Part shown: positions 1 to 64,000 of the stretch, in pieces
How the letters are laid out: each line of letters starts with the position of its first letter
How positions within the stretch are numbered: position 1 is the first letter of the stretch
NCBI GenBank assembly: GCA_964481775.1
Contig: CAYZUX010000002.1
Coordinates: 20,221 to 84,220, forward strand
Direction: 5' to 3'
DNA: 64,000 nt
From: an uncultured bacterium
Lineage (GTDB): Bacteria > Hinthialibacterota > Hinthialibacteria > OLB16
Made by a program: the position numbers and the translations under genes
The notes under the pieces: model-generated
What the model saw: only the letters and a program-made list of their open reading frames with translations
The model's database searches: none
Told to the model about the DNA's origin: nothing

Positions 1-1210
1 AGGCACAGAGGTGGCCGGGGATTTCCCCCAAAATATCAGGAAGCGGGCTTGCTCTCTTGAGATCGAAAGAATGGATGAAACGGGACAGATATCCGATCCA
101 GGAACGTATGTGAGCTCGCGATGTCTCAGTTCCGGTCTCGCAGTAGTTGATGATGGAAAAATCGATGTAGTCATAGTGCGCTCCCGACATGAGCGCGGTC
201 CAGGCCCGCTTGCGGTGGATAGTCCAGCCATCATAATCTTTGTACTGGCTGGCCACATTATCCTCGTCCATGTTCAGAGGTTTCATTTCATGCCAGCTGG
301 CCAGACAGAAATCCCGGAAAGGTTTCAGGCAGAGCTGTTTTGACATGAAGGGTCCCATGTGGTAACTGGTTCCGGCGTAGGTGATATTGGGCAAGGGGTG
401 GATGTTTACAATATCGAGAGGTGGCTCCGCAAATGAGCGTGTGGCGGGATGCTCCCAAGGTTCATAGGTGAATGCCAGATGACCGGCGATCAGGTGTTGG
501 TTGGGGAGCTGTGCCTCGGTCTCACGGATGATCCGCGCAATTTCAACCTGCCAGGCATCCACCTCCGAGGTTGTGGGCATTCCTTTTTCATTTGCAGGCC
601 ATCCACCCGGTTCGTTGCAGATTTCATAGAAGATATTGTCGTAACGGTTGGTCTCTTCCACGATTTTCCGAACATGGCGAAACTGGTATTCATTGATTCC
701 CGGATGACGCAGAGTCGTATAATCATGCCACTCAATCACTGGAAGATCGTTGATATTATTCCCCGCATTGAGGGGGTTCAATGACCAGATATTCGGAGCG
801 TAAGTATTGCTCGTCAGTACCACCTCAACAACGATGCCAAGGTCCGATGCCAGTCCAAGGAATCCGTGGAGACGTTCAAAGAACTCCGGATTCCATTGAT
901 CCAGGTCATACTTGGGTTGTCCATCCAGGGCGGAATCCGGTCCTACGCGAAGAAAAGGAGCGATGTAATCCGGGGACTCCGGCTTACAGGTAGAGTAAGG
1001 ATTGCAGTAGCTTTGAAGCTCGCGGAAAAGAACGAAAAGCCTTGTCAGGGTATGTCCATATTCAGCGGCGTGACGTAGATATTTCCTGAAATCAAAGGGG
1101 CGATTCATCACGGCCCCATAATGCTCGGTCGCAGTCACGAGCACTCGTGGTTTTCCTCTCAGTTCAAAGTATTTGGGATTTTCCGGTAAGACGTGGAGTG
1201 CTGTGGACAT
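1..1210 (-). CDS. Glycoside hydrolase, GH5-like (clan GH-A TIM-barrel), 5' complete, 3' truncated by window edge
   Basis: Uninterrupted minus-strand frame from ATG at 1208-1210 to the window edge (MSTALHVLPENPKYFELRGKPRVLVTATEHYG...). It contains the FYEICNEPG motif; NEP is the typical GH5 acid/base motif. The track omits it because no stop lies in the window. Confidence 0.6.
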   Translation of the reverse strand, partial: MSTALHVLPENPKYFELRGKPRVLVTATEHYGAVMNRPFDFRKYLRHAAEYGHTLTRLFVLFRELQSYCNPYSTCKPESPDYIAPFLRVGPDSALDGQPKYDLDQWNPEFFERLHGFLGLASDLGIVVEVVLTSNTYAPNIWSLNPLNAGNNINDLPVIEWHDYTTLRHPGINEYQFRHVRKIVEETNRYDNIFYEICNEPGGWPANEKGMPTTSEVDAWQVEIARIIRETEAQLPNQHLIAGHLAFTYEPWEHPATRSFAEPPLDIVNIHPLPNITYAGTSYHMGPFMSKQLCLKPFRDFCLASWHEMKPLNMDEDNVASQYKDYDGWTIHRKRAWTALMSGAHYDYIDFSIINYCETGTETSRAHIRSWIGYLSRFIHSFDLKRASPLPDILGEIPGHLCA

Positions 1211-1243
1211 TATTTTCAACCTCCGATTGAGTGAATTATTTTT

Positions 1244-2578
1244 CTAATCGACTGGTGTTCCACCACCACAGATATCTGGATCAAATACGTTGCGGATATC
1301 CGAATCTGGCGAGGCATCTCGAATCCTCCGGTCATTATTGAGAGGACGATCGATGAGATGCCATTTGATCAGTCCCACATCTCGTGGGGCAGGCCCTTTT
1401 TCTCCAGGCTGAGTCCGATAGCCTGTTCCAAATGCCGTTAATAGAGAACCATCCGGTAACAATACGGTTGAGGTTGCCTGACTGCTGGCCCACCAGCTAT
1501 TCTCATCGAGGCGGTTTGCATTCCAATAGTGCAGGATATATTTGTGATCCAAATCCCAGGATTGCCCGTTATCGTGGCTTAGCACGGCCTCTATGCCAAA
1601 GCGTGGAAATTCATTTCCACTGGTTGTATAACCCTTCCGTACCACATAAGTCATCACAATCTTTCCATCCGGCATGACCACCATGGAGGGATGATGACGT
1701 CCCCAGGCATATAATCTGTTCAGGGTTGACCAGGTTTTTCCATCATCTTTTGAAATAGACACGGCCAGCCCCTCGTAATGGTCCATGGTCTCCGGAAAAT
1801 CCTCGGGTTTGTCTGTCCGGCAGGCAGCAATCAGATTTCCATTCAGGGCCCTTATCAGTGCCACTTCGCTTACACCATACCATTCAGGAACCTGATTGGC
1901 CTGAGACCATGTTCTTCCGGAATCTGTGCTACACCGAATATAGCCCTGTGAATATCCAGGTCCCGCGCCTGATGCCCACAAAGCATGATCCATCGTATAA
2001 CCGGTCTCAATAAGACGTGATATGGCTCCCGTTGTCCGATCACGGTCCACAAACAACGGATCCCACACATTCCAGGGTTTACCTTCTGGAGCGGGTGGAA
2101 CAAGTCCAAGCGATTTCCATGATTCACCGTAATCCTCGCTGAGCCAACGCTGGGTGGCCAACAAAGTGACTTTGCCCCCTCCAAGGTATGCGAGGGCCAC
2201 ACCCATACCCGTATCAGGCTGTCCATCCTCACCCGTATGGACAAACCTGGGCGGGGACCAATGATTCCCCTGATCATCACTCCAAAGCACCATGGCCTGA
2301 TGGGGGTAGTCACAACTCACCAGCATGAGCAGACGGTTTCTTTCAGGCATAAAAACGATGTATGGCACCGCCACCACCCGTTCCCAGGTTTCCGTGAGGA
2401 TCTGGAAATCAGCGGAAATACTGAAGCAACCTGCATCGCCATTCCTTTCCCTCACACGATGCGATTTCCATGCTGCATCCGCATTGGGGCAAATCATCGC
2501 AGCCAGCAGGAACACACACAATACAGGTTTCATACGGGATGACACGACGGACACCTCATGTTGATCAGGAATCTTCAA
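1244..2578 (-). CDS. Secreted BNR/Asp-box repeat glycosyl hydrolase (sialidase-like, GH33-type fold)
   Basis: Signal peptide MKPVLCVFLLAAMICPNADAA. Four Asp-box motifs (S-x-D-x-G-x-T/S-W): SDDQGNHWS, STDSGRTWS, SKDDGKTWS, SHDNGQSWD. Lies 33 nt downstream of the GH5-like gene on the same strand. Confidence 0.65.
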   Translation of the reverse strand: MKIPDQHEVSVVSSRMKPVLCVFLLAAMICPNADAAWKSHRVRERNGDAGCFSISADFQILTETWERVVAVPYIVFMPERNRLLMLVSCDYPHQAMVLWSDDQGNHWSPPRFVHTGEDGQPDTGMGVALAYLGGGKVTLLATQRWLSEDYGESWKSLGLVPPAPEGKPWNVWDPLFVDRDRTTGAISRLIETGYTMDHALWASGAGPGYSQGYIRCSTDSGRTWSQANQVPEWYGVSEVALIRALNGNLIAACRTDKPEDFPETMDHYEGLAVSISKDDGKTWSTLNRLYAWGRHHPSMVVMPDGKIVMTYVVRKGYTTSGNEFPRFGIEAVLSHDNGQSWDLDHKYILHYWNANRLDENSWWASSQATSTVLLPDGSLLTAFGTGYRTQPGEKGPAPRDVGLIKWHLIDRPLNNDRRIRDASPDSDIRNVFDPDICGGGTPVD

Positions 2579-2734
2579 TACTATGATCTGTAACCCAGTG
2601 GATCAATTCCCCTCTCCATTTCAACCATCAGTTGTTTCTGTTCCGGCAATCTCACCGGATCGCTGATTGACCCGCCTTTCAGGATGGGATACCCTATCTA
2701 TAAACAATAGTACCAGTCCTCCACAGATTCATGC

Positions 2735-3853
2735 GTGACTGTCAGTCCAGTGTTGAGGGAGGTCAAGGTAATGAATAGTCAAGGTACCCGGGGAACCTGG
2801 GGAATTCGTTTCCTGATTCACTTCTTCACCGTCGTCCTTGGGATTCTCATTTTCTGGCTTCTCGGTTTCCTTATCCAGGATATCAAGTCAATCCAAGGCC
2901 CCCTCTACAACGACATTGAACGCAAGTATGTCGACCTGAGTCTGATCCAGAAACAAGAGGATCTTGTAAAGCAGATTACCAGCCTCGATCGGGAAATCGC
3001 CAATAAGCGCGAGGAACAGAACCTGGTGGGCAACAGCTCCGAGAACCTCCAACGCACCATCAACCAACTGCTGGAGCTGCAGAAGCTCAGCATCGAGAGA
3101 CAGGTGTCACTTCCTGAATCCGATCAGGCCGACCTGTCTTTGAGCCTCTCTCATTTCCTGGAGAGTCAAAAGAACTATCAAACGCTGAACCAGGAAATCT
3201 CTGGGCTGCTCCTGAAAAAGGAATCACTCGATGCAGAGAAAAGACAGCTGGATGAGGAAATTGAAAAGAAAAGAGAACCAGCCAGAGCGGAATTTGACCA
3301 ATTGTTGGAGAAACACAATTTCAAGCTGGCCTGCATTCAACTGGCTTTTCTGATACCACTGCTCGTTGTCGCAGGATATCTGCTGATCCGTTGGCGTGGG
3401 ATCATCTACTTCCCACTCATCCTCGCCTTCAGTGGAGCCACACTGGTGAAAACCGTCGCTGTGATCCACGATTATTTTCCATCACGCTATTTCAAGTATA
3501 TTGTTACGTTAGGTCTCCTGGTGGTCGTCGCTCAATTTCTCATTTATCTGATCAGAATGATTGCCTATCCCAAGATGGCATGGGTTGCCAAACAGTACCG
3601 TGAGGCATATGAAAGATTTCTCTGCCCGGTCTGCGAGTACCCGATCAGGACGGGACCACGGAAATTCCTTTATTGGACCCGTCGGACTGTCCATAGGGTA
3701 TTGCCTCAAGGAGATCCCTCCTCCACTGACACTCCCTACACATGCCCTTCCTGTGGTACTGTCCTTTACGAAGTCTGCGGCAACTGCGAAAAGATCAGGC
3801 ACTCCCTGCTTGCTCACTGTGAGCATTGTGGAACGAAGAAAGAGATTGGATGA
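2735..3853 (+). CDS. Uncharacterised membrane protein: TM1, ~150-aa coiled coil, three TM helices, C-terminal double zinc ribbon (4 CxxC)
   Basis: Hydrophobic segment FLIHFFTVVLGILIFWLLGFLI, a long heptad/charged region, three further TM helices, then CPVC...CPSC...CGNC...CEHC. Alternative start MNSQG at 2771. No family recognised. Confidence 0.5.
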   Translation: MTVSPVLREVKVMNSQGTRGTWGIRFLIHFFTVVLGILIFWLLGFLIQDIKSIQGPLYNDIERKYVDLSLIQKQEDLVKQITSLDREIANKREEQNLVGNSSENLQRTINQLLELQKLSIERQVSLPESDQADLSLSLSHFLESQKNYQTLNQEISGLLLKKESLDAEKRQLDEEIEKKREPARAEFDQLLEKHNFKLACIQLAFLIPLLVVAGYLLIRWRGIIYFPLILAFSGATLVKTVAVIHDYFPSRYFKYIVTLGLLVVVAQFLIYLIRMIAYPKMAWVAKQYREAYERFLCPVCEYPIRTGPRKFLYWTRRTVHRVLPQGDPSSTDTPYTCPSCGTVLYEVCGNCEKIRHSLLAHCEHCGTKKEIG

Positions 3854-3890
3854 GATCAAAATCTCTGTTCTCCTTATCCCATAAAAACCG

Positions 3891-4628
3891 ATGATGGGTG
3901 AAGCCAAACGTCTCAACAGACCCTGGATGCTCAAACGCCTCCAAGCTCATCTGCAACGCCAAGGGATTCCCCGTATTCAAATGTTCGTGATGGTCTCAGG
4001 AACAGCTTTGGCTGGATTTCTCTCCTCGGTTCTGTTCTTGCGTCTGGGTCTCCATTCCATGTGGCTGCGCTATGGACTGTCAGTGGTGACAGCCTATGGC
4101 GTCTTTCTCACATTCTTATGGTTCTGGGTGATTTATTATCGTGGGAAGCTTTCTTCCTCTCTGGATGGGGGTGATCTGCTGGACCTGACTGATGGAGTGT
4201 GTCAACTTTTTTCCTCAAAATCCTCCGGTGATCCGGTCACTGGTATCAACCAGCTCGCTGAGGATCCAGGCGGTGATATCCCTCTCAAGTCCGCATTCGA
4301 TCTTGAGCTGGATGAAATGCTGGTTCTGCTGGCCTTGCTTGCAGCAATCGGATCCGCATTCGTTTGTTCGATCTACATTATCGCCATTGCACCTGTGCTT
4401 CTGGCTGAGATGATGCTGGATGGTGTCCTTGGAGTGGCTTTGTATCAACGTCTTAAGAAAATCGACCAACATTATTGGCTGGAATCCGCGTTCACGCGGA
4501 CCTGCTTTCCATTCCTCTGGGTTTTGTTCTTTTTCATAATCACTGGGGCAGTTCTTCACTGGTATGCTCCAGAGGCCTTGTCGATTGGCGGTGTCTGGCA
4601 TCATTATCTTTCCGACAACAACAAATAA
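3891..4628 (+). CDS. Uncharacterised 4-TM membrane protein
   Basis: ORF 37 nt downstream of the previous gene on the same strand, with four hydrophobic helices. No recognisable motif. Confidence 0.45.
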   Translation: MMGEAKRLNRPWMLKRLQAHLQRQGIPRIQMFVMVSGTALAGFLSSVLFLRLGLHSMWLRYGLSVVTAYGVFLTFLWFWVIYYRGKLSSSLDGGDLLDLTDGVCQLFSSKSSGDPVTGINQLAEDPGGDIPLKSAFDLELDEMLVLLALLAAIGSAFVCSIYIIAIAPVLLAEMMLDGVLGVALYQRLKKIDQHYWLESAFTRTCFPFLWVLFFFIITGAVLHWYAPEALSIGGVWHHYLSDNNK

Positions 4629-4695
4629 CTTCAAGTCTTACACAATCTCTTCGCCACCATCTGTACAGACTAAGTTGTGTATGAGAGGATACCCC

Positions 4696-7053
4696 ATGAC
4701 AAACCGATACAACAATAATGCCAGATATTATGGAACACACCGAGATCAAGCAGGAACACTTGGAATGCTCCTCCTGATGGTTTGTATCTGTGCCATCACC
4801 ACCTTTTCCTACGCCAACGAAAATCCGACTTCATCATCCACCGAGGAAACAATGACTCTCGAATCCCTTTTTAAGAACCCGCCACGGGAATACCGCATGC
4901 TGCAGATCATTCATCCCTTTCCGGATAACCCTGACACAAACCCCTACAAATGGTTTGGTCAGCGATTTCAGGCACCAGTTTCTGATGGGAACACGAAGCA
5001 AACTCCAAGCTCCCAGCTCGCCGATTTTCTTGTCCATGATGGTTATGGCGGGGTGGTCGCCAATGTATCCTTTGACAAATACCTGGAGAGCGAGGAGGCC
5101 TGGAAGGTTTTCCTGCAAGGAGTCAAGGAATGTAAAGACCGTGGTCTGTTGGTTTGGTTATATGACGAGAAGGGATATCCCAGTGGAAAAGCAGGTGGTT
5201 TGACGATGCGGGATCATCCTGAGTATGAGTGCCAGGGTGTTGTCTGCGCAAAAACCGAAGGCAAGATCATGGTTCGTCACCACTTTCCCAAAGGTGAACG
5301 GTACCTGGGGGCTCCGCTCAGCGTTGTCGCAATTCCCATCGGCGACGAACATCTCGAGATGGAACGATGTCTTCCCATTCCACCTGAGACCTACACCGGA
5401 AAACAGGAACTGGTCTGGCAGGCACCCGACGATAGCGACTGGGTGATTCTCTCTTTTCATAAGCGCTACATGTACGAGGGCACCCATATCGTGACCAACC
5501 TCTCCGATTCCCTGCCCTATATTGACATCATGAATCATGATGCAGTAGCCCGTTTCATCGAACTCACCCATCAAGCCTACCATGACCGTTGCGGTAAGGA
5601 CCTGTGGGATCATATCGATGCAATCTTCACGGATGAACCCTCACTGATGACTGGTTACCTCAAAGAGGAAGAGGGACTGCTGCCTCCCATACCCTGGAGC
5701 CGCGGGTTTGCCGAAGAATTCAACAAGCGGGCCGGATACGACCTGATCCCCAAACTTCCCTTCTTATTTGAAGAATGTGGTGATGAGACAGCATATGTCC
5801 GCATCGATTTCTGGAGGGTGATTTCCCAGCTCATCGAGGAAAATTATTATGGACAGATCCAGGAATGGTGTCAGGCACACGGGATCGCCTCCTCGGGCCA
5901 TGCACTGCTTGAGGAAGGATTACACCATCATGTCATTTTCGAAGGAAATCTATATCGTGACCTACGGCGCCAGGATGTTCCCGGTATCGATATCCTGAGC
6001 TCGAATCCGGAGGAGTTGGCCCGCTCACGCCAGATCCCAGTGCCGAAGTTTGTCAGCTCGGTCGCACACGGAATCGGTGCACCAAAAACCCAAAGCGAGA
6101 CCTCCAGCCATGTCGAACGAACCGGCAACCGTCCCTGCTCTTTTGAGCAGCGAGTCGGAACGATCAACTGGATGTATGTCCAGGGACTGAATTATGTCAC
6201 CTCTTACTACTCGCCCTCGGAATTCTCCGATACGGAAAGAAAAACCTTCAATGATCACATCGGTCGCCTTGGCGCGATGCTCACGCAAGGCAGACATCTT
6301 GCTGACATAGCCGTCTACTACCCCATTCAGAGCATGTGGGGAGCCTGCACCCCGACTGATAAGATTGCTTGGCATCCACCTGTATCCGAGCGGGAACGCC
6401 GTGTGAATGACACATTTGGTGAAGCATCACAGGTACTGCTCGCGAGTCAAAGGGATTTCGATTTCGTCGATGATCAGGCGATCCTTGAAGCTGAGGTGAA
6501 AGATGGCGCGCTTCAACTGCAGGGAGAGTCTTACCGTTGTATGGTTCTGCCAGAAACCTGGGTAATTCCATTGGCTGTGCTCAAGAAAATTACTGCATTT
6601 GTCAATAATGGCGGGAAACTGGTAACCGTGGGAGATCTCCCTTCGGTTGCCGATCGAAAAGGGGATACACCCGAGGTTATCTCCCTTTCGGCTGAATTGA
6701 AATCTTCAGCAAATGTCGCAATCCGGGATAACTCCGCTGGCATGGTCGAGGCCATCAAGCAGTTTCTTCCTGCTGATTTGACTCTTGACAACAGTTGCCC
6801 GGAATTGTTTTATTGTCACCGTGTTCTTGAAAATCGAGACATTTATTTCCTCGCGAATAATGGGAGTGCTCCCATTCAAAGAAAAGTCACGATTCAGACA
6901 GTTGGGAAGGTTGAGAAATGGCATCCCACGACAGGCGAGATACAATCATTAAGCGCGGCCACGGCTGAAGGGAAGACCATCATCGACCTCAGTTTTCAGC
7001 CATTCGAAGGATATTTCCTTGTTGTCAACAGAGATAAATCAAACCAAGAGTGA
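4696..7053 (+). CDS. Large secreted protein, possibly a glycoside hydrolase (family not recognised)
   Basis: Long ORF. Start chosen at MTNRY (4696; a GAGAGGA RBS-like sequence just upstream), giving an R-containing n-region before the hydrophobic core MLLLMVCICAITTFSYA. The track start at 4564 would overlap the upstream gene by 65 nt. The hydrolase call is weak. Confidence 0.45.
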   Translation: MTNRYNNNARYYGTHRDQAGTLGMLLLMVCICAITTFSYANENPTSSSTEETMTLESLFKNPPREYRMLQIIHPFPDNPDTNPYKWFGQRFQAPVSDGNTKQTPSSQLADFLVHDGYGGVVANVSFDKYLESEEAWKVFLQGVKECKDRGLLVWLYDEKGYPSGKAGGLTMRDHPEYECQGVVCAKTEGKIMVRHHFPKGERYLGAPLSVVAIPIGDEHLEMERCLPIPPETYTGKQELVWQAPDDSDWVILSFHKRYMYEGTHIVTNLSDSLPYIDIMNHDAVARFIELTHQAYHDRCGKDLWDHIDAIFTDEPSLMTGYLKEEEGLLPPIPWSRGFAEEFNKRAGYDLIPKLPFLFEECGDETAYVRIDFWRVISQLIEENYYGQIQEWCQAHGIASSGHALLEEGLHHHVIFEGNLYRDLRRQDVPGIDILSSNPEELARSRQIPVPKFVSSVAHGIGAPKTQSETSSHVERTGNRPCSFEQRVGTINWMYVQGLNYVTSYYSPSEFSDTERKTFNDHIGRLGAMLTQGRHLADIAVYYPIQSMWGACTPTDKIAWHPPVSERERRVNDTFGEASQVLLASQRDFDFVDDQAILEAEVKDGALQLQGESYRCMVLPETWVIPLAVLKKITAFVNNGGKLVTVGDLPSVADRKGDTPEVISLSAELKSSANVAIRDNSAGMVEAIKQFLPADLTLDNSCPELFYCHRVLENRDIYFLANNGSAPIQRKVTIQTVGKVEKWHPTTGEIQSLSAATAEGKTIIDLSFQPFEGYFLVVNRDKSNQE

Positions 7054-7093
7054 CAGGATGACCCATTCAGGGAGTAAGTGACCGGACAATCTC

Positions 7094-7984
7094 ATGCCCA
7101 ATCCTGTTATTCTCAGCACCTGGAAGCATGGCCTGGCCGCCAATGAAGCGGCATGGCGGGTTCTCTCGACCGGCGGAAGTGCTTTGGATGCAGTCGAGCA
7201 GGGGGTAAGGGTCAGTGAATCGGATCCAGCGGTCCATTCAGTCGGTCTGGGGGGACGACCCAACCGGGATGGAATTGTTCAGCTCGATGCCGCCATCATG
7301 GATGGCCGGAGTGGACGTGTCGGTGCGGTTGCCGCATTGGAATGGATTGAAAACCCAGTCTCGGTAGCGCGCCTTGTGATGGAAAAGACATCTCAAGTGC
7401 TCCTCGCCGGAGCAGGCGCTCTCGAATTCGCTTTGGCCCATGGTTTCAAGAAAACAAATCTCCTCACAGAAGATTCAATGAGTCTGTGGAAGGCATGGAA
7501 ACGAGGCGAAGGGCGCCCACCCTGGGAGACACACGACACGATCGGGATGTGTGCCCTTGATTCACACGGGAATTTGGCAGCCGCCTGTACCACCAGTGGC
7601 CTGGCATGGAAGCTTCCTGGAAGGATCGGGGACAGTCCCATTTGCGGTGCCGGTCTTTTCTGCGAAAATGGGATTGGTGCTGCATGTGCAACGGGAGTTG
7701 GGGAGGAGGCGTTGCAGACCTGTGGCAGTTTTCTTGTCGTGGAACTCATGCGTCAGGGCAGAACACCGGAAGAGGCGTGCCATGAAGCCTGCAGGAGAAT
7801 TTGCCAACGGGCTTCAAGGGAAAGCAATGCCTATGGAAAACCAACACCACCTGGAAATGTGATGTACCTGGCACTACGTGCTGATGGAGAATATGGGGTA
7901 TGGAGTGTTTCAAAGGGGTGTGAATATGCGCTCCAGTATAGTGACATGCCGAACACTCTTCATGCCTGCCCCGCTGACACATGA
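7094..7984 (+). CDS. Ntn-hydrolase: isoaspartyl peptidase/L-asparaginase or glycosylasparaginase family
   Basis: Autoproteolytic nucleophile motif HDTIGMCALD, then GLAWKLPGRIGDSPICGAGLFCENGIGAACATGVGEE. No obvious signal peptide. Confidence 0.8.
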   Translation: MPNPVILSTWKHGLAANEAAWRVLSTGGSALDAVEQGVRVSESDPAVHSVGLGGRPNRDGIVQLDAAIMDGRSGRVGAVAALEWIENPVSVARLVMEKTSQVLLAGAGALEFALAHGFKKTNLLTEDSMSLWKAWKRGEGRPPWETHDTIGMCALDSHGNLAAACTTSGLAWKLPGRIGDSPICGAGLFCENGIGAACATGVGEEALQTCGSFLVVELMRQGRTPEEACHEACRRICQRASRESNAYGKPTPPGNVMYLALRADGEYGVWSVSKGCEYALQYSDMPNTLHACPADT

Positions 7985-7996
7985 AAAGACTGAGGA

Positions 7997-10099
7997 ATGT
8001 CTGAAAAAGAGTCGGAAACGGAAATTCTGCTCAGGCAGGCAATCCGGCACCATCAGAAAGGACAGGTCGATGCCGCCGAAGCTCTTTACCAACGTATCCT
8101 GAATAGCAATCCTCAACACCCTGATGCGCTGCATCTCCTGGGAATCATCCACCATGGCAAGGGGGATTATCAAAAGTCTCTCGAACTCATTGGCCAGGCA
8201 GTCATACTCAGACCTCACCTCGCCAGTTTCCAGAACAGTTTGGGAAATACGCTGCTCAGCCTGAAGAATTATGAAGAAGCTCGTAAATGTTATGAACAGG
8301 CACTCTTGATTCAACCAGATTATCCTGATGCACTCAGTAACCTGGCCCACCTGGAGTATCTCTGTCATCATGATCCTGCAGCTGAAGTTCTTTACAGGAA
8401 AGTCATAGAAATTCAACCCGGGAAGGCAGAAGCCTTCTTTCAGCTTGGCCGAGTTCTTTTCCGTCTTGGAAAATTGAGTCAGGCTGCGGAGGCCTTTGGC
8501 AGTTCCATCGCCCTGCGCCCCAATCACTCAGACTCCTATCTGCAGTTGGCGATGGTGCTACATGCGCTTGGGATGAACAGGGAAATTGTCATCATCCTGC
8601 GCCGGCTGATGGAATTTGACCGGAATAATCCAAAAGCCTGGACTTATCTGACGAGTGCTTATGAGACATTGACACAGTATGTGGATGCACTCAATTGCAT
8701 CCAGGAAGCGGAGGGTCTCTTTCCCAATGAACCCATCGTGATTCGTGAGCTCGGGAACGTATATTACGCACTGGGGGATCTTGAGAGGGCCAGGGAGTCA
8801 GTCCTCAAAGCCTTGGAGATCAATCCCAATCTCCCGGAGACCTATTCACAGCTGCTCTTTATTCAGACCCATTCCCCCGATGTATCCCCCGAGGAACAAT
8901 TCCGTGAACATCGTGCCTGGGCGGATCGTTTTGAGGCGCCGTATCTCGGATTAACCCCTGTGTTCCCCAATTCCCCTGAACCCGAAAGAAAACTCCGTAT
9001 CGGGTACGTTTCCCCTGACTTCAAAAAACATTCTGTGGCCTATTTTATCGAACCTGTTCTCATGTCGCATGATACCAGTCAATATGAAACATATTGTTAC
9101 ATGAGTTCCGCCTTCCGAGATAAAACCACCGAACGGATTCAATCAGTGGCAAGCCATTGGAGATCGATTGCGGGAGTTCCCGATGAAGGAGTCCTGGAGA
9201 TCCTCCGGGAGGATCAGCCTGACATTCTTGTAGATTTGTCCGGACATACCTCTCAAAACCGGCTTCCCCTTTTTGCCAGGAGAGCAGCCCCGATCCAGGT
9301 TGCCTGGATCGGTTATCCGAACACCACTGGCATGACCCACATGGACTACCGCCTGGTGGATAAATGGACCGACCCGGAGGGTATTGCAGATGATTTTCAT
9401 AGCGAAAAACTAATCCGCTTACCGCATGGTTTCTCGGTGTACCTCCCCCCATCTGACAGTCCCGCTCCGGTGGAAGAACTACCGGCGGATGAAAGAGGTT
9501 GGATCCTGTTCGCCTCCTTCAACAACCTTCCCAAAATCAACGATCGCGTGGTCGAAACATGGTCGGCCATTTTGAATCGTGTCCCCGGCTCGCGCCTGCT
9601 GATTAAGTGTAAGCAGATGGGGGATGAAGCCACCCGGAAAGTGGTCGCCAGCCGTTTCGCCAAATGGGGCATTTCCGAGGGGCGTATCTTGAACATGTCA
9701 TATGTTGCGGAAACCGCCGGTCATCTTGAAGCCTATAACCAGGTGGACATCGGCCTGGACACCTTTCCTTTCAATGGCGCCACGACCACCCATGAGGCCG
9801 TGTGGATGGGAGTTCCCGTAATTACTCTCGCTGGGGAGCGCCATGCCGGGAGAGTTGGGGTGAGTATCCTCAACCGCCTTGGTATGCCGGAGCTGATCGC
9901 TGATACCCGGGAAGAATATATCCAGATTGCCGTGGATCTGGCTCATGACCGGGACAGGCTGCGAAAACTTCGGACCGGAATGCGCCAGCGGGTTCTTTCC
10001 TCAAGCCTGGTGGACAAGGTCCTGATTACCCGATCGGTCGAGGAAGCGTACCGGAAGATGTGGCGGGAATGGTGCACTTTGGAGAGGCAGTTGGCGTAG
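7997..10099 (+). CDS. TPR-repeat protein with C-terminal GT41 (O-GlcNAc-transferase/SPINDLY-like) glycosyltransferase domain
   Basis: N-terminal tandem TPR motifs (AEALYQRILNSNPQHPDALHLLGIIHHGKGDYQKS...). The C-terminal half carries GT41-like RIGYVSPDFKKHSVAYF, then VAWIGYPNTTG and FNGATTTHEAVWMGVPV. Confidence 0.8.
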   Translation: MSEKESETEILLRQAIRHHQKGQVDAAEALYQRILNSNPQHPDALHLLGIIHHGKGDYQKSLELIGQAVILRPHLASFQNSLGNTLLSLKNYEEARKCYEQALLIQPDYPDALSNLAHLEYLCHHDPAAEVLYRKVIEIQPGKAEAFFQLGRVLFRLGKLSQAAEAFGSSIALRPNHSDSYLQLAMVLHALGMNREIVIILRRLMEFDRNNPKAWTYLTSAYETLTQYVDALNCIQEAEGLFPNEPIVIRELGNVYYALGDLERARESVLKALEINPNLPETYSQLLFIQTHSPDVSPEEQFREHRAWADRFEAPYLGLTPVFPNSPEPERKLRIGYVSPDFKKHSVAYFIEPVLMSHDTSQYETYCYMSSAFRDKTTERIQSVASHWRSIAGVPDEGVLEILREDQPDILVDLSGHTSQNRLPLFARRAAPIQVAWIGYPNTTGMTHMDYRLVDKWTDPEGIADDFHSEKLIRLPHGFSVYLPPSDSPAPVEELPADERGWILFASFNNLPKINDRVVETWSAILNRVPGSRLLIKCKQMGDEATRKVVASRFAKWGISEGRILNMSYVAETAGHLEAYNQVDIGLDTFPFNGATTTHEAVWMGVPVITLAGERHAGRVGVSILNRLGMPELIADTREEYIQIAVDLAHDRDRLRKLRTGMRQRVLSSSLVDKVLITRSVEEAYRKMWREWCTLERQLA

Positions 10100-10144
10100 C
10101 GATATGATTCGCCATTTGCACGCTCACCCGTGTGAATAAATTCG

Positions 10145-11272
10145 CTACTCCCTGTATTGACTGAAGAACTCCGCCAGCCGGTCTCCGAGGACCTCCATGC
10201 TGTAATGATCGACAGCAGTCAGACGCGCATGACGGGAGATGCTTTTCCTCAGCTCGTGATCCCTCGCCAAAGTAAGCATGGCATCGGCCATTCCATCCAG
10301 GCTGTTCACCAGCAAGCCGTTTTCACGATCACGGATCACATAACCGACCTCTCCAATATTGGAGGCCACGACCGCAAGTCCTGTTGCCAGATACTCGAAA
10401 AGTTTGGTGGGTGATTTGCTCCTGACCCACTCGTTGTCCACAGCGAAGGGAAGGATACCCACATCTGCCTCCCGCAAGATGCTAGGCATGGCTTGAGGCG
10501 GGAACCAGCCGTGAAAGATGATCGGAACATGGTCATAATGGGTCTTGGTAAACTCCACCAGCCTGTGCCAATGAAAGCCACCTCCCACAATCATCATCCG
10601 GCTGTTGGGAAACTCCCGGTTGACTCTCTCGAAGGCCTGAATGGCCAACACCACGCAGTTGAAGATTTCATCTCCCCATACAATCCCATTCCACAGGTAG
10701 GTGAGCGGTGCATCGGGCGAGTGGTCTTCGCGTGGCGGGTGGAAATCACCGGTGTCGACACCCGTCTCGATCCGGGTTACCCGTGGGTTGAGCGGACGCA
10801 TGTAATCCTCAAGGGCATGGCTGCTGACCACGCAGCCCGCCGCACGGCGCGCCATCTTCTCGGTGATCACATCCCATTTGTGCGATCCAAAAAGAAGCCG
10901 GTTCCAACGCCCACGATGGAAGAAGTTGGAGAGCGGAACATCATAATCATCATAGTCCAGGATGAAGCGTTTACGCAAAAAACGGTGTAGCAGGAATGGG
11001 GCGGCGGAGTGGAAATGGACTTTCTGGACATACAGGAAATCAGCATGCTTGAGCAGGAGTTTCCAGGTGGCACGCAACACCAGCTTCATCTTGTCCCGGT
11101 CACGCAGGTGGGCATACATGTCCTCCTCGCGCAGATGTTCAGCCAGGTGGTCCTTGAATGAAAAGACCTCGGTCTCGAAACCTCTTTCCTTGAGTGCCTT
11201 GGCGAACCCATAGCACCGGACCCGGGTATGGGGGTATTGCATCCCGCTATGGCCAACAAAAACAATCTTCAT
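10145..11272 (-). CDS. Glycosyltransferase family 4 (GT-B, group 1)
   Basis: MKIVFVGHSGMQYPH N-terminal fold. EX7E-type motif SKSPTKLFEYLATGLAVVAS. ATGA overlap with the upstream rhomboid-like gene. Confidence 0.7.
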   Translation of the reverse strand: MKIVFVGHSGMQYPHTRVRCYGFAKALKERGFETEVFSFKDHLAEHLREEDMYAHLRDRDKMKLVLRATWKLLLKHADFLYVQKVHFHSAAPFLLHRFLRKRFILDYDDYDVPLSNFFHRGRWNRLLFGSHKWDVITEKMARRAAGCVVSSHALEDYMRPLNPRVTRIETGVDTGDFHPPREDHSPDAPLTYLWNGIVWGDEIFNCVVLAIQAFERVNREFPNSRMMIVGGGFHWHRLVEFTKTHYDHVPIIFHGWFPPQAMPSILREADVGILPFAVDNEWVRSKSPTKLFEYLATGLAVVASNIGEVGYVIRDRENGLLVNSLDGMADAMLTLARDHELRKSISRHARLTAVDHYSMEVLGDRLAEFFSQYRE

Positions 11273-12426
11273 CCGGTTCCCCGAAAAGGCCTCCCCTCGA
11301 CTTCCTTCACTTGCTCGATCAGATCGATCACCTCGCCAAAGCGATGGTGATCCTTATACCTGTCATAAAGGTTCCTGAGAAGGTCTTTGGCCTCCTGGAT
11401 ATCTCCCAACCGGTGAAGCGCGATTCTCGAAAGACGAAGTCCGGCTTCGAAGGTCACATTCACATCATTCTCTGTCCGGAGAACATCCCGGTAAACCGAA
11501 CCGGCTGCAAGGACATCGCCCAGAACCGGAAGCTGATTGGCAAGGTCCATCCTTTCACCGGTAGTCACTGGGAGAGAATTCTCTGTCTTGCGGGTTCTAC
11601 GATAGATTTCAAAGGCTGCTTTTGGAACATCCGCCTTAAGGGCTGACTGGAAATTCCGGTAATCCAGTTTGACTTGTTTCCGTAACTGGATCTCCTCCAG
11701 GCGTTGGCGTGAATGTTCAAGAATTCGCGACCTGGGGAGATAACGTACCCACAAGGCAATCCCGGCGCCCGCAAGGAAGCCACCCAGTGGAACCGTGTAA
11801 CTGGCCACCGAGAGATCCCCCATCCAGTAGGACTCACCAAGTTTCAGCGAGAGCCAGATGGGGATACAGGCAATGGCCGGGAGGGTAATGGTATCCTTGA
11901 CTGGCTGGTACATGAAGTGAATCAGCCAGACAAACAGAAACCGGCATTCGAGGTTTGGCAGGAGGAACAGCTGCGCCGCAAAGAGAGCGGTGACAAGCGA
12001 ATCGGCGCCGGTCATAGAGTATGCACCACCAGCATAATCCGCGTAATACCACAGTCCCCAGGAATATGCCCAGCTCCCCGCGACAGCTCCAGACATGAGT
12101 AGAAGGACATAGCGTCGCCAGCCAAGCCGTTCCTCGACATAGCACCCGAAAAGCCAGAGAAAGATCAGATTGAGAATCAGGTGGAAAACATTCGTGTGAA
12201 CCAGAGAGCTGGTGAGGTAGCTCCACGGGTGGGGGTTGTTGCCGGTGTAAGCGAAGAGGCGAATGACCGCATCACGACTCCCGGCCTGAAAATCCGCGAA
12301 GGTCTCGCCAACCCAATAGACAAAAAGGATAAACCAGATCAGGCACAATGCGGCCAGCAGTCCATAGGTTGCCCTCGGGACCTCTTGGAGAGGCGTCTCC
12401 GCAGCGACCGGGAGGATAATGAACAT
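11269..12426 (-). CDS. Rhomboid-like polytopic membrane protein with C-terminal TPR-like domain; catalytic His apparently missing
   Basis: TM2 motif LVHTNVFHLILNLIFLWLFG (H..HL..N). TM4 LLLMSGAVAG carries the candidate Ser. The TM6 position reads VPLGGFLAGAG with no His. Soluble TPR-like C-terminus. Confidence 0.5.
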   Translation of the reverse strand: MFIILPVAAETPLQEVPRATYGLLAALCLIWFILFVYWVGETFADFQAGSRDAVIRLFAYTGNNPHPWSYLTSSLVHTNVFHLILNLIFLWLFGCYVEERLGWRRYVLLLMSGAVAGSWAYSWGLWYYADYAGGAYSMTGADSLVTALFAAQLFLLPNLECRFLFVWLIHFMYQPVKDTITLPAIACIPIWLSLKLGESYWMGDLSVASYTVPLGGFLAGAGIALWVRYLPRSRILEHSRQRLEEIQLRKQVKLDYRNFQSALKADVPKAAFEIYRRTRKTENSLPVTTGERMDLANQLPVLGDVLAAGSVYRDVLRTENDVNVTFEAGLRLSRIALHRLGDIQEAKDLLRNLYDRYKDHHRFGEVIDLIEQVKEVEGRPFRGTG

Positions 12427-12433
12427 GGAGAGT

Positions 12434-13945
12434 TCACCCCCGCCAGGCTGGCAGGATGACGGAAAAAGTACTGCCTTTCCCGTATTCGCTCTGAACTGTC
12501 AGCCTTCCGCCATGAGCATCCACTATCGACTTAGCGATGGAAAGCCCCAGGCCTGTTCCAGAGATTTTGCGAGTTTCGGGGCTGCGAACACGGAAGAAGC
12601 GTTGGAAAAGACGGGCCTGATCCTCAGGCTGAAGCCCGATGCCACTGTCAGTCACCTTAAGAATGACAGTCTCACCACAGGATTCACCGGAAACCTCGAC
12701 AGCCCCTCCCTCTGAGGTGTATTTGATGGCATTACTGAGCAGATTAGTGAGCACCTGTAGAAGGCGGTCGGAATCCCCCGCCGCATGGGGGGCACCCGAA
12801 ACCTGTTTTGTGAGTGATATGTTGCGGTTTGCCGCTTCATTACGAAAGGAAAGGACGGCGAAGTTGATCAGGTACTCCAGGTCCACATCCCCACTGTTCA
12901 TTTCCACCTTCCCGGCCTCCAAACGGGAAAGGTCAAGCATATCATCCACCAACGCCGCCAGTTTGGCTCCATTCCGTTTTGCAACTGATAGAAAATTGGC
13001 TTGCTCTTCTCTGACCGGATGAGAAGGATCCGTCAACACCAGATCGATGTAACCGATAATGTTGGCCAATGGTGAGCGGATCTCGTGGGAGACAATGGAG
13101 ATCAGGTCAGTCTTCATCCGGTCCAGTTCGGCCTGTTTGGTCACATCACGAAGATTCAGGACAACCCCCCCCTCCTCGGAAGACCCTTGCCTGTGCCGGA
13201 TCGGAGCAAGGGAAAGCTCGACCACTTTCTCCTGGAGGTCGAGGCTGAACCTGGCAGATTCGCCCTCTCCCGGATTGGGCCCCTTTTTTTCAAGCATCTG
13301 GGCGATCAATGAAATCTTGCCCCCGGGAGGACAGTCCTCCAGAGAGAGGCCAAGCACCTCGCCCGGATCCAGGTCGAGAATCCGGCAGGCGGCCTCATTG
13401 ATCTGGCTGATCATTCCGCCGGCATCGATCACCAGGAGCCCCTCTCCCATGCTGGAGAGAACCGCTTCAGTCTTGCCTTTCTCCTCCGCCAGCTGAGCTG
13501 TTTTATCAAGCAGTTCAGCACTGAGTTGATGGACTGTCTGTTGCACGGCCGAAAGCCGGGTTGTCAGGTGAAGTGCCTGCAAGGCCAATCGTTCCGTGGT
13601 TTGGGTTTCCTTCTCACGGGGATGGATGACCATCAGAAAAGCGGGCCAACCGGGCTCCCGGAACACGTTGATTTGAGACGGGAAAGAAAAACCATCCTGA
13701 TTCTTCAGATCCAACTCACACACGAATTCCCCTTCAACGATTCCATGAAGCTCCACCGCCAGTTCATTGGCAAAGGTCTTATCAACAATCAGATCGGTCA
13801 GGCTGTTGCCCTCCAAAGCATTTCCACACCCCAGGAGAAGCTCCGCAGCCGGATTAGCCCATTGAATCCGGCAATCCCTGTCTACCTCCAGGACTGGATC
13901 CCGGATGCTGGAGAGCAATGAAGAGAATGAGAGCAGATCAGTCAT
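12434..13945 (-). CDS. Soluble sensor histidine kinase (two PAS domains, HisKA, HATPase_c)
   Basis: H-box SHEIRSPLANIIGYIDL. G-boxes VTDSGIGLQPED and GTGLGLSIAKSIV. No TM segment. Its start overlaps the upstream solute-binding-protein stop by 1 nt. Confidence 0.85.
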   Translation of the reverse strand: MTDLLSFSSLLSSIRDPVLEVDRDCRIQWANPAAELLLGCGNALEGNSLTDLIVDKTFANELAVELHGIVEGEFVCELDLKNQDGFSFPSQINVFREPGWPAFLMVIHPREKETQTTERLALQALHLTTRLSAVQQTVHQLSAELLDKTAQLAEEKGKTEAVLSSMGEGLLVIDAGGMISQINEAACRILDLDPGEVLGLSLEDCPPGGKISLIAQMLEKKGPNPGEGESARFSLDLQEKVVELSLAPIRHRQGSSEEGGVVLNLRDVTKQAELDRMKTDLISIVSHEIRSPLANIIGYIDLVLTDPSHPVREEQANFLSVAKRNGAKLAALVDDMLDLSRLEAGKVEMNSGDVDLEYLINFAVLSFRNEAANRNISLTKQVSGAPHAAGDSDRLLQVLTNLLSNAIKYTSEGGAVEVSGESCGETVILKVTDSGIGLQPEDQARLFQRFFRVRSPETRKISGTGLGLSIAKSIVDAHGGRLTVQSEYGKGSTFSVILPAWRG

Positions 13946-15057
13946 CAGCGCTTTTTCCCCTGTCCACGCACCTGTTCATCCCAACGGCGCATCCAGTCAT
14001 TCATCCGTTCCAGGTACACACCCCAATCCAGTGACAGGGACACATAGTTCAGGTTGCGCATCCATTCAGGCATTGACTCTGCAGGTAGGCCTTGACGGGC
14101 CGGGATCCTGTAAAAGGGATCACCCGCGAGACGGATAGCGCTGGTGGTGGAGGTCACGAACTCGTAATAGGCCCTGGCTGCATGGGGGTGTTGGGCACCT
14201 TTGATCAAGGCGATCCCATCCAGGATGACAGGGCATCCACTCTCTGGAAAGACAACTTCGAAGGGATATTGATAGCGGCTTTTCTGCATCATGATGTCAG
14301 ACAGAGTCCAGACGCTGAGTGCTCCGACCCGTTGTGCGACCTTGCGGAACAGGAGCTCTCCACCGGAAAGATACTCCTTCACATTCCGGTCCACCTCCAG
14401 CATCCACTCGAAGGCATCGTCCTCATTCCCGGTCAGTTTGACCGACTGTTGAATCTTGCCAAAAAAGATCGCTCGCATGGTATCGGAGGGGATGGGATAA
14501 CGCAGAAGAATCTGGTCTTTGTAACGGGGGTCGGCCAGATCCTCCCAGTCGGTGGGCGCATTTTCGGGAGAGATCAACTCTGAATTGTAGAAGATGATCT
14601 CCGGCGAGAGGAAAGTGGGATACCAGAGGTCCTGGGGATCATGCTGAGCCGGGCTGACTTGATCCGCCCAGGAGGGTTTGTAGCTTTCCAGAAGGCCTTC
14701 TTTCGCCGCCACCATGAAAGTGGTGTGACCCGCTCCCCACCAGACATCCGCGAGCGGATTCTGGTGTTCATTCCGAACTCTTTCCAGGCATTGTTGGGAG
14801 GGCAGGTACAGGAAATCGACCACCGTTCCAGGATATTGGGCTTCAAAACGCTCCTTGAAGTCACCGAGGATTTCCTTTCCATGCGGCGAGTAAACAATCA
14901 CCTTCTCCTCAATCCCCAGGGGGGTTACCGCGGGATGTTCAATCCCTCCACCACACCCAGCCAGGCAGAGTATGATCCCAATGGCCGCAAACCGCACATT
15001 AACAAGGATCAGGTGGTGTTTCATGGGACCCAGTATATCCGCAGGAACATGGTTCAA
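13945..15057 (-). CDS. Periplasmic solute-binding lipoprotein (ABC-type SBP, Fe3+/polyamine-like family 1); no permease or ATPase nearby
   Basis: Lipobox IILCLAGCGGG. SBP-like VIVYSPHGKEILGDFKERFEAQYPGTVVDFLY...ADVWWGAGH. Confidence 0.6.
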   Translation of the reverse strand: MNHVPADILGPMKHHLILVNVRFAAIGIILCLAGCGGGIEHPAVTPLGIEEKVIVYSPHGKEILGDFKERFEAQYPGTVVDFLYLPSQQCLERVRNEHQNPLADVWWGAGHTTFMVAAKEGLLESYKPSWADQVSPAQHDPQDLWYPTFLSPEIIFYNSELISPENAPTDWEDLADPRYKDQILLRYPIPSDTMRAIFFGKIQQSVKLTGNEDDAFEWMLEVDRNVKEYLSGGELLFRKVAQRVGALSVWTLSDIMMQKSRYQYPFEVVFPESGCPVILDGIALIKGAQHPHAARAYYEFVTSTTSAIRLAGDPFYRIPARQGLPAESMPEWMRNLNYVSLSLDWGVYLERMNDWMRRWDEQVRGQGKKR

Positions 15058-15063
15058 TAGAGC

Positions 15064-16230
15064 CTACCTGGTCCGCGGTCCTGATTTGTTTCCCTCCACA
15101 TGGCAGTAGATACAGGGACGGTCACGGAGCATGTTTTTATCACTTGTCCAACCGCGTGGATGAGGATTGAAAGCATCACTGAAGACTGAGTGACACTGCA
15201 CGCAATTGCTATCACGTCCCTGGTCATGGCAAGCCGCACAGGTGGCGATCTCGCGCCGTGCAACAAGCCCATGGAAGCTGGGAGAAGCGGGATCGGAATA
15301 GCCGACCGGATGCGGCGAGGTGAGGAACTGATCCTGGGCGGGATTGTCCGCCACCCCATGCTGCTGATGACATTGCTCACAGTAACTGGGGCGATGGCAC
15401 GTGATACAAAGGGCCGGGTCATTGCGAGCCTCGATGAAGTGGCGCGACAGGTAGTCCGCGGAGTGGATGAACTGCCGGTCCGTACGTCCATGGTGTTTCA
15501 TGTTCGCGGCGAGCTCATCACTCTGATTGGCATGACACTCCATGCAGTCATCCTGGGTGTGACACTGGACACAGACACCTGTCTGGGACCAGGTGTACTG
15601 CTGATGATCGCGAAGGAAGTCACCTTCATGGCTGAAACGAGACATGGGTTTCAGTCCGATCGAGTAGAGATCCTTGTGGCAGTTCATGCATTGCAGGTCC
15701 TGGTATTGCTTTTCATGGTAATGACAGTTCAGGCACACCTGCATCACGGGGATGTTACGGTCAGACATGCGGGTACTGCGGCGGTTGGTGGTGTGACAAT
15801 ACTCACACCCTTTCTCCATGCCGGGCAGGCCGATGTGCTGCTTGTGAGAAAAATGAAGCGCGGTACGTACCGGCGGGACCTTCGCTTCGGGAATAATGTG
15901 GCACTTGCTGCACTCATCGTTGTTGAACCACTCCTGATGGCATTTCAGGCAGGTTTTCATGGGAGGTGTATGCTGACCGGTATCATCAGTGGATTCCTTG
16001 ACCGAACGGTGGCAGTAGTCGCAGTCCATCCCCACCTCCGGGCCGAGGTGAAGGCTGTGACTGTAATGATGGGTCTCATAGGGGGTAGGGCGGGGCGGCA
16101 ACCACCCGGACTTCATCAGCACCGCACAGCCAGCCAGCAGGATGATGGCGCTGATCAGCATCAGGGGGAGCGCTTGAAAAAGGTACCAGCCCAAGTTGCG
16201 ATGAAGTCTTTCTATCATGGGCATGCTCAC
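15064..16230 (-). CDS. Multiheme cytochrome c lipoprotein (13 CxxCH motifs)
   Basis: 13 CxxCH motifs in 388 aa (CDYCH, CLKCH, CSKCH, CEYCH, CLNCH, CMNCH, CVQCH, CMECH, CITCH, CEQCH, CAACH, CVQCH, CIYCH). N-terminal signal with lipobox LLAGC. Confidence 0.85.
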   Translation of the reverse strand: MSMPMIERLHRNLGWYLFQALPLMLISAIILLAGCAVLMKSGWLPPRPTPYETHHYSHSLHLGPEVGMDCDYCHRSVKESTDDTGQHTPPMKTCLKCHQEWFNNDECSKCHIIPEAKVPPVRTALHFSHKQHIGLPGMEKGCEYCHTTNRRSTRMSDRNIPVMQVCLNCHYHEKQYQDLQCMNCHKDLYSIGLKPMSRFSHEGDFLRDHQQYTWSQTGVCVQCHTQDDCMECHANQSDELAANMKHHGRTDRQFIHSADYLSRHFIEARNDPALCITCHRPSYCEQCHQQHGVADNPAQDQFLTSPHPVGYSDPASPSFHGLVARREIATCAACHDQGRDSNCVQCHSVFSDAFNPHPRGWTSDKNMLRDRPCIYCHVEGNKSGPRTR

Positions 16231-17684
16231 TCGTAGGACCTGTAGAATGCCGGAACCGGAAGATCGGTGTGTGGAAGCCAGCGCCCTCCATACCCAGGAT
16301 AGTCTCCAATCAGATCCTGGGTGACACCACCCACCATCCGCTTGTCAAACCAGTAGGTGACTGAGAACAAGACCTGGAACTCCGTGTTATCGACCGCACT
16401 ATCCACATACCGTAATGTACCCACCGCTTCGAGGCGTTTGGTGGGACGGTATCCGACACTCTGCGCCAAAGAGAAACTGTGCGGAGATCCATTCACCGGG
16501 TCACGATAGAGGGTCGCCGCTGCCTCCCAGGATGTCCACAGCCAGGAGGTATAATAATGGTGGTCAGTGATCCGGAAGCGGTCAAATCCATTATCGATGG
16601 ATTCGTAGCGGTCATCGCCCTCGATGAATGCAATCCCCTGCTCCGGCGGTTCGACATGGCGCAACTCCAGCGAGAGAGAACTGTCATCCTGGTAATAATA
16701 ACGGGCTCCCAGACGGTACTCCCAATAGCTCTTCCCGGGCACATGGAACAGGGGATTCGCCCCCCCTGGGCTATCGGAATCGTAACGAACTGCCTCCAAC
16801 CAGAGCCTCCAGTCACGGTCCGGGGTGAACTCGAGTCCAGCAGCGATTTCCTTAATCTCATCATTGGAAAAAACCGACAGCACCGAGGTCTGGGGTAAGA
16901 GGGCCCCTGGAATCGTTTCATCATAGCTGAGAGTGAACTTCGCACAGGGATGGAATTTCAAACCAGCAAATAATCCCAGGTCGATGATATCATCCGTGAT
17001 GGTGTCATAGGTGACATGCTCGGAAAGCTCGACCCAGTAAAGGGGACGCCAAAAGAAATCCTGCGTGAATGCCTCCCGATCCAGGTCGCCGTCATCGGTC
17101 CGGTAGACATAGGAGAGTCCCACTTCGGAACCCAGGAAAGGCCTTACCCAAACGCGGCCCCCACCGACACGGTCATTGCTTTTGCCGCCATAGTCCGAAA
17201 CCACGGGGAGTCCACCGAAAAGAGAGTAACCATGGCCACCATCCAGTTGTTTGGACCACAAGAGCCCATCGAACCTCTCATATAGACCACCCTCAAAGAC
17301 ATACTGACGTCCAAAGCGGGCGTAGGTGTTGGGCTGACGTGGATCCTGCCACTGAAAATACCCAGTCAATAACTCGGATTCAAAAGAGTCATCGGCCTGG
17401 TAGTAGGCATAATCCGACTGATCCCAGAGATCCTGACGTACCCAGCCAGATCCATGAAAAGACCATCCGCTCCGATTAAACTCTGAGAGATGGAGGGTCA
17501 TGTACTGCCGGATCGGAAGGAAATAGTCTTCATCAGGATCAAGGAGACGTTCTTCGCGGAGGTAGACATGCGAACGGAGCTGGCCTTCCATCCGGAGGGC
17601 ATGAACAGGAGGTATGTTCACAATCCCCCAAACGAGACTCAGTCCCACCAGAAAGCAAAACTGCCTCACCCTCCAAGGAGGCAC
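16227..17684 (-). CDS. Putative outer-membrane beta-barrel protein (porin-like), translationally coupled to the multiheme cytochrome
   Basis: Signal peptide ending VHA. Y/W/D/G-rich with alternating amphipathic stretches (TEFQVLFSVTYWF, LEAVGTLRYV). 4-nt overlap with the cytochrome start. No family assignment possible by eye. Confidence 0.45.
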   Translation of the reverse strand: MPPWRVRQFCFLVGLSLVWGIVNIPPVHALRMEGQLRSHVYLREERLLDPDEDYFLPIRQYMTLHLSEFNRSGWSFHGSGWVRQDLWDQSDYAYYQADDSFESELLTGYFQWQDPRQPNTYARFGRQYVFEGGLYERFDGLLWSKQLDGGHGYSLFGGLPVVSDYGGKSNDRVGGGRVWVRPFLGSEVGLSYVYRTDDGDLDREAFTQDFFWRPLYWVELSEHVTYDTITDDIIDLGLFAGLKFHPCAKFTLSYDETIPGALLPQTSVLSVFSNDEIKEIAAGLEFTPDRDWRLWLEAVRYDSDSPGGANPLFHVPGKSYWEYRLGARYYYQDDSSLSLELRHVEPPEQGIAFIEGDDRYESIDNGFDRFRITDHHYYTSWLWTSWEAAATLYRDPVNGSPHSFSLAQSVGYRPTKRLEAVGTLRYVDSAVDNTEFQVLFSVTYWFDKRMVGGVTQDLIGDYPGYGGRWLPHTDLPVPAFYRSYE

Positions 17685-17870
17685 ATCGAGACCTCCAAAA
17701 AGAAGTTTCCCCCTCCCGATGCCGGGATCGATTATGCCCCAATAACTTGCTTTGGGGAATCATCTAAAGACATAATAGACGGACCTGTATCAATCACCTC
17801 AGATTGAGGGACTCCAGTAAGTAACATCATTCCTGCAGAGAAGGAGGCAACGGTTACGCGCACCATCCTG

Positions 17871-18662
17871 GTGGTTGAGGAAAGGGGGGTATCCAAAACC
17901 ACCCTCGAATCGCTGGTCCCACAAGAGGGATACAAAGTTGATTCTGTTCCTGGCTATTTTGAGGCTCTTTATAGAATCTCCAGGGAACGTTTTGATATCG
18001 TCCTTGTCAGTCAATCCTTGAAAGAAATGAGTGGGATTGAGATCCTTACCACGGCCAAATCGCTCGGTTTTGTTGAAAGCCATGAAAAAGGAACCCGTCC
18101 AGTGTTTATCCTTTTTTGCGAAAAGAGCGATGAGAAGGTCATTCTCCAGGCTTGGTCAGCCGGTTTTCGCCACGTGTTGTCCAGAGGTATCACCTCAGAG
18201 CGGTTTCGTGAGATCGTTGATGAGTGCCTGGGTCCTCCAGAGGAACCATCCATCCAGGAAGAGGTAACCGAGGCAGAGCAGAACCAGGAAGAAGAGGCTG
18301 CTTCAGAAAACGTCTCTCTGCCGATTCATCGTGGTGTTATCAGTCTTCTGCGGATCGAGGATCTGGGAGACACCCTTGTCTATTACCTTGGTGGAAATCT
18401 TAGCAAGGGAAGTGGATACCTGGAGCTGAGAGAATCGATCGTCACCCGCTTGAAGCAAGGAAAGGTCAAACAGGTTGTCCTCAACTGCAGTGAAGTTTCT
18501 TACGTGAACTCCAGTGGAATCGCCGGCCTGGTTTCCCTGAGGAACGAAATTGCGAAGCTGGGAGCGGAGATGTCCCTGATTGCTGCCCAGGAACAAGTCT
18601 TCAATGTATTGGCAAGGCTCGATTTGCTCCGTACCCTCCAATACCGTCCAACCGCCCGCTGA
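17871..18662 (+). CDS. Pseudo-receiver (REC-like, phospho-acceptor Asp replaced) fused to STAS/anti-sigma-factor-antagonist domain
   Basis: N-terminus TILVVEE...DIVLVSQSL resembles CheY KILVVDD...DLVISDWNMP, but the acidic pair and phospho-Asp are substituted. The C-terminal STAS domain keeps the phosphorylatable SSG (VNSSGIAGLV). Start codon is uncertain (GTG at 17871). Confidence 0.55.
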   Translation: MVEERGVSKTTLESLVPQEGYKVDSVPGYFEALYRISRERFDIVLVSQSLKEMSGIEILTTAKSLGFVESHEKGTRPVFILFCEKSDEKVILQAWSAGFRHVLSRGITSERFREIVDECLGPPEEPSIQEEVTEAEQNQEEEAASENVSLPIHRGVISLLRIEDLGDTLVYYLGGNLSKGSGYLELRESIVTRLKQGKVKQVVLNCSEVSYVNSSGIAGLVSLRNEIAKLGAEMSLIAAQEQVFNVLARLDLLRTLQYRPTAR

Positions 18663-18694
18663 GGCATTACCGTTCGGGTGTAACCCAAAACGAA

Positions 18695-21685
18695 TCAATA
18701 ACTCAAAGCGGCTTGAGGAATTATTTCCCGGGTTTTGCCAGGAACCTGCCAGTAGAGTCTGAGCGCCTCACCCCCTCCAATCGTGTCGGAGTAGAGGATA
18801 CGAATGGGATGCTTCCCTTGAGTCATCTGGAGAGGTGCCTGGAGGTAACGGTTTCTCTGCTCTTTGCCACCGGCTGTTTCGACCACTTTCTGTCCATCGA
18901 TTTCCACCAGGGCATAGTCCCAGGCCTCGGTGCCAATCTGGTAACTGCCCTCCACCGGACAATCCAGAAAACCTTTCCACTCCATGCTGAGTGGGAATTT
19001 GTAGGGGGGATTCCAGCGGTAATTAATGAAAGGATCCACCCAGACAAATTCCGGTTTTCCCTCCCACTTACGTCCACCATGCCAGTAGGTCATGCGCAAT
19101 CCCCGCGGTAACATGCCCCGGTCATGGAATTGTTCGCCCCCCAATTCCTGCCAATCCCCGCCTCCAAGTGGAATGTACATCACCCGGGTCAGAGCCGTAT
19201 AGGTCTGAGATGCGAAGGTAAACTCGATTTGATGGGCTCCAGCCAGAAGATCCCTGGCGACTTCAGCGGTTCCTGCTCCAGGACTTGCATCCAAAATCTT
19301 TTCAGCGTCGATCCACAGAGTGAATCGATCGGGTGTCTCGATCCGGAAACGATAACCACCTTGCCTTCCCTCGGGGATGACCCACATCGCCTTGCCCTTG
19401 ATCTGGAAAGGTGCAGGTAAAACCAGTTCCGCCGGGTTAAAAGTGAGGACGGGTTGTGTCACCGAGGCCTTGAATGGAACCCCCTTATCCGAGCCTGAAA
19501 GATCAAGGGAAAAGCCACGATGCTTGAGCTTGATTTCAGAGGGAACGCGGTACCACCGGAAGATAGTCCCTCCCCATGGGTCCTTGGCATCCGTGCCAGT
19601 CACCTCCGGACCATACAGCCACTCGATCCATGCCATCTTGTCGGGACGATTCTGGGGTTCCATCACAATGTAAAGGGCATCTTCATCAGGGGCCCCATGC
19701 GCGGGGAGTTCCTGTTGCACGAACAGATGGTTCCGCCAGACCCCCTCCTTGTTGAGCAGCTTGAGCGAGTTATGACCATTCGCATCACTGACCGCATAGA
19801 ACTTGCCCTGCTGAGTGTTGACGAATTTAGCCATATCCACGAACTTGGCATCAAAATGAACATAGGGATCCCTTTTGGGGAGTTGGTCACGGAAATAGAG
19901 ATGGTACTCCCCCCACCAGAAGAACCCGATGATCACCATGGCGCTCACCCACCCCATCCAACGGAGAGGCTCGGTAAGCCACCTCCGGCCAGGAAGACAG
20001 TCATCGGCAAGTGTGAGGCAGGCGATCCCCACCATACGCAATGCCACTGCTGACCAGATACAAATGACGGGGATAACACAGATCGCGCGGAGTGTATTGG
20101 GCGCCTCGATGGAGAGGACCATTGGCAGAAGCATGGCGGTGAACCATCCCAGTGAAAACAGACCGAGACGGCTCCGCCAACGGACCAGGGCCCACATCAT
20201 CCCCAATGGGAACAGAATCCCGGGAATGGGATGGACCATCGGGGCAAGCGAGTGATTATGACGTGGATTCACATCTCCACGAATGTGGAACATCCGGAAG
20301 GTCAGTGTGAGGTTGTCTTTGATCCTCTGCCAGTTGGCACGCCAAGGTTCATCCAGATTCACAATACTGACCATATTGAGCCGTTCCGCGAACACCTCGG
20401 GATGATCTCTTCGGAAATCAATCATCTCCTTGGCGCAGAAAAATGCCGCGGCACCAAAGAGGAGGAAACCCACCAGGTTCCAACGCCACAACTGGCGTTG
20501 CATGAACCAGCGGAGTCCGACAAAGCACGCCAGAACACCAGGGAAAAGGTACAGCGGTTTGTATGAGTAAATACTCAATCCAAAGCAATAACCCCCAACC
20601 AGCCAGATGGGGGCGGTTTTGAGGACATGCCAGATCCATTGTTTCCAGGTGGCACGGAAACTCACGCTTCCACTTCCCTCCGGCGGGGGAACGGGAAATT
20701 CATCTTTTGACTTGAAAGCGAGGAAAAAGAACAAGGCGGTGGCGGTAATGATGAGTGGTGCTTCAATGGCGTCATAAGCCACGCGCGAAAAGTTGACATG
20801 CCAACGGAAAGCCGCCAGGAAGGCCGCACCCAGAAGTGCCGTGGGAGCATCACACAGCCAGCGCAACAACAGGTACAACACGAGTACACCCAGAACTCCG
20901 GCGATCATGGTCGGAAGGCGGATGCTGAATATCGAAGTGCCCAGCCATTTCATCGATAAGGCGATCTGATACATGTGGGCGGTGGCCTTACCGAAACCCT
21001 GGGGGGTGAATACAGGAACCTCGATGGATTCAAGTTGACGATTGAGGGAATCACGTTCCCCTTTGTAACGGTTGACTTCTCCCTGGAGCCTTTGCTTTTC
21101 AGCCCCATCGGTGGCTTTTTCCTCTTCGCTGGTCTTTTCCTTCAGGTTCCGGTTTGCTTCAGAAAGTTTCTGGCGCAGTTCCTTGATGTGTGCCTGATTC
21201 TCCGGTTTCCATTCCTGGAGGAAATCCCGCCCGATCATCGCGTTGGTACTTTCGTCGTAATGCAAACCATACGGAAACTCATTCCCTCTATGGAAACGCA
21301 TTACGATCGCCATCAGGAGGATCAATCCCAACAAGACCAGTTCAGTTTGCCAGGGGAGGGATGCCTTACGACGGCTTGGCAGGTCAGGTACCAGAAGAAG
21401 ACCCAGAGCGAAGAGACCCATGGCGCCCAGAAGCAGGTAATAGGGGCGTGCAGATCTCTGATAATCCACCCAGGGAAAATGATCCGGGTACTGAGGATTC
21501 ACAAGCGGTTTGAGAGTAATCCCCTTGTAGGCAACGAAATCGGGGGAACACATTCCAATCAGATCACAAAGATACAGGACGCTGTAACCAGCCAGGATCA
21601 TTCCCGCGAGAAGCAGAACAATGGCGGGAAAGAGACGGAGGCCCCTGGGAAAGAAAGAAGGAGTGGCTGGAAGGGTGGGTTCCAT
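18695..21685 (-). CDS. Polytopic GT-C-fold glycosyltransferase (PMT/ArnT-like) with coiled-coil insert and two C-terminal PA14 domains
   Basis: About 12-14 N-terminal TM helices. First-loop HYDESTNAMIGRD (GT-C DE motif). PA14 signatures GGYRFRIETPDRFTLWIDAEKILD...AGAHQIEFTF and GSYQIGTEAWDYALVEIDGQKVVET...HPIRILYSDTIGGGEALRLYW. Confidence 0.55.
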   Translation of the reverse strand: MEPTLPATPSFFPRGLRLFPAIVLLLAGMILAGYSVLYLCDLIGMCSPDFVAYKGITLKPLVNPQYPDHFPWVDYQRSARPYYLLLGAMGLFALGLLLVPDLPSRRKASLPWQTELVLLGLILLMAIVMRFHRGNEFPYGLHYDESTNAMIGRDFLQEWKPENQAHIKELRQKLSEANRNLKEKTSEEEKATDGAEKQRLQGEVNRYKGERDSLNRQLESIEVPVFTPQGFGKATAHMYQIALSMKWLGTSIFSIRLPTMIAGVLGVLVLYLLLRWLCDAPTALLGAAFLAAFRWHVNFSRVAYDAIEAPLIITATALFFFLAFKSKDEFPVPPPEGSGSVSFRATWKQWIWHVLKTAPIWLVGGYCFGLSIYSYKPLYLFPGVLACFVGLRWFMQRQLWRWNLVGFLLFGAAAFFCAKEMIDFRRDHPEVFAERLNMVSIVNLDEPWRANWQRIKDNLTLTFRMFHIRGDVNPRHNHSLAPMVHPIPGILFPLGMMWALVRWRSRLGLFSLGWFTAMLLPMVLSIEAPNTLRAICVIPVICIWSAVALRMVGIACLTLADDCLPGRRWLTEPLRWMGWVSAMVIIGFFWWGEYHLYFRDQLPKRDPYVHFDAKFVDMAKFVNTQQGKFYAVSDANGHNSLKLLNKEGVWRNHLFVQQELPAHGAPDEDALYIVMEPQNRPDKMAWIEWLYGPEVTGTDAKDPWGGTIFRWYRVPSEIKLKHRGFSLDLSGSDKGVPFKASVTQPVLTFNPAELVLPAPFQIKGKAMWVIPEGRQGGYRFRIETPDRFTLWIDAEKILDASPGAGTAEVARDLLAGAHQIEFTFASQTYTALTRVMYIPLGGGDWQELGGEQFHDRGMLPRGLRMTYWHGGRKWEGKPEFVWVDPFINYRWNPPYKFPLSMEWKGFLDCPVEGSYQIGTEAWDYALVEIDGQKVVETAGGKEQRNRYLQAPLQMTQGKHPIRILYSDTIGGGEALRLYWQVPGKTREIIPQAALSY

Positions 21686-21839
21686 GACAAGGGTTGATTA
21701 TTAAAGATAGTAAGGTGGATGAACAAGGGCAGGGCTTCGAATCTTTTTTGAGTCATCGAGCCGGGGGGTTGCCACACGGCTTACTCCCGGACTGAGGGGA
21801 AGCAGGGTAATCTGGAGATGATGATAAAAAGCGAGGAGC

Positions 21840-22877
21840 CTACACTCCGCACCTTGCCCCACGGAACTGCTGGAGCACGCGCAGGTCGTTTTCATACAAC
21901 ATGCGGATGTCGGGGATGCCATACTTGATCATCGCCAAGCGTTCGACCCCCATGCCAAAGGCGAAACCGCTCCACTCCTCAGGATCAATCTGGCAGGCCA
22001 GGAGCACATTGGGATGCACCAATCCCGCACCGCCCATTTCGAGCCAGCGCCCCTTGCCCAGAGTGGTCTCAAACCACATATCCACCTCCGCACTCGGTTC
22101 GGTGAAAGGGAAGAAGCTCGGACGGAAACGCAGGGAGGCCTCGGGACCGAAGAGCCCTTTCATCAGGGTCTCCAGAGTCCATTTCAGATGCCCCATGGAG
22201 ATTCCCTTCCCTACCAGAAGACCTTCAATCTGGTGGAACATCGGCAGGTGGGTTGGGTCGCTGTCTCGCCGGTAGACTCTTCCAGGCACTAAAACCTTAA
22301 GGGGCGGTTTGTGGTTCTCCATGAAGTGAATCTGCCCGTTGGATGTGTGCGAACGCAGGAGCAAGCCTCCCTCCAAAAAGAAGGTGTCCTGCATATCACG
22401 GGCGGGGTGGTCCGGGGGGAAATTCAAAGCCTCGAAGTTGTAGTAATCGCTCTCGATCTCACGGTCATCATGGATGTCATAGCCCATCCGCATGAAGATC
22501 GAAGTGACTTCATCGATGATCAGACTGACAGGGTGGCAAGAACCAACCTCCGCGCCACGTCCAGGCAGGGTGATATCGAGCCGCTCTTCCTCCAGGCGTC
22601 TGGCCAGAGCCAGCTCCTCCAGGCGCAGGCTGGCCTGCTCCAACGCTGCCTCAACCTCATCATGAAGGCGATTGACCTCGGCGCCGGCTTGCGGACGCTG
22701 TTCGGGCGGGAGTGCTCCAAGGCTTTTCAGGAGCCCCTTGATGGATCCTTTTTTTCCAAGAAACTGGACACGGACTTCTTCCAGGGCACGTAAATCGTTG
22801 ACCTCCGCCAACGCTTTGAGAGCATTTGCACGGATGCTGCTTAGCTTTTCCGGGAGGTTTGTATCCACGACCGTCAT
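21840..22877 (-). CDS. pheS: Phenylalanine--tRNA ligase alpha subunit
   Basis: Class II aaRS motifs including FRPSFFPFTEPSAEVD and GAGLVHPNVL. Confidence 0.95.
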   Translation of the reverse strand: MTVVDTNLPEKLSSIRANALKALAEVNDLRALEEVRVQFLGKKGSIKGLLKSLGALPPEQRPQAGAEVNRLHDEVEAALEQASLRLEELALARRLEEERLDITLPGRGAEVGSCHPVSLIIDEVTSIFMRMGYDIHDDREIESDYYNFEALNFPPDHPARDMQDTFFLEGGLLLRSHTSNGQIHFMENHKPPLKVLVPGRVYRRDSDPTHLPMFHQIEGLLVGKGISMGHLKWTLETLMKGLFGPEASLRFRPSFFPFTEPSAEVDMWFETTLGKGRWLEMGGAGLVHPNVLLACQIDPEEWSGFAFGMGVERLAMIKYGIPDIRMLYENDLRVLQQFRGARCGV

Positions 22878-22897
22878 GGAAGCTCCGGAGACCGGGA

Positions 22898-23263
22898 TCA
22901 GTGCGCGGCAGAAAGGGCGCTCTTGGCCTGTTCGGCGATAGCGCCGAAGGCGGCCGCATCATCGATCGCCAGTCCCGCCAGGGTCTTCCGGTCGATCTCC
23001 ACCCCGGCTTTGTTCAGACCATCGATCAGCTGGCTGTAATTGAGGCCATGCTGACGAGCCGCGGCACCGATCCGGACAATCCACAGGGCACGGAACTCGC
23101 GTTTGCGCCTCCGGCGGTCACGGTAGGAGTACGCCAAAGCTTTCCAGACACCGGCATGGGCGGAGCGGTAGAGCTTCCCGCGGCCAGCGAAAAAGCCTTT
23201 GGCCATCTTCATCACTTTTTTCCGGCGCCGCCTGGAAGCCGGATTATTGGTTGCGCGTGGCAT
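22898..23263 (-). CDS. rplT: 50S ribosomal protein L20
   Basis: [41 protein letters not shown] matches the L20 consensus. Confidence 0.95.
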
Positions 23264-23396
23264 TTCCTGTTTTCTCCTTAGTCAACCTTGTCGGGTGGGA
23301 TTTACCCTTTGTCCCTGGTCATTTTTGTAGGGTGGGGCTTGCCCCACCTGGTGCAGCAACGGGGGAAATCGTCGGCGGGTCGAGCCCCGCCCTGCC

Positions 23397-23591
23397 TCAC
23401 AATCCAAGCATCCTCCGGACACGACCCGCATCGGTGGACGCAACCGTGGTGGCTTTGCGCAACCCTCTTTTGCGTTTCGTGTTCTTGCTGGTCAGGAGGT
23501 GGCTGTGATAAGCCTTATTCCTCTTGATCTTCCCCTTCTTCGTCAAAGAGAAGCGTTTCGCCGCGCTTCTCAGTGTCTTCACCTTCGGCAT
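23397..23591 (-). CDS. rpmI: 50S ribosomal protein L35
   Basis: MPKVKTLRSAAKRFSLTKKGKIKRNKAYHSHLLTSK. The true start is MPKVKT, 5 codons inside the track ORF. Confidence 0.9.
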   Translation of the reverse strand: MPKVKTLRSAAKRFSLTKKGKIKRNKAYHSHLLTSKNTKRKRGLRKATTVASTDAGRVRRMLGL

Positions 23592-24234
23592 GTTTCTCTC
23601 CTTCATTAACGGGAGTGGCTCCCGCCTTGGCTTCTTTCTCTTCCTGCTTCCTCAGGCGTTCCAGGCGTGCTTTTTCCGCCTTGACTCCCGCCGCATCCGG
23701 CCCCAGGACCATGATCATGTTCCGTCCCTCGGACTGAGGGCGAGATTCCACGATGGCGATGGTCTTCAGATCATCGATGACACGTTGGAGAAGCTTCATC
23801 CCGAATTCCAGGTGATTCCGCTCCCTGCCCCGGAACATCAACACAAATTTGACTTTGTCGTTTTGCAGGAGGAACTTCCGGGCACCACGAATCTTGACTT
23901 CATAGTCATTCTCGCTGATACGCGGGCGGAGTTTGACCTCCTTGACATCAATGGTGTGTTGTTTCCGCCGTGCATCCTTTTGCTTTTTTGCCTGCTCATA
24001 CTTGTAGTTGCCGTAATCCATGATCCGGCAAACATAAGGACGAGCCGCCGATGAGACCTCGACCAGGTCAAGCGCCGCCGCTTCCGCCCGTTTTAGGGCC
24101 TCCTGGATAGGGACGATACCGACATGTTGCCCGCTCTCATCGATCAGGCGGACTTCACTCTCGCGGATATCGTGATTGATACGGTCTTTCGGCTTGGGGA
24201 TCTTGCCGGGGATAAAACGCGGACGCCGTAGGAT
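23515..24234 (-). CDS. infC: Translation initiation factor IF-3, inferred non-AUG (AUC) start and ~60-aa charged C-terminal extension
   Basis: The IF3 N-domain (PKDRINHDIRESEVRLIDESGQHVGIVPIQEALKRAEAAALDLVEVSSAARPYVCRIMDYG) lies upstream of the first ATG. The frame opens directly after the thrS TAG. The only start-like codon after GGAGG is ATC at 24232-24234. C-terminal domain: FRGRERNHLEFGMKLLQRVIDDL...RNMIMVLGP. Confidence 0.8.
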   Translation of the reverse strand: MLRRPRFIPGKIPKPKDRINHDIRESEVRLIDESGQHVGIVPIQEALKRAEAAALDLVEVSSAARPYVCRIMDYGNYKYEQAKKQKDARRKQHTIDVKEVKLRPRISENDYEVKIRGARKFLLQNDKVKFVLMFRGRERNHLEFGMKLLQRVIDDLKTIAIVESRPQSEGRNMIMVLGPDAAGVKAEKARLERLRKQEEKEAKAGATPVNEGEKHAEGEDTEKRGETLLFDEEGEDQEE

Positions 24235-24249
24235 TGCAGAATTCCTCCT

Positions 24250-26241
24250 CTAAACAGTCTGAACCGATGGTCTGGCCAGCTCCCGCTTCAGTCGCGAGAG
24301 CGCATCTTCCAAGGGCAGGCTTCCCTGGTCCCCTTGGGTACGCACCCTGATCGAAACACTCCCCTGCTCGGATTCACGTTTTCCGATCACGAGCATAAAG
24401 GGGACTTTTTCAGTTTCAGCGGAACGGATCTTGTAGCCGATCTTCTCCGCACGTTTGTCAAGTTCAGTACGAATACCCACTTGGCGGCAGTGAGCATACA
24501 CTTTTTCCGCGTAAGGCAAAACCTCATCCACCACCGGAAGGACCCGAACCTGCACCGGGGCCAGCCAGGAAGGGAAAGCGCCCGCGAAATGCTCGATCAG
24601 GATCCCCACGAAACGCTCGAAGGAACCGAAAGGCGCACGGTGAATCATAATCGGCCGATGGGGATTTCCATCGGCACCAGTATACTTGAGGTCAAATCGT
24701 TCGGGCAACACATAGTCCACTTGAACTGTACCCAGTTGCCACTCACGGTTCAGGCAGTCGCGTACCACGAAATCGATTTTGGGGCCATAAAAAGCGGCTT
24801 CTCCCAGCTCCTCACTGAAATCGAGGGTCATCCCTTTCAGCACATTGCGGATATTGGACTCGGCCTGGTCCCACAAGTTTGGACTGCCGCCATATTTATC
24901 GCTGCCGGGATCCCGTTTCCCAAAGCGGATCCTGTAATCTTTAAAGTCAAGGCTCTTAAGAACAAAGAGAACCAGGTCAACAGTCTGGGCCAGTTCCTCC
25001 TCGAGTTGCTCAGGAGTGACAAAGAGATGCGCATCATCCTGGGTGAACCCACGTACGCGGGTCATCCCGGAAAGCTCCCCCGACTGCTCATACCGGTAAA
25101 CTGTTCCAAACTCGGCTAACCGGTAAGGCAGGTCCCGGTAGCTTTTGGGTGTGGCCTCGTAAATCTTGATGTGGTGCGGGCAATTCATCGGCTTGAGGAG
25201 GTAACCCTCCTCAGAGGTATCCTCCTCTGAGCCATGTTCATTCATATGGATCGGTGGGAATTGGGAGTCCTTGTAGTAGGGGAAATGACCACTGGTCCGG
25301 TAAAGGTCGAGCTTCCCGATATGAGGCGTGTACACAGTCTGATAACCATACTCAACCAGTTTTCCACGCAGGAAGGATTCGAGTTCATAGCGGACCGCAG
25401 CCCCCTTGGGGAGCCAGAGAACCAAACCGCCACCAACCTCGCTGGAAATCGTAAAGAGATCAAGTTCCTGACCGAGCTTGCGGTGATCACGCTTCTTGGC
25501 TTCTTCGATCTGTTCGAGATAGGTGTCCAATTCCTTCTGGCTTGGAAATGCGGTCAGGTAGACACGTTGGAGCTGTGGCTGGCTTTCATCCCCATGCCAA
25601 TAAGCACCGGCGGTCATGAGCAGTTTGAAGGCTTTGATTCTTCCGGTACTGGGAACATGCGCTCCGAGACAGAGATCCACCCAATCTCCCTGGCGGTAAC
25701 AGGAGATGGTTTCGCCACGCCGGTCGAGTTCCTCAATCATTTCTTCCTTGAATGGGTTACGTGTCTGTCCCAGGAGTGAGAGACTCTCCCGGGCACCCGA
25801 TTCAACCCTCTCAAGGGGAACATCCGCCGCACAGATCGTGGCCATCCGTTCCTCAATCTTCTTCAGGTCTTCAGAAGTAAAGGGACGATCCACCCGGAAA
25901 TCATAGAAATAACGTTCATCTGCCCAGTCTCCAGCCGCTGGTTGAGCACCGGGGAACAATTCCATCACCGCCTGAGCCATCACATGACCACAGCTGTGTC
26001 TGTAAACCGCACGACCTTCCGGATCTTTGAATGTAAGAATCCTGAGTGAGCCTGAATTCCGAATGGGAGCCGACAGATCCAGAACCCGGCCATTAACGGA
26101 AACAGCCAGTGCATCCGCCGCAAGACGTTTGCCGATGGATTGCGCCAGTTCCAGGCCTGTGATGCCCGGGGGGACCTTCCTCTCACTCCCATCCGGCAGG
26201 GTCAGATGGATATATTCATTTCCAGTATTGTCGGTTGACAT
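24250..26241 (-). CDS. thrS: Threonine--tRNA ligase
   Basis: TGS N-domain and class II core (HRDLPYRLAEFGTVYRYEQSGELSGMTRVRGFTQDDAHLF). Its stop TAG is followed 15 nt later by infC. Confidence 0.95.
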   Translation of the reverse strand: MSTDNTGNEYIHLTLPDGSERKVPPGITGLELAQSIGKRLAADALAVSVNGRVLDLSAPIRNSGSLRILTFKDPEGRAVYRHSCGHVMAQAVMELFPGAQPAAGDWADERYFYDFRVDRPFTSEDLKKIEERMATICAADVPLERVESGARESLSLLGQTRNPFKEEMIEELDRRGETISCYRQGDWVDLCLGAHVPSTGRIKAFKLLMTAGAYWHGDESQPQLQRVYLTAFPSQKELDTYLEQIEEAKKRDHRKLGQELDLFTISSEVGGGLVLWLPKGAAVRYELESFLRGKLVEYGYQTVYTPHIGKLDLYRTSGHFPYYKDSQFPPIHMNEHGSEEDTSEEGYLLKPMNCPHHIKIYEATPKSYRDLPYRLAEFGTVYRYEQSGELSGMTRVRGFTQDDAHLFVTPEQLEEELAQTVDLVLFVLKSLDFKDYRIRFGKRDPGSDKYGGSPNLWDQAESNIRNVLKGMTLDFSEELGEAAFYGPKIDFVVRDCLNREWQLGTVQVDYVLPERFDLKYTGADGNPHRPIMIHRAPFGSFERFVGILIEHFAGAFPSWLAPVQVRVLPVVDEVLPYAEKVYAHCRQVGIRTELDKRAEKIGYKIRSAETEKVPFMLVIGKRESEQGSVSIRVRTQGDQGSLPLEDALSRLKRELARPSVQTV

Positions 26242-26365
26242 TCTCGTTCTTCTCTCAGAAGTACCAGCACAGGACTGTCCTATCGCCAGAAAACCTCCTA
26301 AATAACAAACAGCCCGTTCCCCGGACTCAGGCGCCGGGTACGGGCCTCTTGTGTTACGGGGTTAA

Positions 26366-26442
26366 TGGTGGGCGCTACTGGACTTGAACCAGTGACCCCT
26401 TCCATGTCAAGGAAGTACTCTAGCCAGCTGAGCTAAGCGCCC
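26366..26442 (-). tRNA. tRNA-Val (anticodon GAC), 77 nt with encoded CCA
   Basis: RC reads GGGCGCTTAGCTCAGCTGGCTAGAGTACTTCCTTGACATGGAAGGGGTCACTGGTTCAAGTCCAGTAGCGCCCACCA. Acceptor 7 bp GGGCGCT/AGCGCCC; anticodon stem CTTCC/GGAAG with loop TTGACAT; T-arm ACTGG/TTCAAGT/CCAGT. Confidence 0.85.
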
Positions 26443-26471
26443 TTTACTATAAGATTATCACGTGGCGGAGA

Positions 26472-27440
26472 ATGTATAAACCCTCTGGAAAGTTGTCAAC
26501 AGCCATGGAACCTCCTTTTCGCGACGATCGACTCAAAAAGGTTCATACCACGCAACAACCTGAATTCGGCCGACTCCTCTTTACCACCCGGCGCAGGCTT
26601 GAATCTCCCCTTTCCACAAGGGAGGGATTGGCCGAAAGATTGGGAATTTCCAGCAGGTTGTTAACACAGATTGAAAAAGGTGAAAAAAGCCCTCCTGAAA
26701 AGGTTGTTGAGTGGCTGGAAACAATCCTTCAATCGCCTTTACCCCCTCAAAGGGGATCAAGAGAAGGGATCCTTTCAGACATTCTCAAAGGCTTCCAATT
26801 TCCAGAATCAGCGGAGATTCTTGATATTCCATGCGGACCCGGAAGACTTACCTGGGAACTGCGGAAACTGGGTTATCGTGTGACTGCCGCCGATCTCGTC
26901 CCCGAATGTTTCGAGGCAGGGGAGCCACCAGCTGTCCATGCGGACATGAATCACCCGCTTCCCTTCCCGGATGAATCATTCGATCTGATCCTTTCCGCCG
27001 AGGGAGTTGAACACCTCGAAAATCCCTGGCTGGCTTTCAGGGAGTTTTCAAGGATCCTCAAGACCTCAGGAACTTTGGTCATCACCACACCCAATTATTC
27101 CAACATCGAACGGCGGGTTGCATACCTTCTAAAAGGTTCTGCAGCTCGCCCCTCAGAAAGGATGGATTCATCTGGTCAGGAGTCACCCCATCTCTCGACC
27201 TTCCCGACCTGTTTCTGGAAAATGGCGGGGGAGCGAGCGGGGCTACAATTAATCTCATTGGACTCGTTCTCACCTCGCCCAAAACAATGGTTTTATTGGC
27301 CTTTAGCCTGCTTGGTCCATCTCCTCAGCCGCTTGGCTACCAGGAAAAGCCGTGAAAGATACTCGATGGATTGGACTCAAGGAATGAATGCTCTCCTGGG
27401 CGGCAGATCGCTTGTTATGGTCTTCAAAAAAGCGCCCTGA
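26472..27440 (+). CDS. HTH (XRE-like) domain fused to class I SAM-dependent methyltransferase
   Basis: LSTREGLAERLGISSRLLTQIEKGEKSP is a helix-turn-helix. Methyltransferase motif I ILDIPCGPGRLTWEL and post-I VTAADL. Confidence 0.6.
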   Translation: MYKPSGKLSTAMEPPFRDDRLKKVHTTQQPEFGRLLFTTRRRLESPLSTREGLAERLGISSRLLTQIEKGEKSPPEKVVEWLETILQSPLPPQRGSREGILSDILKGFQFPESAEILDIPCGPGRLTWELRKLGYRVTAADLVPECFEAGEPPAVHADMNHPLPFPDESFDLILSAEGVEHLENPWLAFREFSRILKTSGTLVITTPNYSNIERRVAYLLKGSAARPSERMDSSGQESPHLSTFPTCFWKMAGERAGLQLISLDSFSPRPKQWFYWPLACLVHLLSRLATRKSRERYSMDWTQGMNALLGGRSLVMVFKKAP

Positions 27441-27496
27441 AATGGGGTGGAGTGCTTCGCTGTTCTCCACCCCAATACTCAATCTGATCGTGCCAT

Positions 27497-28501
27497 TCAG
27501 TACTGCGACCAACTCTCCACCGCAGAAGGTAAATTGGCTTCGACTCCTGTGGCATAGGATGTAGTGTGTACAGGAGTGGCCTCACTATTTGAGGTGGTAC
27601 GGAACATGACCCAGTTACCGCTCCCCCGATAAATGGCGCTGGGATTGTAATTCCGGCTTGGATTGTAGGGAAATTCACCCGCCAGGCCGATTACGGGTAC
27701 TGGTTCTTCATCAATTTCCCAGGTCATCCCTCCATCGGTAGTCTGCATCGAGGCAATTTGAGTATCCGCGGTGTAAAGATAGGCATACCAGGTGTTCGGA
27801 CGGTCTGGATGGATGACCAGTGTTGACACATCCCAACCGAAGATTTCAGTTGAGCGGACAAAGGTCCAAGTAATTCCATCCACCGAGGAGTAAAGGTTGA
27901 TCTGACGTTCAGTCTGTCCGGCCCCCCCCTCACGGGTATTAGAAAGGCAATAAAAACCAGGGCCACCAGCGGCAGGAGCAAATTGTTCCATAGGGCCATC
28001 CGCATAAGGTGTTGAGTCAGCTGCCCCCTCGATCCCGATGCTATCAGCCACACCTGTGATCAGGATGCCTTCGGACCAGTTGATTCCATCGGAACCGGTG
28101 TATGTGTAAACCTCATATCCGGGGGTTCCATCTTCACCTGTGTGCCACATCCGGAAAGAGTTGGCACCCAGCTGAACAACATGAGCTTTCCCACGTGCAC
28201 TGGGTGTCACATTACACAAAGTGTAATTGGTCCAACTGGCAGGACTATTTCCTACTGATTCCGCATAAGTGATGTCATTGCTGCTACTGGCATCAGCCCA
28301 CGCTCGATACTTGCCAGCGAAAGCATCATATAGGACATGTGCGTAGTAGAAGCGTCCTGCTCCAACCGTTGTTTGTGAAAGGACCGGATTCTCAGGCCCC
28401 TCTGTCCAGGTGATATCATGGGGTGCTGCCTGGACAATCCCACTCCAAACCAGAATCAATACCACCAAACCTATTCTTTTCATCAGAAAACACCTCCTCA
28501 A
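27497..28501 (-). CDS. Secreted BNR/Asp-box beta-propeller protein (glycoside-hydrolase-like)
   Basis: Signal peptide MKRIGLVVLILVWSGIVQAAP. Asp-boxes SSVDGITWTF and TTDGGMTWEI. Confidence 0.5.
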   Translation of the reverse strand: MRRCFLMKRIGLVVLILVWSGIVQAAPHDITWTEGPENPVLSQTTVGAGRFYYAHVLYDAFAGKYRAWADASSSNDITYAESVGNSPASWTNYTLCNVTPSARGKAHVVQLGANSFRMWHTGEDGTPGYEVYTYTGSDGINWSEGILITGVADSIGIEGAADSTPYADGPMEQFAPAAGGPGFYCLSNTREGGAGQTERQINLYSSVDGITWTFVRSTEIFGWDVSTLVIHPDRPNTWYAYLYTADTQIASMQTTDGGMTWEIDEEPVPVIGLAGEFPYNPSRNYNPSAIYRGSGNWVMFRTTSNSEATPVHTTSYATGVEANLPSAVESWSQY

Positions 28502-28716
28502 TAAGAAATCAGATTTCTATGGCGAGATGACCTTCCAAAATAGGCACACAATCTCTGCCCTCAATGGATTGAGGTTAACACCCAATTCACAGGGTGTCTA
28601 TCAAGATTTTTTTAAGGGGATAGGAATTGGCTGTTAGGAAGATATGAAACCAATCCAGCCGGGGCTCGCTTTCACTTAGGGCGGAAAGGAAAACGAGCCC
28701 CGGAAAATGAACGGCT

Positions 28717-30072
28717 TCAGACAAGACGATTCAGCAGGGCATCCACAGCGGCTCCAGTGGTTCCATCGGCACGGGTGAAATAAGATCTTTGGGCGATCCG
28801 ATTACCGCCGGAAGCGGACTCCGACACATCGAGAGCCTGTAAACTGATTGATTGGATCCCAACCTGGGAGAGAGTCAACAACTGCCCCAATGAAGAAGAT
28901 GCCTCTGAGCCGTTGCGGACCAGGACACGCAGCTGGTCGAAGACTGAATCCTGGGAATCGATTTTACCATCGCTGTTGGAATCATATTTGGCCAGTTCCT
29001 TAAACCCATCTGATGCACCATTCTGGTCACCGAAAAGTTCCTTGCCATCATCGATTATCCCATTGTTGTTCTTATCAAGGGCCAGCAGGCCATCTCCCCC
29101 TGTCACCGTAGCGGCAGTTTCCACTACCCCATCCGCATCAAGATCGAAATGGACTCCTTCTGAGACCCTTGTCAGTTCGACCCCGTCTCCATCGAGATCT
29201 AACACGATGGGATCAGAGGCATTGGCCTGTCCTGCACTCACCTCGATACTTGTGGATTCAAAAGACAAAGACACTGAAATATCCAAAGACTGGCTCTGAA
29301 CAGCAACCAACTGAGAACCCTGACCAGCAGATTGAGCAAGCGCATTGACACCATCGTCAGCCACCGGGGTTGAACCACTCATCCCGTTCATGAAACTCTT
29401 CATGTTCTCAATGAAATCGGAGAATCTTTCATCATCTCCAAAGAAGGTTTGGAGAAGAGTGGCTAATCCCGCCAGGCTGCCATCCATGGCCAAAGCATCC
29501 AGATCTCCCTGCAAATCCAGGCCATCGCTGAAGGAAATGGAGGCCTGGCTGAAAGACAGACTGAAGTTCATGGAGGCCTGGATCTGTTGCGCCCTAAAAC
29601 GGTCAACCACTTGACGGGCCGCATTCCTGAAATTGGAAATGGGATCTCCCTCCTGGGTCCGTCCCGTCTGGATCAATGCTTGCTCATATTCCATCGAAAC
29701 ACTGATCGAAATATTCAGGTTCGTCAGGGAGGCGAACACACTCGTTCCATCGCCGGTCTGACCAGCCCGGACTGTAGCCTGAGAGAGAGAAAAGTCCAGC
29801 GAGGCCGATAACCTTGAGCGGGAAAACTGGTAGGTCCCATCGGGAGAAAGCTGAAAACCATTGGGGGAGATTTGTAAAGGGCGATTCAGGTTCCCTCCGC
29901 TCAGATCAAGAAGATCGACCGCTCCCGCCGCAGAGGAATCCTGCTCAGAACTTGTTGGAGTCTGAGTGGTATTACCTGGAGATTTTCCAGTTCCTGTGAA
30001 CTCCTCGATGAATGGTTTCAGGAGTCCCCTCAGCTGGGGGGAAACAGATGGAATACCCAGTCCCTGTGCCAT
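28717..30072 (-). CDS. Repeat protein with EF-hand/dockerin-like Ca-binding loops
   Basis: DLDGDGVELT, DLDADGVVE, DKNNNGIIDDGKELFG and DSNSDGKIDSQDSVFDQL resemble DxDxDG calcium loops. No classical N-terminal signal peptide. Confidence 0.4.
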   Translation of the reverse strand: MAQGLGIPSVSPQLRGLLKPFIEEFTGTGKSPGNTTQTPTSSEQDSSAAGAVDLLDLSGGNLNRPLQISPNGFQLSPDGTYQFSRSRLSASLDFSLSQATVRAGQTGDGTSVFASLTNLNISISVSMEYEQALIQTGRTQEGDPISNFRNAARQVVDRFRAQQIQASMNFSLSFSQASISFSDGLDLQGDLDALAMDGSLAGLATLLQTFFGDDERFSDFIENMKSFMNGMSGSTPVADDGVNALAQSAGQGSQLVAVQSQSLDISVSLSFESTSIEVSAGQANASDPIVLDLDGDGVELTRVSEGVHFDLDADGVVETAATVTGGDGLLALDKNNNGIIDDGKELFGDQNGASDGFKELAKYDSNSDGKIDSQDSVFDQLRVLVRNGSEASSSLGQLLTLSQVGIQSISLQALDVSESASGGNRIAQRSYFTRADGTTGAAVDALLNRLV

Positions 30073-30360
30073 CCTTGGCCACCGACCTTTCCATGAGACA
30101 TCTGAAATCGTGAGAGTATCTGACTTCCCTGCCGATGCCCCTCACGGCTGGAGGTGGGACATTGGAAGCGTATCCATGAATAGAATTTTCCCATCCTCTG
30201 AAATAAGAGGATAAAGAAATAAATCAAGCATGTCAATAGATTAGTTTTAGATTGTTTAATAAAAATTCATAACTTAAGACAATTCATAGCCTTACTGAGA
30301 ATTATATTTTGAGTATCATTAGTAAAGTCAGGCCGTTTGAGCGTCTGGCACCGGGGAGAT

Positions 30361-30786
30361 TCAACGGTTTTGGGGAATTGTACCGAGGCGTTTCCGGAGC
30401 ACCATGGCCGTACATCGAAGCATCCCAAAGCCTTCGTAGAAAGCTTGCAGGGGAGGATCACATACCACATCCACATGGGGGACATTCAAGATGCCAAGCA
30501 TTCGCCGGAGCAATTCTGATCCGATACCAGATCGCCGGAATTGAGGAAGGACCTCGAGAAGGGGGATAAAAGCACAGCGGACACCATCGCTGAGAGCATT
30601 GATCCGTCCGACCACCTTGCCGGTTTTATCCAGCGCCAGAACCACATGACTGCTGTTTTTCAACATGCGGTAATGTTCTTCACAAGTCGGAGGGTAGCCC
30701 CAATCCACAAAGAATCCCTCGAGGTCTTCAGGAGAGATTCCCTCCAGGGAGGTTTCATAGCGGATCATGAGATTTGTACTTTCCAC
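30361..30786 (-). CDS. GNAT family N-acetyltransferase
   Basis: Acetyl-CoA-binding motif RRSGIGSELLRRML and GNAT fold length (141 aa). Confidence 0.7.
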   Translation of the reverse strand: MESTNLMIRYETSLEGISPEDLEGFFVDWGYPPTCEEHYRMLKNSSHVVLALDKTGKVVGRINALSDGVRCAFIPLLEVLPQFRRSGIGSELLRRMLGILNVPHVDVVCDPPLQAFYEGFGMLRCTAMVLRKRLGTIPQNR

Positions 30787-30816
30787 ACAGCATTTCTGCC
30801 ACTAAGATGAATTCCC

Positions 30817-31317
30817 ATGCAACGACGGAGATTTCTTGAATCAGTGGTGGCCACCCTGGGGGCAGGTGCACTCGCCATTTTCGCTGCGGTGACAGGAACA
30901 CTCCAGGTGCTTTCTCCCATTTTCCACAAGACCAACCGCGAAAGCGAGTGGTTCTCCCTCGGGAAACAGGATGAGTTTACTCCAGGTCTTCCGACACCCA
31001 AAGTCATTCACATTGTGGTTCAGGATGGCTGGCAAACGCGGAAACAGAGCCAGATGGTCTATGTACTCCTGAAAGAGGGGAAACCAGTCGTATTCTCTTC
31101 AGTCTGTCCCCATCTGAGCTGTCCAGTCTCCTTTCAAGAGGAAAAAAAGAGATTCCATTGCTCCTGTCATCAATCCTATTGGGATGCGGATGGACAACGG
31201 CTCGCTGGTCCCGCCGCGCGGGGACTGGACTCACTTCCCATCCGGATTGAGGGTGATGAAGTGTTCTGCAGGTGGGTGCAATACCGTTCAGGACTCTCCG
31301 AGGCGGTTGAGGTCTGA
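30817..31317 (+). CDS. Rieske [2Fe-2S] subunit of a cytochrome bc-type complex, Tat-exported
   Basis: Twin-arginine leader MQRRRFLESVVATLGAGALA. Rieske boxes CPHLSCPV and CSCHQSYWD. Confidence 0.85.
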   Translation: MQRRRFLESVVATLGAGALAIFAAVTGTLQVLSPIFHKTNRESEWFSLGKQDEFTPGLPTPKVIHIVVQDGWQTRKQSQMVYVLLKEGKPVVFSSVCPHLSCPVSFQEEKKRFHCSCHQSYWDADGQRLAGPAARGLDSLPIRIEGDEVFCRWVQYRSGLSEAVEV

Positions 31318-31321
31318 CAGA

Positions 31322-32698
31322 ATGCGCTTCCTTTCAATCTTGAGTGGGTGGATCAACGAACGTACGGGTGTCCGCGCCGTAATCCACTCCCTCCGGGATT
31401 CACCACTTCCCGGGGGTGTCCGCTGGGCAAATACACTTGGCCCAGCTTTGGTGACAACTCTGGTGTTCGAGTGTCTGAGCGGAGTCCTCCTTTCTCTCTC
31501 TTATTCACCCGGCGTCGACTCCGCACATTCAAGTGTCGCTTTCCTCTCCAGGGAAACAACGCTCGGGATGCTCTTCCGAAGCGTGCACTCTTACGGTGCC
31601 CATCTGATTGTGATCCTGATGATTCTGTGTGGTTTGAGGGCGCTCCTTGCCCGTGAGTACACCCGCCCCAGGGAGATTCAGTGGGTGCTGGGACTCGTGC
31701 TGGCAGGGCTGATTATCACCATTGCCACCACCGGCTACCTGTTGCCCTGGGATCAATACGGTTACTGGGGGACTCAAGTCCGGACCTCGATCATGGGGTC
31801 AGTTCCAGTCGTTGGCGAGTATGTCAAAATGGTTGCATTGGGTGGAACAGAGATTGGCAATCTGACCCTGACCCGTTTTTATACCGGGCATGTGGTCCTC
31901 TTTCCGGTGTTGCTTCTCATCGGTTTGATCCTTTACGTAGCTCTGAGGGTGAGGAACGCTTATTCATCCGTGGTGGATCACCCGAATCTGGTCACCACCT
32001 ATTGGCCAGGGCAGGCCTGCCGGGATGTGATGGTAAGTCTTGTAGTTATTGGTTCTCTTTTCCTCCTTGCGTTTTTCATACCGGTGAAACTCGGGAGCAT
32101 CGCCGATCCGCTTGAGACCTACCCAGCACGTCCAGAATGGTATTTCCGTTGGCTTTTTCAAACCTTGAAATATCTCGCCCCCCCCTTTGAGGTGGTTGGT
32201 ACAGTAGTGATCCCTCACGCCATTCTGGTCCTCCTGGCGTTGATTCCATTCATTGACAGAAGGCCCCTGCCACGTTCTGGGAGGAAGATAGTTCTCGGCT
32301 CAGTGGCTCTCCTGGGCCTGGCCTGGGCAATTCTGTCGGGCATTTCGTTCCTTGAGGACTACCGTTCCGGGCATTTCAGGGAAATCGCGATGTGGGAGGC
32401 TCAAGCCGATCCTTCCTTTGATACCGAGGAGTTTTACAAATCCAAATGTAATCGCTGCCATGGACGTGATGGAGCAGGGATGCTTGACAGCACCCCTGAT
32501 TTTACTTCGGGTGATTACTGGTCTGGAGTCCGTTCGGATGTCCGTCTTGTCAAGGCAATTCTTGAGGGTGTTCCCAATCCCGGCATCTCTGAAGATGAAG
32601 TGATGCCCTCTTTCTCGGACTTGATCGGTCCCTCGGAGGCAAAGGCGCTTGTTGAGAGGAAAATCCGCACCTTCGCCCCAAGTGGTGAGGAAGAGTAA
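31322..32698 (+). CDS. Cytochrome b (bc complex) with fused C-terminal mono-heme cytochrome c domain
   Basis: Starts 4 nt after the Rieske stop; the track start at 31184 overlaps Rieske and is rejected. Cytochrome b His motifs (VHSYGAHLIVILMI, TGYLLPWDQYGYWG) and a PEWY motif (ARPEWYF). C-terminal CNRCHG plus Met ligand region VMPSF. Confidence 0.85.
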   Translation: MRFLSILSGWINERTGVRAVIHSLRDSPLPGGVRWANTLGPALVTTLVFECLSGVLLSLSYSPGVDSAHSSVAFLSRETTLGMLFRSVHSYGAHLIVILMILCGLRALLAREYTRPREIQWVLGLVLAGLIITIATTGYLLPWDQYGYWGTQVRTSIMGSVPVVGEYVKMVALGGTEIGNLTLTRFYTGHVVLFPVLLLIGLILYVALRVRNAYSSVVDHPNLVTTYWPGQACRDVMVSLVVIGSLFLLAFFIPVKLGSIADPLETYPARPEWYFRWLFQTLKYLAPPFEVVGTVVIPHAILVLLALIPFIDRRPLPRSGRKIVLGSVALLGLAWAILSGISFLEDYRSGHFREIAMWEAQADPSFDTEEFYKSKCNRCHGRDGAGMLDSTPDFTSGDYWSGVRSDVRLVKAILEGVPNPGISEDEVMPSFSDLIGPSEAKALVERKIRTFAPSGEEE

Positions 32699-32733
32699 GA
32701 CGAGCTCACTCCTTCCAGAACCTGTTCCTGGCC

Positions 32734-33306
32734 TTAACGCTGAACACTTGTTCGTTCCGCGATCTCTTCAAGCTTGAGTTCAATCTCAAGCAGTTTCTCG
32801 CGTGTCTTCAGCTCCGCCTGTTCGATGCAATTACGGATCAGGAAGAGCGCGCCCATCAGCAGGTAGACTAATCCGCTCAGAACCATAAACACCGATTTGA
32901 CTGAATCGGGGTGCTTCCCAGCTTCCATCAGGAAGATAATCATCATGGTCAGGGTAACTCCCCAGGCCCAGTTCGCCATCCAGGTGGGGTGTTGCCGACT
33001 CTTGTGGACTCCACCTTTCAGGATCCACACTGCCATGCCCACCCAGGCAAAGGCGAAAGCAGCCCCGATGGCAAAGCCAATGCGAATCAGAGGCGGCAAC
33101 CCTCCTCCAAGCACGGCAGCCGTTGTGAAAGTCACACCCAGACCAACCGAGAGTAGTCCAGTCGCGACCAGGCCCCACTTCCTCATCCCTTTCAGTTCCT
33201 GGTTTAACATCTCAGAAACCTCCTTTTCATATTTCCGCCGATATTCGGGATTGGTTTGTTCCATACGAATTAACTGTTCACGAAGCCGTGTGGGTTCCTC
33301 AGGCAT
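32734..33306 (-). CDS. 4-TM membrane protein co-transcribed with the ECF sigma factor (possible anti-sigma or sensor partner)
   Basis: 8-nt overlap with the upstream ECF sigma gene. Four hydrophobic helices. No ZAS motif. Confidence 0.4.
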   Translation of the reverse strand: MPEEPTRLREQLIRMEQTNPEYRRKYEKEVSEMLNQELKGMRKWGLVATGLLSVGLGVTFTTAAVLGGGLPPLIRIGFAIGAAFAFAWVGMAVWILKGGVHKSRQHPTWMANWAWGVTLTMMIIFLMEAGKHPDSVKSVFMVLSGLVYLLMGALFLIRNCIEQAELKTREKLLEIELKLEEIAERTSVQR

Positions 33307-33859
33307 GAAGGCGATCCTCCTTTTCCAGGATCTCTCTTAGCGAACGTTTGGCATAATGAAGCCGTGATTTGACTGTGTTCTCGGGTATGCCTAAGACCTC
33401 CGAGATCTCAGCAAGGGACAGGTCCTCCAGGAAATGCAGAGTAAGCACCTCACGGTGGTGGAGAGAGACCTGATCCAAGGCATAATGGACCCGTTCGACC
33501 TCCTCGAAGCCATTCTCCTCATGACCAGCGAAGTCATCCGAATCGGGGGGATCCTCCGGGAAGAGGTCCTGATCCCGGTAGCGTTTCCTCAGCAGATTCA
33601 TGGCTTGATTTCGAGCGGTCCGGTAGAGCCAGGGAGAAAGCGCTTTGGGGTCACGCAGATTTCGGATACCTCGCAGCACGCTGATCCAAGTCTCCTGGAG
33701 GGCATCCCAGGCATCGCTCTCATTGCTGAGAAGGCGGCGGATGTAATAAAAGAGCCGTCCCTCCCACAAACGGATCAACTCCTCCATGGCTCCCTCGGCG
33801 CCACGCCGGCAACGCAAGGCCAGCAACTCGTTGTGTATGGATTCTTTGTTGGAGCGCAA
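33299..33859 (-). CDS. RNA polymerase ECF-type sigma-70 factor
   Basis: Region 2 (ALQETWISVLRGIRNLRDPKALSPWLYRTARNQAMNLLRKR) and region 4 HTH (LSLAEISEVLGIPENTVKSRLHYAKRSLREIL). Confidence 0.85.
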   Translation of the reverse strand: MRSNKESIHNELLALRCRRGAEGAMEELIRLWEGRLFYYIRRLLSNESDAWDALQETWISVLRGIRNLRDPKALSPWLYRTARNQAMNLLRKRYRDQDLFPEDPPDSDDFAGHEENGFEEVERVHYALDQVSLHHREVLTLHFLEDLSLAEISEVLGIPENTVKSRLHYAKRSLREILEKEDRLHA

Positions 33860-33947
33860 GGGATTGACCTGCTTTCAACAAATAGAGTCGACTAGAATAC
33901 GGGAAAGGTTCAATTCTTTTGTTTTGGAAGCTAAACTGGAGTTATCA

Positions 33948-34436
33948 ATGAAAAAACTGAAAGTCTATCTGGACACCTCGGTGATCAGTTTCCTTTACGC
34001 AGATGATGTTCCTGATTTGCGGGGAGTTACAGAGGCGTTCTTTGATGACTATGTCCTGCCGGAGAAATACTTGGTTCACATTTCAGATGTGGTCGTCCGG
34101 GAGATCCTGAAGACAAAACACACCGCTAAGAGGGAATTACTCCTCAATGTCATCCGCCAATATCCGATGCGAATTCTATCACCCACTCAGGAAACAGACC
34201 GTCTTGCCGAGGTTTATCTACACGAGGGAGTGGTTCCCCAATCGAAATGGGAGGACGCTCAACACATAGCAATCGCTACTTGCTACCAGATGGATGTCCT
34301 CCTATCATGGAATTTCAAACACTTGGCCAATATCCAGAAGCAGCTTATAGTTAAGATAGCAAACGAGAGGGAAGGGTACTGTAACCCACTCCTGTTGATT
34401 AATCCGATGGAGCTTTTGTATGAAATCGGCAGTTGA
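33948..34436 (+). CDS. PIN-domain protein (VapC-like putative toxin)
   Basis: VYLDTSVISFLYADD (N-terminal Asp), REIL (Glu), DAQHIAIATC and DVLLSWNFKH match the PIN acidic tetrad layout. Start at MKKLKV; the upstream extension in the track is discarded. Confidence 0.45.
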   Translation: MKKLKVYLDTSVISFLYADDVPDLRGVTEAFFDDYVLPEKYLVHISDVVVREILKTKHTAKRELLLNVIRQYPMRILSPTQETDRLAEVYLHEGVVPQSKWEDAQHIAIATCYQMDVLLSWNFKHLANIQKQLIVKIANEREGYCNPLLLINPMELLYEIGS

Positions 34437-34614
34437 TGAAATCACCAGGTCTCTCGAAGAAGTGTGGGAGATGAAGCAGGCGGTGTTCGAGGACATCAAG
34501 AACATGTCCTCCGAAGAACGGCGAGTTTATTACCATAAGGGCCTTGAGGAGGCTGCACACCTCCTCGGGGTCACCCTTGTCGAGAACCCAGACGGAACGA
34601 AGTCGTTCATTTAG
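34420..34614 (+). CDS. Small hypothetical protein overlapping the 3' end of the PIN gene by 17 nt
   Basis: 64-aa charged ORF. Could be a cognate partner of the PIN gene or spurious. Confidence 0.3.
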   Translation: MKSAVDEITRSLEEVWEMKQAVFEDIKNMSSEERRVYYHKGLEEAAHLLGVTLVENPDGTKSFI

Positions 34615-34622
34615 ATAAACTC

Positions 34623-35696
34623 TCACCCCACCAGAGGAACTGTTTTCTTCAGCCTCGCACTGAGCACTGCCGAATCCACAATCCTCTGCCCGATGCGTCC
34701 AATCTCTGGTGACAGAGGTCCTCGCACCGGTTCATTGGATTCCAGGCAATGGATGAAGTACTCGATGGGATTCCGCCGGGGTGGTTCGAGTGTGTCCACT
34801 GGGATGTCCTTCCCTTCTGGACACTCCCGAGTCTGGAGGCGGATGGTCTTTTCGTAGTCGTAACTGCTGATGGTCCCCTCCGTCCCCTTGAGCACGAATC
34901 CGCATTTGGGTTGCGGTTGATGAGTCCAGGGATCCGTGAAGGTGCCCCAGCGGGTTTCAAACTTGGAGAGACCGCAGTCATAGCGAACCACGGTGATGCT
35001 GTGCTCATCGACCTCAAGCCCGGGTGGTTCATCAACCACACAGGTTACTTCCAGAGGGATTTTCCCTCCATGGAACCAGGTTCCCAGAGTAACCCCATAA
35101 CCGAGGTAATCGAGCAGCGAACCGCCGCCCTTCTCTCTCTGATAAAACCAACTCTCGGATTTCTTGGCGGCTGCTTCGGCGCTGGTTTCAGCTTTATCCG
35201 CCACATGCCAGAGCGGGCCTCGATTGCCATCGTAGTAGTGAACCTCGATCAGATCTCCGATGACTCCTTCATCGATCAGACGCTTGGAGGTGACATGCGG
35301 CGGGTACCAGGCCAGCGGCCAGTTGATGGCCAGCAACTTTCCTGATTTGCCCGCTGCCTGGATCATTGAATCGGCCTCCGACAAAGACGCCGCGAAGGGT
35401 TTCTCCACCAGCAAATGGACATGGTACTCAGCCACTTTGCAGGTCCACTCGCCATGGGTCGCGGTGGCGGGACAGAGGATGGCGGCATCCGGCTCGGTCT
35501 TTTCAAGACACTCACGGTAGTCCGTGAAGATCATGCTCTCCGGAATCGAGAGCCACTCAGCCACCTTCATCATCGTGGAGCGATCCTCATGGCAGATTCC
35601 CACCACCTCCGCGTTGGGGTGCTCTTTCACCATCCGTAGCAGATCGCCCATGTGCATGTGATCGAAGTTGATGCCGACAAAGCGCCAGGGTTTCAT
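34623..35696 (-). CDS. Gfo/Idh/MocA family NAD(P)-dependent oxidoreductase
   Basis: N-terminal Rossmann MKPWRFVGINFDHMHMGDLL...AEVVGICHED, EKPFAASLSEADSM and the C-terminal alpha/beta domain. Confidence 0.85.
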   Translation of the reverse strand: MKPWRFVGINFDHMHMGDLLRMVKEHPNAEVVGICHEDRSTMMKVAEWLSIPESMIFTDYRECLEKTEPDAAILCPATATHGEWTCKVAEYHVHLLVEKPFAASLSEADSMIQAAGKSGKLLAINWPLAWYPPHVTSKRLIDEGVIGDLIEVHYYDGNRGPLWHVADKAETSAEAAAKKSESWFYQREKGGGSLLDYLGYGVTLGTWFHGGKIPLEVTCVVDEPPGLEVDEHSITVVRYDCGLSKFETRWGTFTDPWTHQPQPKCGFVLKGTEGTISSYDYEKTIRLQTRECPEGKDIPVDTLEPPRRNPIEYFIHCLESNEPVRGPLSPEIGRIGQRIVDSAVLSARLKKTVPLVG

Positions 35697-36064
35697 AGGT
35701 CGTATTCCCTCCTGAGCCGTAGTTTTGAATCCGTTAAGACAGCCATCAGAGGCCCTTGTGGAGCCTCCACTTGAATCTCTTCAAGAGCAGCAAAATTTTT
35801 TTCGATGACCCTGCCAAGAATGAAAGGATGGAATCTGAGTAGCAGAACCCGTGACTGGCCTCCTCTGAAATGAGTCTGGCGAAGGTAACCAAAGTCCTTA
35901 TCCGAACTCAGTAAAAGATCAAAATCTTCCATGGATCTTTCAAGGTAGACCTCATCCTTTGCCGACTGAAGCCTCATTTGATCACAGGAGAGTACAGAAT
36001 AACCGGCATTCCGGCGGGCGCGGATCAAACCCGGTGGAACGTTCTCATCGGCAAGGTTTCGCAT
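35693..36064 (-). CDS. DUF5615-family protein (Mut7-C/PIN-like putative toxin partner of DUF433)
   Basis: MRNLADENVPPGLIRARRNAGYSVLSC...SSDKDFGYL matches the DUF5615 consensus (LlDEN.p...L...G..V). ATGA overlap with the downstream oxidoreductase. Confidence 0.6.
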   Translation of the reverse strand: MRNLADENVPPGLIRARRNAGYSVLSCDQMRLQSAKDEVYLERSMEDFDLLLSSDKDFGYLRQTHFRGGQSRVLLLRFHPFILGRVIEKNFAALEEIQVEAPQGPLMAVLTDSKLRLRREYDL

Positions 36065-36301
36065 TCAATGAGATCGTAAAGGGACAGAGGATTCAGTCTC
36101 TTGATCCACCAATTTCCAAGCATATTCAAGCGCAGCCAGAATGCTTTCCCGGCTTAGGTGAGGATAACTCTCCAGAACTTCCTCATAGCTCCATCCTGAA
36201 AACAGGAGGTTCAAAATGAATTCCACGCTGATACGGGTTCGTTTGATAATCGGCTTCCCGCTGAGTATATCGGGATTCCGGTCTATCCGCTCTTCCCACA
36301 T
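36065..36301 (-). CDS. DUF433-family protein (putative antitoxin-like partner)
   Basis: SGKPIIKRTRISVEFILNLLFSGWSYEEVLESYPHLSRESILAALEYA matches the DUF433 consensus (kP.I.GTRI.V..IL..L..G.s.eEIL..YP.L..EdI.AAL.YA). Confidence 0.65.
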   Translation of the reverse strand: MWEERIDRNPDILSGKPIIKRTRISVEFILNLLFSGWSYEEVLESYPHLSRESILAALEYAWKLVDQETESSVPLRSH

Positions 36302-36345
36302 GGCTGTGTCCTCCGTGACTCAGTATAGCAATCCTGCAAGGACTG

Positions 36346-37158
36346 CTAAGCCGTCACCCTCCCCTGCATTTCCCCCCACTCCCGCCTTGCGATCTGTAAC
36401 ACCTGATCATTGGGTAGCTTTTGAATGGGGGCATAGGGAGCATGGTGGAATTGTTTGTAAGGGATGTTGTGGGCGGTGTTGTAACAGCAGATGAGGGACC
36501 AGCGGGGATTGGGACTGCGGTTCTGGTCGGAACGGTGCAGCAGGTTGGCATGGAAGAAAAGCCCCGTGCCCGGCTCCATCTCACAGAAGACATGCGGTAG
36601 ACGTTGAAGAGCCTGCTCCACCCGTTCCATATCCGCGCCGGTCTGATCGCCGGTGACACCATGGTTGACTCTTCCCATTTTATGGGATCCCTGAATCACC
36701 TGAAGGCAACCATTCTCCTTCGTTGCACGGTCGACCGCGATCATGCAGCTGGCCATGTCCGGAAAGAGGCAGGCATCGTTGTACCAGTAGCCATAGTCCT
36801 GGTGCCATTCCCAGGCCCCACCGACATAAGGCTCCTTGAGCATCATCTTGTGATGGAGGTGGTATACTTCATCACCAAGCAGACGCTCCATGGTGGCTAC
36901 AATCCGCTCGCAGCGTACACAGGCGCTGTAGAGGTCATCGCCGAGAACCGAACGGAGCGTGAGACGGCTGATCCCGCCCTGGCTGTCCTTACGGTCCCAG
37001 GCCTCCGAGGCAAGCGCCTGATCGGCACGTGCAATTTTCAATAGAAGCTCAGTCTCTTCTTGCGAGAAGAGCCCTGGCACCATCAGAAAACCATCTTTTT
37101 CAAACTGGGAAATCTGAGACGCGGTGACTTGGAAAATCAATCGAATCCTCCCCTTCAT
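36346..37158 (-). CDS. Phytanoyl-CoA dioxygenase (PhyH) family Fe(II)/2-oxoglutarate oxygenase
   Basis: LSQFEKDGFLMVPGLFSQEETELL N-terminal region and a HxD...H-type core (HQDYGYW..., GSHKMG). Confidence 0.7.
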   Translation of the reverse strand: MKGRIRLIFQVTASQISQFEKDGFLMVPGLFSQEETELLLKIARADQALASEAWDRKDSQGGISRLTLRSVLGDDLYSACVRCERIVATMERLLGDEVYHLHHKMMLKEPYVGGAWEWHQDYGYWYNDACLFPDMASCMIAVDRATKENGCLQVIQGSHKMGRVNHGVTGDQTGADMERVEQALQRLPHVFCEMEPGTGLFFHANLLHRSDQNRSPNPRWSLICCYNTAHNIPYKQFHHAPYAPIQKLPNDQVLQIARREWGEMQGRVTA

Positions 37159-37217
37159 CGGAACGAGAAACTACTCGTCCCAGCAGATCTACCAGCCGTT
37201 GAAAAAGTGATAACAAT

Positions 37218-37293
37218 GGATTCCCGCTTTCGCGGGAATGACGAAGCGAGCAAGAACATTCGGAAATCGTCATTCCCGCGAAAGCGGGAATCC
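37218..37293. repeat. Perfect 27-bp inverted repeat (22-nt spacer); each arm is itself a sub-palindrome (cruciform-capable element)
   Basis: ggattcccgctttcgcgggaatgacga at 37218-37244 is the exact reverse complement of tcgtcattcccgcgaaagcgggaatcc at 37267-37293. Inner hairpin ttcccgc-tttc-gcgggaa. Intergenic between two minus-strand genes. Confidence 0.85.
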
Positions 37294-37346
37294 ACTGCAA
37301 CTCCCCATATTCGGATTCTTCAACGGATTCCGATCATGGAATCAAC

Positions 37347-38174
37347 TCAGTTCTTGCCGCGATCCGACCCGGTGTCATCGCCCTCATTATCCGAGCGCTC
37401 CGGGAAGGTTCCCGTGTCAGTGTCTTCATCGTTCTCATCGCCATGCTCGCCTGGACCAAACTGTGAGCCACCGCCAGGTAGAACGCCTTGTGCACCACCA
37501 GCGCGTCCAGTCTGGGTGGTACCACCCATCGAGCCTTGGATAAAGGTTCCATTCGGTTCGATATCCAGTGTGTCACCATCATCCAGAAGCCGCCTGCTCT
37601 TCCTCGTCCTCGGGTCGAGGATCGCAATTTTTCCGCGGAAAACACGGAACTTCACTTTGGGATTGCCTTGGACAGCAGGAAGGACCCTGGTACTGAACTT
37701 GGTTCCACGGACCGCGGCGACAGCGGTTGGGGTCTGGACCTCGAAACGTTCCGAGTTGGGATCGATCTTGCGGACATTCGCTATCACATGTCCTTCCGCA
37801 ACACGAACTCCTATGGTTTCGCCTCCACTGGCAACATCTGTAAAAAGCTCATTGAGTTTCACTCGAGAGCGCTCATCGATCTCAACCGTGGTTTGAGAAG
37901 GAGCCTCGCTTCCCGCAGGACCGGTCTTTCCCTCGATCAACAATTTGACACGGGATTTCGGCCCAGTCAGCAGGATGTGTCCCTGCTCCAGCCGGGTTTT
38001 ATTCACCTGGACAATAAACCGTTCCGGAGAACCTTCCTTGTAGAACTGCGCCTTCCCCGCTGCCTCGATGACCAGAGCGGTGAGTTGGGGGGGATTGGCG
38101 GGTTGAGCCTGCACGGTCAAAGCAGAGATGCAGGCAAGGAAACTGACCCTGAGGAAGGTAGAGATTGTGCGCAT
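37347..38174 (-). CDS. Secreted FecR-domain-like protein with acidic C-terminal tail
   Basis: Signal peptide MRTISTFLRVSFLACISALTVQAQP. FecR-like TAVAAVRGTKFSTRV. D/E/G-rich C-terminus. Confidence 0.45.
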   Translation of the reverse strand: MRTISTFLRVSFLACISALTVQAQPANPPQLTALVIEAAGKAQFYKEGSPERFIVQVNKTRLEQGHILLTGPKSRVKLLIEGKTGPAGSEAPSQTTVEIDERSRVKLNELFTDVASGGETIGVRVAEGHVIANVRKIDPNSERFEVQTPTAVAAVRGTKFSTRVLPAVQGNPKVKFRVFRGKIAILDPRTRKSRRLLDDGDTLDIEPNGTFIQGSMGGTTQTGRAGGAQGVLPGGGSQFGPGEHGDENDEDTDTGTFPERSDNEGDDTGSDRGKN

Positions 38175-38287
38175 TTGCGAGCTCCTTACGAGTGTGCGAA
38201 GATCTTATGGGATGCCTTTCGATTCTCCAAGTCAGAAAATCATCTTACCTTTAGTATAGCCGCTTCCACGAAGATGACACGTAGAGA

Positions 38288-39820
38288 TTATGCTTCGTTC
38301 CCCGCCAGCATGGGGGAGAGGGCATTCTTGGCCTTATCACGGATCCCTTGCGGGATGGTTCTCTGAAGGAGCTGAACCGCGTAAGGGGCCTGTCCAGGGA
38401 AAAAGAACTGGAGGCGCTCAGGGTGGTTTCTGAAGAACCGTGAGGCCGCCAGCCTGCGGATCAGACCGGGTGAGCGGTATTGCGAGAGAAGGTAGAGACG
38501 ATTGAAAAAGGCATAGCGTTTTTCATCCAATGGATGAGTATCCTTCTGCTCCTCGTAAACCCGGGTCAATTCGTAATTGGGAAAATAAGACAGATAACTG
38601 AGCGTGTCGCTGCCAATCTTGACCGGTTGGGGCATTGCCAGCAACAGGTCAAGGGTTTTCTGGCAGTCCTCCTCGGTCTCAAGTGGGTTATTGGTGATGA
38701 TATCGATGGAATACTCAATGCCCGCCTCGGAGAGATTGCGCGCTGCCTCCAGCACCATGTCGCGTGGCGCGGGACGTCCATACTGGTTGATCAAGACCTC
38801 CTCGCTCCCGCTCTGGACTCCCATACGCACCTCGACCTCCCCGGCGCTCTTTAGGAGTGCACAGATATTCCTGTCACATTGCTGGGGGTAAACATAAGCC
38901 CAATAAGGCAACCCAATTTCGGCTTTATAACGGGGGAGAAAGACCTTCAGCCATTCCTTGTGGATCGAGAAGATGTCATCCCAGAAATGGATCTTCTTGA
39001 CGTTATATCGGGCTTTGACGGTCTTCAGGATTTCAAGGGCATAATCCACACTGTGACGGCGGACATAGCGTTGCCCCTTGTACATGTCATGGAGCACGTT
39101 GTGAATACAGAAGGTGCACTTGTAGGGGCAACCACGCGATGTGCTGAAAAGGAAATCATCCCAACAGTCACGGTCCACACGGGGCCAGAGTCCATCCCAG
39201 CTGATCTCGAACTTGTCCTGAGGCTCGAAGTCTGGGAGTGGTAAACGGTCCAGGTCCTGGATCAGGGGACGCAGGCTATTGCGGAAGACCTTGCCATTTT
39301 CTTTGGCCCAGATGTTCTGGATCCCGGTAAGGTCTCCTTTTCTGTCCCAGGCAGCAGCAAACTCAGCGAGGGGGTCCTCGCCCTCGCTGATGCACAGGTA
39401 ATCCGCGAACTGGATATCAAACTCCGGGTTAACGGTCGGTTCGATTCCACCCCAGATCACCTTCAGCCCCAATTCATTACGGATCCGTTCGGTGACTTCC
39501 CTTGCAGTGTTGATGAACTTGGAGGTCAGACTGATTCCCACAAAGTCACACTTGCGTTCACGAATCAGATCGATAAGGAGCTTCCATTCCGTCTCCGAAA
39601 TCCGTCGCGGATAACAGTAGGCAATCTCGCCGCGCGAACAAAGGCCGACATTGACCTCATCGATCACTGGTTCAGGTGGGAAATCGGCCTTCATCAGAAC
39701 CTCATACTGCTTAAGGTAGATGACAGTGACCTCATGGCCATGCTGCTTGAGGTATGCCGACAGGTAGCGGATACCAAGTGCCACCGTGTCATACATTGAA
39801 ATCAGGGCAATACGTGCCAT
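38288..39820 (-). CDS. B12-binding domain radical SAM enzyme (class B rSAM)
   Basis: N-terminal cobalamin-binding fold (MARIALISMYDTVALGIRYLSAYLKQHGHEV) and rSAM cluster TSRGCPYKCTFCIH. Confidence 0.8.
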   Translation of the reverse strand: MARIALISMYDTVALGIRYLSAYLKQHGHEVTVIYLKQYEVLMKADFPPEPVIDEVNVGLCSRGEIAYCYPRRISETEWKLLIDLIRERKCDFVGISLTSKFINTAREVTERIRNELGLKVIWGGIEPTVNPEFDIQFADYLCISEGEDPLAEFAAAWDRKGDLTGIQNIWAKENGKVFRNSLRPLIQDLDRLPLPDFEPQDKFEISWDGLWPRVDRDCWDDFLFSTSRGCPYKCTFCIHNVLHDMYKGQRYVRRHSVDYALEILKTVKARYNVKKIHFWDDIFSIHKEWLKVFLPRYKAEIGLPYWAYVYPQQCDRNICALLKSAGEVEVRMGVQSGSEEVLINQYGRPAPRDMVLEAARNLSEAGIEYSIDIITNNPLETEEDCQKTLDLLLAMPQPVKIGSDTLSYLSYFPNYELTRVYEEQKDTHPLDEKRYAFFNRLYLLSQYRSPGLIRRLAASRFFRNHPERLQFFFPGQAPYAVQLLQRTIPQGIRDKAKNALSPMLAGNEA

Positions 39821-39896
39821 GAGGATAGGTCCCTTCTGTGTAAACCTTATTTTCTGGCCGGGTTAGACTATAGTCAACCGGAAACCAAATGCCACC

Positions 39897-40706
39897 ATGC
39901 AACCCATTCAGCCCCCCTCCAAGACTCTGCTCAGCCGGATCCGCAAACTCCAGACCCGCAAGGGACGCGAAGAGAGTCATCGATTTCTGGCCGAGGGATA
40001 CAAATTGGTCAAAGAATGCCTCACTGCTGGTGTATGTTGTCATTCCCTGATCTTTTCAGATGATTTTCCCGAGTCTTGCCAGGAGGAACTGACTTCATGG
40101 CTCCTCCCCCTTGCTCATGTTACCGCAACCATGATGGATCGTGCGGCTTTTGACCGTCTATGTGACACACAAACCCCACAGGGAGTTCTCGGTGAGTTCG
40201 ATCAGCCCGCAGCCCCCGGTTTGTCCATGCTGGAGTCTGGCCTCGGATTGGTGATAGTTCTCGACGAGGTTCAGGACCCAGGTAATGTGGGAACCTCGAT
40301 CCGGGTGGCGGCGGGGTTAGGCGCCAGGGGAGTGGTGCTCACTCATGGGTGTGCCGATTTGTGGAATCCCAAGGTGGTGCGTGCCTCGGCGGGGGCTGTG
40401 TTCCATATTCCGGTTTGGAGTGGAGTAAACTCAATGGAGATGGCGCAAATCCTCCCTTCCAAGGGGTATGCAGTCTGGGTGGCGGATGCTTCAGGGGCAT
40501 CGCTTTTTGAGGAGAAAAAGAGTCCCGAGCGACTGGCGCTTGTGATGGGAAACGAAGCCCATGGTGCTTCCCTGGCCTGGTTCGAGATCCCTGGCAGCAA
40601 ACGGATCGGCCTTCCCATGGCTCATGGGGTGGAGTCCCTGAATGTGGGAACTGCTTTGGCGGCAATACTGGGTTGGATATGGGGAAACAGATTATCCCCC
40701 GGTTAA
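39897..40706 (+). CDS. TrmH/SpoU family RNA 2'-O-methyltransferase (RlmB-like)
   Basis: SpoU motif 1 VIVLDEVQDPGNVGTSIRVAAGLG; motifs 2/3 LVMGNEAHG and GVESLNVGTALA. Confidence 0.8.
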   Translation: MQPIQPPSKTLLSRIRKLQTRKGREESHRFLAEGYKLVKECLTAGVCCHSLIFSDDFPESCQEELTSWLLPLAHVTATMMDRAAFDRLCDTQTPQGVLGEFDQPAAPGLSMLESGLGLVIVLDEVQDPGNVGTSIRVAAGLGARGVVLTHGCADLWNPKVVRASAGAVFHIPVWSGVNSMEMAQILPSKGYAVWVADASGASLFEEKKSPERLALVMGNEAHGASLAWFEIPGSKRIGLPMAHGVESLNVGTALAAILGWIWGNRLSPG

Positions 40707-40736
40707 TTTTCCGTGATTGAGGCAGCCTGTACCGCA

Positions 40737-42038
40737 TCACCTGGGAAACAAATCCATCGCCAAATCACGGAATCCTCGAACCCGGTGTACAGTCGCCAAG
40801 TCGGCATCATGCTGATCCCTGCCATTGACAGATGTCCGTGAGAGGACCACCAGGTCTTCTCCATCCACCAACGCGGCAGGATACATAAATGACTGGTGCG
40901 GATCCCGTGTGTTGGCGATACATCCAGCGGGAAACCAATTCAACGCATCCACACTGTAAGACAGCATCAGGAAACGTCGGTCGTTGCCAGGACCACCCGC
41001 GAACCGTTTGTTTTCCCGGATACGGTCCCACTGAAAAACAACCCCCTGTGAGTCTGCGGGCAGGTTGGCGGTCATCCAGAAAAGGCCTGATTTCTCATCA
41101 TGCAGGATGAAGAACTTGTTCTGTCCACCGGGCATCGGATAGAACTGAGTGAAGCGGAGATCCATTTTTCCACCATCCTCAGAAAGGTCGCAGACTGCTG
41201 CCAGGCCAGCTGTGGCATAGCCATCAAGCACCGTTCGAGACATAACCCGGATCTGCCCTTGTACAAGAACCACATTGGGCTCCAACCAACTGTCATCCGG
41301 CCACTGCTCCCATTCGGGCAACATGACAGGATACATTCCCCGAACAACCTCTCGTGGTGTGGACGGTTTTGGGGCTTCACTGGACATACGCCATGCGGAT
41401 GAAGACAACAGATCCTGGCCAAGATCACCCGCAATCACCACCGTCCCACCCTGGTAGCCACCGCTGTTGAGTGCCCAGTAAAGCCGGTTTTGGTGGATGA
41501 CCATCCCAGTGTGGCAATTCCAGTAAGAACCCTGGAACAATAACACCGGTTGAGACCAGGTTTCTCCCTCATCCAGGCTCTTCACGAGCGAGACATTCTC
41601 CCATTTAGCTGGCTGGACAAACATGTAAGTGACACCCTCATGAACAAAGGGGGTGGCATCTGAATAAGGAAGGGTTGGAAGAGGTGTCCAGGTCTTTCCT
41701 CCATCCAAACTGCGTGAGAGAAAAGTCTGCCAGGATCGCACCCCATGCCAGTCATCGGTAGCTCGTTCCAGGCAGGGCGCTGCTACCAGTAAACCACCGG
41801 AAGGCAGACGGACAATGCCTGGATCATGGATGTAATAGCGACCCGTCTCGGGGACACGGGTTGCGATCCAGTAATCCTGAACCAAGGGTGTCATCATTCC
41901 TCCCTGGAGATGCTGGCTCGATCCTAACAGGAAAAGCAGGGATATCAGACACCTTGTCACCCGGAGAATGACATCTGTCCGAGACGGCATGGCAGGTTTC
42001 CTGCCCCCGGATTCCCGGTACATGGCCAGACCAGACAC
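40737..42038 (-). CDS. Secreted BNR/Asp-box sialidase-like glycosyl hydrolase
   Basis: N-terminal hydrophobic signal region. Asp-boxes SLDGGKTWTP, SLDEGETWSQ, SEDGGKMD. The start may be internal. Confidence 0.55.
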   Translation of the reverse strand: MSGLAMYRESGGRKPAMPSRTDVILRVTRCLISLLFLLGSSQHLQGGMMTPLVQDYWIATRVPETGRYYIHDPGIVRLPSGGLLVAAPCLERATDDWHGVRSWQTFLSRSLDGGKTWTPLPTLPYSDATPFVHEGVTYMFVQPAKWENVSLVKSLDEGETWSQPVLLFQGSYWNCHTGMVIHQNRLYWALNSGGYQGGTVVIAGDLGQDLLSSSAWRMSSEAPKPSTPREVVRGMYPVMLPEWEQWPDDSWLEPNVVLVQGQIRVMSRTVLDGYATAGLAAVCDLSEDGGKMDLRFTQFYPMPGGQNKFFILHDEKSGLFWMTANLPADSQGVVFQWDRIRENKRFAGGPGNDRRFLMLSYSVDALNWFPAGCIANTRDPHQSFMYPAALVDGEDLVVLSRTSVNGRDQHDADLATVHRVRGFRDLAMDLFPR

Positions 42039-42049
42039 TTGTGGATTCC

Positions 42050-43786
42050 CTATTTTGCGGCTTGCTGAAGCATCTCTTCGGCCAGACGCAGGCTTCCCTC
42101 GCTGGCATCGGTTCCCATCATGCGAGCCAGCTCCTCGGCCCGTGCCTGGCCCTCCAGGGGGGTAATCCGGACCAAGGTCTTCTGCCCATTCGTCTCCTTA
42201 TCAATCCGCAGATGGTGATCCCCTTTGGAGGCAATCGGTGCGAGATGGGTAATACACAGGACTTGGCGTTCGGCGGAGAGGGATTTGATCTTGCCTCCAA
42301 CCACGTGCGCAGTTTTTCCTCCAATCCCCGAGTCGATCTCATCGAAGACCAGGACATCCACTCCATCCACTCTTGCCAGCACCGCCTTGATGGCCAACAT
42401 CACCCGTGAGATCTCGCCGCCGGAGGCTACTTGCTTGAGAGTTTTAAGCGGTTCCCCTGGATTCGTGGAGATGCGGAAATGAACCACATCCCAACCCGTA
42501 CTGGTAATGGGGGATTCATCATCCTGCGGGTAGTTCATGCGGAGCACGCTGGGAGCGGTAGCGGGATCGATCATGGCCACTTCAGCTTCAAAACGTGCTG
42601 CCGGCATCCCGAGTTGACGCAATTCCAGGGTGATTTCACCACTCAGTTGCTTGGCCACCTTCCGGCGTTTCTTGGACAGTTCGGTGGCTTGCCTGCCAAG
42701 ATCCTGGGTTATTTTCTGAAGTTTCTTTTCAAGACTGGAACGCTCTTCTTCAAAGTTCTCCAGGCGGTCCAGTTCGGTCTTGGACTCACCCAGGAAAGAA
42801 AGGACTTCTTCAATGGAGTTCCCATACTTACGCTTGAGGTTATGGATCAGATGCAACCGTCCCTCGATTTCATCCAAACGTCCCGGTTGGAACTCCAGGG
42901 ATTCATGATACTTGCGGACAGTGGAAGCCAACTCCTCAAGGACATATCCTGCACTTTCGGCATGGTTTCTGGCTGCAGCGATATCGGGATCCCGTTGGGC
43001 CATGTCTTCCAGACGAGATTGCACCTGCCCCATTGCACGAAGGACTCCCAAAGTGTCCTCCTCATCCCCTTCCAGTAATGCCAAAACCGCTGCTGAATGC
43101 TCATTGAGCGATTCGAAGTTTCTCAGCCGCCTTTTTTCGGCACCAAGTTCCTCTTCCTCGCCGGGACGCAGCTCAGCCTCTTCAATCTCACCAATCTGGA
43201 ATTTCAGCTGGTCCAGCAGACGGTGCCTTTCACGTTCCTGGGTGATCAAATCGAGCTGCCGTTGATGGGTTTCCCGCCATTCCTCATAGGTTTGTCCCAG
43301 CCGTTCCGAATCTTCGGAAAGTTCACCAAAAGCATCCAGGATTCCCAGGTAATTTTTCGGATTGAGCAAGGTCTGATGATCATGTTGACCATGGAGATCC
43401 ACCAGAAGGCCGCCAATCTCATTCAAAGCCGCCAGGGTAGTCGTGGAATTGTTCACAAAACAACGGTTTTTTCCGGCACGATTGAGAGTTCTTTTGAGGA
43501 TCAGGGAGTCATCCATTTCCAAGCCCGCATCCTCCATAAAAGCCGTCAGACGTTTGTAGCCTGGACTGTTCGAGTCTAATTCAAAGACCGCCTCCACGGT
43601 TGCCTGATCCTGCCCTTGACGGATCGAATCGCTGGAGGAACGCTCTCCGAGCACCATCGACAGAGCATCCATGACAATTGTTTTGCCAGCACCAGTCTCT
43701 CCGGTGATGACATTGAGCCCTTTTTGGAGTTTGAGATCGGCAGATTCAATCAGAACAAAGTTTCGTATCGACAGATCGGTCAACAT
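42050..43786 (-). CDS. recN: DNA repair protein RecN
   Basis: Start at MLTDLSIRNF; the track start 50 codons upstream is discarded. Walker A GETGAGKT, long coiled coil, C-terminal signature. Confidence 0.9.
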   Translation of the reverse strand: MLTDLSIRNFVLIESADLKLQKGLNVITGETGAGKTIVMDALSMVLGERSSSDSIRQGQDQATVEAVFELDSNSPGYKRLTAFMEDAGLEMDDSLILKRTLNRAGKNRCFVNNSTTTLAALNEIGGLLVDLHGQHDHQTLLNPKNYLGILDAFGELSEDSERLGQTYEEWRETHQRQLDLITQERERHRLLDQLKFQIGEIEEAELRPGEEEELGAEKRRLRNFESLNEHSAAVLALLEGDEEDTLGVLRAMGQVQSRLEDMAQRDPDIAAARNHAESAGYVLEELASTVRKYHESLEFQPGRLDEIEGRLHLIHNLKRKYGNSIEEVLSFLGESKTELDRLENFEEERSSLEKKLQKITQDLGRQATELSKKRRKVAKQLSGEITLELRQLGMPAARFEAEVAMIDPATAPSVLRMNYPQDDESPITSTGWDVVHFRISTNPGEPLKTLKQVASGGEISRVMLAIKAVLARVDGVDVLVFDEIDSGIGGKTAHVVGGKIKSLSAERQVLCITHLAPIASKGDHHLRIDKETNGQKTLVRITPLEGQARAEELARMMGTDASEGSLRLAEEMLQQAAK

Positions 43787-43975
43787 GGGAATGATCTCCC
43801 CCTTTGTGTTCTTAAATAGAACGGCGAGGTTGATGGCGAGAAAAACCAATTCTAATGTAGCGTAATCTGACACATTTGTCAAATTTGATTTATCACACAA
43901 TGGATGGGTTGTGATCCGGATTGCGGCGTATTCCATGGTCGTTTAGGCTTGTATCCGGCAAGGAGGAACCCAAAA

Positions 43976-45271
43976 ATGAACTTCTGGAAGATAATCATAC
44001 TGACCGGGGTGGTCTTGAACATGCTTCTCACAGGTGTGGGATACGGGCAAGTCAGCTATTTTGTGGATTGCCGTATAGAAGGAGCGGTGGGAGATGGATT
44101 GACCGATGATACCGCGGCTATCCAGTCCGCGCTGAACAAGGCGGGTCTCCAACAAGGGGGGGTGGTTTTACTCCCCGCTGGTTACTACCGGATCGAGGGA
44201 AACCTGACCATTCCTTCCGGAGTCACACTCCAGGGGATCTGGGACAGCCCTCACCATGAGGACCAGACATGGGGGAGCTCTCTTTTCGCGATTTCCGGAG
44301 CGGGACAAGCCACCGGTACTCCCCTCATCAATCTCTCCCCCAGTAGCGCCGTACGGGGACTCAAGATCTTTTACCCCCAGCAGGATGTGAACAATATCAA
44401 ACCCTATCCCTATGCAATCCGTGGCAGTGGCATGGAGTGCACAGTGGACAATGTCACCCTGGTGAATGCCTACCAGGGCATTGATTTCACCCCGGCGCAT
44501 GAGCTTCATACCATTCGCTATGTGCGTGGGTGTGTCCTCAAACAAGGGATCATTGTGGACAACTGCACCGATATCGGACGGATTGAAAATGTCCACTTCA
44601 ATCCCCATTACTGGGCCCGTGCCAAATCCGCTCCCGGATACACCGGATTCCCCGGTAATGGCTGGGATACGCTGGTAAACTATGTCAACAACAATCTGGA
44701 TGTGTTCATTTTCGCCCGCAGTGACTGGGAGTATGTGTTCAATACCTTTGCCTGGGGATTCAAGACCTGTTACCGGTTCGTGGATCGCGGAAATGGCAGT
44801 TGCAATGGGAACTTCCTGGGTATTGGGGCCGATGGGGGCCAGTATTGCGTGTGGGTGGAAAAGACTCAGCCCCCTGGATTACTCATCACCAATGGGCAGT
44901 TCGTATCCTTTGCAGGAACTAATCCAACAGAAATCTTTACAACCCCAGGGTTTACAGGCGTCGTTCAACTTTCCAACTGCTCATTCTGGGGACCCACCAA
45001 ACGCTGTGTCTACCAGCAGGGGAATGGTCTGGTTTCTCTACACCAATGCAACTTCCGTGAGTGGAACAACTCAGTTCCCGCGGTGGAGGTGGTCAGCGGT
45101 GAGCTGACTGTCACCAACTGTAATTTCGCCCTTAATCAAAAGCATATCAAAGTCAACAGCGGAGCGGGTAAACCAATCCTGGCAAATAACCGTTACAAGG
45201 GAAGTGCCCAAATTGAGGGGGCTGTGGAAGGTTCCAGCAGCGCCGATAACGGCACTGAGCTTTACAAGTAA
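43976..45271 (+). CDS. Secreted right-handed beta-helix protein (pectate-lyase-3/GH28-55-like)
   Basis: Signal MNFWKIIILTGVVLNMLLTGVGYGQ. N-terminal VDCRIEGAVGDGLTDDTAAIQSAL typical of the Pectate_lyase_3 superfamily. AAGGAGGA RBS before the ATG at 43976. Confidence 0.65.
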   Translation: MNFWKIIILTGVVLNMLLTGVGYGQVSYFVDCRIEGAVGDGLTDDTAAIQSALNKAGLQQGGVVLLPAGYYRIEGNLTIPSGVTLQGIWDSPHHEDQTWGSSLFAISGAGQATGTPLINLSPSSAVRGLKIFYPQQDVNNIKPYPYAIRGSGMECTVDNVTLVNAYQGIDFTPAHELHTIRYVRGCVLKQGIIVDNCTDIGRIENVHFNPHYWARAKSAPGYTGFPGNGWDTLVNYVNNNLDVFIFARSDWEYVFNTFAWGFKTCYRFVDRGNGSCNGNFLGIGADGGQYCVWVEKTQPPGLLITNGQFVSFAGTNPTEIFTTPGFTGVVQLSNCSFWGPTKRCVYQQGNGLVSLHQCNFREWNNSVPAVEVVSGELTVTNCNFALNQKHIKVNSGAGKPILANNRYKGSAQIEGAVEGSSSADNGTELYK

Positions 45272-45291
45272 GGAGGCGTTGAGAATCTTCA

Positions 45292-46122
45292 ATGAGACTG
45301 ACCCTGGGACACAGCCCGGATCCTGATGATGCCTTCATGTTCTACGCCCTCGCGAAGGACAAGATCGATCAGCGGGGTTATCAGTTTGAGCACATACTGC
45401 AGGATATCGAGACGCTCAATCGACGCGCGTTGCGTGGCGAGCTCGACATCACCGCCATCTCGGTTCATGCCTATGCCAGCGTCCTCGACAAGTATGCCCT
45501 TCTTCCCAGCGGTTCGAGCATGGGGGATGGATATGGCCCCATGGTGGTGGCGAAAAAACCCGTTATGCTCAGTGATCTTCCAGGTTTGAAAATCTCGATC
45601 CCTGGTGAGATGACCACTGCCTTCCTGGCGCTCAACCTGTGCATCGGAAAGTTTTCGTATGAAATCGTCCCCTTCGACCGGATTTTCGAACACGTGGAGA
45701 GCGGCAAGTCCGATGCGGGGTTGATTATCCACGAGGGCCAGTTGACCTGGGCGGAGCGAGGACTCAATCTGGTAGTCGACTTGGGAGTCTGGTGGCAACA
45801 GGAGACAGGGCTTCCCCTCCCCCTGGGGGCCAATGCGATTCGAAAAGATCTCGGTACAAAGGTGATGAGTGAAGTTTCGGACCTGTTGCACGAGTCGATC
45901 CAGTACAGCCTCGATCACCGTGCCGAAGCGGTGCAACATGCCCTGCAATGGGCACGTGACATGGAGGCCCCTCTTGCCGACAAGTTCGTCGGCATGTATG
46001 TCAACCACTGGACACTGGATTACGGAGCACGCGGAAGAGAGGCAATCAGAGCCCTGTTGCGCGCCGGATATGAAAAAGGGCTCCTCCCCAATCCCGTGGA
46101 ACTGGAGTTTGTGGGGGGGTAG
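45292..46122 (+). CDS. mqnD: 1,4-dihydroxy-6-naphthoate synthase (futalosine pathway)
   Basis: MRLTLGHSPDPDDAFMFYAL...DIETLNRRALRGELDITAISVHAY...LLPSGSSMGDGYGPMVVAKKP...LIIHEGQLTW match MqnD rather than MqnA. Confidence 0.8.
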   Translation: MRLTLGHSPDPDDAFMFYALAKDKIDQRGYQFEHILQDIETLNRRALRGELDITAISVHAYASVLDKYALLPSGSSMGDGYGPMVVAKKPVMLSDLPGLKISIPGEMTTAFLALNLCIGKFSYEIVPFDRIFEHVESGKSDAGLIIHEGQLTWAERGLNLVVDLGVWWQQETGLPLPLGANAIRKDLGTKVMSEVSDLLHESIQYSLDHRAEAVQHALQWARDMEAPLADKFVGMYVNHWTLDYGARGREAIRALLRAGYEKGLLPNPVELEFVGG

Positions 46123-46141
46123 AACAACTTGGTGGACAGCT

Positions 46142-46235
46142 CCCCCCACCCCACCCTCCCCCGCAAGGGGGGAGGAGATGTGTGAACTGTTATCTTCTTT
46201 TGTTTTCCTCCCCCCTTGCAGGGTAGGGTGGGGGG
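46142..46235. repeat. GC-rich nested palindromic element A (REP-like) between mqnD and rph
   Basis: Outer arms ccccccaccccaccct / agggtagggtgggggg (1 mismatch). Inner hairpin ctccccc-gcaag-gggggag. Confidence 0.7.
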
Positions 46236-46260
46236 ATAGAAAAACTGAAATGGAGACTCC

Positions 46261-46989
46261 ATGACTGAGAGATTCGATGGACGCAAACCGGGGGAGATCC
46301 GCCCGGTCAAGATGACGGTGGGGTTCCTGGAAACCGCCGAGGGCTCCTGCTGGATCGAGTTCGGAAAAACCAAAGTGCTCTGCACCGCGAGTTTCCAGGA
46401 CACACTGCCCAGCTGGAAGACAGACAGTTCCGGCTGGGTGACCGCCGAATATGCAATGTTGCCAAAATCTTCGAAAACCCGCATCTCGCGCGAAATCAAT
46501 CGTCCCAAGGGGCGTACCGCCGAAATCCAGCGCCTGATCGGCCGTTCCATCCGTGCGGTGACGGACTTCGATGCGCTCGGAAACCGGATGGTGAACATCG
46601 ATTGTGATGTTATTCAGGCCGATGGCGGCACGCGCACAGCGGCGGTAACCGGCGCGATGGTGGCCTATTGGGAGGCCTGCCACCTGATGGCAACTGCGGG
46701 AGTCTTTGCCCGCTGGCCGATCCGGGAGCTGCTCGCGGCGGTCAGCGTTGGCAAAGTGAATGGTGAAACCCTTGTGGATCTTTGTTACGCCGAGGACAGC
46801 ACCGCTGAGGTAGACATGAATGTGGTTATGACCGAGTCGGGGGAATTTGTGGAGGTCCAAGGGACCGCCGAATCCAAGCCATTCTCAAAGGCTGATCTGG
46901 ATGAGATGCTCTCCCTTGCAGAAGTGGGGATTCGTGAACTGCTGGCTAAACAGGTGGAGGTGTTGAAGGACCTGAAAGCGCCTGTATAA
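46261..46989 (+). CDS. rph: Ribonuclease PH
   Basis: MTERFDGRKPGEIRPVKMTVGFLETAEGSCWIEFGKTKVLCTASF...TRISREINRPKGRTAEIQRLIGRSIRAV. Confidence 0.95.
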   Translation: MTERFDGRKPGEIRPVKMTVGFLETAEGSCWIEFGKTKVLCTASFQDTLPSWKTDSSGWVTAEYAMLPKSSKTRISREINRPKGRTAEIQRLIGRSIRAVTDFDALGNRMVNIDCDVIQADGGTRTAAVTGAMVAYWEACHLMATAGVFARWPIRELLAAVSVGKVNGETLVDLCYAEDSTAEVDMNVVMTESGEFVEVQGTAESKPFSKADLDEMLSLAEVGIRELLAKQVEVLKDLKAPV

Positions 46990-47012
46990 GGCCGAAAAAA
47001 AACCGGTCAGCT

Positions 47013-47144
47013 GGCCCTGGAGTTGGACTCCAGGGCCAGGGCCTTCTGTGGGAGTTGTACTCCCACAAACCCTAACCTGATCGTAGCTTTCAGCGGAGTT
47101 CAACTCCGCTAAAAGGATTCCGCCCACGAGTGCAACTCGTGGGC
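47013..47144 (+). promoter_or_regulatory. Cluster of four tandem stem-loops sharing GAGT-NNN-ACTC apices in the tyrS leader
   Basis: ggccctggagt-tgg-actccagggcc (47013-47037); gtgggagt-tgt-actcccac (47048-47066); agcggagt-tca-actccgct (47092-47110); gcccacgagt-gca-actcgtgggc (47122-47144). No U-tracts follow. Confidence 0.6.
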
Positions 47145-47169
47145 GAGCTTAATCGCATAAGAGAGACTC

Positions 47170-48441
47170 ATGTCAAACGTCATAGAAACCCTTCAAGAAC
47201 GCGGCTTCATCGAGCGGATCACTGATCCTGAGCTCAGTTCTCTTTCGGAAAAGAAATGTCTCACGGTTTATTGCGGTTTCGACCCGACAGCCGACAGTCT
47301 TCACGCCGGAAATCTGGTGGCAATCCTGGCCCTGTCGCATTTCCAGCGGGCCGGACACAAGCCGATCGCGCTGGTGGGAGGAGCAACAGGGCTGATTGGA
47401 GATCCAAGCGGGAAGAAAGATGAACGCAAGCTCCAGACTCGTGAAATGGTCGAGAGAAATGTCGAGGGAATCAAAAAGGTTTTGGCCAAGTTCCTCCGCT
47501 TCGAGGGAGAAAATGCCGCCATCATTGTCAACAACCATGACTGGATGGGGCCGATCACCTTCCTCGATTTCATTCGTGATATCGGCAAGCATGTCCGCAT
47601 CACCGAGATGCTGGCACGCGAGTCGGTGAAGGCGCGTATCGATTCCGGGGCAGGGATGTCCTTTACCGAGTTCTCCTACCAGCTGCTCCAGGCCTATGAC
47701 TTTTATTATCTCCACAGTCACTATGGTTGTGATTTGCAAATCGGCGGCAGCGACCAGTGGGGCAACATCACGGCGGGAACCGATCTGATTCGTCGCCTGG
47801 GAGGAGAACAGACCTACGGCCTGGTCTGTCCGCTCCTGACCACCTCCTCCGGTCAGAAGTTCGGTAAATCGGAACAGGGCGCGATCTGGCTCACTGCGGA
47901 CCGTACCAGCCCCTACCAGTTCTACCAGTACTGGATCCGTACCGAGGATGCCGATGTGGGGCGTTTCCTGCGGATGTTCACCTTCCTGCCCCTGGCGGAG
48001 ATCGAGCAGCTGGAACGCCTCACGCAAGAGAAACCGGAAGCCCGCGAGGCCCAGAAGAAACTGGCCTGGGAAATCACCTGCCTGGTGCATGGTGAGGAGG
48101 AGGCCAAGGCCGCGCTCAAAGCCAGCGAGGCGCTTTTTGGAGGTGAACTCGCGGGGCTTGCAGCGGGTACGATCCTCGATGTGTTCTCGGAAGTACCTTC
48201 GTTTGAACTGGACCGGAAACGTTTGAATGAGGGGCTCTCTCTTGTCGATGCACTTGTTGAAAGCAACCTGGCGGGATCGAAGGGTGAATCCCGCCGTCTC
48301 ATCCAGGGCGGCGGTGTTTACATCAACAACCGCAAGGCCGAGGGAGATGAGAAGATTACTCCAGACTATCTTCTGGATGGTGGACTATTGGTCTTACGAG
48401 TGGGGAAAAAGAAGTATTGCCTGGGTAGGGTGAATGAATGA
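47170..48441 (+). CDS. tyrS: Tyrosine--tRNA ligase
   Basis: HIGH-type motif (LHAGNLV), KMSKS-type KFGKS, C-terminal S4 domain. Confidence 0.95.
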   Translation: MSNVIETLQERGFIERITDPELSSLSEKKCLTVYCGFDPTADSLHAGNLVAILALSHFQRAGHKPIALVGGATGLIGDPSGKKDERKLQTREMVERNVEGIKKVLAKFLRFEGENAAIIVNNHDWMGPITFLDFIRDIGKHVRITEMLARESVKARIDSGAGMSFTEFSYQLLQAYDFYYLHSHYGCDLQIGGSDQWGNITAGTDLIRRLGGEQTYGLVCPLLTTSSGQKFGKSEQGAIWLTADRTSPYQFYQYWIRTEDADVGRFLRMFTFLPLAEIEQLERLTQEKPEAREAQKKLAWEITCLVHGEEEAKAALKASEALFGGELAGLAAGTILDVFSEVPSFELDRKRLNEGLSLVDALVESNLAGSKGESRRLIQGGGVYINNRKAEGDEKITPDYLLDGGLLVLRVGKKKYCLGRVNE

Positions 48442-49087
48442 GTCCACGCTTCTCATCACTGAGATGTACCCCTCGATTCAGGGAGAGAGCACCTGGGCGG
48501 GGTTGTCCTGTTTTTTCATCCGTCTGACCGGCTGCCCCCTGCGGTGCCGTTGGTGCGACACGACCTATGCCTTCCATGGTGGCAAGCGGATGCCCATCCC
48601 GGAGATCCTCGCGGCGGTTGATGCCTCCGGTATCAACCTGGTGGAGGTCACCGGGGGCGAACCCCTGGCGCAACATAATTGTCCCCTTCTCTGCCAGGCT
48701 TTGCTTGATGCAGGAAAGACCGTTCTCATCGAAACCGCTGGGTCTCACCCAATCGAGGTCCTTCCCGAAGGTGTCATCCGGATCATGGATCTCAAGTGCC
48801 CCGGGTCAGGCGAGGTGGAAAAGAACTTGTGGAGCAACCTCGATCACCTCAATGAACGTGATGAAGTCAAGTTTGTCATCTCATGCCGCGAGGATTTCGA
48901 GTGGGCCAGGGATGTAGTCAGAGAGCACCGTCTTGAGAGGCGGGTCCATGCTGTGCTCTTTTCGCCTGTTTTTGGAGAAATCGACATGGCGGAGCTGGTG
49001 GCATGGATCCTCGCGGACAAGTTGCCGGTGCGTTTCCAGTTGCAGATGCACAAGTTCATCTGGGAACCCACACGGAAAGGGGTGTAA
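48434..49087 (+). CDS. queE: 7-carboxy-7-deazaguanine synthase (radical SAM)
   Basis: [33 protein letters not shown]. Overlaps the tyrS stop by 8 nt. Confidence 0.9.
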
Positions 49088-49142
49088 CCTCACCCCTCTG
49101 TCCCCTTCTCCTCGCGGGAGAGGGGGACAGGGGGGTAAGGTT
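49086..49142. repeat. GC-rich nested palindromic element B between queE and queC
   Basis: aacctcacccctctgtcccc / ggggacaggggggtaaggtt flank the inner hairpin ttctcctc-gcg-ggagag. Confidence 0.7.
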
Positions 49143-49160
49143 ATTAATAAGGAGCCTTAT

Positions 49161-49850
49161 ATGAAAGCCGTTGTGCTTCTCTCCGGTGGTCTGGATTCCG
49201 CCACAGTCCTCGCGCTCGCTCGACAAGAGGGGCGTGAATGTTATGCCCTTTCGTTCCGGTATGGCCAACGGCATGTGTATGAACTCGAGGCCGCCGGGAA
49301 AGTCGCGCGCTCGCTTGGAGCCAAGGAGCATCTTGTCTTCGATATCCCTCTGAACCGTTGGGGCGGATCGGCGTTGACCTCGGAAATCGAGGTTCCCAAG
49401 GATCGTACGGGCGACGAGATGTCCCATGGCATCCCGATCACCTATGTCCCCGCGCGCAACACGGTTTTTCTCTCACTCGCATTGGCCTGGTCCGAGGTAT
49501 TGGAGGCGGGTGAAGTCTGGATCGGGGTGAATGCGCTGGATTATTCCGGATACCCCGATTGCCGTCCGGAATTCATCCAGGCATTCCAGGAGGTGGCACG
49601 TCTGGGAACCAGGACTGGGGTGGAGGGAACACTCCCCCTCCAGATCCGTGCACCACTCCAGTTTCTCACCAAGGCGGAGATCATCCGGACCGGCACAGAC
49701 CTTGGGGTGGATTACAGTCTCACCCGTTCCTGCTATGACCCACCCTCAGCGGATTTGCACTGCGGACACTGTGATTCCTGCCTGCTGCGCAAGAAAGGTT
49801 TCATCGAGGCGGGAGTTGAGGATCCAACCTCTTATGCCAGACAGAGATAA
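49161..49850 (+). CDS. queC: 7-cyano-7-deazaguanine synthase
   Basis: [18 protein letters not shown] (PP-loop) and C-terminal Zn site [29 protein letters not shown]. The track start at 48933 is discarded. Confidence 0.9.
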
Positions 49851-49990
49851 AAACAGGGGCCGGAATATTTATTTGGCCACAAACTGTTGGTCGGAACGGT
49901 ACAGGATGTCCCCATAACTTCGAGTCCCATTGGTCGGGCTATAGGGTGTTGTGTAAGGGGTTTCCCGCAGAGCATCAGGGCCATAACCGA

Positions 49991-50596
49991 TCAGAATATA
50001 GGCATCCTGACGGATAGGAGACACCATCCGGGTTCCAGGTGCGCAATCCGGTCCATCGGGTCTCCAGCATCCAAAGACACCAAGTAATCGCTTTTGCTCA
50101 GTTTCATGTCAGCTGCTTCACGGTCAATGTACATGTAGGAAACAGGTTTCTTGATATCCTCCGTGATCAGAGACTTGTCCCCATCAATGAAAAATGGATC
50201 TGGCGGGACTGTGCTCATATACTTTACGGGGGTTGTCAGCGGGGTGAAGAGGCCCGAGGTTCCACCTCTCCAATCGCCCCGGTGCCAGCTGCAACAGGCT
50301 TTGAAGGATGGGCTGGGATACATGGGGCCGCCCCGGAAACGGGCCTGGACGATCTGCATGTTGTCATCATCCCAGTAGTCCACCAACAGGACTCCTCGTT
50401 CCAGCCGCAACGATTCGATGGCGGTAGCCAGGCTTTTCATGTCCGAGCTTTCCCGGACCACCTTGGCCCGTGTCTGAGCCTCAAGAAAATTGGGCAATGC
50501 GATCCCGATCAGGATCAGGATGATGGCGATGACAATGAGGAGCTCGATCAGTGTGAACGCGCGTGTGTTGAGATGGAGCAGATGATTCCTGGGCAT
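49991..50596 (-). CDS. Prepilin-type N-terminal cleavage/methylation domain pseudopilin (GspG-like)
   Basis: FTLIELLIVIAIILILIGIALPNFLEAQTRAKVV matches the type II secretion major pseudopilin N-terminus. Confidence 0.7.
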   Translation of the reverse strand: MPRNHLLHLNTRAFTLIELLIVIAIILILIGIALPNFLEAQTRAKVVRESSDMKSLATAIESLRLERGVLLVDYWDDDNMQIVQARFRGGPMYPSPSFKACCSWHRGDWRGGTSGLFTPLTTPVKYMSTVPPDPFFIDGDKSLITEDIKKPVSYMYIDREAADMKLSKSDYLVSLDAGDPMDRIAHLEPGWCLLSVRMPIF

Positions 50597-50684
50597 GCTT
50601 GGACCTGACCTTCCCTTCCCTGTGGTAAATTGAGTATACCGAGCACAAGTTAAGGCTGTCTATAGCCAGAATGGGAGGCGAAAA

Positions 50685-50782
50685 AAAGACCTCACCCCCC
50701 TGCCCCCCTCTCCCGCTGGGCGAGGGGGGAGACGTTCCCCCTTCTCCTCATGGGAGAGGAGGGCAAGGGGGTGAGGTCTTCT
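50685..50782. repeat. GC-rich nested palindromic element C between the pseudopilin gene and ilvN
   Basis: Outer arms agacctcacccccctgccc / gggcaagggggtgaggtct (1 mismatch). Inner ttctcctc-atg-ggagagg, related to element B. Confidence 0.7.
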
Positions 50783-50797
50783 GTTACTCCAGCAACC

Positions 50798-51307
50798 TCA
50801 GGTCAGTTCTTTCCCGCGGGCAATGATCAACTTACCCGAACGGATCATCTCGATGATGCCATACTTGTTGAGCATCCGTTCCATGGCATCGAGTTTCTCC
50901 GAATCGCCGGTGATTTCGACAATCAGGCTCTCATCGCCGATATCGACTGTCTTGGCACGAAAAACATCCACGATCTGGAGAATTTCGGTCCGGTTGCCGA
51001 CATCGGCCCTGATCTTGAACAAAGCCAGCTCACGGACCACCGACTCCTCACCGGTGTGTTCAGCCACACGAACCACATCCACCAGCTTATCCAGCTGCTT
51101 GATGATCTGATCCAGCACGGCAGGGTCACCCTTGCTGACAATCGTCATCCGGGAGAAGCCCTCGTAATGCGAGGAGCTGACCACCAGCGAGTCGATATTA
51201 TAGGCACGCCGGGCGAATACCTGGGCCACCCGGCTCAAGACGCCCGGACGGTCATGGACATAGACGCTGATTGTGTGCTTGCCGTTTTGTGAGATTGTCG
51301 TTTCCAT
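50798..51307 (-). CDS. ilvN: Acetolactate synthase small (regulatory) subunit
   Basis: HTISVYVHDRPGVLSRVAQVFARRAYNIDSLVV (ACT domain). Confidence 0.9.
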   Translation of the reverse strand: METTISQNGKHTISVYVHDRPGVLSRVAQVFARRAYNIDSLVVSSSHYEGFSRMTIVSKGDPAVLDQIIKQLDKLVDVVRVAEHTGEESVVRELALFKIRADVGNRTEILQIVDVFRAKTVDIGDESLIVEITGDSEKLDAMERMLNKYGIIEMIRSGKLIIARGKELT

Positions 51308-51308
51308 T

Positions 51309-53009
51309 TCAGGTACTCCCTTCCGGCTTGGCCATCTTATGCTTGGGGGCCTCGATCAACATGTCTCGAATCGCTGCTCCCGCTGGAATCATCGGGAAAA
51401 CATTCCCTTCTTTCTCGACCACGGCATCCACGATACACGGGCCCTCATTATAGTTGATGGCTTGCGTCAGAACCCGCTTGATATCTCCAATCCGGCGGAT
51501 GCGGAAGCCCTTGGCGCCATAGGCCTCGGCCAGCTTCACGAAATCCGGGTTGCCTTGGAGATCGACACCCGAGAGTCGGTTCTCGAAAAAGAGCTCCTGC
51601 CATTGGCGAACCATCCCGAGATAGGAGTTGTTTATGATCAACACCTTGACCGGGAGTTTGTGAATCACCGCTGTAGCCAGCTCGGCCAGGGTCATCTGGA
51701 ATCCGCCATCACCCACAATCGCCCAGACCTGTTCATTGGGACGTCCGAACTGGGCACCAATCGCTGAGGGGAAACCATAACCCATTGTGCCTGCGCCACC
51801 GCTCGAGAGCCACTGATGTTCGAATGTGGTCCGGTAGAACTGCGCCGCCCACATCTGGTGTTGCCCCACATCGGTGGTCACGATGGCTTTTCCACCGGTC
51901 AGCTTGTAGAGCGTGTCGATCACGAATTGCGCATGCAGCCCGCCCCTTTGGGGGTACTTCAAAGGATAGGTCTTCTTCCACCCGTTGATGCGATCCAGCC
52001 ACTCCCTGGTATCCAAGGGGTGAACATGCTTGAGCAGCTCCTCGATGATGAGCCGTGCATCGCCAGCCAGGCAGACATCGGGTTGAACCACCTTGCCGAA
52101 TTCCGCCTTGTCGATGTCGACATGGATTTTTTTGGCGGTGGGGCAGAACTCACTGAGCTTCCCGGTAATACGATCATCCCAACGTCCCCCGATACACAGG
52201 ATCAGATCGCAGTCCACAACAGCCTTGTTGGCATAGGCGGTTCCATGCATTCCCATCATGCCCAGCGAGAGGTCATGGGTTTCCGGAAAACCGCCTTTCC
52301 CCAACAGGGTGTTGACCACTGGAGCGCGCAGCTTCTCAGCCAGGGCCTTGGCCGCTTTAGCCGCCTTGGCAATCACCACTCCATGACCCACGTAGATGAG
52401 GGGGCGTTTGGAATCGGCGATCAATTCCGCCGCCTTGTAGATATCCGCCATCTCACACATGGAAGGATAACGGTAACCTGGCAGCTCCAGTTTCTCCGGG
52501 AAAGAGGTGGAGCATTCTTTCGAGGCCACATCCTTGGGAACATCGATCAAGACAGGCCCAGGCCGGCCAGTCTGACAGATAGTGAAGGCCTCCTTCATGA
52601 CCCGTGGAAGGTCATTCGTATCCCGGACCAGGTAAGAGTGCTTGACCACAGGAATGGTGATCCCGAAGATATCCGCCTCCTGGAAGGCATCCTTGCCCAG
52701 CATCGGAGTGATCTGCTGACCCGAAATAACCACCATGGGGACCGAATCCATGTGAGCGGTCAGCATTCCGGTGACTGTATTGGTCGCTCCCGGACCGCTG
52801 GTGACCAGTACCACTCCCGGCTTGCCGGTCACTCGCGCATAGCCATCGGCCATGTGACAGGCGCCCTGCTCATGACGCGTAAGAATTAACCGGATCTTCG
52901 ATTCGAGAATGGAATCGTAGACCGGCATGACAGCTCCGCCGGGGATGCCGAAAGCAAACTCGACATTCTCTCTTCGGAGGGCCTCGATGATCGCATCTGA
53001 ACCTAACAT
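51309..53009 (-). CDS. ilvB: Acetolactate synthase large subunit (ThDP-dependent)
   Basis: [32 protein letters not shown] and a ThDP motif in the C-terminal region (GDGGFQM). Confidence 0.95.
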
Positions 53010-53765
53010 GTCCCCGTTCCTCGATCATTTCCGTGGGTGGGAGAGCCTTGTATCCACTTCCTGGCTGGAAAATGCATACTCTCTCCACCTCACTCAGTCT
53101 ATATGAGGAAAAATATCTGATATTTTCGATGAAGTCAAGACACTTATGATCATAAATCGAGAAAAGAATAACATTCATTCAAATAATAACTACTAATTAA
53201 AGACGATCTCATGGTATATACCCTATATTTGCAATCATTACTCCAAATGGATGGAGTAAAACCTCTTTTCATCTATGAATACGCCCATAAACAAAACCAT
53301 TTATGGAGTAAGTGTCCTTTGACATATATTAAATGGCAACGTCATGTACCGCATTCTCTAATAACCTCATTATAGGGACCTCTTTCTGGATGCGATCCCC
53401 ATTATCATTCCAATCAAACCACCTTCCTGTGAGGAAACCACTTGGAGGATATCTTCCTGAAGTGTGAACAAAGCCGGAAATCCCCGCGAAGACACTCATC
53501 GCCGAGGTGCTCACATCGGTGGCACTGTCAATGGCCTCATGTGCCAAGCGTAGCCCGAATCCGTCGTATCCCGCTCAAAGCACAAGAGTGAGCACCTCCC
53601 GAAGAGAGAGTTCCGGACAAAAGAAACTCACAAACAAATAATGCATGGTGGATTCGTTTTCTCATTCCCAACCAGGATGGGAGTGGCCCAACTTGGGTGG
53701 CTTCTTTTCCGCTTGATCTGTTTTAGCATGGCTCTGTTACACATGCCCGGAAAAGGGGGTTCCCG

Positions 53766-55013
53766 ATGCTTGGCCTCTGGATCGCTCTCCTTCCAGTTTT
53801 GGGTGGAGCCCTTGCGGCAACGCAGGAACTCCGGTTGCCAGTCGGCATCCAGTTCACTTGTGTGGATCAGGAGGCAATTGGATATGCCACTTTCCAGAGC
53901 CACAACCAGAAAGTGTTGGTGAACCGGAAGGGGATCTTTCTCACCTATCTCCGCCGTAGAAACGAAGCCTATACCGCCCAAGAGTGGCGCTTGATGCGCA
54001 GTATCGATGGAGGCCAGACTTTTTCTGTTGTATACGATGCCACACACGCCACCAATCCACCCGTAATGGAAACGGATGCGGAAGATAATGTCTATCTGGT
54101 GCGTTCTGACTTCCTGGATGGGAATGCATATTTATTCCGTTTCCTTGCCTCCAGGGATTACCAGGAGCCCATCTTGACTCCCATTCCCGGTGGAGCCGCG
54201 GGAAAATACTGTATGTCTATCGACCCAGAACGGCGGCTTCTCTACTATTTTGCCCACAACAATACTTTCCACATCCTCAGCATGTCCGGGGAGGTTTTGT
54301 CGTCACGGACGTTAATCAAGGATGGCCCCGATGCCTGCCTGCAATACCCTCATCTCTTCCTTGACCAAGCTGGAGTCCTCCACATCGCCTGGACCTCCCT
54401 AAAGCATGGAGAATATCTCTACTGGGACATCCACTATATGGCTTCCAGGGATGGGGGAAAAACCTGGCAAGCCATGAATGGAACTCCGATTGATATCCCC
54501 GTGACGGCGGACCAAACCAGCCAGGCCGACCGGATTACATTGGATGATGAGTTCTCGATACACACTTGGCTCTCCAGCTTCCGTGTGGAGAACGGGAAGG
54601 CACATTTCCTTTACCTTGCCCAGACCAACCCGGGCCGACAACATTATGTCCGTTATGATTTGGAGAGTGGAAAACGCGACAGGGATTTTTACCCGGATTT
54701 TCATGGAGATCAGATCTCCGTAGCCGGACTCGATGGCTTCTTCGCGGGGAACCGGGCACAAATCAATGGACCTCTCTTCTGTGTCCACTCCTCGCAAGGG
54801 CGTCTGGCCTGTCTTGTATCGAATGACAAGGGGGACACATGGCATGATTATGCCCTCAGCCAAGAAACCTTCCGACCCTATGCCATCGGCGGGTGCCGGG
54901 AGGTGACTCCCGCCGGAGAGATTATCGGCACTTTTACTGACCAGCTGGCTCCAGGAACCAGCAGTGGAGGAAGGTGCCCGGTTTACTTTTTCAAAGTGGC
55001 CAGACAGGAATGA
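53766..55013 (+). CDS. Secreted BNR/Asp-box sialidase-like protein
   Basis: Signal MLGLWIALLPVLGGALAAT. Asp-boxes SIDGGQTFSV, SRDGGKTWQA, SNDKGDTWHD. Confidence 0.55.
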   Translation: MLGLWIALLPVLGGALAATQELRLPVGIQFTCVDQEAIGYATFQSHNQKVLVNRKGIFLTYLRRRNEAYTAQEWRLMRSIDGGQTFSVVYDATHATNPPVMETDAEDNVYLVRSDFLDGNAYLFRFLASRDYQEPILTPIPGGAAGKYCMSIDPERRLLYYFAHNNTFHILSMSGEVLSSRTLIKDGPDACLQYPHLFLDQAGVLHIAWTSLKHGEYLYWDIHYMASRDGGKTWQAMNGTPIDIPVTADQTSQADRITLDDEFSIHTWLSSFRVENGKAHFLYLAQTNPGRQHYVRYDLESGKRDRDFYPDFHGDQISVAGLDGFFAGNRAQINGPLFCVHSSQGRLACLVSNDKGDTWHDYALSQETFRPYAIGGCREVTPAGEIIGTFTDQLAPGTSSGGRCPVYFFKVARQE

Positions 55014-55058
55014 ATCCCTTTTCACCTGCCTCCACACCGCACTATTGAGGTTCGCGTA

Positions 55059-57212
55059 ATGAGCAGACTGGTGGATTTAGTGGACCCCTTCATTGGAGTC
55101 GATGGCATGGGCAATACCCTGTGTGGGCCCTACCTCCCATTCAGCCTGGTGCGTTTGGGGCCGGACACGGTCCCTCCCCAATCCACCAATGGTTACCGCA
55201 GTAACCATCCGATCCTTCACTTCAGCCACACCCATGTCAGCGGAACCGGAGGAGGAAGCCGGTATGGAAACATCGGAGTGGTTCCTTTCACAGGGATTCC
55301 CCGGTCCAACACAGGCTGTTTCGAACGTGAAGATGAAACCGCCGAACCAGGTTATTATGCAGTGACTCTCCTTCCGGGAGGTGTGCGATGCGAGTTGACG
55401 GTCACCCCCAGGGCCGGAGTCCATCGCTATACTTTTCCCCTTGGAACACAGGCGAATCTGCTGATCGATGCGGGAGCGGTCATCCAGGCGGAGGGGATGA
55501 TCCCGGGTGACCGGACTGAGGATGGAACCGGATGCTCGATGGGTGGATTTGTTGAATTCATTTCCGAGAGGGAAATCGTGGGGCGTGGGGATTTCCGGGG
55601 TGGTTGGGGACACACCTTCCCTTATTCGATTTATTTCTATGCCCGCTTCGATCCACCATTCAGAAAGTGCCAGGTTGGCAATTCCCTGGGATGGATGCCC
55701 AAAACCCATGCGGATGGTCCTGGCTGTAAAGCGGTTGCTTCCTTTGGTGAGACCGCGGTGGTGACACTCCGGGTCGGCATTTCACACACTTCCATTGCTC
55801 TTGCACGCGCAAGCGTGGATCGAGAGGTGGCCGATAAAAGTTTTGACACCATCCGGGCTGAGGCTTCCTCCACCTGGGAAAAAGCATTGTCACGAATACG
55901 GGTAGAAGGAGGGACGGATGAACAACGGAAGCTCTTTTATACGCAGTTCACACGCCTGCTGTGCATGCCAAGTGACCTGGGTGTGGATGATGAATTCCCC
56001 ATGTGGCAGTCTGGTGTCCGTCATTTCACTGATTTTTACACCATCTGGGATAGTGTCAGAAACGCCAACTCCCTGATCACCCTGATTGACCCGGACCTGG
56101 AGCGCGATTTTCTCAACTGTCTCCTCGATATCGCGGATCACACCGGCTGGATCCCGGATGTCTGGATTGCGGGTCATGCGGGAATGATCCAGGGAGGATG
56201 CTCTCCCGATGTTCTGTTTTGTGAAGCCGCCCTCAAAGGAATCGAGGGAATCGATTACAAACATGCCCTTGATTGCATGCGCAAAAATAATGAGGTCACA
56301 TCCCCGGATCCTTATCTGTATGGACGATACCTCGAAGATTACCTGGCACTCGGATACCTGTCGACAAGGGTCAGGAAAAACTGTGTTTCACGTCACCTGG
56401 AGTATGCTTACCAGGACTGGTGTATTGGACGCCTTGCGGAGCACTTGGGACAGACTGAAATGGCCTCGCGTTACTTCGAGAGTTCGCGGAGGGTCTGGAA
56501 CTTGTGGCGTGAGGACATGCGCTGCTTCGCTCCGCGCCATCCCAATGGAAAATGGGTTCAGCCCTTCGACCAGGATTCCTGTTGGCCGGATTCCTGGAAT
56601 GACCCTTATTTTTATGAAGGCACCAGCCGTCAATGGTCCTTTTCGGTCCAGCATGATTTCGCGGGGTTGGTGGAACGGCATGGAGGCCATGACGCCTTTG
56701 TCAAACACTTGGACACCTTCTTTGCTGAGGACCATTACCTCTCCAAAGAGACCATGCTGCATGTCCCCTTCCTGTACCATTATGCGGGGCATCCGGCCCG
56801 GAGCTCTCAACGGGTACGGGAATGCCTTCAGCGTTATTTCCACCCCACACGCGATGGCCTGAGTGACAACGAAGATTTCGGCTGCCAGAGCGCTTTCCTG
56901 ATGTTGGCCTCGATCGGATTGTATCCCATGATGGGACAGGACCTGTACCTTCTGACCGCTCCAGTTTTCGAGAGAGTGGAAATGGACCTTGGATGTAATG
57001 GAAAAAGCCTGGTGATCGAGGCCCCCGGCGCAGACCCAATGAAATGCTTTATCGCCTCCGCGACACTCAATGGACGGCCCGTGGAGCAGGCGTTTCTTTT
57101 TCATCACGAGATTACACGGGGTGCCAGGCTTCAATATAAACTTTCCAGGGATATAACGGGTTGGGGTTGTGGAGTTCCCCCTCCCTCACCCTTGAACAGG
57201 AGCCTTCCCTGA
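55059..57212 (+). CDS. Glycoside hydrolase family 92 (alpha-mannosidase-like)
   Basis: N-terminal VDPFIGVDGMGNTLCGPYLPFSLVRLGPDT resembles the GH92 signature (VnPfIGT.g.GhtfPGA..PfGmvq.sPdt). Length 717 aa. Confidence 0.75.
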   Translation: MSRLVDLVDPFIGVDGMGNTLCGPYLPFSLVRLGPDTVPPQSTNGYRSNHPILHFSHTHVSGTGGGSRYGNIGVVPFTGIPRSNTGCFEREDETAEPGYYAVTLLPGGVRCELTVTPRAGVHRYTFPLGTQANLLIDAGAVIQAEGMIPGDRTEDGTGCSMGGFVEFISEREIVGRGDFRGGWGHTFPYSIYFYARFDPPFRKCQVGNSLGWMPKTHADGPGCKAVASFGETAVVTLRVGISHTSIALARASVDREVADKSFDTIRAEASSTWEKALSRIRVEGGTDEQRKLFYTQFTRLLCMPSDLGVDDEFPMWQSGVRHFTDFYTIWDSVRNANSLITLIDPDLERDFLNCLLDIADHTGWIPDVWIAGHAGMIQGGCSPDVLFCEAALKGIEGIDYKHALDCMRKNNEVTSPDPYLYGRYLEDYLALGYLSTRVRKNCVSRHLEYAYQDWCIGRLAEHLGQTEMASRYFESSRRVWNLWREDMRCFAPRHPNGKWVQPFDQDSCWPDSWNDPYFYEGTSRQWSFSVQHDFAGLVERHGGHDAFVKHLDTFFAEDHYLSKETMLHVPFLYHYAGHPARSSQRVRECLQRYFHPTRDGLSDNEDFGCQSAFLMLASIGLYPMMGQDLYLLTAPVFERVEMDLGCNGKSLVIEAPGADPMKCFIASATLNGRPVEQAFLFHHEITRGARLQYKLSRDITGWGCGVPPPSPLNRSLP

Positions 57213-57240
57213 CTTTTTTTTGTCCATAAAAAAAACGCTT

Positions 57241-57269
57241 TTGACATACAGTGAAAGTGGATATAGAGT
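57241..57269 (+). promoter_or_regulatory. Candidate sigma70-like promoter (TTGACA-N17-TAGAGT) upstream of the symporter genes
   Basis: Perfect -35 hexamer at 57241-57246, with a -10-like TAGAGT 17 nt later. Preceded by T8-gtccat-A8. Confidence 0.3.
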
Positions 57270-57332
57270 TCTTCTTCACTGGTTGTGTGGTGGGTTCATT
57301 GTATTGCCGGGTGAAAAAGTCGGGAGGTCGCG

Positions 57333-57497
57333 ATGCTCGGAATCAAAGATGGCTGGGTTTTTCTTGCTTACATCCTGTGTATTTTAAGTACATTGCTGTG
57401 CGTGGGATATGGGTTGGTCACCTGGAATCGTGGCGGTGAACCCATCCAGCAAGAGGATGTGAAGTGGGAGCAGGAAGAGAGTAAAGAAGAGGATTAG
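57333..57497 (+). CDS. Small (54 aa) single-TM protein upstream of the SSS transporter (symporter small accessory protein-like)
   Basis: Not in the ORF track (<60 aa). GGGAGG RBS 7 nt upstream. Sequence MLGIKDGWVFLAYILCILSTLLCVGYGLVTWNRGGEP... followed by an acidic tail. Lies 84 nt before the symporter. Confidence 0.45.
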   Translation: MLGIKDGWVFLAYILCILSTLLCVGYGLVTWNRGGEPIQQEDVKWEQEESKEED

Positions 57498-57580
57498 TCT
57501 GGAATTGTTTTTTTGCCTGTCTTGTCAGGTGTTGTGAAACATCTCCATGGTGCAAGTGAAAATTTGGGGAGGTAAGGAAC

Positions 57581-59464
57581 ATGGATCTGCTCAGCATATC
57601 GCTGGTGATTCTGTATCTGGCCGCCACGGTTTACCTGGGTTACCGGGGGTTCCGTCAAACCAAGACTGCGGCTGACTATCTCGTGGCCGGGAGGAAGGCG
57701 CATCCCCTGGTGATGGCCCTTTCCTATGGGGCCACCTTCATCAGCACCTCCGCCATTGTGGGTTTCGGCGGGGTTGCGGCCAACTTCGGCATGGGGCTGC
57801 TGTGGCTCACTTTCTTCAACATCTTCGTGGGAATCTTTGTGGCTTTTGTCTTTCTGGGGGGACGTACCCGGCGGATGGGGCATCACCTGGAGGCGCACAC
57901 CTTCCCTGAACTTCTCGGGAAACGTTTCAACAGCCGTTTCCTGCATGTGTTCAGCGCTCTGATCATCTTTGTATTCATGCCGCTCTATGCCATGGCGGTG
58001 ATCAAAGGCGGTTCAGAATTTATCGCCTCTGTGTTCGATGTTCACCCCAGGCTCGCACTCCATATCTTTGCCCTGATTGTCGCCGCCTATGTCATCCCAG
58101 GCGGCCTCAAGGGAGTCATGCTTACCGATGCACTCCAGGGGCTGATCATGCTGGTGGGAATGGTCATCCTGGTTGTCACCTGTTATGGCGAGCTCGGCGG
58201 AGTGGTTGCAGCACATCAGTCTCTAACCGATATGGAGGCACAGGTTCCAAAGACACTGGCGGCCATTGGTCACCAGGGATGGACCTCCATGCCGATGTTT
58301 GGCTGGTCTCCGGCAGGCCAGGAGGCCACTCATGTCTATGACCTGTGGTGGATCATGGTCAGCACCATCGTCATGGGAGTCGGCATCGGGGTGTTGGCTC
58401 AACCCCAGCTGATTGTCCGCTTCATGACCGTCAAATCGCAGCAAGCCCTCAACCGCGCGGTTATCATGGGTGGTATTTTCATCTTCTTCATGACCGGGGT
58501 TGCTTTTACTGTAGGCGCACTCTCCAACGTGTACTTCGCCAAACAGGAGGCCATCACCTGTAAGGTCCTCGAAGAAACAGTTCTCATGGATCCCGGGGCG
58601 GATGGTAACGCCAAGCTCAGCCGGGTGGCAGCGGATGCACCTGAGGAAGTCAAGGCCAGGGCAAAAGCGTTTATCAGTTACCGCCTGCCCGGTGAAACCG
58701 AGGACCTGCCGCCTCATTACCTGCTAAAAACTCCAGCCCTGAAGATTGAGAAAGGGGAGGGGGTCTTCGATGTGATCCGGCCGGGACTCATCTCCATCGC
58801 ACGCAGTATCGACAACCTCACCACCATGAAAGGCAATGTGGATAAAATCATCCCCCTATATGTTGCCAGCGCCATGCCCAAGTGGTTCGGAGTCGTGTTC
58901 CTTCTGACCCTCCTGGCAGCGGCCATGAGTACTTTGTCCAGCCAGTTCCACACGATTGGCACGGCCATTGGAAGGGATGTTTATGAACAAGTGACAGGCC
59001 AGACAGGTAACTCAGTCATGATCACGCGGATTGGTGTGGTCATTGGCCTGATTGTCGCGATTATTCTGGGAACCATCCTGGGAGACAATATCATCGCGGT
59101 GGCAACCGCGATTTTCTTTGGCCTGTGCGCCGCTTCATTCCTTCCCGCCGTGGTTGGAAGCTTATTCTGGAAACGAGTGAGCCGGACCGCGGCTATCGCA
59201 TCCGTGGTGTCTGGGTTCGTGGTGAGTACCTTCTGGCTGGTGTTTGTTCATGGTAAATCCGCGGCCGGAGTGGGATTGTGCATGGCCCTGTTTGGAAAAC
59301 CCAACCTGGTCTCCGCCAACTGGAGTCCCACCTGGGCGGTGGTGGATCCCCTGTTCATCGCTCTACCGGTGTCGATCCTGGTTTTGATCGTCGTGGGGCT
59401 GGTCAGCAAGCCGATGGACAAGGCTTATGCGGACTACTGTTTTGGGGGAAAGAAGCCGGAATAG
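57581..59464 (+). CDS. Sodium:solute symporter (SSS family, possibly sialic acid/sugar)
   Basis: LAATVYLGYRGFRQTKTAADYLVAGRKAHPLVMALSYGATFISTSAIVGFGG is a typical SSS N-terminus. About 13-14 TM helices. Confidence 0.85.
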   Translation: MDLLSISLVILYLAATVYLGYRGFRQTKTAADYLVAGRKAHPLVMALSYGATFISTSAIVGFGGVAANFGMGLLWLTFFNIFVGIFVAFVFLGGRTRRMGHHLEAHTFPELLGKRFNSRFLHVFSALIIFVFMPLYAMAVIKGGSEFIASVFDVHPRLALHIFALIVAAYVIPGGLKGVMLTDALQGLIMLVGMVILVVTCYGELGGVVAAHQSLTDMEAQVPKTLAAIGHQGWTSMPMFGWSPAGQEATHVYDLWWIMVSTIVMGVGIGVLAQPQLIVRFMTVKSQQALNRAVIMGGIFIFFMTGVAFTVGALSNVYFAKQEAITCKVLEETVLMDPGADGNAKLSRVAADAPEEVKARAKAFISYRLPGETEDLPPHYLLKTPALKIEKGEGVFDVIRPGLISIARSIDNLTTMKGNVDKIIPLYVASAMPKWFGVVFLLTLLAAAMSTLSSQFHTIGTAIGRDVYEQVTGQTGNSVMITRIGVVIGLIVAIILGTILGDNIIAVATAIFFGLCAASFLPAVVGSLFWKRVSRTAAIASVVSGFVVSTFWLVFVHGKSAAGVGLCMALFGKPNLVSANWSPTWAVVDPLFIALPVSILVLIVVGLVSKPMDKAYADYCFGGKKPE

Positions 59465-59478
59465 GATACTCATGGATT

Positions 59479-59522
59479 GGCGAATTCATCCGCTTTCCTG
59501 TTGATGAGCGGATGAATTCGCC
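59479..59522. terminator. Bidirectional intrinsic terminator between the convergent SSS and O-methyltransferase genes
   Basis: Perfect 16-bp stem ggcgaattcatccgct / agcggatgaattcgcc with a 12-nt loop, followed by T-rich ctcctttctt. Confidence 0.6.
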
Positions 59523-59536
59523 CTCCTTTCTTCGTC

Positions 59537-60574
59537 TCATCCCACCCGGACTGCCTGCACGAGTCCATTCATGCGCGGACCCGAATGAATCAACCGGACA
59601 TCCCGGAAACCAGCCTGTGTCAGGTCCTCGGTAACCTCGGCGAGTGTGTAGCAGTTTCCCCCCTCGGTGTTGACCAGCATATTGATAGCAAAGATTGCTC
59701 CCGCGGGAGGTTCGGTCCGCGAAGGTTCCAAGATATGATCACGGATCAGGATACGTCCACCAGGAACCATGGCAGCATGAATCTTGCGGTAGAGAGCGAC
59801 ATTCTGCTCACGGCTGTTCTGATGGATGATGGCCGAGAGCAGAGCCAGGTCATGCCCGCCAGGAAGGGCATCCTGGTAAAAATCTCCAGCTTGCAGGGTG
59901 ACACGATCAAGCATCCCAGCCTTGGAGAGGGCTTCCTGAGCCATGGGGATCACCTCGGCTCGGTCAAAAAGGGTCGCGGTCATCAAAGGTTGCCTTGCGA
60001 GAAAAGCGAGGGTGTAGGTTCCAGAGGCTCCCCCCACATCCAGCAGGCGTCTCCGGTCTTCAAGATCCACCATCTCCGCGATCTCAGACGCCATTTTCCT
60101 GCCAAGGACATGCATGGCCCAGATGAAGGAGTGGGTGTTCGCGCGGGCTGCTTCCCCATCCATCTGGAGCTGAGCCTGTTGGCCGGTACGGACCACCTCG
60201 GTCAGCTGGGACCACTTGTACCACAGGTTCGCATGGTGCTGAGCCATGGGAAGCAGGGACTCCTCTGTCTGGTCCGAAAGGAATGGAACTGCTGAAGGCT
60301 CGACCCGATAGGTTTCCCCCTCCTTGATGAGCAGATCCATCGCGGCAAGGGCATCCAGGAGCATGGCAGTCGCGCGCGGGTTCGTGTTGAATTGGGTAGC
60401 GACATCTGTACTTGTGGCGGAATGCACCGCCAGGTAGGGGAACAGGTTCAGCTCCACCGCTGTCAGGAAAACACGGACTTCCCAGTAGCCACTCCCCAGC
60501 GCAAGCAACCTTTCCAGGGTCCAACCAGGCCTTGTTTTCTCAGTCATGTCAGTCCTTTCATCATTTGATCTCAA
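59537..60574 (-). CDS. Class I SAM-dependent O-methyltransferase (dimerisation domain + Methyltransf_2)
   Basis: N-terminal winged-helix dimerisation domain (VELNLFPYLAVHSATSTDVATQ). Motif I VDVGGASGT and DAYLLSAIIHQ-like region. Confidence 0.8.
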   Translation of the reverse strand: MRSNDERTDMTEKTRPGWTLERLLALGSGYWEVRVFLTAVELNLFPYLAVHSATSTDVATQFNTNPRATAMLLDALAAMDLLIKEGETYRVEPSAVPFLSDQTEESLLPMAQHHANLWYKWSQLTEVVRTGQQAQLQMDGEAARANTHSFIWAMHVLGRKMASEIAEMVDLEDRRRLLDVGGASGTYTLAFLARQPLMTATLFDRAEVIPMAQEALSKAGMLDRVTLQAGDFYQDALPGGHDLALLSAIIHQNSREQNVALYRKIHAAMVPGGRILIRDHILEPSRTEPPAGAIFAINMLVNTEGGNCYTLAEVTEDLTQAGFRDVRLIHSGPRMNGLVQAVRVG

Positions 60575-62930
60575 TCAAAGTCACCTTCGGAAGATCATTT
60601 TCAAGAAAAGCACGGTGAAAAGCATAGATCAGCCCATCCTCACAACCTACCAGCAGATCCTTGATGCCATCCTGATCGAAGTCCAGCGCAGCAGGTGTGG
60701 TGCTGTGGCCGGCGAGGATGATGCCGAGTGGAACCAGCAGGTCGCCCTGGTATTCCATGACAGGAGAGGAATCATTGCCAGTGTTCTGGTAGTACCCTAC
60801 CGAGCGGAGCGTGTCAAACTCGTAAGCGAGCAGGTCACGGTCGCCATCATTGTCCCAATCTACGATATCGAACTTTCCCCTTCCGGCACGTCCCGCAACC
60901 CCTTCGCCAAAATGGAGCGGCTGGCCTTTCCCATCCACAAAGATTCTCTGCCCCGGAGATAACACCCAATCTCCATCGCATCCTTGGATCCTCTCAAAGA
61001 GGGAGAGGTAGCCTTCATGATCCAGAGTAACCAGGTCGATGTGTCCATCCCGGTTCCAGTCCACGCTTTCCGGCTTGGTGCGCCAGACATTCACGAGCTC
61101 ACCCTTCTCCGGCTGCCACCAGACCCACGCCGGCTTGGGGGGAGGCCCTTCCCACGACACCTCGATATTCCGGGGGGAAGACAGCATCGGAGACTCTTTA
61201 GTTCCAATGTTCCGATACCAACGGTTGCGCCCCCAGACATCGCTCAGCAGCAGGTCGAGAAGGCCATCGCCATCCCAGTCACACACCTCGGTGTTGGTGT
61301 ACCCATAGCGGGCTTCTTCGGGGCCCTGGATCGATCCATTGGGGCCAGCCTGGATATGAATGGGCAGGTGAGTGGGGGATGTCCTCCCCCAATGGAACGG
61401 CCGGGTCCGTTTTGAGGAAGGAGATTGTCCCTCAGCACTACTCTCAAAAACGAGGACTTCCCCATACGAGTTCCCGGAAATGAGATCGAGGATTCCATCG
61501 CCATTCCAGTCGCACAGGGTGGGGGTAGAGAGGCAACCGGCATCAAGCAACGGTGCTTGACCCGGGAGGATGACCGGATCTTTGAGACCCTCTTGGTCCC
61601 TGTTTTCCACCAGCATCGCGAAACCATTTTCCTGCCCCAGGATCAGGTCGAAATCTCCATCGCCATCCCAGTCCACCGGGGCAGGACGTATATAGATCCC
61701 CTCGGATGCTTCACCGGGAGAGAGAGTCAACCTTCCCTTCCCCACCGCTAAGAGATCCGGGCAGGAAAACAGATACATCCAGAACACACCGCCACAGAGC
61801 AGTTCGTGTAATCCATCCCTGTTCCAGTCCACCCTACACGGGAAAATGGATCCATGAACACCCAGCAGATCCTTTCCCTTGGGAAGCAAAGGTACCCCTT
61901 TATCAAACTTGGGGAATGTCGGATCTCCGATATTGCGTTGGAAGAGAAGCCGTCCTTCGGTCCTGCCCCCTTTCCAGATTCCTTCCGGAGTGTAGGGAGC
62001 CTCACGGCTGGGATTCCAGGTGTCCTTTGGGGGACGGTACCCACTACTGTCACTCTGTCCCGTCAGGACATCGAGCAGGCCATCCTTGTCCCAATCCGTA
62101 AAACAGTGAGCCCCTCCCTCAAGACCCTCAATATCAGATGGTTCCTCAAAGAGAAAACTGCCCCTCGGGCCAACTCCCAAAAGGACCTTCCGCCCAACAA
62201 CCAGGTCGAGTTTTCCATCCCGGTTCCAATCGATTACCGAAACTTGGCCTGTCTCCTCCGAAAGCCGTTCAGGAGAGGAGAGAATCCCGGGAGTCTGAGG
62301 GCCCAGGTTTTCATAATAATAAATCCCTCTCAAAGTGCTGGCCTCAGCGGGGCCGGACTGAGAGGAAAACAGGTCGGCATCTCCATCCCCATCCCAATCC
62401 ACCGCCTCATAGGTTGAGTTGTAACTGGCGGTCATCCAGCCGGTAGCGGAACGTGAGCCGAATGCGAGTGGTTCGCCACAACCCACCATGGGCAATTCAT
62501 CCGGATATTGATAGGTTTGTCTGGAGTCAAGACTATCGTAAGTTAGAACATACTCGATTGGTCCAGTCCCCTCCTTGATCCAGGCCACCCAGACCAACCG
62601 GGGAGGGATGCCCTCGGTCTTGAGGCGGATAGGAACGTTCTCCTCTTGTCCTTTTTCAGCTCGGTAGAGGCGGATTGAGCGAGGGTCGATATTGGCTGGA
62701 AGGTCACTGCCATTCAGGACCACCGGAGCGGCGATCCAGTCGGTTCTTTGGGGTAAAATACGAAGGTTCAATATATTAGGGGAAGGATCAGCCCTCCCAC
62801 CGTCTGGCCATAGCAAGGTGAGAGAAAAGATAAAAACGCTCAAATTATGAAGACTTCTTGATGAAACGAAAGTATAATAACAAACCGCCACCGTATTCCA
62901 GAATGGATTTTTTGGAACAAAGTGTCTCAT
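60561..62930 (-). CDS. FG-GAP/ASPIC-like repeat beta-propeller protein (at least 10 DW-D-DG-D-DL repeats)
   Basis: Repeated Ca-loop motifs DWDGDGDADL, DWNRDGKLDLV, DWDKDGLLDVL, DWNRDGLHELL, DWDGDGDFDLI, DWNGDGILDLI, DWDGDGLLDLL, DWNRDGHIDLV, DWDNDGDRDLL, DFDQDGIKDLL. N-terminal signal/TM. Confidence 0.75.
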   Translation of the reverse strand: MRHFVPKNPFWNTVAVCYYTFVSSRSLHNLSVFIFSLTLLWPDGGRADPSPNILNLRILPQRTDWIAAPVVLNGSDLPANIDPRSIRLYRAEKGQEENVPIRLKTEGIPPRLVWVAWIKEGTGPIEYVLTYDSLDSRQTYQYPDELPMVGCGEPLAFGSRSATGWMTASYNSTYEAVDWDGDGDADLFSSQSGPAEASTLRGIYYYENLGPQTPGILSSPERLSEETGQVSVIDWNRDGKLDLVVGRKVLLGVGPRGSFLFEEPSDIEGLEGGAHCFTDWDKDGLLDVLTGQSDSSGYRPPKDTWNPSREAPYTPEGIWKGGRTEGRLLFQRNIGDPTFPKFDKGVPLLPKGKDLLGVHGSIFPCRVDWNRDGLHELLCGGVFWMYLFSCPDLLAVGKGRLTLSPGEASEGIYIRPAPVDWDGDGDFDLILGQENGFAMLVENRDQEGLKDPVILPGQAPLLDAGCLSTPTLCDWNGDGILDLISGNSYGEVLVFESSAEGQSPSSKRTRPFHWGRTSPTHLPIHIQAGPNGSIQGPEEARYGYTNTEVCDWDGDGLLDLLLSDVWGRNRWYRNIGTKESPMLSSPRNIEVSWEGPPPKPAWVWWQPEKGELVNVWRTKPESVDWNRDGHIDLVTLDHEGYLSLFERIQGCDGDWVLSPGQRIFVDGKGQPLHFGEGVAGRAGRGKFDIVDWDNDGDRDLLAYEFDTLRSVGYYQNTGNDSSPVMEYQGDLLVPLGIILAGHSTTPAALDFDQDGIKDLLVGCEDGLIYAFHRAFLENDLPKVTLIEIK

Positions 62931-62969
62931 CTGTAAAATACAAACCTGTCCAAAGGAATCTTGTAAACC

Positions 62970-64000
62970 ATGAGATCACACGTCCATTTGCCGGTTATCG
63001 CTTTGGCTCTATTCATGCCCATCACCCTTCTTGCACAACCGATACCCGTGGGGCAATGGGACTTTAACAATCCAGGCAACTTAACTGTAGCCACCCTGGG
63101 ATCCAACCTGTCGTTGCATGGAAGTCATCAGGCAGTCTCAGGAATCAATCCCGGTGATGGGGCAGCCATGATTGGAGCCGGGAGTTATTACATATGCGCA
63201 CATGGCATCCCCGCCAACGGCGGTGGGGCCTATGTGAACCAATGGTCATTGCTGGTCGACTTCATGGTTCCCTCGCTTGGCCCCTGGTATTGTTTTTACC
63301 AGACAAACACCTCGAACGCCAATGATGGCGAATGCTTTGTCAGGCCGGGAACCGGGCAGATCGGTGTCGGTCAGACAGGCTATTCATCCATCGGAATCCA
63401 GATAAACACCTGGTACCGGATGGTGATCTCGATCAACAACAACACAAATGTCTGCAACATTTACCTGGATGGTGTCCAGATCCTGCAGGGTGGAACAGAT
63501 GGAGTTGATGGAAGGTTCTCACTCAATCCCGCCGTGCTTTTGTTTGCCGACGAAAACGGGGAGGATGCAGCCATCACGGTCTCCACAGTGGCAATCTACA
63601 ATTATTCCCTATCCAGTGCGGAAGCGGCTATCCTGGGGAATGCGCTTCCACTGGACCCCAACAATCATCCTCCATCGGTCGTGTCCCAGCCTGCAGGTTC
63701 TCCAACGGCTGAGGCTGGAGTTGCGTCCTCTTACACTTTTAAGGCCACTGACGAAGACAACGATACGGTGAGTTACTTCATTCAATGGGGAGATGGCAGT
63801 ACCACAGGCTGGTCTGTCTGGACACCTGTCCTGGACCCATTCACCACTTCTCATACTTACGAATGCCAGGGAACCTACGAAATTTCCGCCTTGGTCAAAG
63901 ACGAGCATGGGGCCGTTTCGGCAGTCACCTCTATCCAATCGGTCACAGTCAGTGGGGCCTGTACCCCTGACTTCCTGGCCGAACCATTCCTGCAGAATCT
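62970..64000 (+). CDS. Secreted LamG/concanavalin-like plus PKD-like domain protein (3' truncated by window)
   Basis: Signal MRSHVHLPVIALALFMPITLLAQP. ConA-like region (WYRMVISINNNTNVCNIYLDGVQILQGG). PKD-like IQWGDGSTTGW. Runs off the window end. Confidence 0.5.
   Translation, partial: MRSHVHLPVIALALFMPITLLAQPIPVGQWDFNNPGNLTVATLGSNLSLHGSHQAVSGINPGDGAAMIGAGSYYICAHGIPANGGGAYVNQWSLLVDFMVPSLGPWYCFYQTNTSNANDGECFVRPGTGQIGVGQTGYSSIGIQINTWYRMVISINNNTNVCNIYLDGVQILQGGTDGVDGRFSLNPAVLLFADENGEDAAITVSTVAIYNYSLSSAEAAILGNALPLDPNNHPPSVVSQPAGSPTAEAGVASSYTFKATDEDNDTVSYFIQWGDGSTTGWSVWTPVLDPFTTSHTYECQGTYEISALVKDEHGAVSAVTSIQSVTVSGACTPDFLAEPFLQN

What the first reader, a model, noticed from the sequence alone, without database searches (positions are those of the whole stretch)
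2735..4628. Uncharacterised two-gene membrane module: periplasm-spanning coiled-coil / zinc-ribbon protein plus 4-TM partner
Gene 1 has a TM helix, a ~150-aa heptad-rich coiled coil, three further TM helices and a cytoplasmic double zinc ribbon (CPVC, CPSC, CGNC, CEHC). The odd number of TM helices after the coil puts the coil on the opposite side of the membrane from the ribbon. If the ribbon is cytoplasmic, a ~20 nm rod would project into the periplasm. Gene 2, 37 nt downstream, is a 4-TM protein. Neither matches a family I recognise. The arrangement is reminiscent, loosely, of envelope-spanning sensor or defence modules. It sits between glycan-hydrolase genes.
Basis: seen in the sequence. 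Interest (0 to 1): 0.55.

Follow-up and report, generated by a model that had tools for sequence, protein, structure and literature searches.

The report
Orphan membrane zinc-ribbon protein, not a module
The two genes are real, but they are not a dedicated pair: the first belongs to a large, very conserved and completely unstudied family of stand-alone inner-membrane proteins, and the second is an unrelated small membrane protein that happens to sit next to it in one small lineage.

Summary
Both ORFs are real genes under purifying selection (dN/dS about 0.06 and 0.14). Gene 1 starts at ATG 2771, giving 360 aa rather than 372.

Gene 1 has one TM helix, then a helical hairpin of fixed length (about 8 nm, not a 20 nm rod) that is most likely periplasmic. 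Three more TM helices follow, then a cytoplasmic double zinc ribbon with eight invariant Cys.

It belongs to a large superfamily. There are more than 1,400 close homologues in PVC bacteria, Synergistota, Desulfobacterota and others. A Burkholderia/Chromobacterium/Pandoraea branch with more than 3,300 homologues is homologous over the full length (hhalign E 1e-30). No Pfam, NCBIfam, PADLOC, PHROG, PDB or literature match explains it.

Gene 2 follows gene 1 in only 3 of 83 loci examined. Gene 2 homologues stand alone elsewhere, and a sister contig keeps BNR|gene 2 without gene 1.

My best mechanistic guess, which is inferred, is a self-sufficient protein, probably oligomeric. It would hold a conserved head at a fixed height above the inner membrane and couple it to a cytoplasmic zinc-ribbon binding module.

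Interest is moderate: this is an unstudied family that also occurs in pathogens.

The parts
2667..2695 (+). Promoter-like motif TTGACC-N17-TACCCT upstream of gene 1
   Evidence: Read directly from the sequence. The consensus scanner did not call it. The same motif is kept in L003 and L004 upstream of gene 1, and in L087 directly upstream of gene 2, where gene 1 is absent. Its function is inferred.
2755..2762 (+). Shine-Dalgarno-like GAGGGAGG, 8 nt before ATG 2771
   Evidence: Homologues are 360 aa and begin at the equivalent Met.
2771..3853 (+). Gene 1 CDS (360 aa plus stop): stand-alone inner-membrane double-zinc-ribbon protein, PVC-type branch of a large uncharacterised superfamily
   Evidence: dN/dS is 0.06 against L003.
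2798..2887 (+). TM1 (aa 10-39), ending with the superfamily-wide Asp37
   Evidence: AF2 helix 10-39. Kyte-Doolittle hydrophobic segment 8-41. D37 is conserved in 97% of 126 diverse sequences.
2936..3319 (+). Antiparallel helical hairpin (aa 56-183), predicted periplasmic. The stalk is variable in sequence and the length is fixed.
   Evidence: AF2 helices 56-110 and 116-207. The D37-to-P196 spacing is 159 aa in 5-95% of the PVC-type branch and 151-156 aa in the beta-proteobacterial branch. Charge distribution supports the topology.
3035..3190 (+). Conserved 'head' of the hairpin (aa 89-140: SSxNLQRTINQLLELQK ... LSxSLxHFLESQKxYQxLN)
   Evidence: Column identity is 0.74-0.88 here against 0.49-0.57 in the stalk.
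3320..3565 (+). TM2-TM4 bundle (aa 184-265) with P196, R209, the Y235-F-P237 turn and Y243
   Evidence: The P196-to-P237 spacing is exactly 41 aa in nearly all of 294 sequences.
3566..3850 (+). Cytoplasmic tail. It has an amphipathic helix (KQYREAYERF), the first CPxC, and a basic/aromatic insert (IRTGPRKFLYWTRRTVH) that is specific to this branch and has low pLDDT. Three further CxxC pairs complete the double zinc ribbon.
   Evidence: The window protein's DZR (PF12773) score is sub-threshold (18.6 bits against a cut-off of 27.3). Homologues P0203, P0181 and P0365 score above the cut-off. The C285-to-C325 spacing is 40 aa here and 17 aa in the beta branch.
3841..3866 (+). Small inverted repeat AGAGATT...AATCTCT overlapping the gene 1 stop codon, inside the 37-nt spacer region
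   Evidence: Read from the sequence. The scanner did not score it as a terminator. Its significance is unknown.
3891..4628 (+). Gene 2 CDS (245 aa): an independent small family of 4-5-TM proteins with a disordered acidic loop (aa 90-138) and invariant A172-E173...L176-D177
   Evidence: No Pfam or fold match. dN/dS is 0.14. It occurs without gene 1 in L083-L088.
1244..2578 (-). Divergent upstream neighbour: BNR/sialidase-like protein. This is context, not part of the unit.
   Evidence: Pfam BNR_2, E 1.8e-14. It is syntenic in L003, L004, L087 and L088.
4564..7053 (+). Downstream neighbour: GH106-like glycoside hydrolase. This is context. The listed ORF start overlaps gene 2, so the real start is probably further downstream.
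   Evidence: Pfam Glyco_hydro_106, E 9.7e-32. It is syntenic in L004 and L087. A signal-peptide-like stretch MLLLMVCICAITTFSYA lies about 67 codons in.

Best explanation
**What it is (shown).** The region holds two real genes that are probably co-transcribed, but they are not a dedicated functional pair.

Gene 1 (2771..3853, 360 aa) belongs to a large, unnamed, single-gene family of inner-membrane proteins. The architecture is rigidly conserved:
- an N-terminus inside the cell and TM1, ending in a near-universal Asp;
- a fixed-length antiparallel helical hairpin of about 8 nm, with a variable stalk and a conserved head;
- TM2-TM4, with exactly 41 residues between two invariant prolines;
- an amphipathic helix;
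- a double zinc ribbon with eight invariant Cys.

Gene 2 (3891..4628) belongs to a separate small family of 4-5-TM proteins. It is a resident of this locus. It is adjacent to gene 1 only in one small clade and survives without it.

**How it most likely works (inferred).** Gene 1 acts on its own, probably as a homo-oligomer. Its hairpin projects into the periplasm and holds the conserved polar head at a fixed height above the inner membrane. There the head would bind an envelope component. The tightly packed TM bundle links the head to a cytoplasmic zinc-ribbon module. In this branch that module also carries a conserved, flexible basic/aromatic motif, which would engage a cytoplasmic partner. 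The partner must be broadly conserved (nucleic acid, ribosome or acidic lipid), because the gene works in many phyla without a co-transferred partner.

My confidence is about 0.85 for the identity and organisation, about 0.7 for the topology, and about 0.3 for the coupling mechanism.
For: **Family size and full-length homology**
- There are 1,406 homologues at E <= 1e-3, mostly about 360 aa.
- There are 497 clusters at 50% identity.
- A pattern-limited scan found 175 species in GTDB genomes.
- A search seeded with a Paraburkholderia homologue found more than 3,355 proteins.
- hhalign of A1 against A3 gives probability 99.85 and E 1e-30 over 334 columns.
- The gene 1 HMM hits the beta-proteobacterial loci at E 1e-13 to 1e-16.

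**Architecture**
- The AF2 model has mean pLDDT 78.8 and shows the hairpin and four TM helices.
- Hydropathy agrees.
- Invariant residues and the eight Cys are documented.
- The spacings are constant: D37-P196 is 159 aa and P196-P237 is 41 aa.

**Topology**
- The charge distribution follows the positive-inside rule.

**Stand-alone nature**
- Gene 2 is downstream in 3 of 83 loci.
- No conserved neighbour was found.
- Gene contexts are heterogeneous.

**Independence of gene 2**
- L083-L088 carry gene 2 without gene 1.
- L087 has BNR (74% identity) next to gene 2 (50% identity) with the same promoter-like motif and no gene 1.
- Gene 2 identities give the grouping ((window, L003), (L004, L087)). 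Loss of gene 1 in the L087 lineage is therefore the most parsimonious history.

**Portability between hosts**
- The tree mixes phyla.
- Some copies are 86-96% identical in protein yet sit in flanks with no detectable similarity.
Against: - No experiment or characterised homologue exists, so the mechanism rests on anatomy alone.
- Topology was not tested with a dedicated predictor or with reporter fusions. The TM3-TM4 loop carries a conserved Arg and Lys, which weakens the positive-inside argument.
- Oligomerisation could not be modelled with the tools available.
- The head motifs differ between the PVC-type and beta-proteobacterial branches. Any periplasmic ligand may therefore differ between branches.
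- Gene 1 and gene 2 have stayed adjacent and co-oriented, 25-44 nt apart, in at least three sequenced lineages while gene 2 diverged to 47% identity. Matching contig lengths suggest a fourth. A lineage-specific functional link is therefore not excluded.
- Taxon labels behind the horizontal-transfer inference are the depositors' own and were not checked.
Confidence: 0.6

Rival explanations
1. Genuine two-gene module. Gene 1 and gene 2 would form a heteromeric membrane complex, at least in this lineage.
For: - The genes are co-oriented with a 37-nt gap and no terminator-like site between them.
- The same order is kept in L003 and L004, although gene 2 is only 47% identical in L004.
- Both are membrane proteins. 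Gene 2 has an invariant Glu and Asp in a hydrophobic helix.
Against: - 80 of 83 gene-1 loci lack gene 2 within 10 kb, and none of the beta-proteobacterial loci has it.
- No analogous multi-TM neighbour replaces it.
- Gene 2 homologues live alone in unrelated contexts.
- In L087/L088, gene 2 stays behind the same BNR gene and promoter-like motif without gene 1.
- BNR and GH106 are retained in the same clade. Ordinary synteny therefore explains the adjacency.
Confidence: 0.08
2. Oligomeric ion channel or small transporter. Several copies of the 4-TM bundle would form a pore, and the hairpins and zinc ribbons would act as extramembrane gates, as the cytoplasmic funnel does in CorA.
For: - The TM helices are very well conserved, with column identity 0.69-0.88.
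- There is a near-universal Asp at the end of TM1 and a Pro in TM2.
- TM spacing is rigid.
- The long helix runs straight into TM2.
- There is a weak CorA-like PADLOC hit over aa 154-245 of the 372-aa ORF (E 0.092).
Against: - The CorA-like hit is not significant.
- Q190 and K227 are conserved only in the PVC-type branch. In the beta branch they align with Arg and with a hydrophobic residue.
- No riboswitch or ion-related neighbour was found.
Confidence: 0.15
3. Single-gene anti-phage or abortive-infection protein. The membrane sensor would trigger membrane damage on infection.
For: - The gene is patchily distributed, in 175 of about 185,000 species by a pattern-limited scan.
- There are signs of inter-phylum transfer of the bare gene.
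- One locus, L093, lies among toxin-antitoxin and AAA_15/21 genes.
- TM plus coiled-coil architectures are common among defence effectors (general knowledge).
Against: - PADLOC gives no hit beyond coiled-coil noise.
- No relative was found in IMG/VR.
- Most neighbourhoods are housekeeping or metabolic.
- The protein occurs across many Burkholderia pseudomallei, thailandensis and cepacia-complex assemblies.
- Sequence and length are unusually conserved, unlike fast-evolving defence genes.
Confidence: 0.07
4. Inverted topology. The hairpin would be cytoplasmic, as in the ExbB/MotA type or the soluble hairpin-plus-zinc-ribbon proteins HP0958/CT398. The protein would then act entirely on the cytoplasmic face.
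For: - There is a weak Zn_ribbon_9 hit (E 0.069).
- The TM3-TM4 loop has conserved basic residues.
Against: - With four TM helices, a cytoplasmic hairpin would put the Cys4 zinc ribbons in the periplasm. It would also put the positively charged N-terminus outside, against the charge pattern.
- No MotA_ExbB, TolQ or DUF164 model hit was found.
- No MotB/ExbD-like partner is present.
Confidence: 0.1

Closest known systems
Database proteins named 'double zinc ribbon family protein' or 'zinc ribbon domain-containing protein' in Burkholderia, Paraburkholderia, Chromobacterium and Pandoraea (for example B. pseudomallei WP_038774400.1 and B. thailandensis ABC36997.1)
   Same: The architecture is the same over the full length: TM, hairpin, three TM helices, then four CxxC pairs. 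hhalign gives E 1e-30 over 334 columns. Lengths are 350-370 aa, and the P196-P237 spacing of 41 aa is identical. These genes also stand alone.
   Different: Identity is only 20-24%. The hairpin head motif differs. The hairpin is 3-8 residues shorter. The zinc ribbon is compact, with 17 instead of 40 residues between the first two CxxC pairs, and lacks the IRTGPRKFLYWTRRTV insert. Function is equally unknown. The 'serine endopeptidase' label on some entries has no support.
Pfam DZR (PF12773), and the small archaeal four-CxxC proteins (COG2888/DUF1610, HVO_2753 family, PRK14890) seen bound to archaeal ribosomes in PDB 6SKF, 6SW9 and 9FNY
   Same: The C-terminal domain has the same pattern of four CxxC knuckles. 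DZR passes its cut-off in some family members. These are the recurring best hits for the domain, although they are not significant.
   Different: The window protein is below every cut-off: DZR 18.6 against 27.3 bits, PRK14890 18.2 against 61, HVO_2753 14 against 80. Those proteins are soluble and about 60 aa. Here the domain is tethered to a 4-TM protein. RNA or ribosome binding is only an analogy.
DUF4407 (PF14362), an uncharacterised bacterial family with TM helices and a coiled coil
   Same: Beta-branch members give repeated hits at E 3e-6 to 4e-3 over the coiled-coil region. Architecture recalled from memory: TM helices flanking a long coil.
   Different: All hits are below the gathering score (at most 27.1 against 31.3 bits) and cover only the coil (aa 57-189 against profile positions 126-254 of 297). 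The window protein gives no hit at E <= 1. DUF4407 has no zinc ribbon and no known function.
Alpha-hairpins of periplasmic adaptor (membrane fusion) proteins such as EmrA, LipC and HlyD
   Same: Both are inner-membrane-anchored antiparallel helical hairpins that project into the periplasm with a conserved tip. EmrA and LipC appear among weak sequence and fold hits.
   Different: Gene 1 has no lipoyl or beta-barrel domains and no HlyD-type Pfam hit. No transporter or outer-membrane factor gene is adjacent. The E-values are not significant. Gene 1 also has three extra TM helices and a zinc ribbon.
HP0958 / CT398 / MSMEG_4306 (DUF164, Zn_ribbon_9): a coiled-coil hairpin followed by a C4 zinc ribbon
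   Different: Those proteins are soluble and cytoplasmic. Here three TM helices separate the hairpin from the ribbon and place them on opposite sides of the membrane. The Pfam Zn_ribbon_9 hit is only E 0.069. Many unrelated coiled coils score the same Z.

Membership tests
Unnamed 'TM-hairpin-3TM-double zinc ribbon' superfamily (PVC-type and Burkholderia-type branches) | Full-length homology with constant domain order and a length of about 350-370 aa | tested here: met
   The gene 1 HMM scores the window ORF at 634 bits. Homologues cover 95-99% of the query. hhalign between the branches gives E 1e-30 over 334 columns.
Unnamed 'TM-hairpin-3TM-double zinc ribbon' superfamily (PVC-type and Burkholderia-type branches) | Signature residues D37, P196, P237, Y243, Y280 and eight Cys, with a P196-P237 spacing of 41 aa | tested here: met
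   All are present in the window protein. Each is 92-98% conserved in 126 diverse sequences. Spacing is documented.
Pfam DZR, double zinc ribbon (PF12773) | HMM score at or above the gathering cut-off of 27.3 bits | tested here: not met
   The window protein scores 18.6 bits, E 0.0022. Relatives P0203, P0181 and P0365 score 27.7-28.2 bits. The domain assignment is therefore reasonable by transitivity.
Pfam DZR, double zinc ribbon (PF12773) | Four CxxC knuckles forming two zinc sites | tested here: met
   CPVC, CPSC, CGNC and CEHC are invariant. Zinc binding itself cannot be tested with these tools.
DUF4407 (PF14362) | HMM score at or above the gathering cut-off of 31.3 bits, spanning both the TM and coil regions | tested here: not met
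   The window protein gives no hit at E <= 1. Beta-branch members score at most 27.1 bits, over the coil only.
COG2888 / PRK14890 / HVO_2753 small zinc-ribbon (RNA-binding) proteins | Score above the NCBIfam cut-offs (61 and 80 bits) and a small soluble protein of about 60 aa | tested here: not met
   Scores are 18.2 and 14 bits. PDB hits have E 0.1-6. The protein is a 360-aa membrane protein.
Two-gene operonic module (gene 1 plus gene 2) | Co-occurrence and adjacency of the two families across related genomes | tested here: not met
   Gene 2 follows gene 1 in 3 of 83 gene-1 loci. Six gene-2 loci lack gene 1. L087 kept gene 2 after losing gene 1.
Known anti-phage defence systems (PADLOC-DB) | Significant match to a defence protein model, or location in a defence island | tested here: not met
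   Only coiled-coil noise was found: E 0.09 or worse for the window proteins, and LmuB at E 8e-4 for one beta-branch member. Neighbourhoods are mostly metabolic.
   No ZipA, FtsB or DivIC hit was found in Pfam or NCBIfam for the window protein. P0247 gave only an FtsL_2 hit at E 0.084.
Periplasmic adaptor / membrane fusion proteins (HlyD, EmrA) | Hairpin flanked by lipoyl and beta-barrel domains, with the gene next to a transporter | tested here: not met
   No HlyD-family Pfam hit. The EmrA match has E 0.17 and covers the coil only. No transporter neighbour is conserved.
CorA-type or MotA/ExbB-type membrane assemblies | Family HMM match, signature motif (GMN for CorA), and a partner protein with a TM Asp (for stators) | tested here: not met

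The most novel reading that the evidence does not exclude
Gene 1 would represent a new class of self-sufficient, one-protein transmembrane coupling device. In this reading, a fixed-length periplasmic 'ruler' hairpin reports on an envelope feature. It reports to a cytoplasmic double zinc ribbon that binds a universal partner such as RNA or the ribosome. The gene would spread between phyla as a bare single-gene unit. In one clade that unit is bounded by an 8-nt inverted repeat (GTTGGAAC...GTTCCAAC), which hints at an undescribed cassette-like transfer mechanism.
Probability: 0.12. Interest if true: 0.7.

Novelty: new member of a known kind. Interest (0 to 1): 0.36.

Why it matters
The proposed two-gene envelope module does not hold up, so there is no new system here.

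What remains is a useful lead. The family is very large and unusually constrained. It runs to thousands of proteins, has identical spacing of structural landmarks, and its PVC-type branch shows a median pairwise identity of 56% across differently labelled phyla. It occurs in environmental PVC bacteria and also in tractable, medically relevant Burkholderia. Yet it has no curated family model, no solved structure and no paper.

A single knockout or a transposon-fitness look-up in Burkholderia thailandensis or Chromobacterium could assign a first function to all of these proteins. The gene-sized blocks of 85-88% nucleotide identity in otherwise unrelated contigs are also worth a specialist's look, because they may show how single genes move between hosts.

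Tried and rejected
**Family and structure searches that gave nothing**
- Pfam, NCBIfam, PADLOC and PHROG scans of both proteins and of distant relatives gave nothing above cut-off except DZR in a few relatives.
- Profile searches against PDB sequences with A1 and A3 gave no significant hit.
- Foldseek on the gene 2 model returned nothing.
- The afdb50 library was unavailable.

**Regulatory and mobile-element leads**
- Rfam found no riboswitch or RNA element near the genes.
- An IMG/VR scan found no viral relative.

**Neighbourhood analysis**
- Clustering of neighbours around 81 loci found no conserved partner. The top clusters were shadow ORFs of gene 1 itself.
- A search for a non-homologous multi-TM downstream partner found none.

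**Ideas rejected**
- I considered a periplasmic metal site formed by D37, H182 and H233. I dropped it because both His residues are conserved only in the PVC-type branch.
- I considered that the inverted repeat bounding the recently spread clade is an integron attC. I did not accept this. The core consensus is not met, homology does not extend through an attC-sized element, and only 1-2 of 6 downstream regions fold better than shuffles.

**Literature**
- Searches for DUF4407, for 'double zinc ribbon' with Burkholderia, and for zinc ribbon, coiled-coil and Planctomycetes found no functional study.
Full report
**1. Checking the observation**

The two ORFs exist as described, at 2735..3853 and 3891..4628 on the plus strand, 37 nt apart. 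No terminator-like site lies between them.

Gene 1 most likely starts at ATG 2771. GAGGGAGG sits 8 nt upstream of it, and almost all homologues are 360 aa and begin at the equivalent Met. All residue numbers below use the 360-aa protein.

Both genes are real.
- Gene 1 has 1,406 homologues at E <= 1e-3.
- Gene 2 has 25 homologues.
- Against the closest syntenic relative, L003, dN/dS is 0.101/1.74 for gene 1 and 0.111/0.82 for gene 2.

Hydropathy gives four hydrophobic segments in gene 1 (aa 8-41, 182-212, 211-232 and 240-267) and four to five in gene 2. The four CxxC pairs are invariant.

Neither protein reaches the cut-off of any Pfam, NCBIfam, PADLOC or PHROG model. The flanking genes are BNR/sialidase-like and GH106-like. 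The window is ordinary chromosome, carrying ThrRS, RecN, cytochrome b, GH92 and a GT41-TPR protein.

**2. Anatomy of gene 1**

An AlphaFold2 model built from 46 homologues has mean pLDDT 78.8. It gives these elements:

| Element | Residues |
|---|---|
| TM1 | 10-39 |
| Short helix | 46-53 |
| Hairpin helix 1 | 56-110 |
| Turn | 111-115 |
| Hairpin helix 2, running without a break into TM2 | 116-207 |
| TM3 | 214-235 |
| TM4 | 238-265 |
| Amphipathic helix | 269-282 |
| Zinc-knuckle region | 285 onwards |

The 'coil' is therefore an antiparallel hairpin of about 55 residues per arm. That is about 8 nm of reach, not a 20 nm rod.

Conservation along the hairpin is uneven.
- The membrane-proximal stalk is variable, with column identity 0.49-0.57.
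- The distal 'head' (aa 89-110 and 122-140) is highly conserved, at 0.74-0.88. It is rich in invariant polar residues: S89, S90, N92, Q94, T96, Q99, S125, Q133 and Q137.

The cytoplasmic stretch 281-310 (ERFLCPVCEYPIRTGPRKFLYWTRRTVH) is the best-conserved part of the protein, at 0.87-0.95. Residues 296-310 have low pLDDT. That combination suggests a flexible motif that becomes ordered on binding something.

**3. Topology**

Across the 46 homologues, net charge by segment is as follows:

| Segment | Net charge |
|---|---|
| N-terminus | +1.9 |
| 19 residues after TM1 | -3.0 |
| TM2-TM3 loop | +1.7 |
| After TM4 | +1.7 (4.2 Lys/Arg on average) |

Cys4 zinc sites are expected in the cytoplasm (general knowledge). 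The call is not decisive, because the tight TM3-TM4 turn also carries a conserved Arg and Lys.

**4. The family is much larger than it first appears**

Close homologues are about 55-65% identical to the window protein. They occur in MAGs labelled Planctomycetota, Verrucomicrobiota, Lentisphaerota, Kiritimatiellota, Hydrogenedentota, Omnitrophota, Synergistota, Desulfobacterota and Halothiobacillus. A pattern-limited scan found 175 of about 185,000 GTDB species. The exhaustive profile search found 497 clusters at 50% identity.

A tblastn search of plasmid and chromid records found homologues at 20-24% identity in Burkholderia and Paraburkholderia. A search seeded with one of them returned more than 3,355 proteins. 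These come from Burkholderia (including B. pseudomallei, B. thailandensis and the cepacia complex), Chromobacterium, Pandoraea, Acidobacteriaceae and Gemmatimonadaceae.

The two branches are homologous over the full length (hhalign probability 99.85, E 1e-30, 334 columns).

In 126 sequences that are under 60% identical to each other, these positions are conserved at 85% or more: D37, P196, P237, Y243, Y280, P286, G329, G354 and all eight Cys.

The geometry is strikingly fixed.
- D37-P196 is 159 aa in 5-95% of the PVC-type branch and 151-156 aa in the beta branch.
- P196-P237 is 41 aa in essentially every sequence.
- The main difference between branches is the insert between the first two zinc knuckles: 40 residues in the PVC-type branch and 17 in the beta branch.

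Database names are only generic: 'double zinc ribbon family protein', 'zinc ribbon domain-containing protein' and 'hypothetical'. Some entries are labelled 'serine endopeptidase', which no model supports.

DZR (PF12773) passes its cut-off in a few members. DUF4407 gives repeated sub-threshold matches that cover only the coil. Neither DUF4407 nor this family has a functional study behind it.

**5. Is it a two-gene module? No.**

A gene 2 HMM finds a downstream gene 2 only in the window, L003 and L004, out of 83 gene-1 loci. It finds none in the beta-proteobacterial loci.

Clustering of all neighbours found no family shared beyond within-lineage synteny. Downstream neighbours differ in strand, size and TM content.

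Gene contexts are heterogeneous:
- FGE-sulfatase and GYF-domain genes;
- URO-D and sulfatases;
- DUF305 and methyltransferases;
- toxin-antitoxin genes;
- AsnC;
- tkt-gap-X-pgk-fba;
- rpiA-X.

Conversely, gene 2 homologues stand alone. They lie between panB and panC (L083-85), next to DUF1800/DUF1501 genes (L086), and in L087/L088 directly beside the orthologous BNR gene (74% identity) with no gene 1.

The promoter-like motif TTGACC-N17-TACCCT (window 2667-2695) lies upstream of gene 1 in the window, L003 and L004. In L087 it lies upstream of gene 2.

Gene 2 identities are window-L003 81%, L004-L087 73% and about 48% across the two pairs. This gives the grouping ((window, L003), (L004, L087)). 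The most parsimonious history is an ancestral BNR|gene 1-gene 2 arrangement with later loss of gene 1 in the L087 lineage.

Gene 2 therefore does not need gene 1, and nearly all gene 1 relatives do without gene 2. The adjacency is probably ordinary synteny, because BNR and GH106 are kept in the same clade too. A lineage-specific interaction cannot be formally excluded.

**6. Gene 2**

The AF2 model has pLDDT 69.7. Its elements are:
- an N-terminal helix;
- TM helices at 26-51 and from 57 onwards;
- a disordered acidic loop at 90-138;
- helices at 140-166, 168-188 and 193-225;
- a C-terminal helix.

Residues A172-E173...L176-D177 are invariant. There is no Pfam match and no structural match. 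Its function remains unknown.

**7. Mobility of gene 1**

A neighbour-joining tree mixes differently labelled phyla.

In one clade, proteins are 86-96% identical. The members are L018, L020, L022, L033, L034, L037, L039, L041 and L058, labelled Lentisphaerota, Verrucomicrobiota and Desulfobacula. For the pairs compared, tblastx finds no similarity at all in 3-10 kb of flanking sequence. Nucleotide homology of 85-88% covers only the ORF, plus 20-45 nt upstream and 3-15 nt downstream.

At the edges of that block sits an 8-nt inverted repeat: GTTGGAAC at position -26 and GTTCCAAC just after the stop codon. It is perfect in L034 and L041. It resembles integron-cassette ends, but it fails the consensus, and no consistent attC-like fold follows it.

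The taxon labels are the depositors' own and were not verified. This feature is absent around the window's own copy, which is a long-term resident of its locus.

**8. How it most likely works (inference)**

Four facts constrain the mechanism.
- The gene needs no dedicated partner, yet it functions in many phyla.
- Every segment is conserved in all branches.
- The stalk varies in sequence but is fixed in length, while the head is conserved.
- The cytoplasmic end is a zinc-ribbon binding module, with a flexible basic/aromatic motif in this branch.

The reading that fits best is a self-sufficient protein, probably homo-oligomeric. It would present a binding head at a set height of about 8 nm above the inner membrane and couple it, through a rigid TM bundle, to a cytoplasmic zinc-ribbon module. 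That module would bind a broadly conserved partner.

The only recurring similarity for the domain, and it is not significant, is to small four-CxxC proteins found on archaeal ribosomes. RNA or ribosome binding is therefore a lead and not a result. I put this mechanism at about 0.3.

The alternatives are:
- an oligomeric channel (0.15);
- an inverted topology with a wholly cytoplasmic role (0.1);
- a defence or abortive-infection protein (0.07);
- a true gene 1/gene 2 complex (0.08).

**9. Verdict**

The 'module' interpretation is not.

Gene 1 is a new member of a catalogued but entirely uncharacterised protein family. It is remarkable for its conservation and for its presence in tractable Burkholderia. 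Gene 2 is an unrelated orphan membrane protein.

Interest is moderate. No new system has been demonstrated, but there is a clear and cheap route to a first function for thousands of proteins.

Noticed in passing
L034 (ATG about 1345; stop about 2416), L041, L020, L018, L058, L037, L033, L039, L036: In one clade of gene 1, copies that are 85-88% identical in nucleotides sit in completely unrelated flanks. The homology block is bounded by an 8-nt inverted repeat: GTTGGAAC 26 nt before the ATG and GTTCCAAC 1 nt after the stop. L036 has GTTAGAAC and GTTCTAtg, which may be a compensatory change. The arrangement looks cassette-like but does not meet the attC consensus.
   Followed up: partly
window 2667-2695; L087 about 2610-2645; L003 and L004 upstream of gene 1: A promoter-like motif, TTGACC-N17-TACCCT(ATC), is conserved in the BNR/gene 1 intergenic region of the relatives. 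In L087 it lies directly upstream of gene 2, where gene 1 is missing. The consensus promoter scanner did not call it.
   Followed up: partly
L046 2253-3821 and L069; also L019, L031, L045, L062: In Synergistota loci, a gene for an endonuclease/exonuclease/phosphatase-like protein and one for a cardiolipin-synthase-like protein lie upstream of gene 1. Both were identified by reading the sequence, not with an HMM. In L046 and L069 the synthase-like ORF ends 4 nt inside gene 1, which suggests translational coupling. This is a lineage-limited hint of a link to membrane lipids.
   Followed up: no
L095 3798-7270 (Chromobacterium sphagni): The beta-branch homologue sits between gap and pgk in a tkt-gap-X-pgk-lysE-fba cluster, 9 nt before pgk. 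In Pandoraea (L096) it directly follows rpiA. These are central-carbon-metabolism neighbourhoods. Their meaning is unknown.
   Followed up: no
L083 6001-6708, L084, L085: A gene 2 homologue (35% identity) lies between panB and panC in what looks like a proteobacterial contig. This shows that the gene 2 family has a life of its own, independent of gene 1.
   Followed up: partly
window 4564-4628 and 4564-7053: The longest GH106-like ORF overlaps the last 65 nt of gene 2. A signal-peptide-like stretch, MLLLMVCICAITTFSYA, begins about 67 codons in. The true start is therefore probably downstream and the overlap is an artefact of ORF listing.
   Followed up: no
window 3841-3866: A short inverted repeat, AGAGATT-N12-AATCTCT, overlaps the stop codon of gene 1. 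The scanner did not score it as a terminator.
   Followed up: no
P0352, P0354, P0365, P0394, P0408 (Chromobacterium, Pandoraea, Burkholderiales): Several beta-branch family members are labelled 'serine endopeptidase' in NCBI or UniProt. No Pfam or NCBIfam protease model matches them, so the label looks like a propagated annotation error.
   Followed up: partly
window 26369-26442 (-): This is the only Rfam hit in the window above the gathering score: a tRNA gene (64.6 bits).
   Followed up: no
P0298 and P0300 (Paraburkholderia sabiae, same 2.31-Mb contig): Two paralogous copies of the beta-branch protein, 89% and 84% identical to the query, occur in one genome. The family is therefore not always single-copy.
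   Followed up: no

Follow-up and report, generated by a model that had tools for sequence, protein, structure and literature searches.

Within the window, i.e., the whole 64-kb stretch of DNA analysed here, six minus-strand genes lie in a row at 10145-17684, with overlaps or gaps of at most 39 nt throughout. In the order of reading, these encode a barrel protein (16227-17684, 485 aa, GTG start), a 13-heme cytochrome (15064-16230, 388 aa), a solute-binding protein (SBP; 13945-15057, 370 aa), a histidine kinase (12434-13945, 503 aa), a rhomboid/TPR protein (11269-12426, 385 aa) and a GT4 protein (10145-11272, 375 aa). The barrel and cytochrome genes overlap by 4 nt (GTGA), with an alternative ATG start of the cytochrome 2 nt past the barrel stop; the SBP and kinase genes overlap by 1 nt (TGATG), the kinase and rhomboid genes are separated by 7 nt, and the rhomboid and GT4 genes overlap by 4 nt (ATGA). 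These junctions and the ORF coordinates agree with the tight packing pointed out in the initial annotation, including its 4-nt and 1-nt overlaps. The 6-nt gap given there between cytochrome and SBP, which is obtained when the SBP begins at TTG, is probably 39 nt, because the true SBP start is most likely Met12, judging from the MKHH...LAGC lipobox; a near-identical SBP homolog of 358 aa in a close relative (L009) was called from the Met equivalent to Met12.

No terminator-like site above chance was found between the six genes, and this, together with the close spacing, makes their co-transcription plausible in this organism; the downstream four genes may thus be co-transcribed with the barrel-cytochrome pair. 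Upstream of the barrel gene, a -10-like hexamer CATAAT (17731..17736, minus strand, 46 nt upstream of the start codon) precedes two more elements on the same strand, the conserved box GAGGGGG (17717-17706) and the Shine-Dalgarno sequence GGAGG (17696-17692). When the upstream regions of the window, L009, L003 and L001 were aligned, the CATAAT and GAGGGG columns were invariant, and a consensus promoter scan gave a result not above chance. The hexamer and these two elements are likely to serve the pair as promoter and 5' UTR.

The barrel protein begins with a signal peptide (cleavage …PPVHA/LRMEG) and has about 22-24 predicted strands, the last of which ends …TYWF and is followed by a C-terminal tail of ~40 aa conserved within this clade. 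The AF2 model of the ORF is all-beta and forms a large outer-membrane barrel at moderate confidence (pLDDT 62), and a fold search with this model gave TonB-dependent-transporter and Occ barrels as the nearest folds, not MtrB specifically. The outer-membrane beta-barrel that had been guessed from the sequence for this ~480-aa product is now backed by both the model and the fold search, and it is porin-like. Since 22-strand barrels hold a plug of ~150 residues, the lumen would be wide enough for a heme rod. Membership in the MtrAB/PioAB families is not upheld: the window proteins gave no match to the TIGR03509 (MtrB/PioB) profile, and with TIGR03508 the score was 18 bits, where the cutoff is 192.

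The cytochrome is a lipoprotein with exactly 13 CxxCH motifs in its 388 aa, just as had been described. Its lipobox is LAGC, with Cys35; no CxxCK motif is present in it, and the mature protein has one heme per about 27 residues. Across 30 homologs (31-78% identity), no variation was seen in 12 of the CxxCH motifs or in 12 His outside them, while Cys35 is conserved in at least 90% of this alignment and in about 90% of family members; the extra, 13th motif of the window is CSKCH at residue 107. The 12 additional His are consistent with bis-His coordination at the 12 universal hemes, and a conserved second His at every one of these would be expected if the protein conducts electrons and is not an enzyme. 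Pfam matches were to Cytochrome_C7 and to MtrC/MtrF domains II/IV. ActA aligns with the first ~160 residues, the hydrophobic N-terminus among them (profile E 7e-19; Foldseek probability 1.0); the profile match to MtrA is weak (E 7e-5), and a search with the structure model found only ActA and no usable match to MtrA. Weak profile matches to the heme-packing motifs of HAO and NrfA were also seen, and scores against reductase families were far below the family level.

A scan of species-representative genomes gave 119 loci of the cytochrome family, mostly in Myxococcota, including Anaeromyxobacteraceae, with a few in Planctomycetota, Omnitrophota and Acidobacteriota. At 97 of the 98 testable loci, i.e., those with enough upstream sequence, the gene of the 12/13-heme cytochrome is directly preceded by that of a barrel homolog, whose end lies about 1050 nt ahead of the cytochrome stop codon, and the overlap is usually the same 4 nt. 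All ten further close relatives examined (among them L001-L003, L009, L010, L022, L136, L137 and L139) also have the two genes side by side, usually overlapping by these 4 nt, as do the distant relatives L004, L005 and L007. Extra large multiheme lipoproteins are encoded beside the pair in L004 and L005, one of those in L004 bearing the GSu_C4xC__C2xCH motif; NrfD/FeS and NapC/NirT-type quinol modules are also near the pair in L004, and these surroundings, together with the lipoproteins, are the context of extracellular electron transfer (EET) clusters. Barrel and cytochrome are one conserved, tightly coupled two-gene module of well over a hundred bacterial species. The assignment of a porin-cytochrome-type pair has accordingly held, on the barrel model, the obligate adjacency across phyla and the conserved second His.

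The four genes that follow have a different pattern of occurrence. The SBP belongs to Pfam SBP_bac_6 (FbpA/AfuA/PhnS class) and has a LAGC lipobox, its best PDB relatives being AfuA (4r72), the PLP-binding protein P5PA and Fe(III) SBPs; as had been noted, no ABC permease or ATPase gene is present anywhere in the 64 kb. The kinase has two PAS, HisKA and HATPase_c domains in Pfam and no hydrophobic or transmembrane segment (maximum Kyte-Doolittle value of a 19-residue window, 1.37), in agreement with its description as a dual-PAS kinase without a membrane span. The rhomboid/TPR product is a membrane protein (Pfam Rhomboid, TPR_6) and the GT4 product a glycosyltransferase (Glyco_trans_1_4). In L132, L134 and L135, the SBP gene (63-65% identity) is accompanied by those for kinase, rhomboid and GT4 proteins, without barrel or cytochrome upstream. 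The kinase gene follows the SBP gene in these three loci and in L009, and the order of rhomboid/TPR and then GT4 is kept in L132, L135 and L009. SBP-kinase-rhomboid/TPR-GT4 is thus a separate envelope/signalling module, with the SBP as its first gene, and is not part of the conduit; only in this lineage are the pair and the four-gene module joined in one string.

On the other side of the pair, a receiver-STAS protein of anti-sigma-antagonist type (17871..18662, plus strand; Pfam Response_reg and STAS) is encoded divergently from the barrel. Its receiver is degenerate, with Ser aligned in place of the phospho-acceptor Asp. The gene holds this position in five of the 11 close relatives (window, L009, L001, L003 and L136) and is absent at the 119 distant scan loci; its product is a lineage-specific neighbour and possibly a regulator of the pair.

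The initial annotation took barrel, cytochrome, SBP and PAS kinase as one unit; on this reading, the substrate or redox state of the conduit would be detected through the SBP or the PAS domains. Besides the plausible co-transcription from tight packing without above-chance terminators, the Fe(III)-binding proteins in this SBP class and the PAS kinases near the pair in L005 (divergent), L010 (upstream) and ten of the 119 scan loci are in its favour. However, genes for SBP and kinase lie behind the pair at just two loci, those of the window and L009, whose barrels are 94% identical; beside the pair, this combination is absent from the other nine of the 11 close relatives and from all 119 scan loci, none of which has an SBP homolog. 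Of the proposed four-gene block, these loci share the pair, and neither a four-gene nor a six-gene unit is supported. The downstream string also exists on its own, the kinase sits in the cytoplasm and the SBP in the periplasm with no transducer between them, and the sole nearby receiver lacks its Asp. Gene neighbourhoods have already largely refuted the sensor-wired unit, and we regard it as very improbable.

Concerning the pair itself, the barrel could serve to bring the lipoprotein cytochrome to the surface and show it there, as a dedicated translocon or anchor like Slam or like MtrB for MtrC, with the cytochrome as terminal reductase or oxidase. The widely conserved lipobox Cys speaks for such display, since inserted cytochromes of the MtrA/PioA type, unlike this family, are not known to be lipoproteins, and obligate pairing suits transporter and cargo equally well as sheath and wire. 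The barrel, however, has no similarity to the Slam or BamA/TamA families in domain and profile searches, a trans-membrane electron path would still be needed while none is encoded beside the pair at most loci, and a 12-13-heme chain would be longer than a surface cap needs; surface display is thus unlikely. Even less probable is a periplasmic or inner-membrane-anchored carrier or enzyme (an ActA/NrfB-like relay or multiheme reductase) beside an ordinary substrate porin. The alignment with ActA, a membrane-anchored pentaheme subunit, and the weak HAO and NrfA matches point to it, but near-absolute adjacency with start/stop overlap across at least four phyla is not expected of a generic porin, the invariant additional His and lack of CxxCK argue against an open catalytic heme, the ACIII genes for ActB-F are not adjacent, and reductase scores are too low.

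We consider it probable that the pair is an Anaeromyxobacter-type two-component porin-cytochrome (Pcc) complex, with the four downstream genes as an independent module. By analogy with MtrAB and the Geobacter Pcc, the two proteins would form a complex, most likely one that passes electrons through the outer membrane. The barrel would sheathe the cytochrome, tethered to the membrane at its N-terminus, and the closely packed, predominantly bis-His hemes would form a wire. On the inner side, this wire would connect to quinol-linked carriers of the periplasm or inner membrane, and on the outer side, without a separate surface cytochrome, to a partner outside the cell, which could be Fe(III)/Mn(IV) minerals, humic quinones or another cell. 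What we infer are the insertion of the cytochrome into the barrel, which way the electrons flow, and the identities of the inner-membrane feeder and the extracellular partner. Beside the pair, the window encodes neither an inner-membrane quinol dehydrogenase nor cytochrome c maturation proteins, and the 64 kb contain no second multiheme gene. Many carriers belong to the largely aerobic Myxococcota, and metal respiration may therefore not be the general role of the pair.

Among known systems, MtrAB/MtoAB/PioAB consist of an MtrB-family barrel of 26-28 strands that encloses a decaheme cytochrome of the MtrA family (6R2Q); the window barrel has fewer strands (about 22-24) and is shorter (485 aa versus ~650-700 aa), and the window cytochrome is predicted to be lipidated and has an ActA-like N-terminal domain. 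ActA of Alternative Complex III (6F0K, 8K9E, 6LOD, 6BTM) is the best solved-structure relative of this domain, including the membrane tether, but ActA has five hemes and acts together with ActB-F in a quinol:cytochrome c complex of the inner membrane, whereas the window cytochrome has 13 hemes, pairs obligately with an outer-membrane barrel and lacks genes for Act partners. The Geobacter Pcc is three-component, with the 8-heme periplasmic OmaB and 12-heme surface lipoprotein OmcB besides the porin OmbB. OmbB-OmaB-OmcB of Geobacter sulfurreducens, likened here by gene order and role, shares porin followed by cytochrome and the proposed trans-outer-membrane electron transfer, and the multiheme lipoproteins of L004 and L005 recall it; the window encodes a single 13-heme protein and lacks a surface cytochrome.

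Closest are the two-gene Pcc clusters of Anaeromyxobacter (Group IV) and Ca. Kuenenia stuttgartiensis, with a porin and a ~340-aa cytochrome of 12-14 hemes (Shi, Fredrickson & Zachara 2014, PMC4245776), so that at its core the combination, initially held to be undescribed, is already published. Common to these clusters and the window are a porin-like gene with, right behind it, a gene for a cytochrome (~340-390 aa, 12-14 hemes) and the lack of an outer-surface cytochrome gene. In Anaeromyxobacter, the cytochrome has 12 hemes in 338-344 aa, with one cluster per genome, is called periplasmic, and as Adeh_3392 is more abundant on Mn(IV) (PMC4245776). Anaeromyxobacteraceae MAG pairs of our family match these in heme number (12) and length (341 aa in L029), Adeh_3392 itself being likened by description; one of them, L076, is homologous to the window pair in both cytochrome (30% identity, E 1e-44) and barrel (22% identity, E 3.6e-13). 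The window differs in its 13 hemes, in the clade-specific ~40-aa barrel tail, in the lipobox Cys of most family members and in its host.

Such a pair had been thought unexpected in a PVC-like glycan forager, a view at odds with published reports. Porin-multiheme clusters with proposed EET to humics are known from polysaccharide-degrading Verrucomicrobia (He et al. 2017, PMC5615132), comparable by description in PVC-type host and in porin gene beside multiheme gene, although their cytochromes have 8 conserved hemes against 13 here and an extracellular multiheme cytochrome is often added. Homologs of CbcL and ImcH were reported in Omnitrophica (PMC6295460), and metal reduction was predicted for OLB16 MAGs according to a work cited in PMC9324843. 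The present finding places an already known type of pair in the OLB16/Hinthialibacterota-Omnitrophota lineage, beside an unrelated envelope module.

Six minus-strand ORFs were found in the window at the coordinates given by the initial annotation: a barrel gene (16227-17684), a 13-heme lipoprotein cytochrome gene (15064-16230), and genes for a solute-binding protein (SBP; 13945-15057), a kinase (12434-13945), a rhomboid/TPR protein (11269-12426) and a GT4 glycosyltransferase (10145-11272). The barrel and cytochrome genes overlap by 4 nt (GTGA), the cytochrome stop is followed after 6 nt by the first in-frame SBP start (TTG), the SBP and kinase genes share 1 nt (TGATG), the kinase and rhomboid genes are separated by 7 nt, and the rhomboid and GT4 genes overlap by 4 nt (ATGA). 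These coordinates and junctions agree with those reported earlier, and the sole amendment concerns the SBP start, which is probably Met12 (MKHH…LAGC), giving a cytochrome-SBP gap of 39 nt; the near-identical homolog in contig L009 of a close relative has been called from that Met (358 aa). Pfam scans of the other large ORFs detected no ABC permease or ATPase gene in the 64 kb, and the cytochrome is the only multiheme ORF there; the earlier description of the genes and motifs, including the orphan SBP and a dual-PAS kinase lacking a transmembrane segment, was thus borne out. A promoter/terminator consensus scan of 9900-18800 stayed at chance level and an Rfam search gave no match, so operon boundaries rest on spacing and conservation only. 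Horizontal transfer was also considered, and no anomaly in GC content showed across the region. Glycan-degrading genes are abundant elsewhere in the window (GH106, GH92, BNR proteins and a rhamnogalacturonase-like protein).

The barrel ORF encodes 485 aa and has no match in Pfam or NCBIfam even at E<=10. A homolog search found just ten close homologs, and a profile search recruited 492 representative clusters among 1.8 billion proteins. Structure modelling supports an outer-membrane beta-barrel, with fold matches that include TonB-dependent receptors, and not the soluble sandwich that would have contradicted the initial barrel call. The N-terminus is signal-peptide-like, and the last strand ends in …TYWF, which looks like a typical β-signal. 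After this strand comes a tail of about 40 residues (residues ~446-485; 16227-16355, minus strand), modelled with very low confidence, in which the motif GYGGRWLPHT.LPVPA.YR is kept within the clade; the tail is absent from more distant members of the barrel family, and the barrel of the distant relative L007 stops at the last strand. Judging from the model, the fold is not specifically MtrB-like. The TIGR03509 (MtrB/PioB) match for which the initial annotation proposed a search was absent: the window barrel had no NCBIfam match at E<=0.01, and none of ten clade barrels matched TIGR03509 at E<=10, the only two matches being of single members to unrelated families.

The cytochrome has 388 aa with exactly 13 CxxCH motifs, no CxxCK motif and an LAGC lipobox, and its mature form holds one heme per ~27 residues. 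In an alignment with 30 homologs (31-78% identity), 12 CxxCH motifs and 12 further His residues are invariant, and the latter would provide one distal ligand for each universal heme; the variable thirteenth motif is CSKCH at residue 107. On this pattern the protein looks like a wire rather than an enzyme. At least 90% of the aligned sequences share the Cys with which the N-terminal hydrophobic segment ends, and about 90% of the genome-scan members among the matches listed have a lipobox-type Cys; because this Cys is so widely conserved, N-terminal membrane tethering appears general in the family. Homologs number in the hundreds, about 60 of them full-length, of similar size and 30-41% identical. 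The N-terminal ~160 residues are closest by sequence to ActA, the pentaheme subunit of Alternative Complex III (profile E 7e-19), and the sole Foldseek match is 8k9e_A. The similarities to c7, HMC, HAO, NrfA and MtrA are weak and reflect heme packing; for HAO and NrfA, the PDB profile matches (E 3e-7 to 1e-4) cover partial heme-packing segments only. Membership in a known reductase family, which would have spoken against the initial proposal, was not found. A catalytic multiheme reductase of the NrfA, HAO or octaheme type was rejected on the lack of CxxCK, the 12 extra invariant His and the lack of a family-level match, and the MtrA/DmsE decaheme family was rejected on a TIGR03508 score of 18.3 bits against a cutoff of 192.2 and on the presence of 13 hemes, not 10.

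The coupling of the two genes was obligate wherever close relatives could be compared. The barrel gene comes immediately before its cytochrome partner, in most cases overlapping it by 4 nt, in ten more close relatives: those with a cytochrome of 63-79% identity and L009, with a barrel of 94% identity. In three distant relatives (L004, L005 and L007), a protein of 431-476 aa without Pfam match precedes the cytochrome; hhalign related it to the window barrel with probabilities of 99.2% (E 7.6e-20) for L007 and 97.4% (E 1e-11) for L004, and the L005 protein reached only 21%, yet was recruited to the family by iterated search. Large multiheme lipoproteins lie beside the pair in L004 and L005, and L004 also has NrfD/Fe-S and NapC/NirT-type genes; such surroundings are usual for extracellular-electron-transfer clusters. 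When a collection of species-representative genomes was scanned with the degenerate DNA pattern CA.CH-x7-CxxCH-x8-PHP, at least 119 loci were found. Among the matches listed, these belong overwhelmingly to Myxococcota (Polyangiaceae, Myxococcaceae, Archangiaceae, Kofleriaceae, Haliangium and Anaeromyxobacteraceae), with a few Planctomycetota, one Omnitrophota and one Thermoanaerobaculaceae. The Myxococcota carriers are largely aerobic and predatory, and to our knowledge most of their families are not known as metal reducers. A family cytochrome was recognized in 116 of the 119 loci listed (13 hemes in 63, 12 hemes in 38). With adjacency scored by stop-to-stop distances, 97 of the 98 listed loci with sufficient upstream sequence have a barrel-family ORF whose end lies ~1050 nt ahead of the cytochrome stop. 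Gene order and sequence conservation indicate that barrel and cytochrome constitute one conserved module. In the close relative L001 (12594-19606), an aminotransferase class III gene comes after the pair in the same orientation, and then genes for ferrochelatase, glutamyl-tRNA reductase, a radical-SAM enzyme and uroporphyrinogen decarboxylase, so that heme biosynthesis genes adjoin a 13-heme cytochrome there.

A module of this type has been described. Shi et al. (2014) surveyed porin-cytochrome (Pcc) clusters and found two-gene clusters, one per genome, in three Anaeromyxobacter strains and Ca. Kuenenia, where the pair is listed as Kuster_4034/Kuster_4025. Each is composed of a porin-like protein and a cytochrome of 338-344 aa that carries 12 or 14 hemes; the authors proposed that such clusters reach across the outer membrane with no cytochrome at the surface, and they reported a higher abundance of Adeh_3392 during Mn(IV) reduction (PMC4245776). 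The window pair resembles them in having a porin-like barrel gene that directly precedes the co-oriented cytochrome gene, a single 388-aa cytochrome with 13 CxxCH motifs, and no adjacent gene for an outer-surface cytochrome. Two Anaeromyxobacteraceae MAG loci from our scan fit the published two-gene description: their cytochromes (341 aa in L029 and 373 aa in L076, both with 12 hemes) have a lipobox and an adjacent barrel, and the nearest named relatives of the L029 proteins are from 'Anaeromyxobacter sp.' The window proteins are homologous to those of L076 (cytochrome 30% identity, E 1e-44; barrel 22%, E 3.6e-13). This fit and the sequence homology with these MAG pairs strongly indicate, short of proof, that the window family is the published Anaeromyxobacter Pcc group, and the view of the initial annotation that the combination was undescribed no longer holds for its core, since two-gene Pcc clusters were already known (PMC4245776). 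The Geobacter Pcc (OmbB-OmaB-OmcB) has three components, the porin being accompanied by a periplasmic cytochrome with 8 hemes and a surface lipoprotein cytochrome with 12, whereas the window encodes just the barrel and one 13-heme protein.

Nor is the host unexpected, as had been supposed for a glycan-foraging, PVC-like genome. Polysaccharide-degrading Verrucomicrobia carry porin-multiheme clusters (PMC5615132), CbcL and ImcH homologs have been reported in Omnitrophica (PMC6295460), and metal reduction has been predicted for OLB16 MAGs, as cited in PMC9324843; 'Omnitrophica bacterium OLB16' is now placed in Ca. Hinthialibacterota. On these reports, such a pair in a host of the OLB16 lineage is unsurprising. 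Our literature search on Omnitrophota/Omnitrophica porin-cytochromes gave no account of a window-type pair in that lineage; PMC12057145 deals with flavin-based extracellular electron transfer and is not relevant to the pair. For the barrel plus 12/13-heme family as such, we came across no functional study. The window pair is an addition to a known, experimentally uncharacterised porin-cytochrome type.

The genes downstream have a different distribution. The SBP belongs to the SBP_bac_6 class (Pfam), and the kinase combines two PAS stretches with HisKA and HATPase_c and is devoid of hydrophobic segments. Of the pair-bearing loci compared, only the window and the L009 contig, which was binned to phylum OLB16, have both genes downstream; in the other nine close relatives, the pair's neighbours are heme biosynthesis genes, DegT, opposite-strand genes or toxin-antitoxin genes. 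Among the 119 genome loci listed, no SBP homolog was present and kinase homologs were present in 10. Searching metagenomes with the SBP gave four loci (63-65% identity); the order SBP-kinase-rhomboid/TPR-GT4 is repeated in two of them (L132 and L135), and in L134 the contig ends after SBP and kinase. No barrel or cytochrome gene was found upstream of the SBP in these metagenome loci, where the upstream sequence amounts to 6 kb in L134, 830 nt in L132 and 559 nt in L133; in the window, 559-830 nt upstream of the SBP already reaches the cytochrome C-terminus. Because each occurs without the other, the six-gene string amounts to two independently conserved modules placed end to end, and tight gene packing alone does not make a functional unit. 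The downstream four-gene string (10145-15057, minus strand) is itself tightly packed and includes no transporter and no response regulator, as seen in the window, L009, L132, L134 and L135; its role may lie in signalling related to the envelope or to glycans. An SBP-dependent transport or sensing system was rejected, with no ABC genes in the 64 kb and no transmembrane segment in the kinase. The best solved relatives of the SBP bind sugar-phosphates, PLP, 2-AEP or Fe(III), and because these ligands differ, we did not adopt the idea of an Fe(III) binder tied to iron redox. Envelope glycosylation genes are plentiful around the string, including a 996-aa membrane protein with a PMT_2/ArnT-like glycosyltransferase region and a C-terminal PA14 domain (18695-21685, minus strand), just past the receiver-STAS gene, and a 700-aa TPR plus GT41 (O-GlcNAc-transferase-like) protein (7997-10099, plus strand).

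Two sequence boxes ahead of the barrel gene, CATAAT (17736-17731) and GAGGGGG, are shared by four relatives, which suggests a promoter belonging to the pair itself. A gene in divergent orientation to the barrel gene encodes a receiver-STAS fusion (17871-18662, plus strand), the one lineage-specific neighbour recurring with the pair, in 5 of 11 close relatives (the others being L009 1115-1972, L003 8987-9817, L001 8903-9730 and L136 4406-5338). At the phospho-acceptor position of its receiver, L001 keeps the Asp, whereas the window, L009 and L003 have Ser (VSQSL); the window and L009 also have EE for the acidic DD pair. From these residues the protein appears to be a pseudo-receiver partner-switching protein. 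Since Ser occupies the phospho-acceptor site in the window, L009 and L003, it is an unlikely substrate of the soluble kinase.

We consider that the pair is probably a two-component electron conduit across the outer membrane, in which a barrel of ~22-24 strands would sheathe an N-terminally tethered 13-heme wire. We infer a barrel-cytochrome complex with the cytochrome inserted in the barrel, and likewise the direction of electron flow, an extracellular partner and an inner-membrane feeder. For the feeder there are two hints. The window has a stand-alone 504-aa fusion of cytochrome b (bc1/b6f-type, N- and C-terminal parts) with a C-terminal monoheme cytochrome c (31184-32698, plus strand), located 13.5 kb from the pair with no Rieske gene evident beside it and adjoined on the other strand by an ECF sigma factor gene (33299-33859) and a likely anti-sigma gene; it could be a quinol-side feeder for periplasmic cytochromes. 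NrfC-like 4Fe-4S genes (Fer4_11) adjoin the pair in the close relative L137 (22-804, just upstream of the barrel) and in L004 (1985-3930 and 13243-15699), which also carries genes for NrfD-like membrane subunits, and these are candidate inner-membrane quinol dehydrogenase partners for the conduit family.

Other readings of the same genes appear less probable. That the barrel is a surface-display translocon and the cytochrome its surface-exposed partner is unlikely, and that the cytochrome is a periplasmic relay or enzyme standing beside an unrelated porin is very unlikely. The initial annotation had joined the conduit to the SBP and kinase as one integrated conduit-sensor unit; its conduit part stands, but the sensing unit and the claimed novelty do not. 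Among the loci compared, the four genes co-occur in the window and L009 only, and the downstream string is found without the pair elsewhere, so we regard the integrated unit as highly improbable. A related proposal, distinctly unlikely when taken as a whole, has two parts: conduit and envelope module would have been fused into one functional transcription unit in an OLB16/Hinthialibacterota-like lineage, with expression of the conduit coupled to, or read out by, the SBP-kinase module, and the whole 12/13-heme family would be a lipid-tethered wire organised unlike MtrA, as the family-wide lipobox suggests. Under such a fusion, an FbpA/AfuA-class lipoprotein could, for example, capture Fe(III) or another product of the conduit in a glycan degrader.

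If the pair is the electron conduit that we favour, a polysaccharide degrader of the OLB16/Omnitrophota lineage would gain a plausible means of exchanging electrons with extracellular acceptors such as minerals and humics, and carbon flow in anoxic habitats would move from fermentation towards respiration. The survey outlines one coherent and very widespread family of barrel plus 12/13-heme lipoprotein, present in at least 119 species-representative genomes, and the delineation of this large family is the most useful by-product of the analysis, given that neither Pfam nor NCBIfam has a model for the barrel. A new barrel profile would improve the annotation of extracellular electron transfer, and the family, being small (two genes) and well defined, is a good target for structural studies.

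Follow-up and report, generated by a model that had tools for sequence, protein, structure and literature searches.

The stretch of DNA analysed here (64,000 nucleotides; the window) carries a complete gene for a protein of 996 residues, starting at ATG and followed by a stop codon, that combines a GT-C glycosyltransferase membrane domain with a periplasmic α/β domain and a pair of PA14 modules (Table 1). The open reading frame, which an earlier note on this DNA had singled out, is real and lies on the minus, not the plus, strand: the plus-strand frame over the same interval is riddled with stops, and all three peptide strings quoted in that note occur in the minus-strand translation. An identical protein (P0001) exists in the public collection. 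Horizontal transfer of the gene was considered and rejected, GC content being uniform (~0.52–0.55) over the gene and its flanks. A terminator-like hairpin overlaps the pheS stop codon upstream of the gene, suggesting that the gene forms a transcription unit by itself, although the hairpin is a pattern match of a kind that is not enriched over shuffled sequences. The downstream gene is convergent.

Table 1 Features of the gene and its upstream flank. Positions refer to the window; aa, amino acid residues of the encoded protein.
Feature	Position	Strand	Basis
Complete coding sequence, GT-C glycosyltransferase with periplasmic α/β domain and PA14 dyad	18695..21685	-	ORF list, translation
N-terminal extension, aa 1-108	21362..21685	-	hydropathy, AF2 helices, loop charge count
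GT-C membrane core, aa 109-598 (11 TM helices, juxtamembrane helices)	19892..21361	-	
HYDES motif, aa 142-146, putative catalytic Asp144-Glu145, start of extracytoplasmic loop 1	21248..21262	-	
Clade-specific charged helical hairpin, aa 158-222	21020..21214	-	AF2, span lengths, alignment
WHVNFSR motif, aa 295-301, short periplasmic loop TM3-TM4	20783..20803	-	AF2 helices, topology count
FHIRGDVNPRHN, aa 466-477, family signature, long periplasmic loop TM7-TM8	20255..20290	-	
Periplasmic α/β domain, aa 599-721	19523..19891	-	
PA14 module A, aa 722-859, divergent, Pro785-Asp786 in place of DcisD	19109..19522	-	hhalign, Foldseek, motif count
PA14 module B, aa 860-996, Trp922-Asp923 in place of DcisD	18698..19108	-	
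Upstream terminator-like hairpin, overlapping the pheS stop codon	21835..21848	-	consensus scan, sequence

Hydropathy and an AF2 model of the whole protein (pLDDT 82.3, pTM 0.77) place about 13 transmembrane (TM) helices in the polypeptide, in keeping with the “about a dozen” first proposed. The topology count gives an N-in/C-out arrangement, with Lys and Arg making up 9 of 57 residues in the predicted cytoplasmic loops versus 9 of 105 in the short periplasmic loops, and thereby locates the PA14 modules in the periplasm. Two extra TM helices (residues 14–39 and 75–98, approximately) form the N-terminal extension; the periplasmic loop joining them is modelled with low confidence (44–73 at pLDDT <50), and the extension ends in a cytoplasmic PSRRKAS linker. 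Because these two helices precede the core, the loop that bears the putative catalytic residues comes after the third TM helix of the protein, although, counted within the GT-C core, it is the first.

The identity of the core is supported by both profile and structure comparisons. PMT_2 (PF13231) matches at 35.9 bits against a Pfam cut-off of 26.1, making the protein a member of clan CL0111 above the curated threshold, and the fold of the polytopic N-terminal membrane domain superposes on solved GT-C enzymes, with ArnT as the best structural match (Foldseek E=3.2e-8), so the GT-C assignment made in the earlier note stands. Searched against solved structures, a profile of the TM region finds AglB alone (E=3.4e-5), in an alignment that begins after the DE motif, while the full profile reaches Pmt1 marginally (E=0.089) and TMEM260 at E=0.75.

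Despite its rank as nearest structural match, ArnT (GT83; Cupriavidus metallidurans, PDB 5ezm/5f15) is only 13–15% identical to the query and lacks the PA14 modules, the loop-1 hairpin, and the two-helix N-terminal extension. An ArnT-like enzyme would take a sugar from an undecaprenyl-phosphate donor and attach it to lipid A or LPS core, the PA14 modules being accessories. Relatives are indeed named “ArnT-like glycosyltransferase” at JGI, and in the close relatives L002 and L009 a divergently oriented LpxH-like phosphoesterase gene (Metallophos) lies just upstream, together with a UbiA prenyltransferase. The LpxH-like hit falls below its cut-off, however, and the window contains no homologue of either gene. 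We considered the same pair as a polyprenyl-phosphoribose donor pathway and rejected it, as UbiA matches generic prenyltransferase models only and the phosphoesterase has only that LpxH-like hit. With E up to 1 allowed, the query matches only archaeo_STT3 and Agl23 in NCBIfam, neither of which comes near its cut-off, and no ArnT model; no arn genes, and hence no arn operon context, were found in the window. ArnT has no need of lectin-type domains, and its acceptor, lipid A, is an unlikely one for Anaerolineae-annotated members of the family: many Anaerolineae lack LPS, and at least one family sequence cluster (P0013) is annotated to that class. We therefore regard transfer to lipid A or LPS core as very improbable.

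Three periplasmic loops of the core hold conserved motifs. Asp144 of the HYDES motif is invariant and Glu145 nearly so in alignment A1, which includes homologues 22–27% identical to the query; the pair occurs in 165 of 170 family proteins and is invariant in alignment A4, a diverse sample of 37 representatives at only 23–29% identity. The topology count puts this loop in the periplasm, and the first-loop DE motif described at the outset is thus borne out as the acidic site expected of a GT-C enzyme. Protein O-mannosyltransferase-type enzymes (PMTs; GT39; yeast Pmt1-Pmt2 6p25/6p2r, Pmt4 9e61; M. tuberculosis PMT) share with the query both the loop-1 Asp-Glu pair and a conserved Arg ~14 residues upstream of it, which would be the equivalent of Pmt1 R64. 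A conserved downstream Arg could pair with the Glu, like R138 in Pmt1. The role of the acidic pair in EL1 has been described for Pmt1 (D77/E78) and other GT-C enzymes (PMC7801869). Invariant residues of WHVNFSR in A1 are W295, F299, and R301; the equivalent Arg is also invariant in A4, and we infer that this motif is a donor-phosphate or active-site element. The third site, for which the family consensus is MFNxxGDxNGRHNLPG, retains G470 and D471 almost without exception in A1, and the G, D, and N almost without exception in A4; by analogy with other GT-C enzymes, whose external loops are mobile, the TM7–TM8 loop that carries it may have a similar function. All 37 representatives in A4 share invariant R, P, D, E, R, and G columns, among others.

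The ~60-residue charged coiled coil reported in the first extracytoplasmic loop is present and is best termed an antiparallel helical hairpin. It is inserted between the DE-bearing helix on one side and the next juxtamembrane helix on the other, and its two helices (161–190 and 194–221) are modelled by AF2 at pLDDT ~85–91 across the block. The hairpin is 60–65 residues long, each helix measuring ~45 Å as calculated from residue count at 1.5 Å per residue rather than from the model, and the segment contains 14 Lys/Arg and 15 Asp/Glu. Weak Pfam and NCBIfam matches to UPF0242, golgins, phage scaffold and capsid proteins, and SMC-like proteins in this segment were dismissed as coiled-coil composition noise. 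The span from D144 to R256 is 103–112 residues only in P0001–P0009 and is below 60 in every other aligned protein (40–59 in 158 of them), which confines the hairpin to the ~ten closest relatives. Among these it is the fastest-diverging segment, retaining a heptad-like spacing of hydrophobic residues, and it is the sole lineage-specific part of the protein. An inserted domain is also found in the first periplasmic loop of Emb proteins, which shows that this loop tolerates insertions. The hairpin, adjoining the active-site loop, is a lineage-specific, fast-evolving decoration that may shape or gate access of the acceptor.

Beyond the membrane domain, the earlier note assigned ~480 C-terminal residues to two PA14 modules. 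The presence of two modules holds, whereas their extent was overstated, since residues 599–721 form a separate α/β domain and the PA14 pair occupies residues 722–996 (~275 residues). Among close relatives, no segment is better conserved than the α/β domain (90–94% identity versus 74–79% for PA14 module A); a structure search with it gave no convincing match, and it is probably the counterpart of the soluble domain of GT-C enzymes. Module B scores above the gathering threshold for PF07691 (residues 900–991, E=3.6e-15) with the expected β-sandwich fold and is the only PA14 domain that Pfam finds in the query, module A on its own reaching just E=0.12. Module A is nevertheless a PA14 domain, because hhalign of the family profiles aligns it with module B (99.9%, E=4.5e-36), Foldseek aligns ~295 columns covering both modules to the PA14 dyad of RsgI3 (6qe7; E=8.7e-15), and Pfam detects two PA14 stretches in distant homologues.

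These modules had been called lectin-like and carbohydrate-binding. Sugar-binding PA14 domains are defined by a calcium/sugar site in which a DcisD (or D-cis-N) pair on strand 5 and an Asn in CBL2 coordinate the sugar-binding calcium; the calcium-dependent sugar binding of the Flo5, Epa1, and RsgI domains needs DcisD, and, lacking this motif, module B of C. thermocellum RsgI3 is unable to bind pectin alone (PMC6852018). Judged on the DcisD pair, neither module of the query belongs with the calcium-dependent lectin-type PA14 domains (Flo5, Epa1, MpIBP, RsgI), as the site is occupied by P785-D786 and W922-D923. Across the family, Asp-Asp at this site occurs in no module A among the pairs listed and in module B of 20 of 170 proteins. 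With DcisD missing from both modules, the description “lectin-like” is therefore not established.

The closest relatives of the C-terminal region in both sequence and structure are RsgI3 and RsgI4 (Clostridium thermocellum, C. clariflavum; 6qe7/6qdi), with profile matches at E=1.6e-35 and 1.5e-30. They share with the query an extracytoplasmic PA14 dyad on a membrane-anchored protein but bind pectin or xylan through the DcisD/N calcium site. RsgI proteins are, moreover, single-pass anti-sigma factors and not enzymes, whereas the N-terminal 600 residues of the query form a 13-TM GT-C domain; of the RsgI architecture (anti-sigma-I domain, single TM helix, sensor), the PA14 dyad alone was found. 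This kinship raises the idea that the GT-C domain is catalytically dead and serves as a membrane-anchored sensor or scaffold displaying PA14, as in RsgI. The presence of a response-regulator–STAS gene and a PAS histidine kinase gene nearby, in both the window and L002, would fit such a role. The family-wide conservation of the catalytic DE pair and of several Arg, His, and Gly-Asp motifs is, by contrast, that of enzymes, the N-terminal anti-sigma domain of RsgI is lacking, and the signalling neighbours are missing in L001, L003, L009, and L010. We give this explanation hardly any credence.

The same neighbours, along with rhomboid, GT4, and GT41-TPR genes, were considered as a clue to donor or acceptor and rejected. 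All are common only to the 80%-identical L002 and missing from L001, L003, L009, and L010, so that they reflect plain synteny; since no neighbour is kept beyond relatives of ~80% identity, the genomic context is uninformative on both substrates. No GtrB-like GT2 polyprenyl-phosphate sugar synthase or GtrA flippase gene adjoins the gene in the window, L002, L003, L009, or L010, and in L001 a GT2 gene lies 6.6 kb upstream; as far as linked genes are concerned, the clustered GtrA/GtrB/GT-C three-component arrangement is thus not seen.

The query belongs to a large family. At E<=1e-30 its profile matches 8817 representatives, and the best 150 cluster representatives (50% identity) all match essentially end to end, giving at least 150 clusters at 50% identity with the full architecture. 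A second, word-indexed homologue search with the alignment as query added almost nothing. PMT_2 and PA14 occur together in all 37 sampled representatives and an additional NHL propeller in 20, so that the fusion is conserved on comparison: the GT-C core and PA14 dyad are always fused, and the propeller is added in about half. These uncharacterised proteins, from Anaerolineae and other uncultured bacteria, are whole-length homologues with the same domain order as the query and share its DE, WHxNFSR, and GDxNGRHN motifs and PA14 dyad; they lack the loop-1 hairpin, and about half carry the NHL β-propeller at the C terminus. Some family members are tandem paralogues adjoining a giant DUF2298 protein. 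Contrary to the earlier impression that this architecture had not been described, the family is common and publicly annotated, as “PA14 domain-containing protein” (e.g., NCBI HMR64476.1) or under the JGI name above, and a “PMT2/PA14” entry for Chloroflexi bacterium 44-23 is mentioned in an appendix (PMC8756737). That passing entry is all we found on GT-C proteins with PA14; the literature holds no functional study of the combination and no experiment on any family member.

Several observations bear on what the enzyme acts upon. One candidate is a bacterial protein O-glycosyltransferase of PMT type. Its PA14 dyad (and NHL propeller in relatives) would then recognise protein and not glycan, a task comparable to that of MIR domains in eukaryotic PMTs, TPRs in TMTCs, and the WW-like motif in M. 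tuberculosis PMT. The loop-1 DE pair is a PMT hallmark, and the best profile relatives of solved structure, AglB, TMEM260, and Pmt1, all belong to protein glycosylation. PF02366 matches 7 and STT3 4 of the 37 representatives, and PF02366 is also carried by P0017, P0019, and P0020, the nearest relatives without PA14; the lack of a sugar-binding DcisD site in both modules likewise fits a protein ligand. The query itself, however, has neither PF02366 nor the PMT C-terminal four-TM module among its Pfam hits at E up to 1, and no Pfam hit to the MIR β-trefoil. Whereas eukaryotic PMTs carry MIR in the TM7–TM8 loop, that loop spans ~58 residues in the query, in which the extra module for acceptor recognition is C-terminal and of PA14 type. 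The best structural match is a lipid-modifying enzyme, the closest PA14 relatives are polysaccharide sensors, and the gene is not linked to any candidate substrate protein. On balance, a PMT-like function is possible but unlikely.

Alternatively, the dyad could tether or localise the enzyme, to a wall polymer or partner protein, or regulate it, leaving acceptor choice to the membrane and α/β domains. The missing canonical sugar site and the greater conservation of the α/β domain relative to module A are consistent with this, and the PA14 domain of anthrax protective antigen has no known lectin role. The dyad is nonetheless kept in every sampled family member across 23–29% identity, which argues for a core role, and comparable modules in AftD and EmbC bind the acceptor. 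We consider a purely tethering or regulatory dyad rather improbable.

AftD and EmbA/B/C, the mycobacterial arabinofuranosyltransferases, likewise fuse a GT-C core to periplasmic β-sandwich modules, and these bind the polymeric acceptor. AftD is a GT-C enzyme with periplasmic glycan-binding modules, and the C-terminal domain of EmbC is cited as a further glycan-binding precedent. Acceptor selection built into a GT-C enzyme therefore has precedent already. The query differs in belonging to another GT-C subfamily, in having PA14 domains and not CBM-type jelly rolls, and in lacking extra C-terminal TM helices; it has neither an Arabinose_trans nor a DUF3367 hit, and nothing points to an arabinan pathway.

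We somewhat favour the view that the protein is an active inner-membrane GT-C (ArnT/PMT/STT3-like) polyprenyl-phosphate-sugar transferase with a built-in acceptor-docking module, analogous to AftD and EmbC. A polyprenyl-phosphate-linked sugar would be presented at the periplasmic face to a catalytic centre composed of Asp144-Glu145 and conserved Arg/His residues (R130, R256, WHVNFSR, and GDxNPRHN) and passed to an acceptor macromolecule outside the cytoplasm, which may be a glycan of the cell envelope or a (glyco)protein that is secreted or displayed at the surface. The C-terminal 400 residues, comprising the α/β domain and then the PA14 dyad, would dock and position this acceptor, much as the CBMs do in AftD/EmbC and the MIR domains in eukaryotic PMTs, although PA14 binding would have to occur at a site distinct from the canonical DcisD calcium site. 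More tentatively, and with considerable doubt on our part, GT-C proteins with a PA14 dyad, with or without NHL, might form a large, widespread, and unstudied class of periplasmic glycosyltransferases in which an acceptor, a glycan or glycoprotein of the cell envelope, is picked by a calcium-independent, non-DcisD PA14 surface; in the lineage of the window, the loop-1 hairpin might be a new structural element that gates or measures acceptor access or mediates oligomerisation.

Cell envelopes are built and decorated by GT-C enzymes, of which only a handful are understood in their acceptor recognition. The family is common in environmental, poorly studied lineages, including Anaerolineae-annotated sequences and the uncultured lineage of the window, whose ThrRS has its best matches among sequences labelled Omnitrophica and Gemmataceae, a roughly PVC-like placement. 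Because its catalytic core and PA14 dyad always come together, the family is a tractable system for enzyme-borne acceptor recognition. The protein in the window adds the lineage-specific hairpin only, and its value therefore lies in pointing to the family, not in any surprising mechanism. If the proposed docking role is true, PA14 would gain a function outside the calcium-dependent lectin mode.

A single long open reading frame encodes the GT-C/PA14 protein; according to the ORF list and its translation, it opens with ATG and comprises 996 codons. The frame runs on the minus strand; the same interval holds no open frame on the plus strand, where an ORF scan finds stops throughout. The strand is one point of correction to the earlier note, and all three peptide strings it quoted occur in the translation. 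Public metagenomes yield an exact copy of the protein (P0001) as well as relatives that span its full length at 54-84% identity (P0002-P0008), indicating that the gene is real and conserved. Its GC content is uniform with that of its flanks. The observation is thus confirmed overall, with corrections to the strand, the extent of the PA14 region, and the position of the loop carrying the DE motif.

Pfam PMT_2 (PF13231) matches residues 237-324 above its gathering score, and the nearest solved relative of the membrane domain by sequence profile is AglB (E=3.4e-5). AF2, supplied with an alignment of 16 sequences, gave a good model (pLDDT 82.3, pTM 0.77). Taken together, these results make the GT-C assignment proposed in the earlier note secure and place the protein outside every characterised GT-C family. 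The NCBIfam matches listed at E up to 1 all fall below threshold and involve only models for Agl23 and archaeal STT3; no ArnT model is among them. By fold, the best match of the GT-C domain is ArnT. Lipid A or LPS modification is an improbable role in our estimate.

Hydropathy and the AF2 helices define 13 transmembrane helices, of which 11 make up the core; the other two (aa 14-39 and 75-98) extend the protein at its N-terminus. With the N-terminus inside, Lys and Arg number 9 in 57 residues of the predicted cytoplasmic loops versus 9 in 105 residues of the short periplasmic loops. By this bias the periplasmic parts are loop 1 (aa 132-251), the loop linking TM7 with TM8, and all residues from 599 to the C-terminus, the same arrangement as in all known GT-C enzymes, and it agrees with the periplasmic PA14 domains anticipated earlier.

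The DE motif noted previously is present as HYDES (aa 142-146) at the start of loop 1, although this loop comes after the third helix. Asp144 is invariant and Glu145 nearly invariant in the family alignment; the pair is found in 165 of 170 family proteins and is invariant in 37 representatives that share just 23-29% identity. Arg130, Pro138, Arg256, Trp295/Phe299/Arg301 (WHVNFSR), and Gly470-Asp471 (GDxNPRHN) are also conserved. In Pmt1, Asp77 touches the acceptor, Arg138 holds Glu78, and mutation of either acidic residue abolishes activity (PMC7801869). We infer that the active-site arrangement here is equivalent to Pmt1 Asp77/Glu78/Arg138. Such strong motif conservation argues for an active enzyme and against a catalytically dead sensor, which we consider very unlikely.

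The C-terminal dyad comprises module A (aa 722-859) and module B (aa 860-996). Pfam detects PA14 in module B alone (E=3.6e-15), module A by itself reaching only E=0.12. Family sub-alignments of the two modules nevertheless match each other with an hhalign probability of 99.9% (E=4.5e-36). The family profile matches the tandem PA14 of RsgI3 (6qe7, E=1.6e-35) and its C. clariflavum homologue (6qdi, 1.5e-30), each over two stretches; Foldseek aligns 6qe7 over ~295 columns, and Pfam detects two PA14 stretches in distant homologues. The earlier count of two PA14 modules therefore holds, although together they span only ~275 residues rather than the C-terminal ~480.

The sugar-binding PA14 domains of Flo5, Epa1, and RsgI hold calcium with a DcisD (or D-cis-N) pair and an Asn, and RsgI3 module B, which lacks the DcisD pair, alone binds neither calcium nor pectin (PMC6852018). 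The dyad studied here has Pro785-Asp786 (module A) and Trp922-Asp923 (module B) at the aligned positions, so the canonical lectin site is absent. Among the pairs listed for 170 family proteins, DD never occurs at this position of module A and occurs in module B of 20. With the defining motif missing from both modules, the lectin function put forward earlier is unproven; carbohydrate binding via another surface is possible. That the dyad serves instead as a tether or regulator strikes us as unlikely.

We favor, with moderate confidence, an active GT-C transferase whose periplasmic modules dock the acceptor. On this view, a sugar carried by polyprenyl phosphate would be transferred, on the periplasmic side of the membrane, to an extracytoplasmic macromolecule, with the alpha/beta domain and PA14 dyad forming a built-in acceptor-docking module. 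Eukaryotic PMTs, with their MIR domains, provide one precedent for such a design. Built-in acceptor selection, as suggested in the earlier note, also has precedents in AftD and Emb: in AftD, long arabinans are bound by three CBMs in the periplasm, and the C-terminal domain of EmbC is described as a lectin-like CBM. Clues to the acceptor are mixed. Sequence affinities lean to protein-glycosylating enzymes (PMT, STT3/AglB), the best fold match is ArnT, and the PA14 relatives are polysaccharide sensors. PMT-like protein glycosylation is a less likely alternative to the docking scheme.

Genomic context is silent on donor and acceptor, since neighbors are not conserved and no GtrB- or GtrA-type donor gene is adjacent. 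A 154-nt gap, with a terminator-like hairpin overlapping the pheS stop (consensus scan and pattern match), precedes the gene, which converges on a response-regulator-STAS (RR-STAS) gene and is probably monocistronic. In the window, pheT does not follow pheS. Because upstream neighbors differ in two relatives (L002, L009), the junction with pheS represents a local rearrangement. Only the 80%-identical, syntenic relative L002 shares the downstream neighbors (PAS kinase, rhomboid, GT4, GT41-TPR); it retains the GT41-TPR/GT4/rhomboid trio and lacks three genes that, in the window, sit between RR-STAS and the PAS histidine kinase. Contexts in the remaining clade members and in distant family members are unrelated to the window. 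The LpxH-like protein of L002 and L009 matches NF003743 under the cut-off (E=3e-30), and tblastn finds no UbiA or LpxH-like homologue in the window. The L008 arrangement and consecutive DUF2298, PMT2/PA14, and PMT2 entries in the Chloroflexi bacterium 44-23 appendix (PMC8756737) suggest that DUF2298 with PMT2/PA14 may be a recurrent pairing in the wider family.

Several further features were recorded. The glycan-degrading genes, in which the window is rich, include BNR/sialidase-like, GH106 alpha-L-rhamnosidase-like, pectate-lyase-like/rhamnogalacturonase-type, and GH92 alpha-mannosidase types. The tRNA-Val(GAC), called by ARAGORN (Rfam tRNA, 64.6 bits), is the sole Rfam match at gathering score within the window. 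The best named relatives of ThrRS are '[bacterium]' (80%), 'Candidatus Omnitrophica bacterium' (76%, partial), and Gemmataceae/Gemmatales (~50-54% identity), which suggests an uncultured PVC-like lineage; a ThrRS with the identical sequence is encoded on an NCBI contig of 95.7 kb.

Coordinates of the GT-C/PA14 gene and of features in the window and at the loci of relatives
Feature	Positions	Strand	Remark
Glycan-degrading genes	window 1247-7050, 43904-45268, 55059-57209
TPR + GT41 (SPY/OGT-like) protein, 700 aa	window 7997-10096	plus	converges on GT4 gene
GT4 glycosyltransferase	window 10148-11272	minus
Rhomboid-domain protein, 385 aa	window 11272-12426	minus	after GT4 gene
Solute-binding protein	window 13948-15057	minus	missing from L002
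Multihaem cytochrome c, Cytochrome_C7 + MtrC/MtrF-like domains	window 15067-16230	minus	missing from L002
485-aa ORF without Pfam or NCBIfam match	window 16230-17684	minus	between RR-STAS and PAS histidine kinase; missing from L002
GT-C/PA14 gene	window 18695-21685	minus
thrS-infC-(rpmI/rplT)-pheS cluster	window 21835-26241	minus	GT-C/PA14 gene comes after pheS
ThrRS	window 24253-26241
tRNA-Val(GAC)	window 26366-26442	minus	immediately upstream of thrS
Cytochrome b (N- + C-terminal domains) fused to C-terminal cbb3-type mono-haem cytochrome c domain, 504 aa	window 31184-32695
UbiA-family prenyltransferase + LpxH-like calcineurin-type phosphoesterase	L002 7737-9500; L009 4631-6316	opposite to GT-C/PA14 gene	directly upstream of GT-C/PA14 gene
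Two tandem PMT_2+PA14 paralogues (881, 842 aa)	L008 1-10529		adjoin DUF2298 membrane protein >2000 aa
PA14 + Golvesin_C protein, 435 aa	L006 13136-14443; L007 5961-7268		P0013 locus (Anaerolineae-type), two genes downstream of GT-C/PA14/NHL gene; cobalamin-biosynthesis genes upstream

The charged coiled coil reported earlier in loop 1 is a real insertion, but an antiparallel helical hairpin describes it better than an oligomeric coiled coil. AF2 places two long helices (161-190 and 194-221; block pLDDT ~85-91), joined by a three-residue turn, after the DE-bearing helix (aa 143-158) and before a juxtamembrane helix (aa 235-248). The hairpin is highly charged yet nearly neutral overall (14 Lys/Arg versus 15 Asp/Glu), with hydrophobic residues in heptad-like spacing, and may mediate dimerization. 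Across 170 family proteins aligned by HMM, the Asp144-to-Arg256 span measures 103-112 residues in P0001-P0009 only and <60 in the remainder (40-59 in 158); P0039, a fragment, seems to be a further member of the clade. A single one of the best 150 50%-identity cluster representatives, P0003, carries the hairpin. It is the quickest-diverging segment, with 20-37% identity in P0006-P0008 versus 63-70% for the transmembrane core, and its length varies. The restricted span, predicted helices, and rapid divergence mark it as a clade-restricted insertion that is structurally maintained and sequence-tolerant, and it is the sole lineage-peculiar feature of the protein.

The fusion itself, which the earlier note had not seen described, is common. 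When the family profile was run with HMMER against the full set of 1.84 billion cluster representatives, 8817 proteins matched at E<=1e-30, and the best 150 of these all match essentially end to end (615-1395 bits). PMT_2 and PA14 occur together in every one of 37 sampled from these 150, bearing out conservation of the fusion; 20 add NHL repeats, and Pfam PMT and STT3 also touch seven and four, respectively. 'PA14 domain-containing protein [Anaerolineae bacterium]' and 'ArnT-like glycosyltransferase' are among the source names, a Chloroflexi genome appendix lists a 'PMT2/PA14' hypothetical protein adjoining a DUF2298 protein (PMC8756737), and full-text literature searches found no study of a GT-C and PA14 fusion. 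The architecture is therefore widespread, already annotated, and functionally unexplored. The earlier interpretation is supported in part, its domain assignment being right. The main interest of this protein is that it draws attention to a GT-C family that is large and unstudied.
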